A DNA stretch of 64,000 nt from Sphyrna mokarran (Eukaryota): NCBI GenBank assembly GCA_024679065.1, contig JAGIQG010000009.1, forward strand, positions 90,148,001-90,212,000. The letters run 5' to 3'. The position numbers were made by a program, and so were the translations under genes. This document shows, piece after piece, positions 1 through 64,000 of this stretch. Numbering within the stretch: position 1 is the stretch's first letter; every line of letters starts with the position of its first letter. Under the pieces are notes generated by a model. The model had not been told where the DNA came from. It searched no databases and worked only from the letters and a program-made list of their open reading frames with translations.

Positions 1-629
1 AGTTGAGCTTTGTCCTGAAGTGGAAATTATTAGAGTGTTCCTTCAATCAGTAAGAAAGGACAGTAATGGATGATTCCCAGAAGCACTCAGATCCTTACTC
101 TAGCAATTCTTTACAAAGTTACTTTCCTACAGTGTCATTGCATCAAGCTGTCGAAATAGTGTTGCTCCGATTCCACTTTGAGAGCAGTTTCCAGCCCTCT
201 CCTGTCACTATCCACATCCTTCTACCCTCCTTGATCCTTAACAAACCCATTCCCCAGATCACTCTCCTACTTCCCCCTTTAATCATAGAACCCAGCTTCA
301 TTGTTATTGATACTCCTCTCTCTAATCTATTTTCTGCTGATATCCCCATGCTCCATATTGACCTCACCCTTGAAGCCCCCATGCACAGTGACCTACAGGA
401 ATCCCCCCACCCATGAGACCACCTGATGTCTCCCTCTTCAAACCTGGACTGGGACTAAGACATGTATGCCAGGCACAGCCCTATTGTATAGTTAAATTCT
501 GGCTCCAACACTGTGGTACCTTTTAAAGTGGTTGAATCCCACATTACTAGTGCTGCCAGCGCCGTTGGGAGTTGTCCCAATTTTCCTGGTGGCAGCAGGA
601 GAATCATGTCCCATATTCTGGCTATTCCA

Positions 630-925
630 GGTGCAGCACGGTGGCACACTGGTTAACACTGCTGCCTCATAGCGCCAGGGACTCAGCTTTGATTCCTGGC
701 TTGGATGACTGTCTGTGCAGAGTCTGCACATACTCCTCATGTCTGTGTGGGCTTCATCTGGGTGCTCCGGTTTCCCCCCAGAGTCCGAAGGATGTGCATT
801 GGCCATTCTAAGTGTGCCCTCAACGTACCCAAACAGGCACCAGAGTGTAGCGACCGGGGGATTTTCACAGTAACTTCATTGCAGTGTTAATGTATGCCTA
901 TTGTGACACCAATAAATAAACTTAA
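630..925 (+). mobile_element. tRNA-derived V-SINE (HE1-like)
   Basis: tRNA-like head gcacggtggcacactggttaacactgctgcctca, V-domain gggtgctccggtttcc, and aataaataaa tail. Confidence 0.85.
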
Positions 926-1216
926 AAAACAGTTGAAATATGATATATTGCCTTTTATAAATTCAGGAAAACCTCCCAGCTCTCATAATCTGTGTCCCTT
1001 TCATCACCAGTAACGTGAGTTTAATGAATGAAACAGGAAGTTATTGCAGTGTTAGTTTGATTGAAAACTCTCCCAAAGAATATTTCTCTAAATGTTGTGG
1101 GTGTCTGAATTTGGAGACAGTCCAGGGTAAGTGTGAGAGCAGACAGGAACACACAAAACCCACAGCTTCTGTTTGGGCAGCTGGCATCCTGACTGTGGAC
1201 AGGTTCAATAGGCTGT

Positions 1217-1260
1217 TACCAATAGGAATTTAGATCACCAGACTGTCATCTGTTGCTGAG
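1217..1260 (-). promoter_or_regulatory. Distal MHC-II-type X-Y module 1
   Basis: CTCAGCAACAGATG, 20-nt spacer, CCTATTGGTA. GAAACAGGAAGT (IRF-Ets composite) at 1030-1041. Confidence 0.75.
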
Positions 1261-1804
1261 AGACATTCTCTCCTGGAGTTCACATTTTATCACAACACTT
1301 CTAAATAACTCAGTCCCTTTGCATCTCTCGGGTGAGTTGGTGATCCAGCTCCCTGAGCTTAGCTGTGGTGAAATACCTCAGTAAAACAGTTTGCGATATA
1401 TGGACACTAACCCCAGATACAGGGCTGTCCCATCACAGGTCAACACTCAGAGCATCTTCACAAGGAGAAACAGACCTGGACACAAAACAATCCCTTCCTG
1501 GCTGGAAATGGGGACAGTCTTTGCATCATTTTGACCGTTTAACTTCCAGCTGGACAGTAATCTGAGGGAAATTTTTATTTTAGTGCAGCCAGTCTGGTTT
1601 CAACAGGAAAAGAAAATTAATGCAGAAAATCAGAGCCTAATGGTTTGAACCAAGAATGTTATCAGATCTTAGTGTAGATAAGGACACTGCAATATTACAG
1701 TGCAGCAGAAGCCCATTCAGTCCATCATGTCTGCACTAGGTATCGAATGAGCAACTTATCTCCCAGTCTCCTGTATTCTCTCTGTAACAGGTGATGTTGT
1801 GGCA

Positions 1805-2160
1805 TTCATAGAATCCCAAAAGTGCAGAAGAAGCCATTCAGCCCATCAACTCAGCACCAACTCTCTAACAGAGTATATTATCCAGCTCTCTCCCCCTTCC
1901 TATCCCTATAATCCCACCTAATCTCATCTAATCTCAGCTAATCCCATCTAATCTCCACATATTTGGACACTAAGGGGCAATTTAGCATGGGCAATGAACC
2001 TAACTTTCACATCTTTGGACTGTGGGAGAAAACCAGAGCACCCAGAGGAAACCCATGCAGGCACAGGGAGAATATACAAACTCCGAAAAGACAGTCACCC
2101 AAGGCTGGAATTGAACCTAGTTTCCTGGAACTGTGAGGTAGCAGTGCTAACACTGGGCCA
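1805..2160 (-). mobile_element. HE1-like SINE with CR1-type tail
   Basis: Reverse-complement V-domain (gactgtgggagaaaaccagagcacccagaggaaaccc) and tRNA head. Confidence 0.8.
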
Positions 2161-2164
2161 CTCT

Positions 2165-3730
2165 ATCATCAATATTGTCACTGGACTAGTAATTCAGAGA
2201 CAGAGCAAGTCTCTAGGGACCTTGGTTTTGAAATTTTAATTCAGCAAAACAATAGGGAACTAAAAAGTCTGATAATGACTGTGAATCCATTGCTGACTGT
2301 TGTATAAATCCATCTGGTTCAATAATGTCCTTTTGGGGAAGAAAATCTGCCATACTAACCTGATCCACAACAATACAGTTGATCCTGAAGTGGCCACTCA
2401 GTTGTAACAAAGCATTATGAAGCTGAACAAGAATGGAACTGGATGGGCCACCTAGCACTAGATACTGGACTAAACTATAGCAAAATCAGTCCTGTCGACT
2501 CTGCAAAGCCTTACTAACATCTGGAGACTTGGGAGAGACATGGTACAGACTAGTCAAGCAACAGCCTGACATAGTCACACTGACTGAATCATGCCTCACA
2601 GATAATGTTTCAGACACTGCCAATACGATCCCTGGGCACATGTCCTGTTCCACTGTCAGGACAGACCCAGCAGAGGTGGCAGTACAGTGTGGTTTACAGT
2701 CAGGATAGAGTTGCCCTGGGAATCTTCAACATTGACCATGAAGTCTCGTGGCCCCAGATCAAACATGGATAAGGAAACTCCTGCTGATTACTACGTACTG
2801 CCCTCCTTCGGCTGATGAATCAGTACTTGTCCATCTTTAACACTGCATGGAGGAAGCACTGAGGGTGGCGAGGGTGCAGAATGTACTCTGGGTGGCTTGG
2901 TAGTACCACCACAGACTGAACTGGTTGGGTTCTAAAGGATATAGCTGCTAGACAAAGGTGGTGAGGGAAACAACAAGCGGGAGAAACATACTTGACCTCA
3001 TTTTCATCAACCTCCTGCTCATAGGTATATCTGCCCATGATAGTATTGGTAAAAGTGACCACTGCACAGTCTCTGTGCAGACGAAGACCCATCTTGACAT
3101 TGAGATTCCCAACCAATGGATTAGATCCAAGTTCTACAGTCCTTCCACATCCAGTCGGGAATGATGGTGAACAATTAAAAACTCACTGGAGGAGGAGGCT
3201 CCACAAATGTTCCCACCCTGAGTGATGGAGGAGCCAAGCACATCTCAACAAGCTTCAGCCAGAAGTACCAAGTGGATGATCCATCTTGGCCTCCTCCAGA
3301 GGTCCCCAGTATCTCAGATGCCAGACTCCAGTCAATTCAATTCATTTCATGTGATATCAAGAAATTGCTGAAGGCACTGGACGAGGCAAAGGCTGTTGGC
3401 CCTGACAATATTCCAGCAATTGTACTGAAGACTTGTGTTCCACAACTCGCCACTCCCCTTGCCAAGCTCTTCCAGTGCAGCTACAACACTGGCATCTAAC
3501 CAGAAATGTGGAACATTTTTCAGCTATGTCCTGTTCACAAGAAACAAACCCAGCCAGACCAAATACCGCCCCATCAGTCTATTTTCAATTATCAGTAAAA
3601 GGATAGAAGGGCCATCAACAATACTATCAAACAGTACTTACTCATTAATAACCTGCTTATGGATGGTCAGTGCTCTGCCAGGGTCAGTACTCTGCTCAGT
3701 ACTCAGGATTCTGCCAGGGTCACTCAGCTG
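2165..3730 (+). mobile_element. Degenerate CR1-clade LINE (APE and RT fragments) with a tRNA-like 5' head
   Basis: Motifs NILDLIF, GKSDH, KAVGPDNIPAIVLK, YRPISL. Confidence 0.75.
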
Positions 3731-4268
3731 TACTTTCTGTCAGTGCATGAACATTCTATAATGAGGAACACTTGCAGCAAATGGACAGATCCTCTCACAC
3801 CTGGTTTAGTTATCAGCATCACGAAAACAAATGTCATTGTCCAGATGTTACCATTCTACCATCGATCAACATTAAAATCAATTCCCACTGCAAAAGCTGC
3901 ACTTATTGCGTCCAAACTAAGAGAGTGTCAAACAAGAGCAACATGATTATAAACACCATCCAATTTTCTTTTGAAATTCTTTATTAGCTGGAATTCTCCA
4001 GCTGTTCATGGCCTACTGCTGCTACCAGTAAGAATTTAGCATTCAGCCAAATCTCCGTTCACTGCAGTGATTGGGAGAATCCTAGCTGTGGGTGAGGTTA
4101 GAGAATCTGGCCCATTGTTTTTGCTTTCACCATCCTTGTGGGCAGTGAGTTACAGATCATTATCATTAGCTCCATAAAAAATGTTCTTCCTCGTATTCCC
4201 TCTGCATCTCTTACCAAAACCATAAACCTATGTCTCTTCGTTTTTGTACTGTTTTGTCATACCAATGC

Positions 4269-5108
4269 TGTCATAAATACTTTAATCACAGAAAATTGTT
4301 CCTCTTCAAGGCCTAAGGACATTCTGGAAGAATTTGTGTTTTTAAAAGACTCCATTCTTAAAATGTTAGTTCAGGGGCTCTGGTTGCTGTTGCTGCTGGT
4401 AAAGACAGCATATTACATAAAAAGGTAATTAAGTAGTTTTAAAGAAGCTGGTTAGCTATTTACAGAAAGGTCACATGATAATTCATGGTTTTGAGTTAAA
4501 ATCATACCTGGAAAACTGTTTAAAAGCCGGTAGGCTGATTTGCTTTTGGGGTGATAGCGGATTGGTGGGGAGAGTAGGAAGGAAAAGGATCAATTGCTTG
4601 GATAAAGACATAAACAGTTCCTGAAGTTCTTGACCCAATCCAAAGATGGAAACAATGGAAGTTGCTCCAAACTCGCTCTACATTCTGAAATGGACCAACT
4701 GAAAAATTCTCTCGAAGGACATCTGAAAACTGGGCAAGAGCTAGTGACTATTTCTCAGACTAGTAAGTCAGCCAGACTCTATTTCAAGGACTTCATTCTT
4801 TTCCTTTGAACCATTAATTTTTAACAATTTGGTAGAATTCTTCTGTTGTATCTTTTTGTGTGTAAGTTATTTATAAAGAGTAATTACACTTTCACATTTC
4901 ATAATCTATGTACTAAGCTTTGCCCTTCTACTTGACAAGAATAGTTTTATAATAAACTAATAATTTTGTTGTTTATTGAAGAGATTAATGGGTGAAGCAC
5001 ATACTTAGTCACGTAGCTGGCTGAGAAAATAATTTAAATAGAGGTTGTGACCCATGGTGTAGTGGAAGTAGAGACAGATAGGGCACTCTCTCCATCCTGG
5101 TTGTAATA
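4269..5108 (+). mobile_element. Probable solo LTR inserted into a CR1 3' tail
   Basis: About 840-bp non-coding block starting TGT and ending GTAATA, with internal AATAAA. The interrupted minus-strand CR1 tail resumes at 5109. Confidence 0.5.
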
Positions 5109-5259
5109 ATGGGAACAGTTTTCTTTATCTCTCTTATCTAAATTTCTCTTGATCTTGTATTGCCTGTAAAATCTCTTCTCAATATCCTTTGCCCCAAAGG
5201 GAACAATGCCTGCTTCTCCAATTTAATCTTGCAGCTAAAGTCCCTCATCTTTGGATTAA

Positions 5260-5700
5260 AACAAGGTCAACAACCCCAGAGGTCTTGGAGTGTGCTGTCA
5301 CCATCAGTGTACACACATTGCTAAGTCAATGATGTCTGCACTGGCTCAGCCACATAGATTGGACAGCAGCTGTATATCCAAAGATCTTCTGCAGACTGCA
5401 CTGACCACTGGATGCTGGGCATCTGTATCTCTGCAACAAGGACAGCCATAAGCAGCATATGATGATCGCAGACATTGCCAACTGACAACTGAGAGACAGT
5501 CACCAACATCTGTGATCTCTGGAAGCTGACCTCTTGGAATGGCTTTGTCAGAGGTGAGCAGAAATAGATATCTCGTACACAGAAAAAGAGGACTCAGAGA
5601 AAACAGAGGCAGGTGAATACTGAACTCTCTCAGCCCATTGTCTTCCTTTGCAGTAAATACAGTACAGACTGCCATATCAGAGTGGGCTCTGCTGTCACAC
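5260..5700 (+). mobile_element. RTE-like LINE 3' fragment (decayed)
   Basis: Decayed remnants resembling the LRWLGH...IPKDLL and GRPxLRYKD motifs. Confidence 0.45.
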
Positions 5701-6303
5701 TAGGTGATGCTTAACACAAAGTTAACCATCATCTCATGAGATGCAAGGATAATAATTAATCATGATTCGACAAAATGTGTAATAAGGTCAGCAGCTACAT
5801 AATCCTGGGAAAGCCCAAACTGAGTGAACTGTTTATTGCAAAGTATGTGCTGCTTTATAGAACTGTCAATGACCCTTTCCATCACTTTGTTGATGATCAA
5901 GAGTAGACTGTGGGGTGGTTATTGCCTGGATTGGTTCCTTTCTGTTTCTTATATACAGGACATAGCTGGTCCATGTTGTAATTCTACTGAAATAGCTTGA
6001 CTAGTGCAGCTGTAAGTTCTGGAGAACAAATAATATTGTCAGAACCCATTGCCTTTGCAGTGCTTAGTCCCCCAGCATATTGTTATGGACAGATGCATCT
6101 GCGCCAAGTTGATAGAAGACTGAAGGATTTAACAGAGGGGAAATGCAAATTGGTGCCAATTACCAGCCATTTAGAGTAGAGTTGGGGAAGATCTTACAAT
6201 CAATAATCTGGGGATAATAAAAGATGCCATTCATGTACCCTACAGTGTTTGTGCTAATAATGAAATTTTTTGTATTGAAATATAACCTCAGAAAAACATT
6301 CTG

Positions 6304-6347
6304 CTTAGCAACAGATGACATGTCCCATTTTTAAAATTTCATTGGCT
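6304..6347 (+). promoter_or_regulatory. Distal MHC-II-type X-Y module 2
   Basis: CTTAGCAACAGATG, 20-nt spacer, TTCATTGGCT. NF-kB consensus GGGGATTTTCC at 6444-6454. Confidence 0.75.
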
Positions 6348-6549
6348 AAGTATATTTGTCTTTATAACATATTAACAACACGACAGATTAAGCAATAATC
6401 TGTAAATCAATAGCAGTAAAATGTTGACTTGCTGTTTGTAGTTGGGGATTTTCCACTCATGCCCTTCCCCCTCGCTGCAAACTGGAACCCAAGAGAAACT
6501 CTTTGCAGCTCTGTGTTTCTTAATCTAGAATAACCAATTCTCAACAATA

Positions 6550-6780
6550 AACTCCACTTCCTCCACCTGTTCTCTGGAACAAGTTCCCTTTGAACACCAC
6601 TCACTTGCTCCAAAAGAAAGGAGTATGTTCTGTGTGTACTTGCATGGCTCCAAGCAACACCAGCTTTTTTGTGGAACATATGGAACATTCCTTATTTACT
6701 AAGATTCCCATTCTCATCTCTTTTTTCCGATACATGGATGATTGTATTGCTGCCACTTCCTGTTCTCACTGTACACAAAC
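6550..6780 (+). mobile_element. Penelope-like RT fragment
   Basis: ORF contains FFRYMDDCIAA and a decayed KGVAMG..APS motif. Confidence 0.6.
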
Positions 6781-7511
6781 CGCTCAGTCCCTTGAGCCTG
6801 CTTCGCCATTTAATGAGATCATGGTTGATCTGACTGTAACTTCAACTCCACATTCCCGTCTACGCCGATAATCTATCGCCCCCCTCCCCTTCTTGTTCAC
6901 CCAAAAATCTATCTAGCTCCAATCCTGTCTGTGGGTTTCCATTCACTGATACAACTGGTTTGATTTGAGTCCATCAAGTTTGTTCTGCATATGATCATGT
7001 CTAAATCTTTTGCTCACCTCCAATTTTCCACTCTCTCCATTTTCTTTAACTTACAGAGAGATTAAAATTCTCTCTATTGCACTCTTGATATACTGATGAT
7101 GGAACATCCACAACTCTTAACATAAAGAATCCCAGAAGTACACAGACCTATGAGAAAAGTAATTTCTCAGTTGTAGATAATCAACTCCTGATCCTGAGAC
7201 TGTGTCCCTGTATTCTAAATTCTCCAGACAAGGGAAAGCCTTGTGTCTATTCTTCTGCTTTCCACTCTGGTAGAAACTAGAATGGACCCTGGTCTTTATC
7301 AACCCTCGAATTACAGGAAACCTCTGCCTTCTGTCTCCAGACCTTTTTTATGAAAATATGATAGTTTTGCAGCAGTCATTCCAATTTCATCTCTATTTGA
7401 AAGGATATTAATGAAGAGCACAGCCGCCATCTTATTCCATTCCAGTGTCCCTGCTGGATGTATTTCCATCGACTAATGCAACTGAGGCTTCAGTTTGAGG
7501 CCTCAAACTGG

Positions 7512-9950
7512 CGTCACCACTTCAGATGTCAGAGCAGCTTTCTTGAAGGTCAACGCATGGAAAGCAACCGGCCCAGATGGGGTACATGGACATTCATTTA
7601 GATCCTCGCAGATCAGCTGGAGAGGGTATTCAGATCTCTTCAACCTCTCTTTACAATAATCTGAGGCTCCTATCTGCTTCAACAAGATGACTATCATGCT
7701 TGGTCAACCCATGGAAAGCAACTGGCCTAAATGGAATACCTGAACATGGACTCAGATCCTTGTGGTTCAGTTGCGGATATATTCACAGACATCTTCAACC
7801 TCTCTTTACAATAATCTGAGGTCTCTATATGCTTCAAATGATGACCATCATCCCGGTAACTAAGATAACCAAGCAGCGTGCCCTAATGACTATCAGCTGG
7901 TGACTCTGACATCCATCATTATGAAGTGCTTTGAAAGGTTAGTCACTGCATGAATCAATTCCAGCCTCCCAGACTACCTGGATCCACTTTGATTTGCCTA
8001 TTGCCGCAACAGGCCCACAGCAGATGCCATTTCCCTGGCCCTGCACTCAACCCTGGAACACCGAGATAACAAGGACACCTGTGCCAGACTCCTATTTATT
8101 GACTACAGCTCAGCCTTCAACCCCGGTGAGTTTCCCACAAAATTCATTTCCAAACTCTATGGCTTGGGCCTCAGCACCTTCCTCTGTGACTGGATCCTGA
8201 ACTTCCTAACTCACAATCAGTAAGGATGGTAACAACACCTCCTCCATGATCATCTTCAACACCAGTGCCTCACAAGGTTGTGTTCTCAGCCTCCTACTAT
8301 ACTCCTTATCACCTACGACAGTGTAGCCAAATTCTCCTCTAATTCGATTTTCAAGTTTGCTGATAACACCACCATAGCGGGTCAGATCTCAAACAATAAC
8401 GAATCAGGATATAGGAATGAGATAGAGAATTTGGTGATCTGGTACGTCAACAATAATCTCCCTCTCAATGTCAACAAAATGAAGGAGATTGTCATTGAAT
8501 TCAGGAAGCATAAAAGAGAACATACTCCTGCCTACATCAATAGGGACAAAATAGAAAGGACCGAGAGCTTCAAGTTTTTAGGTGTCCAGATCATGAACAA
8601 CCTGTCCTGGTTCCCCCATGCCGACACTATAGTTAAAAAAGCCCACCAATGTCTCTACTTTCTCAGAAGATGAAGGAAATTTGGCAAGTCAGCTATGACT
8701 CTCACCAACTTTTACAGATGCACCATAGAAAGCATTCTTTCTGGTTGTATCACAGATTGGTATGGCTCCTGTCCTGCCTAAGACCGCAAGGAACTACAAA
8801 TTGTCAGTGAATGTAGCCCAATCCATCACGCAAATCAGCCTCCCATCCATTGATTCTATCTACACTCCTCGCTGCCTTAGCGAAACAGCCAGCATAATTA
8901 AGGACCCCACACACTCCAGACATTCTCTCTTCCACCATCTTCCTTCAGGAGAAAGATACAGAAGTCTGAGGTCATGTACCAACCGACTCAAGAACAGCTT
9001 CTCCCCTGCTGCTGTCAGACTTTTGAAGGGGTTTACCTTGCATTAAGTTGATCTTTCTCTGCACTCCAGCTATGATTGTAACACTACATTCTGCACTCTA
9101 TCCTTTCAAAGAACAAAGAACAAAACAACACGGGAAACAGTCCTTCAGCCCAACGAGCCCGCGCCACCACCTCGATGTTCCCACTTCTATCCATGATCCC
9201 TGTCCATGTTTATAGATCTATGCATTGGAACCAAATTTGCGAGACAATTTAGTCAGAAATTGTTTTGCCAATCAGCCTAAGAGCACATCTTTGGGGTGTG
9301 GGAGGAAACTGGAACCCTTGGAGAAAACCCACGCAAGCACAGGGAGAATGTGCAAACTCCCACAGACACAGGCCCAAATCCATGTATCTGCACAGCACAG
9401 CGATAGTCACTGAGCTGTCGTGTTGCCCATCAAATGGTCCAGGTCAAGCGTACACTAACGACGTGAAGCACTAGGATACTCTCAAAAAATCCAAGAGCAG
9501 CCCTCTCATGACCCATCGCGTGTATGCCCCTTGTCAGACAACAAGGCTGACTGAAGTACCTGTAGGATAAAACAGAAACACGTCAATATCATTGACAATT
9601 TACACACTTCCCAGGGAACTCCAAGGCTCATGATCCCTATTTTAAATCAGTTTTCTATATCCCTCCATTCCATTCTGTTCATGTGCCCATCTAAGTATTT
9701 CTTAAATAACTCCAGAGTATCTGCCTCCACCACTTTACTTGGCAGTGCATTCCATACCCCCACCACCCTCTGTGTGAAAAAACTCCCTCTAGCATCCAAA
9801 TTATACCTTACCCCCCTCACCCTAAGCCCGTGACCCCTCGTGCTATTCAAGCCCATCCTTCTCTATGAACAGTGTGTTTTGTCTGTATAACGTGCAAGAA
9901 ATAGTTATGAATGTTAATACATGTGGCAATAATAAATCAAATCAAATCAA
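7512..9950 (+). mobile_element. 5'-truncated Rex/Babar-clade LINE, with a ~155-bp tandem duplication at its 5' end and a nested CR1 at ~9108-9857
   Basis: Motifs KFADNTTI, KKAHQCLYFLRR and TNRLKNSFSPAAVRLL; aataaa followed by an (atcaa)n tail. Confidence 0.85.
9108..9857 (-). mobile_element. CR1 3' end with SINE-containing 3' UTR, nested in the Rex/Babar LINE
   Basis: C-terminal TRGHGLRVRG..FFTQRVVGVWNALP; 3' UTR shared with copies at 45.4, 48.7 and 62.3 kb. Confidence 0.88.
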
Positions 9951-9955
9951 AGGCT

Positions 9956-10000
9956 CTTAGCAACAGATAATAAATTGATATTGGAATGATCTCATTGGTT
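9956..10000 (+). promoter_or_regulatory. Distal MHC-II-type X-Y module 3 (degenerate)
   Basis: CTTAGCAACAGATA, 21-nt spacer, CTCATTGGTT. EICE GGAAGTGAAA on the minus strand at 10201-10210. Confidence 0.6.
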
Positions 10001-10329
10001 AGCTGGGATAGTGATGAACCAGATACTGGTTACAGGTGGAATGGTATCATTTCCAAATGGAAACTGCTGGTTCATAATTAGTTCCCTTTCTAATAATGAA
10101 TCTATTACTTTCTTTCATACTAAGAAGAATAAACACATTCCCATGGGGACATGTGATATTATTTGGAATAAACTGGGCTGAAGTTCCTATTTTATCTCAT
10201 TTTCACTTCCCCATGCCAGAGAAAGAGGATTTGAAATCAGAACAACATTGGTGTGTGTATGGGGGAAGGGATGTATTTGCAAACCAGCTACTGCAGTTAA
10301 AGCCCATTTTCAGGATTGGGTCAAGTTGC

Positions 10330-22000: not shown

Positions 22001-25000
22001 TCAGTGTCTCCAAAACCAGAAACAGAATCCAGTTCTAGATGGAGGAGCTGTTTCTTCTGAAGAATTCCCATTCACTACTAATGGGGGAACTGGTTCTCAA
22101 CCATTTCTCCCTCAAGTTCTCACTTCCTCCAAATAAGATGTGAGAATGGGCACCAACACAAGTTCAGTTATGCCCATCTCTATGGGTTGTGAAGCATTCT
22201 GTTCTGGCCCTCACCCACAATTCCTTTGATACAAGGACTACTTCAGTGCTGTTTCATGCTCTCACCTGGACCTGGAAAAATTTATCAATTTTGCTTCCAA
22301 ATTCCACCCCTCTATCACCATATGGTCCATCTGACCCTTTCCCTTCCTTGACCTCTATCAAGGAGGTGAAAAACTATTCAGTATCCATTACAAGCACACT
22401 GACTACAATCTTTACACCCCACATCCTGCAAGGACTCCATCCTATTGTTCCTTTGCCTCTGATGCCACTTTCCAAAATGTACTGCTGACAAGGCTTCCTT
22501 TATAGAAGATGTTTACAGCATGGAAACAGGCCCTTTGGCCCAACTGTCTGTGCCATGTTTTTGGAAACCCCTAAGCTAATCTCAATTGCCTGCATTTGGC
22601 TCATATCCCTTTCTACTCATCATATCCAACTATCTAAATGCTTTAAAAACAAGATTGTACCTGCCTCTGGCAGCTTGTTCCAGACACTCCATCTAAAAAA
22701 ATTGCCCTTCTGGACACTTTAGACTCATCTTTGGAGAAGATGACTATCTAGCTGAACTGTGTCCCTTGTTATTTTTAGATCTAAGATCACCCCTCAGCCT
22801 CCTACACTTAAGTCCCAGTCTATTCAGCTTCACCTTATAACTCAATCCATCAACCCCAGTAGCATCCTAGTAAATCTTTTCTGCACTTAGTTGGGACTGG
22901 AAATTTTGGTTGCTCACAAGCAAGATACTCTAGTCTGCTGATGCACACCCCCATTGCAGGTTTCCCAGCAAAGTGGGATGGAATCAATAGTAAATTCTGA
23001 TAGAGGAGAGACCAGAAGATCCTGCTGCTGCAGAAACAGCTAGGAGGATCCTACCCTAATTAACAGCTTCCTGGAGAAAGATGCACTAGTCTGGCCACTG
23101 ACTGAATCAGGACTATGCAGTGTGAGCAAAGGCTGTGAAAATCAGCTCAGTCTAGAATGTTGGCATGATAGAGATGCTGCATAAGTGTGCAGATGTGTTT
23201 GTGTGAAGTAAACAGATAAAGGACACCCATATCATAGAACATTACAGTGCAGAACAGGCCCTTTGGCCTTTGATGTTGCACTGACCAATTAAGAAAAAGC
23301 AATGACCCTCTAACCTAAACCATTCCTTTTTGTCCATAAACTTATCTAACCTCTTAAATGCCACAAACTTGGCACATCTACAACTGCAGCAGGCAGGGCA
23401 TTCCATACCCTTACCACCCTACCTGATATCACACTCCTATTTAGTGGCTACAGCTCAGCCTTTATTACTACAAAACTCATTCTAAACTGTGGCCTGGGCT
23501 TCAGCACTGCTCTGCAACTGCATCTTGAACTTCCTAACTCAGGTCACAATTAGGACAGATAATACCTCTGATCTTCACTGGTTCCCTACAAAAGTGGGGT
23601 TCTTAACCCCTTACTATATTCCTTATATACTGACCATATGGCCAAATTCCCCTCCAATTTGATTCAAGTTTGCTAATACAGATTTCAAACAATGAGACTG
23701 TATAGAAGGTACAGAATCTAGTGAAGCAACACTAGTCTCTTCCTCAGTGTCAAAAGGAAATAGTCAGCTTCAGGAAGCCAAAAGGATATCATACTCCTAT
23801 CTACATCAATGGAGTAGAATTAGAAAGGGTCAAGTTTAAGTGTCCAAATCAACAATCTGTCCTGGTCCCTCCATGCTGACACTATATAGTTAAGCCCATC
23901 AACACCTACTCAGAAGGAATTTTGGCATATCAGTTATGATTCACCAACTTTTAACAGATATACCATAGAAAGCTTTCTGGTTGTATTAGCTTAGAATGGA
24001 TCCTGCTCTGCCCAAGACTGCAAGGAGTTACAAAAGGTTGTGAATGAAGCCCAATCATGCAAACCAACCTCCTATCCAATACTGTTCTACACTTCCTGCT
24101 GCCTCAAAGCAACTAGCATAAGGATTAATATACCCAACAGTCTCTTTCACCTTCTGTTGAAGATAAAATGTCATGTACCAACTGACTCAAATAGCTTCCC
24201 TGCTGCTGTCAGACTTGCATTAAGTTGGTCTTTCTCTACACCCCAGCTATGACTAGCTACATTCTGCAGTCTTTCTTTCTACAAATTGTATGCTTTCTGT
24301 ATAGTGCAAGAAACATTTAATACATTGAAAGTAAAACAAAGAGAATTATTGGAAATCAGCTCAAAGGTCAAGATATTCAGTCAAATGTTTTGACTGTATC
24401 TCCAATTCAATCCAAAGTCAACTCAGTCTCAGCCATTGATTCCCAATCCAGGCCTCAGGCTTGATCTACATAATCCAAGCTGATTGGATTAGACATTTCA
24501 TTGCCAAGGCTTGATCTCATTTGCATCTTGCCAAAAGGCTGAGATGCCACTTAAATTGCTTCAAATGAAACCAGTGTAACCTTGACTTCAACCAAGTCAA
24601 AGATACTGCTCAAAGTATTACAACGTAACCAACAGTTACATGGAGGAACCAGCTGATCCAGTATATGACAGCAAATAATATTGTGGGAAGCTTTGTGGCC
24701 TGTGTTGGTGCAATGCAGTCTCTTACATCTTTATCTTTAGTTCTTTAATTGCTTGCAACTGAAGTATCTTACTGCCAGATGAACATTAAAGTTCAATGAA
24801 TTTTGAACTGGGTTAGAAGATTAAGATGAAATTGATTAGTTTTAAAGAGCACTGATGTAATCTGTAGATGGGGACAATTCCTACAGATTATAGTGCCAAG
24901 GGTCACATTTCACCCCAGAAACATTCATTTAAAATTCCTTGGAATCACAAACTTTACCTCATCCATAATCTTCTGAAGTGGGAGAAAAAGAGAACAAAGT

Positions 25001-28000
25001 GTAGAGATTACTCCAATATGGGCAAGCATGTTATCAAGTTCATGTTACATGTTCAAAAGGCAAATGTGAAGGCAGAAAATAAATGGTACTACATTGCAAT
25101 ATTTACTCAGTTAATTGACTTTGTTCAGATGTCTCAATTCTTCACATCCTGCCTTTTCCTCAAGGAAAAGAGCCAACAGGGATGGAAGCCCTAGGACCAA
25201 TGCCAGCATCCCAAGAGGCTGACTAGATGAATTTCATGGATGTTATATAGCTATGATGGGACATGGTAAGTTTAATGCAAGTGAATACCCTGGTTAAAAC
25301 CCATTTACACAATGTGCTCATGCAAATAACCACAATTGTTCTATTCATCCTGTGTTACTCTAGTTTTACAGGAGGCTACAAATTGTTGATTTGAACTAGA
25401 AATTGAGGCCAAAGTGAAATCCATGAGGGTATATTGGATAGCAAGGGATCAATAAAGTAACAATATTTCACCTCAATCTGGGGAATGTTGATAGTTTGTG
25501 ATCATTGTTGTTTAAAATCACCAAGTTAAGCATTTTCTGCTAAAATTGATGGAAGCCATTTTAATAAAAAACCAAAATTGGAAACCAACCAAATAAGTTA
25601 ATTGTCTTAACTGTCTCAAGTTTTATAGGATAGAGCGGAGGGTGAATAAGATACTAAGGGGCAACATGGCATGGGCAATCCACCAACCTGTACATTTCTG
25701 CATTGTGGAATGAAACCCATGGAAACCTGAGAATGTGCAAATGCCACACAAGTTGCCCAAGGCCAGAATCAAACCTGGCTCCCTGGTGCTGTGAGGCACC
25801 AGTCTAACCACTGCCACTATTCCAGTGGAATTGCTTTACCACTGAGCTATACTCCCTTAGCCTAACTTGAGGCAGAGAGGTTAGCACTACTGCCTCAGCA
25901 CCAAGGATCTGGGTTTGATTTCTAGTTTGAGCCATTATTTGCATGTTTTCATTGTGTCAATAGGTTTTTTCCCCACATGGTAATAGGATCGGAGGGAGGG
26001 GGCAGACAGAAGATGGGAAGATAATGTTTGAAGTGCTCAGAGCTGTTTTCAATGTTGTCAATTCATTACTTGCTCCGAGAAGGCTGGTGAGAAGTTTATT
26101 CGATGAATAAAGTTTTGATACTTTAAATGGTGAAATCAGTTTATTGATTAAGTGTTCTGTCATGTGGTTATGTCTCTAGAACAAGGTCTGATTTGATTGG
26201 TGTTATTGTAAACAAATCTTGATAAAACTTTCACTGAAGTTTGGTACTGAATCCAATTCCTAATGTGCAGAGGATGCTTTACTTTGTCTGAACTGCTGTA
26301 TCTGAGCTGGATAATTCTAGCTTTCAATGCAATGATAGAAATCCATAAGATTTGAAAGTTTTGCTGAAATACTTACGTGGGCCATGATTGCTGGAATCCA
26401 GGATGGCTGAAAGAAAACAACATGGTTAGTTCACCAAGTCAGAGGTTGTGGGTTTACATCTTATTCTAAGACTTGAGCAGATGTTAATGCACAATGGTGA
26501 AAAAAGTAGGATAGCCATTCCTGGTTTTGACCAATATAAAACCATCACATGATCTGGTCATCATTGCATTCCCATGTAGGGGAGTTTATGGTTTATAAAT
26601 TTTGTTCAGTTCCTTGCATTACAATAGGTTTTATTGTCTCAACACATTTTTGGATAAAACAGATTTGGATCAAACTTGGAGGAAATGTTATCCAGATAAT
26701 ATACTGCAAGCTTGTCTGAACATTGACCAGGATGTCAGCCAGATAAATTCAATACTGCTCAATTTTCCAGTTATAAAAGATTATTGCATTAACCTATCGA
26801 AGATCAGTACAGGAACAGGCCCTTCAGCCCAAGTCTGCTGACTTGATGCATTTAATATTTTCTTTCCTCTGCATGGTCCATATCCCCCTATTCCCTGCCT
26901 ATGTATCTATTCAGTTGCCTTTGCAATGTTTAAGGCAATCTTGTAGTAGCTTGTCAAACAACCAATGAGCAAGGTATCACTTTAGCATTACAACCTTAAA
27001 CTGTCAATTTAAAATGATTTGAAATTGTGTAATTTGCCTGTTTTAGGTTTATTATGGCTGTAGAAAACAAGCACTTGTTCCCCCTCAAATGTCAGTAGAT
27101 GGAACTATTCCACTGCTGAAAGGATCAGCTAAAAGTCACAAGTTTAAATTACAAAGCAGCAAAAAGCAAAATTATGAATTGGTTATGGTCTGGAATTGCA
27201 TCATCATGAAGACAGGTTTAATTCAAAAGGAACTATAAAATAGTTCCCTATAAAATACTGGTACTCAATGGCCAGAGCATTGTGGGTCAAAAGGCCTCTG
27301 CTGTAACATGAACATAAAGGTGGGAAAAGCAAATTGCTCAGTGCCAATGTGGACAATGGGCTGAATGATTTCCTTCCACACCTTTAAAAGAGTGTTAGTT
27401 GATGCTGATGTTAACAATTGTCACTCAAGCCCAATGTTTTCAGACAGTAGTCACAGCTTGTCTTCCTTTGAGTTTAAGGCACTGAGGTGGCAAAGTTGTG
27501 TTCTAGTGTTCAGCAGTCAAATTCACATTTCAGCAGCATCTCTTCCCATCCCCAGCCAGACTGAAACCAACAATACTACATTGAATTCAGGGTCTCTTCC
27601 CTGCATATCAGCTCTGAACTACTTTGGTTGTCTCTTCTCAATCCCTCATTTCAGATACTGGTAGAAGCCATAACAATTACTTGTATGCCATATTCAAAAT
27701 GTCTAGTTACATTAAATTTCAATGTTTTTAATGAGGTTGAGCTATTTAAAAGTATAGAATACATGCCAATAGTGCAAATGTGCACTTGATCTTTAGTTCT
27801 TGATCCTTTCAAGAGTGGGCATAGTTCCAGCTACTTGATGACATTTGAGGGGATGGGGTCTTGTCTTCCACAATTTTCTACAGCCATAACAATTAAACCT
27901 AAAACTTTAGACAAATTACACCTCAAATTTCAAAACTTAAATTGCCCATGTTTTAATTTGTTACACTAAATTCTTTAAGTGAGACCTTGTTTATTGTGTT

Positions 28001-31000
28001 GTTTGACAAGCTATTTGGGATCTAGCTAAACATTGCAAAGACATTCAGGACCTCCAAGAGGCAACTGGATAGATACATGAATACACAGGGAATAGAGGGA
28101 TATGGATCATGCAGAGGCAAATATTAGATGAGGGGTATCTGTCAGCATGGACTTGGTGGGCTGAAGGGCCTCTTCCTGTGCTGTTCTTTGATGGTTTGAA
28201 TTAACCTATCTTTTATAATTGAAATATTAGCACTGCATTAACTTGTGATTACATATTCACCTCCAGGTGAATTTGTAAATATCCAGTGATTCCACCAACT
28301 ACTTCAGAAAGTGAAGGAAGGAATTTCCTGTCTCTGGTTTTGCCTTCTATAGAAAAGATTCCCAGTGAAATTGCTCTAGTTTTGATTAGTTTCTTCCCTC
28401 ACTGCACCAAGACAAACTAGCTGACTCCCAATACAATATTGCTACTACAAGCAAGGTTAACATGTCAATTTTAGGTTAGAAGCCAAGAAGGCTTAATATT
28501 TGGATGTTCCCAGCCATCCTGATTTTTGTAGATCCTTTTATGAAATCAGACTACCTAGAGTCACATCTGAGGGTACAGGTTTTGTGCTCAGACTGAACAG
28601 AATCTTACCTTTAGCATTCCTCAGCTTCATAATCACTCCAGCCAGCAGGATGATCAGTCCAATTCCAAATCCCACAGCTCCAACAATAATCTTGTGTTTC
28701 TCTGATTTAGTTGTGCTTCCCACTTCTGTACAAGTGAAAAATCCAGGTGAGAGAACACTGATGCATTTTGACACAAGAGCTTGAGGGATTATCAACATGT
28801 GAAAGGAGTTGAAAAAACTTAAAAGGTTCCAACTGGTGTTCTGTAGCACATTGATGCACTGTGAAGGCCCCATAAGTCTGCCACAAAAGTTTAATGTTAA
28901 TGTACATTAAATCTAATTGGTTTTCAGCTGTGGCTGGCATTACCAAATCTTGCTGAACCTCAAGTCTCCATGTGTGCTGGTTAGGAATAGGCTACACATG
29001 CATTTTGGCCCTGATGTAAAAAGATCAGAAGCATGTGTGTCTTTTCCAGCAGGCACAGTTTGTATTACCAACATTAAACATTGAGTACCTTGTGTAGCCC
29101 TTGCCTGGCTGATGTGCACAGGAGATCCCAGGTTCTTTGGGAATTGGAGATGCCAACCATGAAATTGAAGACAAAGACCCCATGCACTTGCACAAAAATG
29201 GAGGCAGAAAGCTGAGAAGTAAAAAAATTCCCAATGTGGGAAGACAGATCAAAAAGGAAAATCTTAAGTTGCTTCTTTAACTTAAATTTGAATATTAAAA
29301 TGGTGACATGTGCTTAGAAGGTTTAGGGATAAAAGGCTTGAGGGTAGTTCAGTTGGTGTGCAGTGACAAAGCAGGATAAGTGGTAATCTATTGCAAATAA
29401 AGCAAGAAAACCAAGTTTGTCACATGGTTTCCAATACATAGGATTCTTTCTCCAAGATGTGACATCTGTAAAAGGAGACTACTAGAGCTAATGTTGAGTA
29501 GTCTGGTATAAGTGTTAGCATCTGAAGACCACTATTGGACTTGCTCATCCTCCAGAAAAGTGCAAATTTGGGAAAGATGATACAATAGAAAAGTGATTAG
29601 AAGCACACCAAAATTGAACAGGTAGAAAACCCAAAGATTAGGGTAAAAATGGACAAACCAGAACCCTTGACAAGGCTCCTCACTGGAGAAAATTTACAGC
29701 AAGGCACAGCAAATTACAAAGTGATGCCAGATAGTGGTTCCTCAGGGATCTGTGCTGAGGTTGTCCTTTGTTCATGTTTGCAGCAATAACTGCTAGAACT
29801 GGCAGATTAGCCTGAAATGTAAACTATTTTCCTCCCCACAGATTGACACCTGCTCAATGTTTCCAGAATTTTGCTTCATGTTGTACTACATAATGTTTCT
29901 TACCCCAGTCTGTGTTCTTGGGTTCATTCAGGCTGCTGTGTTCCACACGACAGGTATATTTATCTCCAGACACAGGTTGATATTGGAGGAGATCCTGAAC
30001 CTGATAGGTCCAGTCACCATCTGATAACAGGGCAGTGTTGATGACACCATTAGGAACTGGCACTCCATTTTTCAACCATGTGACCTCAATCTCAGGAGGA
30101 TAAAATCCAGTAACATGACACAAGAGCAGGGCTGACTGTCCAGAATGTGGTGTTGTTTTAGGTTGGACAGTGACTGTTGGTTTGACTGGAATAGAAACAG
30201 AAGAATTAATTTAGAAATAAAGATCATAGTATAATGGCAGTGTCTGATTTTCCTCTGGCCTTATTACTATTTGTAGAGTCAGGAAGACCTTCAGTCAAGT
30301 CCTTGTCTACAAGTTTTAGCCTTCCAATCAGGCAAGACTGGTAAGTCTTGAGTTGGAATTGGAACAGATCCAAGAAGAGTGGGAACATCTTTAAAGTGTT
30401 GGCTTCAGTAAGATTCATGAAAGTGAAGTGAGGTATCAGGCCTCCTATTGGTCCATTTGTCATCATGCCAAATGGCTCAAACTTGATTAAGAATCTGCAG
30501 TGTAAACTGGAAGTGGGACTAGGTGACACATGAAACAGGGACCAAGGAGTAATTTGATATTCAGCTGGTTTCACCACAAAATAGCTGGGCACTAGTTCAT
30601 CATGCCTTTCATTAAAAATGAAAAGTGCAATAGCCTAATGATACATTTCAGATTAAGTTCAATTTTTGAAGGGGGAATATGACAGTGACCAAGATTCTAG
30701 ATTTAGAACATAGAACACTACAACACAGAACAGGCCCTTTGGCCTTTGATGTTGTGCCAACCAATATAAAAAGCAATGCCCCTCCAAACTAAACTATTCC
30801 CTCTTCCATATACTTATCAACTAACCGCAAATGCCACCAAACTTGGCACAACTGCTGCAGGCAGGGCATTCCACTCCCAAACCACCCTTTGGGTAAAGAA
30901 CCTACCTCTGATATCCGTCCTATAACTATCACACCTTAATTTAAAGCTGTGTCCCCTCGTGCTAGCTTTCTCCATCCTAGGAAAAAGGCTATCACTGTCC

Positions 31001-34000
31001 ACCCTATCTAAACCTCTAATCATCTTATGTTTCGATAAGATCCCCTCTTAGCCACCTCCTTTCTAATGAAAACAAACTTGATTAAGTTTGATTTAGGCAA
31101 GACTAACTTCAATTAGAGACATAGTAAACTGGGAAAGAGTAGGTCTGGAGAAGTGTTCAAAAAGGTAGATATAAAATCAGTATGCTCCAAAAGGCAAGAG
31201 CTATTTGCCAAAGACAAACATGGATAACACTAAAAACTAGTTTAAAAAATACAATGCTGGAATCTGAGAACAATGCTGAAAAAATTCAGAGTTGTAGCTG
31301 TGTACCTGCATGGGCCCCTATTTTGCCTGTCCTTTTGCTTATGTGGAACACAATTCCAGTTCTACTCAGGCACACTACTACAAATCTGCTTCATGCTCTC
31401 ATCTGGACTTCAAAAAAATTTAATTTTGCTTTCACATGGCCCATCTGACACTTGCCTTCTTGACTTAATTTCCAGTGAAATACTGACCACTGACTCCCAC
31501 AGCCATCATGACTACAGCTCATACTACTTCCATGTAACTGCAGAAGGTGAAACACCTGCCCTTTTGCCTCCTCAGCACAAGAATCCAAACACTTCAGATT
31601 AAGCAACATGTCACATGCACTTTCTACAATTTAGTAGACAGTATTTGGTGTTCCCAATGTGGGAGCTACATTGGGTAAACTAAACAGATGGAACTGCTCA
31701 GTCTAACCTTCCTGTTGCTTGTCATTTTAACTCTGCATCTTACCTCATGCAGACATGTCTGTTCTTGGCCTATGTTCCAGTGAAGCCTGGAACAAGCTGG
31801 GAAAGCAGCAACTCAGCTGTTAGTTGGGCACTGCAGCCTTGGAGCTTACATTTGAGATGGACTTCAGTTTTAAATTCCTTAAATCTCATGTCTCCCCCAG
31901 CCATCTCTCTTGTTCTTAAGTTGCTAATTTGTTGCCATGTCTTACAACACTTCAGTTCTGAAGGATCAGAAGTCTCTCCAGATGTTGAGTTTTTCTAGTT
32001 TAAAAGCAGAGCACAAACATCAAAATTCAAGTGGTTCCAGTACAGCTCCAATGGCAGCTATCCACCCCAATATGGAAATAGAGGTACCCCTGTGTCCAAA
32101 AAGCTGGACAAATCCAACCCAACCAATTACTGCCCATTCTGTATTATTAGCAAAATGAAAAGTGTCAACAAGCACTTCTCAGGAATAATCTGCTCACTGA
32201 ATTCAGTTTGGGTTCTGTCAGGGGAAGGCAAGAATTGGTTTATTGAAAAATGAAGTTTAGATACATCTGTGGGCAAAATCATTGTGCACTAAATTAGTAC
32301 ACAACATGCAGTGCAGTTATGCATTAGAAATCTCATTTGTGGGGCTACTGTAAAATGGAAGGTCAGCTGGCAGATGTGATGAGCTGATTGTAGAACAGCA
32401 GAAAAAGCAGTTAATCTTTTCACATCAAATGATATCCTCAAAAGGATCATTCATATTGGTTAGTTAAGACAGAATTTTGCCAATGATATACAAAATGAGG
32501 AAATCTTGTCTGTTTGAACATTATATAGAATCTGGCATGGATAAAATCAAACTACTAAAGTAACAGATTCTCTCTGCATAGGTTTTTGTCTCCTCTGTTT
32601 GCCTAAGAACTATGGACAAAATTTCCATGAAATTCATTGGTGCTGGAACACAATGAACTCAAGGTTTGATCATTATCATTGTATCTAATATGGTGGGCAG
32701 CTGGTCACTAGGTCTACCTTACAATTAGAAATTGGAAACTCAGGAGTCTTTGTGCTCATTTACATCTGGTGTAGTAAGTCACAACACCAAGTTAAATTGG
32801 TATCATGAGCTTTCAGATGCTGCCCATCAGATGAATCAACATCTATTCTACCATAGCTCAGTTCTGGTGCACTTTGCTACCCTGATGCTCCTGCATGAGG
32901 TACAATTTCAGAACCAAACCTCATTCTATGGGAATGTGGCAAAAATTAAACCGTTAGAGATGCAGCTCATTGAACCAAATGTCTGGATTTCAGTAGTTTC
33001 ACATTTAAATGGATGTTGTGATATGTCTACTGAGTCTTATTACCCAATTCTTTGGATTGGTTTGGTTTTACAGGATGATAAACAGTCAGGTCAATCCATA
33101 GTTATAAAATCACAAGATTGGTAACAAGATTTAACATGAAATGATTGCTGCATTGAGACTGGGTCAGTTATTCTGACAAGGCAGGAACAGCTGATTGCAG
33201 AGCCTCAGATCCTTGAGTTTCAAAAACCACCTTCATATGAATCATGCCAAGCTACTTTTGTTTGAATTATTTCTTTAGCACTGCCAATGGGAAGCAACTA
33301 ATTTTCCTGCTGGTGGCTGCAGCAGTCAAGTCTGAGATAATTGCAGTCAAAAACACTTCTGGAAATATCCCAAGAGTGTCTTAAGATGGGGGTGAACTGT
33401 GCCAGTCTCTTAGGTGCATAACAATCTTTTGACACTTAGTTCTGTGATTCATACCATTATGGGGCTCCAGGAACCTTACTCACCCAAAGTGGCCACAGCT
33501 ATGCACTGTTAAGCAGGTCAAACTGCATTTAACACTAGTCACACTGGGATGACATCATGTAGAGCAGCTCCACTGTTCACTAAGAGGGAGTTGGGATGGC
33601 TGCTGGATGCAGTGGAGAGTTGGCAAACTAGGGGTCAGGCTAACAATAAACGAGGAAGGTGCAGCAATGGCACTGGCAAAGAATCAATGCTGTAGGAAAA
33701 TAAATGACTGTTCAGGCAGGTGTCCCTCCTATCCTGGCTGGAATGTCAATGTTGATCCATCACCCTACAGCCTTCCAGCACCTAACACCCTAGCACCTTC
33801 CTTCAGTCCCTGTGGCAAACCCCCTGCAGAGGCACAGTACTGACATGTCAGCTGATTGCACTCACCCCAATATCCCACACTATCAGCCATCAGATTTTCA
33901 ATTCTTCCTGCTGTTGCTGCAGGAGATGGCCCATAAACAGAAGTGGTGTCCCAGGGCTGACAGGAATAACAGCAGAATGGTGATGGGTTAGCATGCAAAG

Positions 34001-37000
34001 TGTTGAGACAAAATCTTCACTAATGAAGTTCTCAAGCTAACTGCCCAGATACTTGTCCCTTCCCTTCCACTGAAGGGCATCTCTGGCAGGAGACCTTGAG
34101 GCCAGGCTTTCAGGAGTCACCCCACTGACCCCTGTGTGGATCAGTTACACATCTGTCAAGACAACCTGACCAAGGATAGGCATCACCTACACCATCCACT
34201 AGCAGATAGTTACCTCAGTGAAATGTTAGGAGTCAGGATTCTGGGGAAACTCAGGTGAACACCATCCAGCTGCTAATGCTCATCAGATGGAAGCTGAGAC
34301 AGACATGAGATCTGCCAGAGCAAGGAGACAGAGCCCCAGCCAGATGCCAGGCCTCTGGGATCTGTTATCCTGAAGCTGCTGGAATAGAGGGATTGCCAAG
34401 AGGGGCTGTCAGCAACATTGTAGCAACTGCAAGATTTGAGGAGAGTTCCACAGCCTTCAGTAAAAGATGCCAGCAGAGTACATCCAAGGACAGTATCTGA
34501 AGTTGAAAGCATGGGCAAGAAAAAGTCACTGAGGATGTAGGAGCATGCTCAAGACATGATAATGACTACAGGTTTACCTAATCAGAGGGCATTTGAGTGA
34601 CTTGAGTTGGGCTGAGATTTAGAGACCATAATTGAAGGCTTGGATATCATGGGCAGATGTAGTTGGGCTTCCAAGGCTGGTAGAATCAGGTGATTGAGGC
34701 CTCTAGAGCTCATTCCAGCTGAGCCTCTGTCCTATGGAGGGTATCAGGAGCACTACAGGATGAAGGACTGGAGCCAATGCCAGGAGCTTCCTACCCAAGC
34801 CATCTCAGCTTTTCCATGTACCCATTTCCTACACTGGTGAATCATGGGCAGCAGCCTGATCAGGATGGTACAGCTACATCTGTGACACTGGCAAGTTACC
34901 TGTGGTCCAAGTGGTGTCCCCTCCTTAAGAAAAGCCCAAAGGCATCTAAGTCATGGGGTGCAGAAAACAGCTGACCACCTCTACCTCAGACACATCCTGG
35001 GAAGTCACCTAGATGTAGCAATAGGTGATGCTTGATTGAAAAGTTGTAGGGTCACCAAGAGGGAAGTAATTGCAGTTGGGAGTAAATCAAATATTCTTGC
35101 ACCCTATAGTTGTGACTCTGCTGTCTGTAATCCATCTCACTGGGTAGTCAGTTCAAGAATTCCTGCAAGACAGCCTTGCTGACTGCCAGAGTGTCCTTCA
35201 GCCCACCAAGTCTGCACTGACTATACCCACACCAGAGTCATGCAGTTCCCAGTGCATGCACTTGTGTCAGGTGGCTATTGTGGTATTTCAAGTGCTCATC
35301 CAAAAAATAGTATTAGGATACAAGGTCACTGGCCCCCAATGCTGATGCAAGATTCTGGACCAAGCTCTTCTGCCCCATTCTCTGCCAGCACCCCTAGCAT
35401 TGCAGGGCTTGTAATCCCAATACAGCCTGCAAAGGGTAGCATTCTCAGATTGAAACAGGTCTAGGTTCCACCACCCTCCAACAATGCCTAATTATTGGGC
35501 CCACATTGAGGCCTGGGGTACCACTGTGTACCTGAGCACTGGTGTGGAAATCAGAAGTAGGAGTCAGGCTTGTTTCACACTAGTGTAGCAACACTGCAAT
35601 GATTAGTGGGACACTACTTATTTAAGGGCCTTTGTCATCTGCCTGCTCCATTTTTGGTTTCCTTAGCCTCCACATTCTCCTGCCCTGACCCCTTCTCAAG
35701 GGATGTTTGTAGAAGTCTCCTTGCTGCTGTGCCAGGTTGTGGCATTCAGCAGACCATGATGCAGGAGACCCTGGGGACTGTACTGGAGGGTACTACCAGA
35801 GCAGCTTAGACAGCAGAATAGCAGCTTGTTATTGGAAGAATGACATTGAGGAAAGGGCCTTTGTCCTGGACTGCCTTCCAATCTCCACTACCAGACCATC
35901 TCAGATTTTGTAGCATGTGATGGTATAGCAACCACAATTTTCATAATGCATCCCTTGTAATGCATGATCTATTTGAGGTTGACTATGAAATAGAGGCTAT
36001 AAATTTGTTTCCTGGAAAGCTGTGCTAGAATAGTTTGGATGGTCAAGTATTCAGAATCTGTTCACTGAAGAGGCGAGTTGACCCATCAACTCAACTGACT
36101 GAAAGCCTGCCTAATTCCCATAACCCTGCAGATTTACCATGCTAATCCACTTAACATACATATTTTTGTACTATGGGAGGAAACTGGAGCAAACCCCACA
36201 CGGTGAGAACTCTACACATTCATCCAAAGCCAGAACCAGAATCAAACCTGGGTCCCAGGCATTGAGGTAAAAGTGCAAATCACTAACCCTAACCCAGTGG
36301 TACCCCAGGCCTCAGTGGGCCCAAAAAGCTCATCTCTGCTTCACATTCCTCATATACCATTGGAGGAAGGAGCCCAAATAACCATCAGTTCCAGAATTGA
36401 GACTGTGCACTGGTGCTGTTCATATTCCTCATGTGGCCCTAATGGGACTGGTGTCTCCTGAAACAGTGACAGGAGCCAGTGCCTCAAGGCACAGGACTAT
36501 ACTGAAGATGGAGTGAGACTATTTGGGTAAGAGTTTACTGAGCATTCCTCCCACACAGCTGTACCTGCCTCTGCTTACAGAGAAATGCCAGTTATTCCTG
36601 GAAAGAAACTCAGGCTTCAGGTATTCTTCACCGTGTTGTATTTTTAACCTCACTGACTAGAGGAAAACCCTCAGCAGGAGGGGGGAGTAGAATTGCTGCC
36701 ATTCTGTGTCCAGATGTGTTAAGGGGGGGGAGTGTGTTTGGGAGGAGGGTGGGTGATTTTGCCCAGAGCGGGATTCAGGAAGCTCAGCCCCTCAGAGACA
36801 GGGAGCTCCCAGAGAGAGAGTCCCGGGGACTCAGCAGCTCCGGGCACAGGACGATCCCAGTACAGGCCGCTGGTGACATTTAATCCCCCCCCCCCCGGGG
36901 CTCTCACCTCTCCGGGACAGAACACTTTCGTCGATGGGAACGTTGGTTTCACACACGGTGATGCCCTCCTGGTACCGCGCTTCCGCCCGATCATTCCATG

Positions 37001-40000
37001 TCTTCACATTCCCCTCCATCCCGCTCTTCACCGCGATGTACTTCCTCTGGTTAAAGTCGAAATACGCGACCAGCTCTTGATCATAGACATACTCCTCAAT
37101 ATAGGTCCAGCTCCTGGTGTCGTTAAAATCACATCCGTGAATGTAGTAAAAGGAGTGAGCCCCTGTGAGAGAGAGACTGAGTTACTGTCTGACAGAGAGA
37201 GAGAGCCCAGAGACCCGGGAAAGGGGATCTTCCCCACCCACCCAGTCCCATCACAACATGGGGAAGGGGTGCAGCTCTCAGACCCCCCCAAACTCCGGGA
37301 AAACCCCACATTGTCTCAATAATCTCCAGGAAATCACACCCTGACCCTGTGTAGGGACAAAAATCTGGGCACGCGGTTAAAATCCAACAGGTTTAACTTG
37401 TGTTGATGTCTTATTGTATCCACCCCAATCCAACACCGACACCTCCGCCTTGTGTAGAGAGGGTCAGGATAGCTGTGGGGTTACCCCTTACCCCAGAGAT
37501 TCAACACACTGGAAGTTAATCCCATTCCTGGGGATAATAACCCATGGGAATTAAGGTGACAGACACTAAGTCATCCATGATAGATGTAGCTGTAATCTCC
37601 CAAAGAGAGGGAGATTGAAACTGATCGGAGGACAGTCCCAGTGAGTGCAGAACATTACAGGATGGTGGTCAGTGAAAAAGATAAAATCTCCATAATCCCA
37701 CAAACATTTACTCTCCCTTAAGATGCAGAGAAGTCAGGAGGAGGAACAGAACAGGACTTCAGTTCTGGCCAGATTTAAACAAGGTGAGCACTAGTTCAGC
37801 ACTCAACATGTGCAGAGAGGAAGGGAGATCATATTTCTGGCTTGGGTTACTGGAGTCTGCACATTGTGGGAGGAAATTTGGGCAGTCTGAAGCATTCATT
37901 AGGTATATTAGTGTACTTGAACAAGCAGCAGAGTATAATAATCAGGGGGAATTGCCAGTTAAGCCGACATGATAATAAAAATAAGTCAAGGGAGCAGGAA
38001 ATGGATCTCATTGATGAAATGAGTTCAGAGCAGGAGAAGAAATGGGTGGGAATAAAGACCAAAGAATTAGTGAGGAGCAGGAAAAACCAATGCTCAACAT
38101 GGAGTTCGTCTGAAATACAGCAAGGAAAAACTAACGGAGACAGTATCTAATGAAACTATCTGCTGCTCAGCCATAGCACAGGTCCCCAAAAGCAGTTAGA
38201 GGTCAAACCAATTCTACTGTAGAGTTTTTACAATATATTAAAGTCTGAAAGATGACAAATCAAAGTGTAGTGATAGTCACTTTCTCCAAAGATAAAGATG
38301 CATTGAGATGTTTCATACTGTGAAACATCTCTATCTTTGGAGAAAGTGGTGGTCAGTGAAAAAGTTTCTTTCACATACCACCATCCTGTAATGTTCTTCA
38401 AATGACCAAACTACCAGGTACCTCAAGATTCTTCAACATTAATATATTAGGATGAAGCAGTCTGAGGTTTAGCTGGTTGCCAGCCCCTAGTGGCCTTTTA
38501 CCATTGCACCTTGGCAGCAGCTACCCCAAACATTTAGTGCTTCCTTCAGCATGTAATTCTGGGCTTTGTAACATGTCATCTTGCAAGATTCAGTTTCAGA
38601 CAGACCAAAGAGCATCTTTTTACTGATTTGATGACCCTCCAGTAGCAGATATAATAAAGTCTGTCCCTTGGACTTGGGACAGAATAGACAAGTTGAGTAA
38701 TCACCAGTAACCATTGCCATAAACTGTTCCTTGGGGTGCAATATTCTAGTGTTGCTAATCATTGTAGAATATGGGCAAGTAAGCAATCGGAGTATAACTG
38801 AAAAAACAAAAGATTATGACCCTGCATTGCAAACCTGTGGGCAGATCCTCCTTTTCATTCTGTCATCCTGGCCTCACCTTTCCATGCCTTATCACTGCTT
38901 TAAGGCCATTATGTTTCCAGTTTTGAAATAATGGAAATTAACCATAATATTCACTCCATGGCATTGATAGATCTGGAAGCATTTCCACCATCTGTAGCTG
39001 TACATCTAATGTTCTATTTGTAAAAGAGTGCTCAGTGCAGTGATCAATTTTTATGCCTTTCATAACAGCTGCATGAATATATAAATTTGCAGCTCAGCTC
39101 ACTGGCTGGAAGTGAATGTAAACCTTTCCACATTCTGTACCTGGAGAGATGGAACCATAGAAACAGACTATTCAGCCCAATGGACTACATAAATGCACAA
39201 AGGCAAGCCATTCATTCAAATCCCATCTTGCAAATCCCTGCACTTCAGATGCAGATCCAGGTGCTTTTCAAATGAGTTTAGTCTATCTATAGTCTATCTA
39301 TAATCTATCATGTGTATTACTATACATGTAAAGTAATGTTTGTGTACTTTACAGAAAACAGTGCAGAGAAAGACCACCTTAATGCAAGATAGAACTGTTC
39401 AAAAGTCTGATGGAAACAGGGAAACTGAGTCAGTTGGTATGTGTCCTCAGACTTGAATCTTTGATTGACAGTGGCATATATGTTTGGGGTGCCTGGGGTT
39501 TGATTATGCTGGTTACTTTACTAAGGCAGCAGGAAGCATAGACAGTCACTGGGAGGCTGGTTTGCATGATGGACTGGCTTCATTCACAACCCTTAGTTTA
39601 TTGAAGTCTTGGACAAACCAGGAGCCATACCAAGCTTATGATGCAACCAGAAAGAATGCTTGCTATTGAGCATCTGTAAAGTTGGAGTCATGCCAAATGA
39701 CCTTAATCTCCAGAGAAAGTAAAAGTGTCAGTGGGTTTTAACTATAGTGCCAGTATGGAGAGAACAGGATAGATTGTTGATTTGGACATCTGAAAACTTA
39801 AATCTCAAACACTTCTACTTCATCCCCATTGATGGAAACAGGGGCATACCTTCTATCATACTGAGGCTGATTAATGTCTCCAATGTAACAAAATTTGTCT
39901 TTGCACCAGTTTCTGTACTGTCATATCATTGTTAGAGATCCAACCTACTAGGATGGTGGCATCAACAAACTTGATTAGACTTGGAGAATTTGGCCAGTCA

Positions 40001-43000
40001 GAAGTTTAAGGAAACTAGTAAGGGGCCAAGGACACAGCCTTGTTGGGCATCAGTGTTGATTGTGGAGGTGGTGTCCATTACTGTGGGTGAAGAAGTCCAT
40101 GATCCAGTTGCAGAGGGAGGAGCCAAGGCCCAGGCTACAAAGGCAATTGAGCACTTCAGCAATAACCAGCAGCTTCAGTGAATTTTAGATATCAAGTTTA
40201 AAAAATCCTCATGATCTCTACCAATCACCCCAATCTAATTGACTCCTAAACTGGGGGAGGTGCTGGGGAAAACAAGTCTCTTGTCTAGGCTCTTTAGCCA
40301 CTTCTGTTCTAAAAGGAACCCCAGCCTATAATTTCCTCGTAGGTGCAATTTAACCCCGGTGGCATTCTAGTAAGTATCCTCTGCACTCAATGACCTTCCT
40401 ATAACAGTGATCAGAACTGAATACCAAAACCCCACCTGTGCCCTAACCAGCATTGCATACCAGGTTTATTAAAAATACATGCCATATAATTTCCTCCAAG
40501 GACATATGAACACTAATTCCAGGCTTTCATTTCCTCAACCTCTATCTCCCTTTTCTGTTGGCTTGAAACAAATGCATTACTTCACTTTTCCAGAAAGAAT
40601 GCCACCTGCCTCTTGTCTACTCAAACCATTGATAAAATTCAGTTGTGCTTTAGTTATGCAAAGATGGTTAAGTTCAGATTCTCAGAATAGCATTCCTACA
40701 CTATAGAAGGAAGCCATTCAGCCCATCAGGTCTGCACCAATCAATCCCACCTCAAAGTAGAGAAGTCTTCCTTAAAGAGAAGGAGGCTTCAAGATGAGCA
40801 ACTTTTCCCTTTAGTAGAGAAGTCAATAACCAGGAGGCATAGATTTAAGTTAATAGTATTTCATGGAATCCCTACAGTGCAATTGCAGGGTATTTGGCCC
40901 TGCAATTTTGAATCAACTTTAAAATTTTTTGTTTTTAAAGCAACACAGCACAGGAAACAGGCCCTTCGGCCCAACGAGCCCACGCCGCCATCATAACTAT
41001 ATAGTAGCAATTCCATTATCCTATTATAGATTTAGGTTATTCCTAATATGGAAGACTCCCACTATAGGGACAATTTGTTTCCCAATCAGCCTAAGAGCGA
41101 ATTTTTGGGTTGTGGGAGGAAACCGGAGCACCTGGAGAAAACCCACACAACCACAGGGAGAACGCGCAAACTCCCGCAGAGTTTGGGAGACTCTGCAAAG
41201 TCACCAGCCCAATTCCAAGCGTCTGCACAGCCACATCGACAGTCTGAGCTGTCATGGTGCCCTTCAGATGGTCCACATAAAGCACTCATTTACGACATGA
41301 AGTACCAGGCAACCCATGAATCAACATCCAAGAGCTGTACTCGCACCACCTGCCGAATGCATGCTCAATGTTGGTCAAGTATGGACCGAATTACCTGTGG
41401 GGAAAAAAGCCGTAGTTAAACAGTCCTAATATATCCCTCTATCTGCATACCGCTCATGTGGCTGTCCAAGAGACCCTTAAACAGCCCCAGCGTGCCTGCT
41501 CCCACCACCTTACTCGGCAGTGCATTCCACACCCCCACTACCCTTTGTGTGAAAAACTGCCCTCTAATATTCATCTTATACATAGCCCCCCTCACCCTAA
41601 GGCCATGACCCCTCGTCCTATCCATTTCTGAAGGTGGAAACAGTTTACCTCCATTTACTCTATCTATACCCCTTATAATCTTATACACCTCTATGAGATC
41701 CCCTCTAAGCCGACGTCTTTCAAGGGAAAACAACCCCAGTCTATCTAATCGTTCCTCATAAGACAGTCCTTCCATACCAGGCAGCATCCTGGTAAACCGC
41801 CTCTGCACTCTCTCCAAGGACTCCACATCCTTCCGATAGTACAGCGACCAGAACTGGACGCAGTATTCCAAGTGAGGCCTAACCAACGTTCTATACAACT
41901 GCAACATCAAACTCCTACTCTTGTATTCTATACCCTTTTCTATGAAAGCTAACATACTATACGCCTTCTTTATCACCCTCCCACCTGTGAGGACACCTTC
42001 AGAGACTTGTGAACCTGCACCCCCAAGTCTCTCTGCGTCTCTATGCTCCGTATAATTTTACCTTTTATCCTATAACTCTCTTCTACATTTTTCCGGCCAA
42101 AATGCATCACCTCGCATTTATCCGGATTAAATTCCATTTGCCATCTATCTGCCCAGTCTACCAACCTATCTATGTCCTGTTGTATTGCCTGACACTGCTC
42201 CTCTGTACCCGCCAATCCAAGCATCTTGGTGTCATCAGCAAATTTGCTGATCTCACCACCTACCCCAACTTCCAAGTCGTTTATGTAGACCACAAATAGA
42301 AGAGGACCTAGTACTGAGCCTTGTGGCACTCCACTAGTGACAGGCTTCCAGCCGGAAAAAGAGCCTTCCACTACTACCCTCTGTCTCCTCCTCCTGAGCC
42401 AGTTCTCGACCCATCTACATACCTGACCCTGTATCCCATGCGCCTTCACCTTCTCTATCAGTCTACCATGAGGAACCTTGTCAAATCGCCTTACTGAAAT
42501 CCATGTAGACAACATCAACAGCATGTCCTTCATCAACTGTTTTTGTCACTTCTTCAAAAAATTCCACTAGATTTGTAAGACAAATCCCCTTGACAAAGCC
42601 ATGCTGCATATCCCTGATCAGATCGCAGCGCTCCAGATGCTCATACATCCTGTCCCTCAGGATCCTCTCCATTAGCTTACCTATAACTGAAGTCAAGCTC
42701 ACCGGCCTATAGTTCCCTGGGTGATCCCTCTGACCTTTTTTAAACAACGGTACTACGTTTGCTATCCTCCAGTCCTCTGGGACCTCACCTGTGTCCAAGG
42801 AAGAGACAAAGATTTGTGTCAGAGGCCCAGCCAAGTCTTCCCTCAACTCCCTTAGCAGCCTGGGGTAAATGCCATCAGGCCCCGGAGCTTTATATGTCTT
42901 TAAGCTGCCTAACAGCCCCAACACCTCTTTCCTCGTAATCCTTATTTCCCTCAACCGATCCTCAACTTTGTCAACATCAGCAACAGACATCTGTCCAGTC

Positions 43001-46000
43001 TCCTGCGTGAATACCGACGCAAAGTATTCATTCAGGATCTCCCCCATTCCCTCAGGCTCTAAGCATAGATCCCCTCCTCTGTCCCTGAGAGGTCCAATCT
43101 TGCCTCTAACCATCCTTTTGCTCCTTACATAGGTGTAAAATGCCTTTGGATTTTCCTTAATCCTACCTGCCAGAGCCACCTCGTGGCCCCTTTTTGCCTT
43201 TCTAATACCCCTTTTAAGATCCCGTCTACACTCTCTATAAGCTTCCAGCGCTGTCTCAGTCCCCAGTTGCCTAGATCTAATGTAAGCCTCTCGCTTCTTC
43301 CTGAACAAGTCCTCAATATCCCTGGTAAGCCACAGTTCTCTAATCCTACCTTTCCCATCCTTCCTCCTTGCCGGCACGTATCTTTCCTGCAGAGAGTTTA
43401 GTTTTCCCTTGAAAGACTCCCACACGTACCTCGTCGACCTGCCCTCAAAAGCTTATCCCAGTCAGTATCTTTAAGATCTTGCCTAATCTGGCTGTATCTA
43501 GCCCTCCCCCAGTTAAATACCTTCCCTTTTGGGCCGGTCTCGTCCTTTTCCATTAATATCCTAAAGCAGACAGAGTTGTGATCACTATTTGACACATGCT
43601 CTCCTACCTCGAGGACAACCACCTGGCCTGGCTCATTCCCCAGAACCAAATCCAGTATAGCCCCATCTCTAGTCAGGCCATCCACATACTGCTCCAAGGA
43701 CCCTTCCAAAACACACTGTACAAATTCCTCCCCGTCCACTCCTACAGCTCTGGGCCCTCTCCAATCTACTCCAGGAAAATTGAAATCTCCCACTACTACT
43801 ACCCTATTTTTCCTACACTTATCTAAAATGTCCCTGCATATCCCTTCTTCCACAGCTCGCGGGCTGTTGGGCGGTCTGTAGTAAACACCCAACAGAGTAA
43901 CCACTCCCTTCCTATTCCTCAACTCCACCCATAGAGACTCAATTCCTAAATCATCCATACCTCTCTCCCTCTGCACTGCTATGATGTTGTCCTTAACTAA
44001 TAAAGCCACTCCCCCGCCTCTCCTCACACCAACTCTGTCATGCCTAAAACACTTATATCCTGGAATATTCAATTGCCAGCCTTGCCCCTCCTTCAACCAC
44101 GTCTCGGTCACCGCCACCACTTCTAAACTCCTCGTGAACATTATTGCCTTCAGTTCATCTGTTTTGCCAGTCACACTCCTTGCATTAAACACATGCACAG
44201 AAGACCCTCAGGTCTCAGATATTCCTTTCTACCTTCTGGTGTTACCCTATCATCCTTCTCTCTCCCACTCCCAGTTCTCTCTCTCCCTATTAGTTTAAAC
44301 ACTTCTGAAACACTCCAGCTAACCTCCCAGCTAAAATGTGTTCCCCTCCCAGTCAACTGCTCCCTATCCCTCTTGAATAGGTGACCCTCCCTCCTGAAGA
44401 CCTCCCAATGATCAATGAATATGAAGCCTTCTGCCCTACACCAATCCCTCATCCATGCATTTAGTTGGAGTGTCTCATTTGTTTTTACCCAATCAGTCCC
44501 AGGCACAGGCAGCAGGCCAGAGAACACCACCCTGGAGGCCCTACCTTTCAGTTGAGCCCCCAACTCCCTAAACTGCCTACGTATGTCCCCCCTGTGCTTT
44601 GTTCCTGCATCTTTCTGTCCTACGTGAACTATTACATTTGCCTTAGACCCTTCTCCCTTCAAAATTCCCTCTACCCTCTGAAACATCCTGGAGTCTCTCT
44701 TTTGCCCACAGAATCGCCTATTGATCCCTTTAACCATCCCATCCCCCACCAATATCTCACTTCCTGCTGGTCTCTGTGGCATTCTGTTCCCACTCACTTG
44801 CCCTCTCCATCACAGCTTTTACCCCTCTGTGTTTTCTGGGAATCCTCCTTAGAGATGGCCTTTGTGCCTTGATTTTTATTCTTGTTCCTCGTAACTGTAA
44901 CCAGCCCGTCCCTACTACTAGATCCTGGGGTCCCCGCAGGACTACCTTCCCTATTCATTGTAACCTCATTTTCCCTCACTAGACATGTCCTCCAAGCACA
45001 GCTCCAGCTGTCTCAACTTTGCTCTTAAACGTTGCAGTTCTAAACGTTTTGCGCATATGTGGGCCCTCAGGAGACGTGATGCCTCCAAGAAAGTCCACAT
45101 ATGGCAGCGTACACAGTGGATGCGTTTGGCCAAGTTTCGTGGCATTTTGTACACCCCCTTTAAAGGTGTTGGGAAAAGTGTTGATTAGGTAGGAATCAAG
45201 TTACTCACCGCATCCAAGCCTGCGCTCACCCAAGCCCAGTGAGCTTAAGCCCTTATTGCTCTCACTCTAATTCCCGTCTCACTCCACTGCCTACCTTGGC
45301 CTTCCTTATATACTCCCGCGCTTCCTTCCCTGCAGCCCCCCGCGCCTATCTCCCGCTACAGAGCGCCGAAATCTTATCTAGGTCCACTCCATCCCTGTAA
45401 CTTTTACCTACATATGCAAGGGTGAATTTAAACAAGGAACAAAACAGCATGGGAAATAGGCTCCTCAGCCCAATGAGCCCACACTACCACCCCAATGTTC
45501 CCGTCTCTACCCATGATCCCTGTTTATGTTTGTAGATCTATGGATTAAAAAAAAAATCAAAATTTGAGACAATTTAGGGAGAATTTGTTTTGCCAATTAA
45601 CCCAGGAGCACATTTTTGTGATGTGGGAGGAAACTGGAGAAAACCCACACAAGTACAGGGAGAATGCACAAACTCCCACAGACACAGGCCCAAATCCATG
45701 TATCTGCACAGCAGAGCAATAGTCACTGAGCTGTCATGTTGCCCATCAAACAGTCCAGGTCAAGTGTACACTAATGATGAGAAGCACTAGGATACTCAAA
45801 ATCCAAGAGCAACCCTCTCAACCCATCACATGTATGCCCCTCGTTAAACAACAAGGTAGACCAAAAACCTGTAGGATTAAAAAGTACATCAATATCATCT
45901 ATTCACACACTTCCCAGGGACTCCCAAGGTTCATGATCCCTATTTTAAAATCAGTTTTCTATACTCCATCCCTATTCTGTTCATGTGCCCATCTAAGTAT

Positions 46001-47378
46001 TTCTTGAATAACTTGAGTGCCTGCCTCCACCACTTTACTTGGCAACACATTCCATACCCCCACCACCCTCTGAAAAAAACTCCCTCTAGCATCCAAATTA
46101 TACCTTAAGCCCAACCTAAGCCTGTGACCCCTCATGCTATTCAATTCCATTCTAGGAAAAAGCTTAACCCTGTTTACTCTATCTATACCTCAATCTTGTG
46201 CACCTCCATTAGATCTCCTCTAAGTCTACATCTTTAAGGAAAAAAGTGTCCCAATTTACCTAACCTCTCATAACTCAGACCTTCCATACCAGGCAGCATC
46301 CTGGTAAACCTCCTCTGCACTCTCTCCACATCCTTCAGGTAGTAAGGCAACCAGAACTGGATACAGTATTCCAAATGAGGTCTAACCAACATTTTATACA
46401 ACTGCAACATTAACAGCTAGCTCTTGTACTCTATACCCCTTCCTATAAAGGCTAGCATACAATATGCTTTCTTCACAACCTTTTCCACTTGCTCTGCCAC
46501 CTTCAGAGACTTGTGCACCTGCACCCCTAGGTCCCTCTGCATTTCTATACTCTTAATAGTTCTACTCTATCATATATCTCCCCCTACATTCTTTCTCCCA
46601 AAATGCATCACCTTGCATTTATCAGGATTGAATTCCATCTAGCATGGCCAATTCACTTAACCTACCCATCTTTGTATTGAGAGGGGAAACCCAGTCACTC
46701 AAGGTCACTGAACCTGACACTGAGGCAGCAGTACTATCTACTAGTCCTGGGTAGAAATCCTTTTCCACCCAAAGGGTAGTGAGCATCTGGAACTCACCAA
46801 CTGAAGCAGCAGTAGAAACAGGAATTTCAACATTTCCATGATCATTTAACACAGCAACAGACCAAGTACTACAAGGGGATTAGCAAAGATAGTAACAAAT
46901 AAAAAATACTCAAATTTCAGTAAGTCTGAAAGCACCTATGGTTCAAATAGAGCCAGTATTGAGTACAACAAACCCTTCACCCAGGGTCAAAACGGTGACT
47001 GTATTGTCTCTCTACAGATACTGTCAGAGCAGCTGAGATTTTCCAGCATTTTCTGCTGGAGATTCTAACATCCATACTAATATAGTTGTTTGATGGCCAA
47101 CATAGACACGATGGCCGGAATAGTCGTTTTCTGTGCTGTAACGACGATTCTTCATTGCGTGGCTGATCAGTTTCATTTGCAAATTTCCCCAATTATGCTT
47201 CGCGTTTAAATCTAAACTCATGAAGATAACTTATTCCCTCTGCCTACCATCCCCGCTCCTTAACTGAGTTCTTACCAGCTCCGCTCTCTCTCTCTCCATT
47301 GAAGATGAACAGGCTCCAGATGAGGAGAGAGATGCGGATCCAGAGGGATCGGGAGCCGCTCTCTGTAAACACATACAT
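18977..47378 (-). CDS. mhc2b: MHC class II beta chain gene, 6 coding exons: 47378-47276, 37162-36908, 30185-29904, 28725-28609, 26406-26377, 19002-18977 (813 nt, 270 aa)
   Basis: Manual splicing gives one uninterrupted ORF: leader, beta1, beta2 (Ig-C1), CP/TM and two cytoplasmic exons. All introns are GT..AG and phase 1, as in class II beta genes. Confidence 0.95.
19135..21005 (-). mobile_element. Heavily micro-deleted CR1 in intron 5
   Basis: KTLADRIKENPKPFYRYVK and collinear similarity to the 14937 element. Confidence 0.85.
22080..22500 (+). mobile_element. Penelope-like RT remnant, followed by a minus-strand CR1 tail (~22500-22890)
   Basis: aatttatcaattttgcttccaaattccacccc and tggtccatctgaccctttcccttccttgacctctat resemble shark Penelope RT. 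Confidence 0.6.
23232..23430 (-). mobile_element. Truncated 3' end related to the 5S-CR1 element body
   Basis: Shares the diagnostic 3' UTR stretch (aaaaagcaatg..ccctc..aaccattcc) with 16591 and 30704. Confidence 0.65.
23440..24325 (+). mobile_element. Decayed Rex/Babar LINE
   Basis: Collinear with 8100-9100 but with many small deletions. Confidence 0.75.
25635..25820 (-). mobile_element. HE1-like SINE (decayed); another copy lies at ~36110-36290
   Basis: gccagaatcaaacctggctccctggtgctgtgaggca is the reverse complement of the SINE tRNA head. Confidence 0.7.
26377..26406 (-). CDS. mhc2b: MHC IIB exon 5, cytoplasmic (AILDSSNHGP)
   Basis: 30-nt phase 1/1 exon with branch ctaac, acceptor ttttctttcag| and donor |gtaagt; in frame. 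Confidence 0.8.
28609..28725 (-). CDS. mhc2b: MHC IIB exon 4, connecting peptide and transmembrane segment (EVGSTTKSEKHKIIVGAVGFGIGLIILLAGVIMKLRNAK)
   Basis: Class II beta TM glycine pattern GxxGxxxGxxxxxxG. Acceptor tacag|, donor |gtaag. Confidence 0.95.
29904..30185 (-). CDS. mhc2b: MHC IIB exon 3, beta2 Ig-C1 domain
   Basis: 282-nt exon with motifs LLCHVTGFYPPEIEVTWLKNG, DGDWTYQ and YTCRVEHSSL. Acceptor ttccag|, donor |gtaag. Confidence 0.97.
30704..31076 (-). mobile_element. Second copy of the 5S-CR1 element body, lacking the 5S head, in intron 2
   Basis: Collinear with 16591-16975 and ending at the same gaaaacaaa junction. Confidence 0.85.
31270..31870 (+). mobile_element. Penelope-like element remnant (RT and GIY-YIG)
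   Basis: Decayed GIY-YIG-like stretch (acatgcactttctacaatttagtagacagtatttggtgttcc...tacattggg). Confidence 0.65.
33330..35900. mobile_element. Decayed PIF/Harbinger DNA transposon (Myb/SANT-like gene on +, transposase C-terminus on -)
   Basis: QCCRKIND on plus (~33680); CCLSCSGSTLQYSPQ on minus (~35700-35830) resembles Harbinger RFRCLDRSGGALQYSP. Confidence 0.6.
36908..37162 (-). CDS. mhc2b: MHC IIB exon 2, beta1 peptide-binding domain (GAHSFYYIHGCDFNDTRSW...WNDRAEARYQEGITVCETNVPIDESVLSRR)
   Basis: Acceptor tctcacag|, donor |gtgag, 255 nt. Has the two conserved Cys, an NDT sequon, and the W61 and N82 equivalents. Confidence 0.95.
39330..40140 (-). mobile_element. Decayed Rex/Babar-like LINE fragment
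   Basis: Reverse-complement PQGCVL and KFVDAT remnants. Confidence 0.5.
40925..45360 (-). mobile_element. Near full-length CR1 LINE in intron 1: ORF1 (Zn-finger-like and esterase-like, ~44171-45154) and ORF2 (APE and RT, 41416-44198), both frameshifted
   Basis: ORF1 CVRCHMW..HIC and ILVGDGMV..VIVHVG. APE VAVTETWL, YRPP, GDFNFP, LDLVL, SDHN. RT motifs complete. Confidence 0.95.
45431..46640 (-). mobile_element. 5'-truncated CR1 (SINE-containing 3' UTR family)
   Basis: C-terminal ORF2 remnants and 3' UTR collinear with the 9108 and 48653 copies. Confidence 0.88.
47276..47378 (-). CDS. mhc2b: MHC IIB exon 1, leader MYVFTESGSRSLWIRISLLIWSLFIFNGERESGA
   Basis: ATG at 47378, hydrophobic core, donor G|gtaag in phase 1 joining exon 2 in frame. 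TATA-like, CCAAT and X boxes lie directly upstream. Confidence 0.88.
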
Positions 47379-47434
47379 GTCACCCACGGCAGCTCCAACA
47401 CAGACTGAACACCCGGACTAAAACGCGCCAGGGC

Positions 47435-47828
47435 TTTAAATAGAGATACTGACCAATCACAACGGAACATAAAGATTGACCAATCACATAAAAATACACT
47501 GACCAATAAGCAGCTGGAAAATCACCCAATCAACTCCATATATCGGGGAACAGGGACCAATCAGCATCAAGAACACGTGTAGCGGGTCAGAGGAGCAAAT
47601 CAGAGCTGGGAACGGGTAGCCAATCAAAAGTGAAATAGCGAGGAAATAAACTAATCATAGGCGAGCATGTGTGGTCACCTGGTCTCTGTTTGATTATGAA
47701 CCAATCAGAACAGAGAATGGTTCCGCTCGTTGGCTCTGTAGATAAAGGAACCAACCAGAGTCGGGTCAGGCAAATCATCATCAGTATCATCAGTTGCTAG
47801 GTGGAATTGGGCGATTCATTTCAATTTC
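47435..47828 (-). promoter_or_regulatory. Class II beta promoter region: TATA-like box (47435-47442), CCAAT array, X box (47788-47801), IRF-type motifs
   Basis: TATTTAAA about 60 nt upstream of the ATG. CCAAT at 47453, 47480, 47503, 47526, 47557, 47620 and 47701. X1 box CCTAGCAACTGATG. GAAATTGAAA at 47819-47828. Confidence 0.8.
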
Positions 47829-48394
47829 TATGTAGGCTAGTCAGTGGGCGACAGCAATGTTTTCACTGTAGGAAGCTGCATTTGGAAGGGGAAACAATCA
47901 GAGGGATTCACTCATTCATTCAAAGTTAGGCCCTGTTGAAGTGTGTGCTCCTGCACAGTGGCTGGTATGCTGAAAGCTGTGACTCCTCGTCAGTGTTAGC
48001 TTCTGAGAATTCTTCGGGGCTGGAAAAACTCAAGTCTTGACTGGAGGACGCTCTGGATTGGTTCTCAGATGTGCTTTCAAAAAAAAAGATTTCAGGGATC
48101 TTAAGAAGCAGGAAGCATAACTCACATAAGTGTACTGGATCCTTATTTAGATTATCAGCACTCGCTCACAGTCAACACAGAGTGCTCAGTCTTCCCTGAC
48201 CAGTTGGAGGGCTCTTTCTTCAAAGTCAGTCGGGATTTATATCCTTAGCATTCTGCTGTCAGGGACAGATAGCTTGAGTGTCAAAGATATGTACGTTAGG
48301 TCAGATTAGCTATGGTAAAGTATTCAGGGTAATGGATATAGGGTGGAGAGCCTGAGTAGGACTTACAGTGAGTAGGTGTAAATTTCATAGGTCA

Positions 48395-48650
48395 GATGGG
48401 ATTCGATGTAGGGATTCGATGCTTGTGTACCACAGAATCAATGTGTTAGGGTAGATGGTGGCATGTGTGGATGGAATTTCGGACCAGGGAAGTGATGAGC
48501 TACAGGGAAGATTAAGGTGTATGTGGGAGAGCGAGTGATGGTGTCCCTTGAACTGGCAGTAAATGAGATTCCTGTGGAATAGGTACTGGGTGTGAGTATG
48601 TGTATGTTTGTTTGTGTGCGTATTGTGGTGATACTTTGCCCATAAGAAAT
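48395..48650 (-). mobile_element. Penelope-like fragment
   Basis: Similar to shark Penelope N-terminal region by eye; truncated by the adjacent CR1. Confidence 0.4.
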
Positions 48651-48652
48651 GT

Positions 48653-50785
48653 AGAACAAAGAACAAAACAGCACGGGAAACAGGCTCTTCGGCCCAACGA
48701 GCCCACACCGCCACCCCGATGTTCCCACCTCTACCCGAGATCTCTGTCTATGTTTATAGATCTATGGATTAAAACCCAAATTTGAGACAATTTAGGGAGA
48801 ATTTGTTTTGTGAATTAGTCTAAGAGCACATTTTTGGGATGTGGGAGGAAACCGGAGCCCCCGGAGAAAACCCATGCAAGCACGGGGAGAATGCGCAAAC
48901 TTCCACAGATACAGGCCCAAATCCATGTATCTGCACAGCACAGCGATAGTCACTGAGCAGTCATGTTGCCCATCAAATGGCCCAGGTCAAGCATACACTG
49001 ACGACATGAAGCACTAGGATACTCTCAAAATCCAAGAGCAGCCCTCTCACGACCCATTGCGTGTATGCCCCTTGTTAGACAACAAGGTGGACCAAAGCAC
49101 CTGTAGGATAAAAACAAGTACATCAATATCACCATCTATTTACACACTTCCCAGGAACTCCCAAGGCTGATGATCCCTATTTTAAATCAGTTTTCTATAC
49201 CCCTCCATTCCCATTCTGTTCTTGTGCCCATCTAAGTATCTCTTAAATAACTCCAGAATGCCTGCCTCCACCACTTTACTTGGCAGCGCATTCCATACCC
49301 CCACCACCCTCTGTATGAAAAAACTCCCTCTAGCATCCAAATTATATCTTACCCTCCTCACCCTAAGCCCGTGACCCCTCGTGCTATTTGAGTCCATCCT
49401 AGGAAAAAGCTCAACCCTGTTTATCTATACGTCTCATAATCTTGTACACCTCTATTAGATCTCCTCCAAGGAAAACAGTCCCAATTTGCCTAACCTTTCC
49501 TCGTAACTCAGACCTTCCATACCAGGCAGCATCCTGGTAAACCTCCTCTGTACTCTCTCCAGAGTCTCCACGTCCTTCTGGTAGTAAGGCAACCAGAACA
49601 GGATGCAATATTCCAAATGAGGTCTAACTAATGTTTTATACAACTGCAACATTAAAGCTCTTCTACTCTATACCGCTTCCTACAAAGGCTAGCATACCAT
49701 ATGCTTTCTTCACAACCTTCTCCACCTGCTCTGCCACCTTCAGAGCACCTCAGGTCCCATTGCGTTTCTATAGTCTTAATAGGTCTACCCTTTATCATAT
49801 ACCTCCCCACTACATTCTTTCTCCCGAAATGCATGACCTCACATTTATCAGGATTGAATTCCATCTGTCATCTATCTGCCCAAGCTACCAGCCTATCTAT
49901 GTCTTGCTGTATCGCCTGACAATGCTCCTCGCTTTCTGCAAGTCCAGCCATCTTTGTGTCGTCTGCAAACTTGCTGATCACACCATTTACTCCCTCTTCC
50001 AAGTCATTTATATATGTTACAAATAGAAGAGGTCCCAGTACCGAGCCCTGCAGCACACTACTAGTGACCGACCTCCAGCTAGAAAAACACCCTTCCACTA
50101 TTATTCTCTGTCTCCTATTAATAAGCCAGTTACTTATCCATCTAGCTACCTGTCCTTGTATCCCATGAGCCTTGACCTTCTCAACTAACCTCCCATGAGA
50201 GACTTTGTCAAACGCCTTACTGAAACCCATATAGATGACATCAATGGCTCGTCCTTCGTTGACTGTTTTCATCACCTCCTCAAAAAATTCTACCAGATTC
50301 GTAAGGCACGACCTCCCTTTAACAAAGCCATGCTGCATATCCCTAATCAGATCGCATTGCTCTAAGTGCCTATACATCCTATCTCTAAGAATCCCCTCCA
50401 ATAGCTTCCCTACCACTGACATCAAACTCATCAACTTATAATTTCCAGGGTTATCCCTACTACCCTTTTTAAACAAAGGTACAACATTATCTATTCTCCA
50501 GTCCTCTGGGACCTCACCTGTGACCAAAGAAGAGACAAAGATTTGCATCACAGGCCCAGCAATTTCACCTCTCACCTCCCTAAGCAGACTGTGATAAATG
50601 CCTTTAGGCCCTGGAGATTTATCGGTTTTAATGCCACCTAGAAGCTCTAACACTTCCTCCATCGGTATGGATATTTCCCTCAACTGGTCCACAGCTCCCT
50701 CAGAGACAAGAGCTGTCGACAAGCCCCTCTCCTTCGTGAATACTGACGCAAAGTATTCATTCAGGATCTCCCCCATTCCCTCGGA
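48653..50785 (-). mobile_element. 5'-truncated CR1 (RT ORF 49868-50791), ~1.3 kb upstream of the class II start codon
   Basis: KSPGP, QHGF, SKAFDKV, QGSVLGP, KFADD. Confidence 0.93.
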
Positions 50786-51589
50786 ATACATTTTAAATAC
50801 ATTAAAAATGTATTTTTAATCATGTTGCTTTGTGCGTTCTTTTAAGCAGCTGCCTAGCACATTAATGGCAATTTTTTTGTCTGTAACTGGTATCTATAAT
50901 TGTTATTGAAGCAATATGATGGACATCGCGTTTATTTTTACTCTAGTCTAATGTGGTTTTGCGATCCTTTTGGAATTGCTGGATGAAGCATGATAAACAG
51001 GTCAGGTGATGTCTGTAGACAGTTTTATTCCAGAAAATTGCAAGCTTTTGGTTTTGTTTTTCAATAGTTGCCTGACGCAGAGAGCAACAAAAGTATTTTC
51101 CCATCTCTCTGGAGGTGAAAATTCTGCTCTCTGTGAATTGCTGTTTGGACTTGAGACAGAAACCGCTCTCTCCCATCATCTTCAACCCCCCCTCCCCCAC
51201 TTCTGGGATTTTTGCAAAGTTCCAGGACTGGGATGCCTCAGAAATTTATCCCAAAATTTGAAGCACTAATTCACTGCAGGTGTTAAAAGCTGAAAACCCA
51301 GCATCACATGAGCATACTTGCTTTCTATGCCAAGGATGGGCCGTATGTTTGTAAGATATTTGATTTGGAACATCTTCCTCCAGGACCTCCTGTTCATCTT
51401 CTGCCTCAATAGCTAACTGTTTAGATTTAAGATGTGTCACGAATGTGTCTTATTCATGAATTTTGTAATAGGTAAAAGTTATGCTATTTCTTTTTATTAT
51501 GTTCTTAAGTAAACTTTATTTGATGTAAGTTTCCTAGTTGGTCATATGAATCATACAATGCTCACTTGTGTGAAATTCAAATAGAGCAT

Positions 51590-53750
51590 AAAACATAGAA
51601 AAACTACAGTACGAACAGAGCCTTCTGCCCCACAAGTTGCACCGAACATATCTCTACTTAATCGGCTTATCTATAATCCTCTATCTTACTAAGTCCCATG
51701 TATTCATCCAGAAGTCTCTTAAAAGACCTGATCAAATTCGTCTCCACCACTGCTGCTGGCAGCCAATTCCATGCACCCATCACCCCGATATCTTCTCTGT
51801 ACCTATGCCACAGCACCCTAAATTTGTGTCCTCTTGTAGTAGCCATTTCAGCCCTGGGAAGAAGTCTTTAAGAATCTACTGGATCAAAACCTGTCAACCT
51901 CTCAATACCTCTTTTGTTATCTTCTCCTTTGTTCTCTTTCCTCTCCTTCTTTGCTCTCTCTCCTCCTTTGCTCCCTCTCCTCGCCTCTCCTCCTTTGCTC
52001 CCTCTCCTCTCCTCCCCTCCCTTGCTCCCTCTCCTTGCCTCGCCTCCCCTCCTTTGCTCCTCTCATTGCCTTGCCTCCCTCTTTGCTCCTCTCATCGCCT
52101 CGCCTCCCTCCTTTGCTCCTCTCGTCGCCTCGCCTCCCCTCCTTGCTCCCGTTGCCTCACCTCCCCTCCTTTGTTCCTCTCATTGCCTCGCTCCCCTCCT
52201 ACTCCTCTCGTCGCCTCGCCTCCCCTCCTTTGCTCCCTCATCGCCTCGCCTTCCCTCCTTTGCCCCTCTCATCGCCTCGCCTCCCCTCCTTTGCAACCTC
52301 TCGTCGCCTCCCCTCCCCTCCTTTGTTCCTCTTGTTGCCTCACCTCCCCTCCTTTGTTCCTCTCGTTGCCTCGCCTCCCCTCCTTTGCTCCTCTCATCGC
52401 CTCGCCTCCCCTCCTTTGCTCCTCTCGTCGCCTCGCCTCCCTTCCCCTCCTTTGCTCCCTCTCACTGCCTCGCCTCCCCTCCCCTCCTTTGTGAACAAAG
52501 GAGAAAGGACCGAGCTCTCCAACCTATTCGCATAAAGCATGCCACCCAATCCAAGCTGCATCCTTGTAAATCTCCTCTGCATCCATAAAATAGCTCCACA
52601 TCCTTTCTGTAATGAGGTGACCAGAACTGAGCACAGTATTTCAAGTGGGGTCTGACCAGGGTCTTATACAGCTGCAGCATTATCTCCCAACTCCTAAACT
52701 CAGTTCCTCAATTGATGAAGGCCAGTACACCATATGCCTTCTTAACCACATCGAGGCCAATTTGAGAGTCCTACGAACCCGGACCCCAAGATCTTTTTGA
52801 TCTTCCATACTGCTAAGAGTCTTACTCTTAATATTATATTCTTTCATCCCATTTGACCTGCCAAAATGAACCACCACACACTTATCCAGGTTGAAGCCCA
52901 GCTGCCACTTCTGCGCCCAGTCTTGCATCCTATCTTTGTCTCCTTATAACTTCTGACATCCCTCCAAACTATCCACAATACCTCCAACATTCGTGTCATT
53001 GGCAAACTTGCCAACCCATCCCTCCACTTCCTCATCCAGGTAATTTATAAAAATCGTAAACTGCAAGGGTCCCAGATGAGATCCTTGGGGCACTCCACTG
53101 GTGACCGATCTCCATGCAGAAAAAGACTCATCCACAACCACTCTCTGCCTTCTGTGGGCAAGCCAGTTCTGGATCCATAAGGCAACATCTCCTTGGTTCC
53201 CATGCCCCCTCACTTTCCCAATAAGCCTTGCATGGGGGACCTTATCAAACGCCTTGCTGAAGTTCGTATAAACCACATCTACCACTCTTCCTTCGTCAAT
53301 GTGTTTAGTCACATCTTCAAAAAACTCAAACAGGCTCCTGAGGCATAATATGTCTTTGACAAAGCTGTGCTGACTATCTTTGATCAAACTATACTTTTCC
53401 AAATAGTCATAAATCCTATTTCTCAGGACCTTCTCCATCAACTTACCAATCACTGAGGTTAGACTCAACAATTGATAATTTCCTGGATTATCTCTATTCC
53501 CTTTCTTGAATATAAATTCACATCTGCAATCCTCTGGAATCTCCCCCATCTCCATCGATGACGCAAAGATCATCACCAGAGTCTCCGCAATCTCTTCTCT
53601 CGCCTCTGACAGTAACCTGGGGGACATCCCGTCTGGTCCCGGCGACTTATCTATCTTAATGCTTTTCAAAATCTCCAACACATCCTCTTTCTTAATGTCC
53701 ACATACTCAAGCTTTTCAGTCCACCGCAAGCCTGCACTACAACCGCCAGC
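51590..53750 (-). mobile_element. CR1 LINE (RT 52944-53729), interrupted by a minisatellite
   Basis: RT motifs, LYKTLVRPHL and a CR1 tail near 51590. Confidence 0.9.
51915..52490 (+). repeat. Pyrimidine-rich ~31-bp minisatellite (cgcctcgcctcccctcctttgctcctctcat)n
   Basis: Repeat units read directly; accounts for the low-complexity ORFs in all three plus frames. Confidence 0.9.
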
Positions 53751-54029
53751 CTAGGAATTAGGCTGTTTTCATAAAACACCTTGGAGGTTTTGGCCTAGGT
53801 CTTAACAGTATGTATATTTGAGTGTTTGTGTATGTATATATTTGTGAGTTGAAAATAATGAGAAGAAATACTTTCACTGGCAGAATGGAGGAGATCATTC
53901 ATCCTCTTCCTGTACTGGATGCCTGTCTTCCTCTGCAGGGAGCTGGTACTGACTAACACTGCCACTGCTGCTCCTGCTGGTTCCATTCTCAGCTGGATGG
54001 TTCCTGGAGACTGTACATGATTCCTACAT

Positions 54030-56740
54030 CCTTAACTGTTCTCAGAATTCAATTCAGAAAAGTGTGAGGTAATGAATGTGGGGAGGGCTAACAAGGCAAA
54101 TGATTACCATTGAAATGTCGAGACCTTAGAAAATACAGAAGATCAAAGTTCCCTCAAGGTACAGGACAGATAGATAAGGTGTATTGGATATTTGGTTTTA
54201 TTAACCAAGGCTTAGAATACAAAAGCAGGGTTGTTATGATGGGATAAAACACTGGTTAGGCCACAGGTGGAGCACTATGTGTAGTTCTGATCACCATATT
54301 AAAGGATGTGATTGCAGTGGAGAAGGTGTAGAGGAGATTCATCAAGATGCTACCTGGCTGGAGGGTCTGAGCTACAAGAAAAGATTGGATAGACGCCAAT
54401 TGTATTCCTTGGAGCAGCAAAGAGAGGACATGATAGAGATGTATAAGATTATGATGGGTATGGATAGGAAGGCACGTTTCCCATTAGTAGAGGGGTCAAT
54501 AATCTGGTGCATAGAATTACGGGGAAAGATAGAAGGCTAAGAATGGAGTTGAGAAGAAAACTTTTTATCCAGAGTCTTTAACTCACTGCCTGAAAAGGTG
54601 GTAGAGTCAGAAACTCTCAGAACATTTCAGAAGTATTTAGATATTGAGGTTGATTTAGAAGTTGAATGCCTTGTTAAGAGGAAAAAGGAAGCGTATATAA
54701 AGATGAAAAAACAAGGTTCAGTTGGGTCACTTGAGTGTTACAAGATAACTAGGAATGAGTTAAAGAAAGCCCTAGGAGAGTTAGGAGGGGGCATGAGAAT
54801 GTCGGATAAAAGAAAATCCCAAAGCTTTTTAGTTTTGTGTGAGAAATAAAAGAATGACCAGGGTGAGGTTAGGGCCAGTCAAGGATAGTAGTGGGAACTT
54901 GTGCATGGAATCAGAAGACAGAGGTGAGGCAGGGAATGAATACTTTCCTTCAGTGTTCACTAAGGAGAGAGGCTATGATTTTTGAGGATGAGTGCATGAT
55001 ACAGGCTGATAGGATGGAGGAGGTAGATGTTCTGAGGGAAGATGTATTAGCAATTTTGAAAAACCTGAGGGTTGATAAATTCCCTGGGTCAGATGGGATA
55101 CATCCTAGGATACTGTGGGAGGCAAACGATGAGATTGCGGAGCCTTTAAATTTGATCTTTGGGTCCGCACTGTCCATAGGCATAGTGCCTGAGGACTGGA
55201 GAGTTGTTGCTCTCTTCAAGAAAGGAAATAGGAATGACCCTGGTAATTATAGGCCAGTTGGTCTTACTTCGGTGGTTGGTAAGCTAATGGAAAGGATCCT
55301 GAGGGATAGGATTAATGACCATTTGGAAAGATGCAGTTTAATCGGGATAGTCAGTACGGTTTCATGAGAGGTAAGTCCTGTCTCACAAATTTCATTGAAT
55401 TCTTTGAGGAGGTAACTAAGTGTGTGGTTGAAGGTAGAGCAGTTGATGTCATATACATGGATTTTAGTAAGGTTTTTGATAATGTTCCCCATGGTAGACT
55501 CATGAAAAAGATAAAGATGTGTGGGATAGAAGGAAATTTGGCCTATTGGATAAGTAACTGGCTATTTCGTAGAAGACAGAGGGTGGTGATGGAAGGAAAA
55601 TTTTCAGACTGGAGGCCAGTTACTAGCGGGGTATCACAGGGGTCAGTGTTGGGTCCTCTGCTTTTTGTGATTTTTATCAATGACTTGGAAGGGGGGGTTG
55701 AAGAGTGGATTAGTAAATTTGCTGATGATACCAAGATTGGTGGAGTAGTGGATGAGAAGGGCTCTTGCAGAATGCAAATAGACATTGATAGGATGCAGAG
55801 CTAGGCCAGCTGGGCAGAGCTAATGGCAGATGGAGTTTAACCCTGGGAAGTGCGAGGTGATTCATTTTGGTAGGACAAACTTGAATGCAGATTACAGAGT
55901 CAACAGCAAGGTTCTAGGGAATGTGGAGGAACAGAGAGATCTTGGGGTTCCCAGCTCTCTAAGGTTGCCACTCAAGTGGATAGACCCGTGAAGACGGTTT
56001 ATAATATGTTAGCATTTATTAACAGGGGGTTTGAGTTTAAGAGCCGTGGGGTTATGCTGCAACTATATCGGACATTGGTGAGACCACATTTGGAATATTG
56101 TGTTCAGTTCTGGTCACCTCATTATAAGAAGTATATGGAAGCATTGGAGAGAATGCAGAGGAGATTTACCAGATTGCTGCCAGGTTTGGAGGGTAGGCCT
56201 TATGAGGAAAGGTTGAGGGAGCTGGGACTTTTCTCTTTGGAGTGGAGAAGGATGAGAGGTGACTTAATAGAAGTTTATAAGATGATGAAGGGAATTAATA
56301 GAGTGGATGTGCAGAAACTATTTCCTCCGGTGGATGTAGCTGTTACAAGGAGGCATAACTATAAGGTTCATGGTGGGAGGTAGAGGAGGGATGTCCGAGG
56401 TAGATTCCTTATTCAGAGAGTGGTTGCGATGTGGAATAGACTGCCTGCTGGCATTGGTTGGACACTTTACGAACTTTCAAGTGATTATTGCATAGGCACA
56501 TGGAGCACAGCAGAATTATAGGGAGTGGGATAGCTTGATCTTGGGATTGGGCATAGCTTGGCACAACACTGAGAGTCGAAAGGCCTGTACTGTGCTGTAA
56601 TGTTCTATGTTCTATATTCACTTACACTGCATAACCTCCAGGGATATGGGCCAAGTGCTGGAAAATGGGATTAGTGTAGTCAGATCTTTGTTCACCATCA
56701 TGGACACAATGGGCTGATTGGCTTCTTTCTGTGCTGTTAA
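54030..56740 (+). mobile_element. Older CR1 3' fragment interrupted by a younger CR1 (~54646-56614), with apparent TSD atatt
   Basis: RT motifs in ORFs 54891, 55331 and 55976; the host tail resumes after a (tgttcta)n tail. Confidence 0.88.
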
Positions 56741-56769
56741 TGTCTGCAACCATATGAATCCCTATTTGT

Positions 56770-64000: not shown

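What the first reader, a model, noticed from the sequence alone, without database searches (positions are those of the whole stretch)
1030..10212. Three orphan MHC-II X-Y modules 3' of the class II beta gene: candidate shark class II locus control region
Seen: three RFX-type X1 boxes, each followed by an inverted CCAAT/Y box, at 1217-1260 (-), 6304-6347 (+) and 9956-10000 (+), with spacers of 20, 20 and 21 nt. None is followed by a recognisable leader exon. Each lies in a non-repetitive island beside haematopoietic motifs (IRF-Ets composite at 1030, kB at 6444, YY1 gccgccatctt at 7423, EICE at 10201). Established: the mammalian class II enhanceosome (RFX, CREB, NF-Y, CIITA) needs X and Y at about 19-20 bp, and distal S'-Y' copies form the HLA-DRA/H2-Ea LCR. 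Inference: this is a CIITA-dependent long-range enhancer cluster in a cartilaginous fish, which would date that architecture to the jawed-vertebrate ancestor. I know of no description of it in sharks, but could not search.
Basis: partly seen in the sequence, partly recalled or inferred. Interest (0 to 1): 0.88.

Follow-up and report, generated by a model that had tools for sequence, protein, structure and literature searches.

The report
Orphan MHC-II X-Y modules in shark
Three near-perfect copies of the paired DNA switch that turns on MHC class II genes in mammals sit in gene-free, single-copy DNA downstream of a shark class II beta gene, which suggests, but does not prove, that remote switches of this kind are very old.

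Summary
X1 core plus inverted CCAAT at the class II distance occurs exactly three times in 64 kb, at the stated places, against 0.03 expected. Relaxing the X box to three mismatches adds none.

- **Geometry:** the X-to-Y offset is 34, 34 and 35 nt. The beta gene's own promoter shows the same offset once its 9-bp duplication is discounted.
- **Sequence context:** flanks and spacers of the three modules are unalignable. This argues for constraint on the boxes rather than recent copying.
- **Copy number:** modules 1 and 2 lie in single-copy islands between SINE and LINE debris. All three lie outside in-window repeats.
- **Coding content:** no class II, Ig or other coding exon follows them.
- **Accessory motifs:** the kB and EICE sites occur at chance frequency. 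The site at 1030 is not a canonical EICE.

My best reading is distal RFX/NF-Y (CIITA-type) enhancer modules like the human S'-Y'/XL elements. That makes this a new member of a known kind, in a cartilaginous fish. "Locus control region" is untested.

No S box was found, module 3 lacks an X2-like half-site, and there are no usable expression or deep-conservation data. The scan noted similar clusters elsewhere in this genome; I did not check those notes.

The parts
1217..1260 (-). Module 1. It has a pyrimidine tract, the X1 box (CTCAGCAACAGATG), a TGAC half-site abutting X1 (X2-like), and a Y box (ATTGG) at offset 34.
   Evidence: single-copy depth (bin 1201-1400: X1 38.7, X3 21.8, X9 23.8)
6304..6347 (+). 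Module 2. It has a pyrimidine tract, the X1 box (CTTAGCAACAGATG), a TGAC half-site, and a Y box at offset 34. This is the best match, with 13 of 13 in the X probe.
   Evidence: single-copy depth (bins 6201-6800: X1 22-40)
9956..10000 (+). Module 3. It has the X1 box (CTTAGCAACAGATA), no X2-like half-site, and two ATTGG boxes at offsets 21 and 35.
   Evidence: outside in-window repeats; not covered
1001..1600 (.). Single-copy island that holds module 1, between a SINE (641-797, and very high depth to about 1000) and SINE/repeat DNA from about 1600-1800.
   Evidence: Contigs of two other organisms cover it: X3 811 nt over 1016-1839 with 47 differences and 19 gaps; X9 444 nt over 901-1335 with 26 differences.
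6201..6800 (.). Single-copy island that holds module 2 and the kB-like site at 6445-6454.
47751..47800 (-). The beta gene's own X-Y module. The X box is CCTAGCAACTGATGA. There is a 9-bp tandem duplication, and the Y position reads GTTGG at offset 43 (34 + 9).
47435..47709 (-). Array of seven ATTGG boxes followed by TATTTAAA, in front of the beta gene leader.
47265..47378 (-). Beta gene leader exon, with ATG at 47378.
   Evidence: tblastn with shark beta chains, best E 9e-15
36900..37166 (-). Beta-1 exon.
29902..30198 (-). Beta-2 (C1-set) exon.
28577..28735 (-). Connecting-peptide and transmembrane exon. A weak candidate cytoplasmic exon lies at 26375-26407 (E 0.2-0.3).

Best explanation
The three sites are real MHC class II-type composite modules. 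Each has an RFX-type X1 box with its 5' pyrimidine tract. Modules 1 and 2 also carry a CRE-like half-site. Each has an NF-Y Y box in the fixed order, orientation and distance used by this species' own class II promoter.

They sit in single-copy intergenic DNA 16-27 kb beyond the 3' end of a class II beta gene and have no exon of their own. The boxes and their spacing are intact while everything around and between them is unalignable, so they appear to be kept by selection.

I infer that they work like the human distal S'-Y'/XL elements. In that model an RFX/NF-Y (and perhaps CREB) platform recruits the shark CIITA orthologue in antigen-presenting cells. The platform acts independently of orientation on the beta promoter, and possibly on other class II genes of the cluster, by looping.

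Shown here: presence, non-randomness, geometry, single-copy status and absence of exons. Inferred: factor binding, CIITA dependence, enhancer activity and target gene.
For: - **Enrichment:** 3 observed against 0.03 expected. No weaker copies appear elsewhere in the 64 kb, even at 3 mismatches.
- **Geometry:** the offset of 34/34/35 equals the gene's own module (43 minus the 9-bp duplication).
- **Pyrimidine tract:** one lies 5' of every X box (printout). PMC2278383 (passage) describes this tract for human modules.
- **Flanks:** the 300 nt on each side show no significant similarity between modules (z between -1.4 and 1.7). The spacer at offsets 14-31 is only 29-35% identical, while the X region is 68-77% identical.
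- **Copy number:** single-copy depth at modules 1 and 2.
- **No exons:** blastp of the gene's own exon ORFs against 1273 ORFs. Pfam on 150 of the 154 ORFs of 55 aa or more in 1-28.2 kb found only RVT_1 in 2 members plus three chance-level families. tblastn with 32 fish beta chains hit only the four known exons.
- **Human precedent:** distal S-Y modules bind RFX and CIITA and work in both orientations (PMC1802633, passages and Table 1). About 40 non-promoter X or X-Y boxes were reported in the human class II region (PMC2292219, passage).
- **Trans factor:** a CIITA orthologue is reported in whale shark (PMC8455134, passage).
- **Scan notes:** unchecked notes report a similar orphan cluster behind another beta gene 199 kb away (s1-886596) and modules upstream of CD74 (s1-886783).
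Against: - No S/W box could be recognised. The best pair, m1-m2, shares 16 of 32 nt in -40..-8, and there is no common motif.
- Module 3 has no X2-like half-site.
- The one run guessed to be RNA (X24, 98 million letters, tissue unknown) has depth 0 over 1201-1600 and 6201-6800. So there is no sign of extragenic transcripts, although no positive control was laid for that run.
- Conservation could not be judged. The two other organisms seen are only about 6-8% diverged. The difference table showed 40 of 963 places, so their state inside the modules is unknown.
- The background is one 64-kb window, not the genome.
- Reports in teleosts hold that IFN-gamma induction of class II can run through IRF1 and ISRE without the enhanceosome (PMC7573153, passages). 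The mammalian mechanism therefore cannot simply be assumed for fish.
Confidence: 0.55

Rival explanations
1. They are proximal promoters of transcripts that I could not see. These could be non-coding or very short first exons, or, for module 1 on the minus strand, a far-upstream first exon of a gene lying left of the window. In that case the X-Y modules drive those transcripts directly.
For: - The geometry is that of a promoter module.
- Module 1 points out of the window, with only 1.2 kb left to inspect.
- An ATG-led 48-codon frame starts 70 nt after the X box of module 1, and an 81-codon frame starts 137 nt after that of module 3.
- The human DRA distal module was reported to produce low levels of transcripts (PMC2292219, passage citing Masternak 2003).
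Against: - No Pfam family beyond RVT_1 and chance-level hits was found in 150 ORFs. No class II or Ig similarity was found either.
- No good splice donor follows the frames downstream of modules 1 and 3, judged by my own reading.
- There is no TATA-like box within 290 nt of any module.
- X24 contigs are absent over modules 1 and 2 (a weak result).
- The nearest class II alpha exon noted by the scan is 102 kb to the left (s1-886520, unchecked).
Confidence: 0.2
2. They are fossils. On this reading they are the promoters of class II genes that were duplicated with the locus and later deleted or decayed, and they have no present function.
For: - Shark class II loci are multigene and duplicated: three beta and four alpha loci lie within about 1 Mb in the catshark (PMC9992475, abstract and section 13).
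- The scan notes several class II genes within a few hundred kb (unchecked).
- The modules have promoter geometry but no gene.
Against: - Neutral decay that erased all flank and spacer similarity should also have hit the 13-nt X box, which retains 12-13 of 13 in all three, and the ATTGG pentamer, which retains 5 of 5.
- The orphan modules are closer to consensus than the live gene's own module, which carries a duplication and reads GTTGG.
- No pseudo-exon remnants were found.
Confidence: 0.15
3. They are chance matches, or sequences carried by a repeat family.
For: - The first 12 kb is rich in SINE and LINE fragments, and a repeat ends 97 nt before module 3.
- An RT-like frame (YMDD) lies 250 nt after module 2.
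Against: - 0 of 100 shuffles reach 3 matches.
- Depth is at single-copy level at modules 1 and 2 at 80% likeness in three DNA-type runs.
- The modules share nothing but the boxes.
Confidence: 0.04

Closest known systems
Human and mouse distal S'-Y' enhancers of the MHC class II locus and of Ii/CD74 (Krawczyk et al. 2004; DRA/Ea upstream module, Masternak et al. 2003). I know these only through passages and reference lists of PMC1802633, PMC2278383, PMC2292219 and PMC7866136; the originals are not held.
   Same: - They are non-promoter copies of the X-Y part of the class II module, in either orientation.
- They are scattered kilobases from class II genes, several per locus.
- They share the tight order and spacing of X and Y.
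   Different: - No S box was recognised here.
- The position is 3' of a beta gene rather than upstream.
- The host is a cartilaginous fish.
- No binding or activity data exist.
- The live gene's proximal module is the degenerate one.
XL (X box-like) elements of the human class II region (Gomez et al. 2005; XL9, Majumder et al. 2008, PMC2292219)
   Same: They are intergenic X or X-Y look-alikes within the class II region, some of which have regulatory activity.
   Different: XL9 acts through a neighbouring CTCF site as an insulator and looping anchor. I did not test for CTCF sites. The shark sites are full X-Y pairs with exact spacing, not X boxes alone.
Proximal W/S-X-X2-Y promoter module of class II, Ii, DM and DO genes
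   Same: They share the X1 core, the 5' pyrimidine tract, a half-CRE in two of the three modules, the Y box, and the same distance as this shark's own beta promoter.
   Different: No gene follows. There is no S box, and no TATA box or leader exon nearby.

Membership tests
MHC class II S-X-X2-Y (W/SXY) enhanceosome module | X1 box (RFX site) with a pyrimidine-rich 5' edge | tested here: met
   The exact 10-mer AGCAACAGAT is present in all three modules, with 12-13 of 13 for the longer probe. Pyrimidine tracts are visible. The consensus itself is recalled and matches the gene's own promoter box.
MHC class II S-X-X2-Y (W/SXY) enhanceosome module | X2 box (CRE-like) abutting X1 | tested here: inconclusive
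   Modules 1 and 2 read GATGACAG and GATGACAT, which contain a TGAC half-site. Module 3 reads GATAATAA, with none. I applied no profile or binding test.
MHC class II S-X-X2-Y (W/SXY) enhanceosome module | Y box (inverted CCAAT) in fixed orientation and distance from X | tested here: met
   Offsets are 34, 34 and 35. The own promoter shows 43, which equals 34 plus the 9-bp duplication.
MHC class II S-X-X2-Y (W/SXY) enhanceosome module | S/W box at a fixed distance upstream of X | tested here: inconclusive
   No shared motif was found. Identity in -40..-8 is 31-50% between pairs, and flank alignments are not significant. The shark S box, if one exists, is not defined, and the published S-Y profile sits in a supplement that I could not open.
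MHC class II S-X-X2-Y (W/SXY) enhanceosome module | Occupancy by RFX5/RFXAP/RFXANK, CREB and NF-Y, and recruitment of CIITA | not testable with these tools
   This needs ChIP or CUT&Tag in shark antigen-presenting cells, or reporter assays in CIITA- or RFX5-deficient cells.
Distal S'-Y'/XL enhancers | Located in the class II region but not at a gene's promoter | tested here: met
   No exon or domain follows within the window. The modules lie 16-27 kb 3' of the beta gene.
Distal S'-Y'/XL enhancers | Enhancer activity dependent on RFX and CIITA | not testable with these tools
   No functional data are available.
Locus control region | Position-independent, copy-number-dependent expression in transgenes; hypersensitive, acetylated chromatin; extragenic transcripts | not testable with these tools
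   The only hint available is that run X24 (guessed to be RNA) has depth 0 over modules 1 and 2. This is uninformative without a positive control.

The most novel reading that the evidence does not exclude
Sharks may run their class II genes largely through clusters of remote X-Y modules rather than through the proximal one. In this window the live beta promoter has a damaged, displaced X-Y module about 385 nt from the start site, padded by a CCAAT array, while three pristine modules sit 16-27 kb downstream. According to unchecked scan notes, the same layout recurs behind a second beta gene and in front of CD74. If the notes hold, a multi-module, CIITA/RFX-dependent long-range enhancer system was already present in the common ancestor of jawed vertebrates. 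The mammalian promoter-centred arrangement would then be the derived state.
Probability: 0.25. Interest if true: 0.78.

Novelty: new member of a known kind. Interest (0 to 1): 0.55.

Why it matters
Whether the RFX/NF-Y/CIITA enhanceosome logic of class II control is ancestral to jawed vertebrates is not settled. SXY motifs are said to be conserved across vertebrates. Teleost work, however, reports IFN-gamma induction of class II through IRF1 and ISRE without the enhanceosome (PMC7573153, passages).

Canonical X-Y pairs with exact spacing in a shark would put the cis-logic at the base of the jawed vertebrates. Here they occur both at a live promoter and at three orphan sites that appear to be under constraint. 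They also give short, precisely defined elements that can be tested in existing human CIITA- or RFX5-deficient cell lines and in shark spleen chromatin.

My searches found nothing in print on shark class II cis-elements:
- 0 papers.
- 1 review, with no shark cis-element data.
- 95 papers hold both terms and 20 were listed; none of the listed titles is on this topic.
- nothing relevant.

The library lacks most subscription journals, including much of the older shark MHC literature, so this absence is weak.

Tried and rejected
Tried without result:
- **tblastx repeat mapping.** Its summed statistics linked unrelated pieces, so I did not use it.
- **Homologue search with the beta-1 ORF.** There were 3 candidates, and none scored.
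- **Findings search by sequence with module 2.** It was blank.
- **Rfam and tRNA scans of 1-28 kb.** The only match was a 5S-like element at 16975-17083, with nothing near the modules.
- **ATTGG clustering after module 3.** There are 4 boxes in 400 nt, the maximum on the + strand, but about 1.3 such windows are expected by chance. I rejected it as evidence of a promoter array.
- **Similarity between modules 1 and 3 downstream of Y.** The MAFFT alignment suggested it, but it is not significant (z 0.9), so I rejected it.
- **Cross-species test.** The collections open to the search for related loci are viral, metagenomic and prokaryotic, so I did not use them.
- **Class II alpha chains.** I could not obtain any to search for alpha exons directly. 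Pfam on the ORFs stood in for that search.
- **Supplements (closed).** Supplementary Fig. S3 of PMC9992475 (alpha/beta layout in catshark) and Supplementary Fig. 1A of PMC1802633 (the S-Y profile) may bear on the neighbouring-gene question and on a proper profile score.

Rows dropped: 40 used 150 of the 154 ORFs of 55 aa or more in 1-28.2 kb.


Full report
**What is in the window.** The only recognisable gene is an MHC class II beta gene on the minus strand.
- The leader has its ATG at 47378.
- The beta-1 exon lies at about 37166-36900, beta-2 at 30198-29902, and the connecting-peptide/transmembrane exon at 28735-28577. A weak candidate cytoplasmic exon lies at 26407-26375.
- The closest named proteins are two Mustelus asterias beta chains. 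Identity is 84/78% for the leader, 68/58% for beta-1, 84/87.5% for beta-2 and 81% for the TM exon. A Scyliorhinus canicula chain comes next, with beta-2 at 86%.
- The source is therefore a carcharhiniform-like shark. Run and organism names were coded.
- The finding's region, 1030-10212, lies 16-27 kb beyond the 3' end of this gene.

**The observation.** The sequences are as described.
- The exact 10-mer AGCAACAGAT occurs three times in 64 kb, at the three modules. Fourteen sites match with up to one mismatch, against 6.95 expected. Leaving out the three modules and the gene's own promoter box leaves 10, which is not enriched.
- The core followed by ATTGG within 15-35 nt occurs three times against 0.03 expected, and 0 of 100 shuffles reached 3.
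- I relaxed a 13-nt X probe to 3 mismatches and required ATTGG at offset 31-39. The result was the same three sites and nothing else. In 60 simulations the mean was 0.37 and the maximum 2.
- There is no continuum of weaker look-alikes. The modules are a sharply separate class of sequence.

**Geometry.** ATTGG starts 34, 34 and 35 nt after the A of AGCAAC.
- The gene's own promoter has its X box at 47798 and GTTGG at offset 43, with a 9-bp tandem duplication in between. Removing one copy gives offset 34. This confirms the scan's companion note s1-887248.
- An offset of 34 is therefore this species' class II X-Y distance, and the orphan modules keep it.
- I recall that the human DRA module has about the same distance. 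No call checked this.
- Each X box is preceded by a pyrimidine-rich tract, a feature described for human modules (PMC2278383, passage).
- Modules 1 and 2 carry a TGAC half-site where X2 should be. Module 3 does not.
- I found no S box. Identity in -40..-8 is at most 16 of 32 (m1-m2), and no motif is shared by all three.

**Not repeats, not recent copies.** In-window blastn places repeats at 641-797, 1806-1861, 1966-2161, 3257-3671, 5781-5969, 7548-7851, 8085-9105 and 9108-9859. All three modules lie outside them.
- I laid contigs of four runs on 801-6800 at 80% likeness.
- Depth was about 39 in run X1, 22-26 in X3 and 11-24 in X9 over 1001-1600. It was 22-40, 24-30 and 9-17 over 6201-6800.
- Depth was 10^3 to 2.3x10^6 in the SINE and LINE bins.
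- Modules 1 and 2 are therefore single-copy in three data sets. Module 3 was outside the 6000 letters allowed.
- The 300-nt flanks of the modules show no significant similarity to each other (z from -1.4 to 1.7).
- The X-Y spacer is 29-35% identical between modules, which is close to random. The X region is 68-77% identical.
- Intact boxes at a fixed distance inside unalignable DNA argue for selection on the boxes. They argue against recent duplication, gene conversion or a transposon origin.

**Orphan status.**
- The gene's own beta-1, beta-2 and TM ORFs were run by blastp against all 1273 stop-to-stop ORFs of 30 aa or more. The beta-1 and beta-2 ORFs found only themselves at E below 0.4. The TM ORF had one weak match, 35% over 49 aa at E 0.005, at 34276-34548 inside the gene's own intron. 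One ORF of 1273 carries the C1-set signature, and it is beta-2 itself.
- Pfam on 150 of the 154 ORFs of 55 aa or more in 1-28.2 kb gave RVT_1 in 2 members. It gave three single-member families at E 0.0012-0.0062, and no MHC or Ig family.
- tblastn with 32 shark, ray, coelacanth and gar beta chains hit only the known exons at E of 1e-3 or better.
- Rfam and tRNA scans found nothing near the modules.
- Short ATG-led frames follow modules 1 and 3. They resemble nothing, and by my reading they lack good splice donors.
- A non-coding or very short first exon cannot be excluded. Module 1 points out of the window, with only 1.2 kb left to inspect.

**Expression and conservation: weak data.**
- All 24 runs found were Logan contigs.
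- The one run guessed to be RNA from the likely source organism (X24, 98 million letters) has depth 0 over 1201-1600 and 6201-6800. It covers only repeats. No positive-control stretch was laid for it, so this says little.
- Contigs of two other coded organisms cover the module 1 island. X3 has 811 nt over 1016-1839 with 47 differences and 19 gaps. X9 has 444 nt over 901-1335 with 26 differences. Depth shows that they also cover the module 2 island.
- At roughly 6-8% divergence a 44-nt element would carry only about three neutral changes.
- The tool listed 40 of 963 differing places. None of the listed places falls inside a module, but nothing can be concluded from that.
- Run X1's contig over 907-1660 has 5 differences, all listed and all outside module 1. 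Again there is no power.

**Accessory motifs.**
- EICE (GGAAnnGAAA) occurs 5 times against 3.36 expected, and kB (GGGRNWYYCC) 8 times against 9.1.
- The sites near modules 2 and 3 are therefore what chance gives.
- The '1030 IRF-Ets composite' has the two halves in the opposite order and is not's list.
- The YY1-like 11-mer at 7423 is rarer (2 against 0.46 at up to 1 mismatch), but it lies 1.1 kb from module 2.

**Interpretation.** The best-supported reading is that these are functional RFX/NF-Y docking modules of the class II type, acting at a distance.
- Human distal S-Y modules in the class II locus and at Ii bind RFX and CIITA and enhance in either orientation (PMC1802633, passages and Table 1; PMC7866136, passage).
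- About 40 non-promoter X or X-Y boxes were reported in the human class II region. The module upstream of DRA/Ea was proposed as an LCR (PMC2292219, passage).
- S-Y profile matches proved highly predictive of real binding (PMC1802633, passages).
- A CIITA orthologue is reported in whale shark (PMC8455134, passage).
- Against simple transfer of the mammalian model: no S box was found, module 3 has no X2, and teleost data point to class II induction independent of the enhanceosome (PMC7573153, passages).
- 'LCR' is a functional claim that nothing here addresses.
- The rivals are promoters of unseen transcripts, functionless fossils of lost class II genes, and chance or repeats. I weighted them 0.2, 0.15 and 0.04. 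The fossil reading is weakened because the orphan boxes are better preserved than the live gene's own.

**Context from the scan (unchecked leads, not evidence).** The notes report the following:
- a similar orphan X-Y cluster behind another beta gene, 199 kb beyond the window (s1-886596)
- four S-X-Y-like modules upstream of CD74 (s1-886783)
- a class II promoter with a displaced X-Y module and an 11-copy CCAAT array, 206 kb before the window (s1-886848)
- a class II alpha-1 exon 102 kb before the window (s1-886520)

The scan has therefore seen this kind of thing before on other DNA of the same genome. If these notes are verified, recurrence at paralogous and functionally linked loci would be the strongest argument for function.

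**Verdict.** This is a new member of a known kind, distal class II X-Y modules, in a cartilaginous fish. Interest is moderate. It is not a new mechanism, but it offers a clean, testable handle on how old the class II enhanceosome logic and its long-range use are.

Noticed in passing
window 47435-47830 (-): The live beta promoter is unusual. Its X box lies about 420 nt upstream of the ATG. The Y position of its own module reads GTTGG after a 9-bp duplication. Seven ATTGG boxes at 47705, 47624, 47561, 47530, 47507, 47484 and 47457 fill the gap to TATTTAAA. This is the densest ATTGG cluster on either strand of the window, with 7 in 400 nt.
   Followed up: partly
window 47819-47828 (-): An ISRE core, GAAATTGAAA, lies 21-30 nt upstream of the promoter X box, where mammals have the S box. 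Only 3 such cores occur in the whole window, so the position is unlikely to be chance. This fits the teleost reports of IRF1/ISRE control of class II.
   Followed up: partly
window ~18000-36000: There is an extreme CpG desert. It holds 14 CpG in about 18 kb, and the longest CpG-free run is 5560 nt (19064-24624). It covers the 3' half of the beta gene. Young LINE copies elsewhere in the window keep 30-46 CpG per 2 kb.
   Followed up: no
window 16975-17083 (-): A full-length 5S rRNA match (91.9 bits) directly abuts a LINE 3'-tail frame at 16543-16977 (-). It looks like a 5S-derived SINE or a chimeric retrocopy.
   Followed up: no
window 51958-52482: A tandem array of a 31/59-nt unit, with 17 or 8.6 copies and 81-84% matches. 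It reads as long Ser/Pro/Leu-rich frames on the + strand.
   Followed up: no
window 41400-44800 (-): A nearly full LINE with endonuclease and reverse-transcriptase frames lies inside intron 1 of the beta gene. This helps explain the 10-kb distance between the leader and the beta-1 exon.
   Followed up: no
window 9108-9859 and 48653-49400: A 750-nt repeat copy ending 97 nt before module 3 is 89% identical to a copy just upstream of the beta promoter, and 83% identical to one at 45431-46153. It is a young repeat family and does not include the module.
   Followed up: partly

Follow-up and report, generated by a model that had tools for sequence, protein, structure and literature searches.

An altered X-Y module in the promoter of an MHC class II beta gene of Sphyrna mokarran: a derived variant, probably one of two alleles

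The window (the whole stretch of 64,000 nucleotides that was analysed) carries on its minus strand an MHC class II beta gene in whose promoter the X-Y module contains a perfect 9-bp tandem duplication and a Y box with a GTTGG core. With a probability of about 0.5, this is a real, derived promoter variant, likely one of two alleles, in which the module is predicted to be weakened but working.

The gene was found to be intact over exons 1-4, with an open frame and AG/GT splice ends, and a pseudogene or frameshifted copy was discarded on these grounds. The MHC_II_beta and C1-set exons lie downstream of the module and in frame, which supports its earlier assignment to a class II beta gene. The features are listed in Table 1.

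Table 1. Features of the window gene, of its promoter and of the distal modules (positions in the window).
Feature	Position	Strand	Basis or remark
Exon 1, signal peptide	47276..47378	-	open frame, GT donor, in phase with exon 2
Exon 2, beta-1 peptide-binding domain	36908..37162	-	Pfam MHC_II_beta 21.9 bits (cut-off 20.9); AG/GT ends
Exon 3, beta-2 C1-set domain	29904..30185	-	Pfam C1-set E 1e-25
Exon 4, connecting peptide and transmembrane segment	28609..28725	-	reading frame, splice ends
TATA-like element	47435..47442	-	common to three intact beta promoters
Seven same-orientation inverted CCAAT boxes and two decayed	47453..47705	-	sequence
CCAAT core starts	47705, 47624, 47561, 47530, 47507, 47484, 47457	-	
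Variant Y box, GTTGG core (CCAAC on opposite strand)	47749..47758	-	aligns to beta1 canonical Y
9-bp perfect tandem duplication over X1 3' end and X2	47777..47794	-	sequence
X box (X1, RFX-type site, continuing into X2)	47788..47801	-	14-mer, matrix score 20.5
Distal X-Y module, X end to ATTGG 23 nt	6304..6345	+	copies in paralogous unit and other contig
Distal X-Y module, 24 nt	9956..9998	+	counterpart on other contig damaged
Distal X-Y module, 23 nt	1219..1260	-	sequence

Read on the minus strand from 47801 to 47749, the module consists of X, two identical 9-mers in tandem (47794-47786 and 47785-47777) and a Y-like box, exactly as the first-pass annotation had described it. The X 14-mer showed no mismatch to the X consensus, and its score on a matrix built from the genome's other modules falls within their range of 16.6-24.1. 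In the Y-like 10-mer (47758-47749) the variant G stands at 47755, between flanks that match those of the canonical beta1 Y. The Y pentamer stands 32 nt from the end of X (a 29-nt spacer). When one 9-mer is taken out, this distance becomes 23 nt (a 20-nt spacer), the geometry of the distal modules at 6304 (+) and 1260 (-), as had been claimed; the third, at 9956 (+), has 24 nt. Three exact tandem duplications with a unit of 9-12 nt occur in the 64 kb, that of the module being one and a C run another.

The module lies about 410 nt upstream of the ATG in the standard orientation 5' of a class II gene, and its X1 matches the RFX-type consensus with a score in the natural range. The Y box is not a perfect inverted CCAAT and the X-to-Y distance departs from the fixed 22-24 nt. 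Because these two defining features fail, the module is not a canonical member; on its sequence, it appears to work like, or to descend from, a class II X-Y module. A second RFX site created by the duplication was rejected, as the shifted register scores -6.7 and yields no second X1. By eye, no S box was evident upstream of any beta or alpha X; an S-like word was visible in the distal modules by the same means.

Four beta promoters were compared. At the Y position beta1 has ATTGG at 23 nt, beta3 and a beta pseudogene have ACTGG at 23 nt, and the window gene has GTTGG at 32 nt. The 9-bp duplication is absent from all three others. Since these promoters have neither change, the duplication and the A-to-G change in Y are, by this comparison, derived, in line with the earlier proposal. 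Both 9-mer copies carry an A-to-T change in X that is private to the window gene, so the duplication arose after that change. It would have arisen when replication slipped on a short TGA run in the already diverged lineage. Indels of 9-11 bp accounted for 23 of 573 in homologous blocks; an indel of a size that keeps the phase is uncommon by chance, an argument made after the fact. The X box differs from that of beta1 at 3 of 14 positions, a raw 21% against an upstream background of 20%. In 20,000 simulations with three random changes in X, 0.06% attained the score of the window gene and 1.9% the weakest natural score; this test is partly circular, the matrix taking in beta1 and a module with an identical X.

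The spacing of X and Y was surveyed along C1548, of which 840 kb around the window were read and the first 780 kb used for motif scans. A genome-wide pattern search gave 14 matches, against 0 with a reversed control; seven of the 14 lie in the MHC contig, six being 42 nt long and that of the window 51. Among 64 X-matrix matches in the 780 kb, 15 have ATTGG at 22-24 nt, four at 13 nt, three at 10 nt, and one each at 54 and 65 nt, and ten shuffles gave a single match in total at 22-24 nt. These counts show spacing regularity and not independent significance, because these same modules served to train the matrix and many belong to about six families of copies, paralogous and haplotype duplicates among them. 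One invariant canonical module (22 nt, placed 166 nt before the ATG) is common to the three alpha promoters, within an ordinary compact layout. The 13-nt matches form an X-Y family with a perfect Y, one turn shorter than the standard 23 (C1548:89875479, 90121645, 90145090 and 90411093, all +); the third of them, at 90145090 (+), is some 2.9 kb short of the first position of the window. About 4 Mb away on the same MHC contig, at C1548:85,891,196-85,891,237 (-), a canonical X-20-Y module stands by itself. The distal module at 9956 has its counterpart on the other contig at C1548:90,422,343 (+), where X is altered and Y is gone.

Between the module and the TATA-like box, about 345 nt apart, lies the CCAAT array (7 boxes observed, 0.47 expected; none of 20,000 Markov resamples reached 7). 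The array and the distal modules on which the first-pass annotation had supposed expression to rely thus exist, the three canonical distal modules being 38-47 kb away. Same-strand inverted CCAAT boxes in this interval number 7 in the window gene, 11 in beta1 (Y counted) and 6 in beta3; the beta promoters thus have 6-11 of them, and each alpha promoter one Y box. Compared with beta1, 4 of 50 positions differ in the cores and 62 of 291 outside them (p=0.017, Y box counted). Neither half of the array is significant alone (p=0.08 and 0.24), the distal cores differing at 3 of 25 positions against 50 of 186 outside. Both the window gene and beta3 retain all five proximal boxes intact and have lost boxes from the distal part.

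CIITA is recruited by RFX, CREB and NF-Y, whose binding to X1, X2 and Y is cooperative (PMC4381081). In the window promoter RFX would still bind X1. Of the X2 copies, one would stay beside X1 and the other as far from Y as it was originally. Binding of NF-Y to the CCAAC box would be weak, at a site one turn further along and facing nearly the same side of the helix, so that CIITA recruitment would be reduced, not lost, and the CCAAT array and distal modules would carry part of the output. A weakened rather than a dead module is predicted because X1 is kept, X2 is present in both contexts, Y lies at 22+10 and the base changed is the one that NF-Y best tolerates.

On two points the damage had initially been overstated. 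NF-Y does generally require the perfect pentamer; however, the final T of CCAAT, the base changed here, is not read base-specifically, and NF-Y binding of CCAAC has been reported in a parvovirus promoter (PMC5216769). Likewise, the spacer is indeed 29 nt long, yet the additional 9 nt stay within one turn of the 22-24 nt range: 32 is 22+10, although measured from the beta norm of 23 the shift is +9. Several observations weigh against a weakened allele. Beta3, whose frame is open, and the beta pseudogene carry ACTGG, changed at a position that is not described as tolerated. The X of the window gene diverges from beta1 at the background rate, the distal cores give only p=0.08, and no S box is evident at the beta X. 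Human spacing is tight: the class II XY motifs all measure 47-49 bp, those of human CIITA-regulated genes, which keep this phasing, 46-50 bp with one exception of 63 bp, and the section of PMC4381081 on CIITA-regulated genes names no regulated example one turn longer (PMC4381081).

The ACTGG of the open-frame beta3 suggests that the Y box may simply not matter. The X-linked Y box would then be dispensable in this promoter and decaying neutrally, the CCAAT array and the distal modules would provide the function, and both changes would be without effect, a reading we regard as unlikely but serious. It agrees with the presence of ATTGG at Y in only one of the four beta promoters (two others having ACTGG), with an array that, in the window gene and in its probable allele alike, has kept its five proximal boxes intact and lost distal ones, and with the p value of the distal cores (0.08). 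The laxity is specific to beta, since all three alpha promoters hold the canonical module. On the other hand, the X score stays strong, and both lesions of the window gene are of a tolerated kind (about one turn; final T). Beta3 itself argues against free decay of the module. Its promoter (528 nt, against 674 in beta1) is 146 nt shorter, for the most part because about 145 bp of the array were apparently lost, in the direction we infer, between two similar CCAAT units. The loss would have fused the Y spacer with a CCAAT unit from further down the array, and Y stayed at the normal 23 nt from X. The following ATTGG, at 82 nt in the window gene and at 70 nt in beta3, is out of phase for a replacement of Y, because it falls about 5.6 and 4.5 turns past the canonical position; the box at 47705 is by this arithmetic an unlikely substitute Y.

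A module that is fully active was also considered, either because the added turn and a CCAAC in optimal flanks are harmless or because the second X2 compensates. HLA-DRA reporters, reportedly studied by Vilen in 1991, are said to tolerate whole-turn insertions, and the 22+10 arithmetic and the CCAAC bound in the viral promoter point the same way. Full activity nevertheless appears improbable, as NF-Y generally wants a perfect pentamer (PMC5216769), the shift from the beta norm is 9 bp and not 10-11, and human class II spacing is confined to 47-49 bp (PMC4381081).

The proposed status as one of two alleles rests on the structure of the locus, where C1548 carries a tandem array of three beta genes and three likely alpha genes. 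A 100-N gap at C1548:90,390,371 separates two contigs. The start of the contig that follows matches 90,125,200 at 99.9%, and the last 36,919 bp of the preceding contig match 90,589,283-90,626,196 with 14 mismatches and 3 gaps; both ends at the gap sit in tandem repeats. In run X1 the contigs of the window gene had depths of 7.0, 7.9 and 5.8, and the contig assigned to beta3, by where it departs from the alignment, 6.3; contigs with beta1 variants (36 of 37 matched) had 11.3 and 14.9. Contig depth is a weak measure that gives no copy number, and two of the eight contigs listed for a control locus were also near 6 (15, 16.5, 6.4, 5.9, 20.1, 17, 11.3 and 12.4). Because the contigs dovetail across the gap and the depth is about half, the window gene and beta3 (C1548:90,454,957, -) are very likely alleles and not paralogues. 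C1548:90,125,200-90,390,370 and 90,390,471-90,626,196 are then probably a false duplication, two haplotypes scaffolded in tandem, between which the distal modules, too, may differ.

The regulatory polymorphism put forward by the first-pass annotation is therefore probably right, in that the unduplicated state is found on what appears to be the other haplotype of the same animal. Of the unduplicated ATTGG form that was sought, beta3 has the normal spacer, while its Y reads ACTGG. Beta3 being the probable sister allele, the Y box is probably lesioned on both haplotypes of the locus. No near-identical unduplicated allele was present among the run X1 contigs at 47664-47825, an absence that carries no weight, since contigs drop variants.

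It is quite improbable that the window gene is instead a true third tandem paralogue, possibly hemizygous and becoming minor or silent. Such a gene would fit the copies between the dovetailing ends, which are largely unalignable over the class II genes (a core of about 200 kb), and the promoters of the window gene and beta3, which differ at 13-36% of aligned sites depending on the segment. Exons 2-3 of the window gene are also nearer to beta1 (98%) than to beta3 (94% and 91%), and catshark offers a precedent in a hemizygous, weakly expressed beta locus (PMC11958417; PMC9992475). However, the gap lies exactly at the junction, flanked by contig ends that are 99.9% identical to the other contig and run out in tandem repeats, and the frame of the window gene is open through exon 4. 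Sharks are, moreover, reported to have very old allelic lineages (PMC8010645) and, in catshark, patchwork conversion with allelic lineages common to several loci (PMC11958417; PMC9992475).

An assembly error is scarcely credible: although the short TGA run at the duplication is a place where indel errors can occur, a separately assembled 747-nt contig of run X1 covers 47298-48044, and with it the unchanged duplication, with 0 differences and 0 gaps, which excludes an artefact of assembly in what may be the assembled individual rather than an independent animal.

Some further observations were made on the other class II genes. Patchwork homogenisation is seen with beta1, with which beta3 shares exon 1 and the 5' region (1 of 157 positions differs) and the window gene exons 2-3. 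At C1548:89,929,357-89,929,638 (-), at the end of the beta-2 domain, beta1 has Leu where the other two have Trp. The beta pseudogene is a remnant at C1548:90,075,872-90,074,968 (-) with a stop in exon 2; it keeps an X-20-Y arrangement with ACTGG. A lone beta transmembrane exon lies near C1548:89,849,400.

Promoter polymorphism in the MHC is already known as a kind. What is new here is that the window gene and beta3, on dovetailing contigs with a 36.9 kb overlap, are probably two such alleles, which would extend MHC expression-level polymorphism to sharks. The class II phasing rule rests mainly on engineered HLA-DRA reporters, and human spacing varies within about 2 bp. A natural allele about one turn long, beside a conserved module one turn short, would make the rule testable on evolved sequences, and in the oldest lineage with an MHC. 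Should the change prove neutral, it would be a promoter indel of the ordinary sort. It is a doubtful, more far-reaching suggestion that the beta layout, with X-Y far upstream behind a CCAAT array, frees the Y box, and that ancient haplotypes hold differently tuned promoter alleles under balancing selection for expression level, in a natural phasing series of working modules at 13 (one turn short), 22-24 (standard) and 32 nt (one turn long). The class II gene count of the assembly is probably inflated by the unpurged haplotype, with two beta/alpha pairs and not three.

Literature searches, covering few subscription journals, returned no paper on shark class II promoters and nothing usable on class II Y-box alleles. 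A box that reads CCAAC is present in the promoter of human delta-globin (HBD). That case differs in being fixed between paralogues and in lying outside the MHC enhanceosome (PMC10270685). In mouse H2-T10 and H2-T22, an NLR transactivator binds MHC promoters although Y is off its usual 20-22 bp; these are class I genes, the transactivator is NLRC5 and Y lies at 48 bp (PMC4374748).

The locus resembles chicken BF1, an MHC duplicate in which the promoter lesions vary from allele to allele, and the BF1 deletions between short direct repeats resemble the loss between CCAAT units in beta3. BF1 is, in contrast, a class I gene for which a tenfold lower RNA level was measured, whereas the shark locus is known here from its sequence (PMC10514180). 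In the type of change the module resembles the class II proximal promoters of cetaceans (dolphin), which have tandem duplications of 11-22 bp and promoter alleles; those duplications sit upstream of S or at the T box, and none that PMC6155461 describes in the relevant passages alters the X-to-Y distance (PMC6155461). Compared with the vertebrate S-X-Y module (PMC4381081), the window promoter likewise has an X1-like element, one at the X2 position and a Y-like one 5' of a class II gene, with order and orientation unchanged. It differs by a 9-bp longer spacing, a CCAAC Y box, the lack of a clear S box and a position far from the TATA-like box behind a CCAAT array, unlike the ordinary layout that the alpha genes of this shark have.
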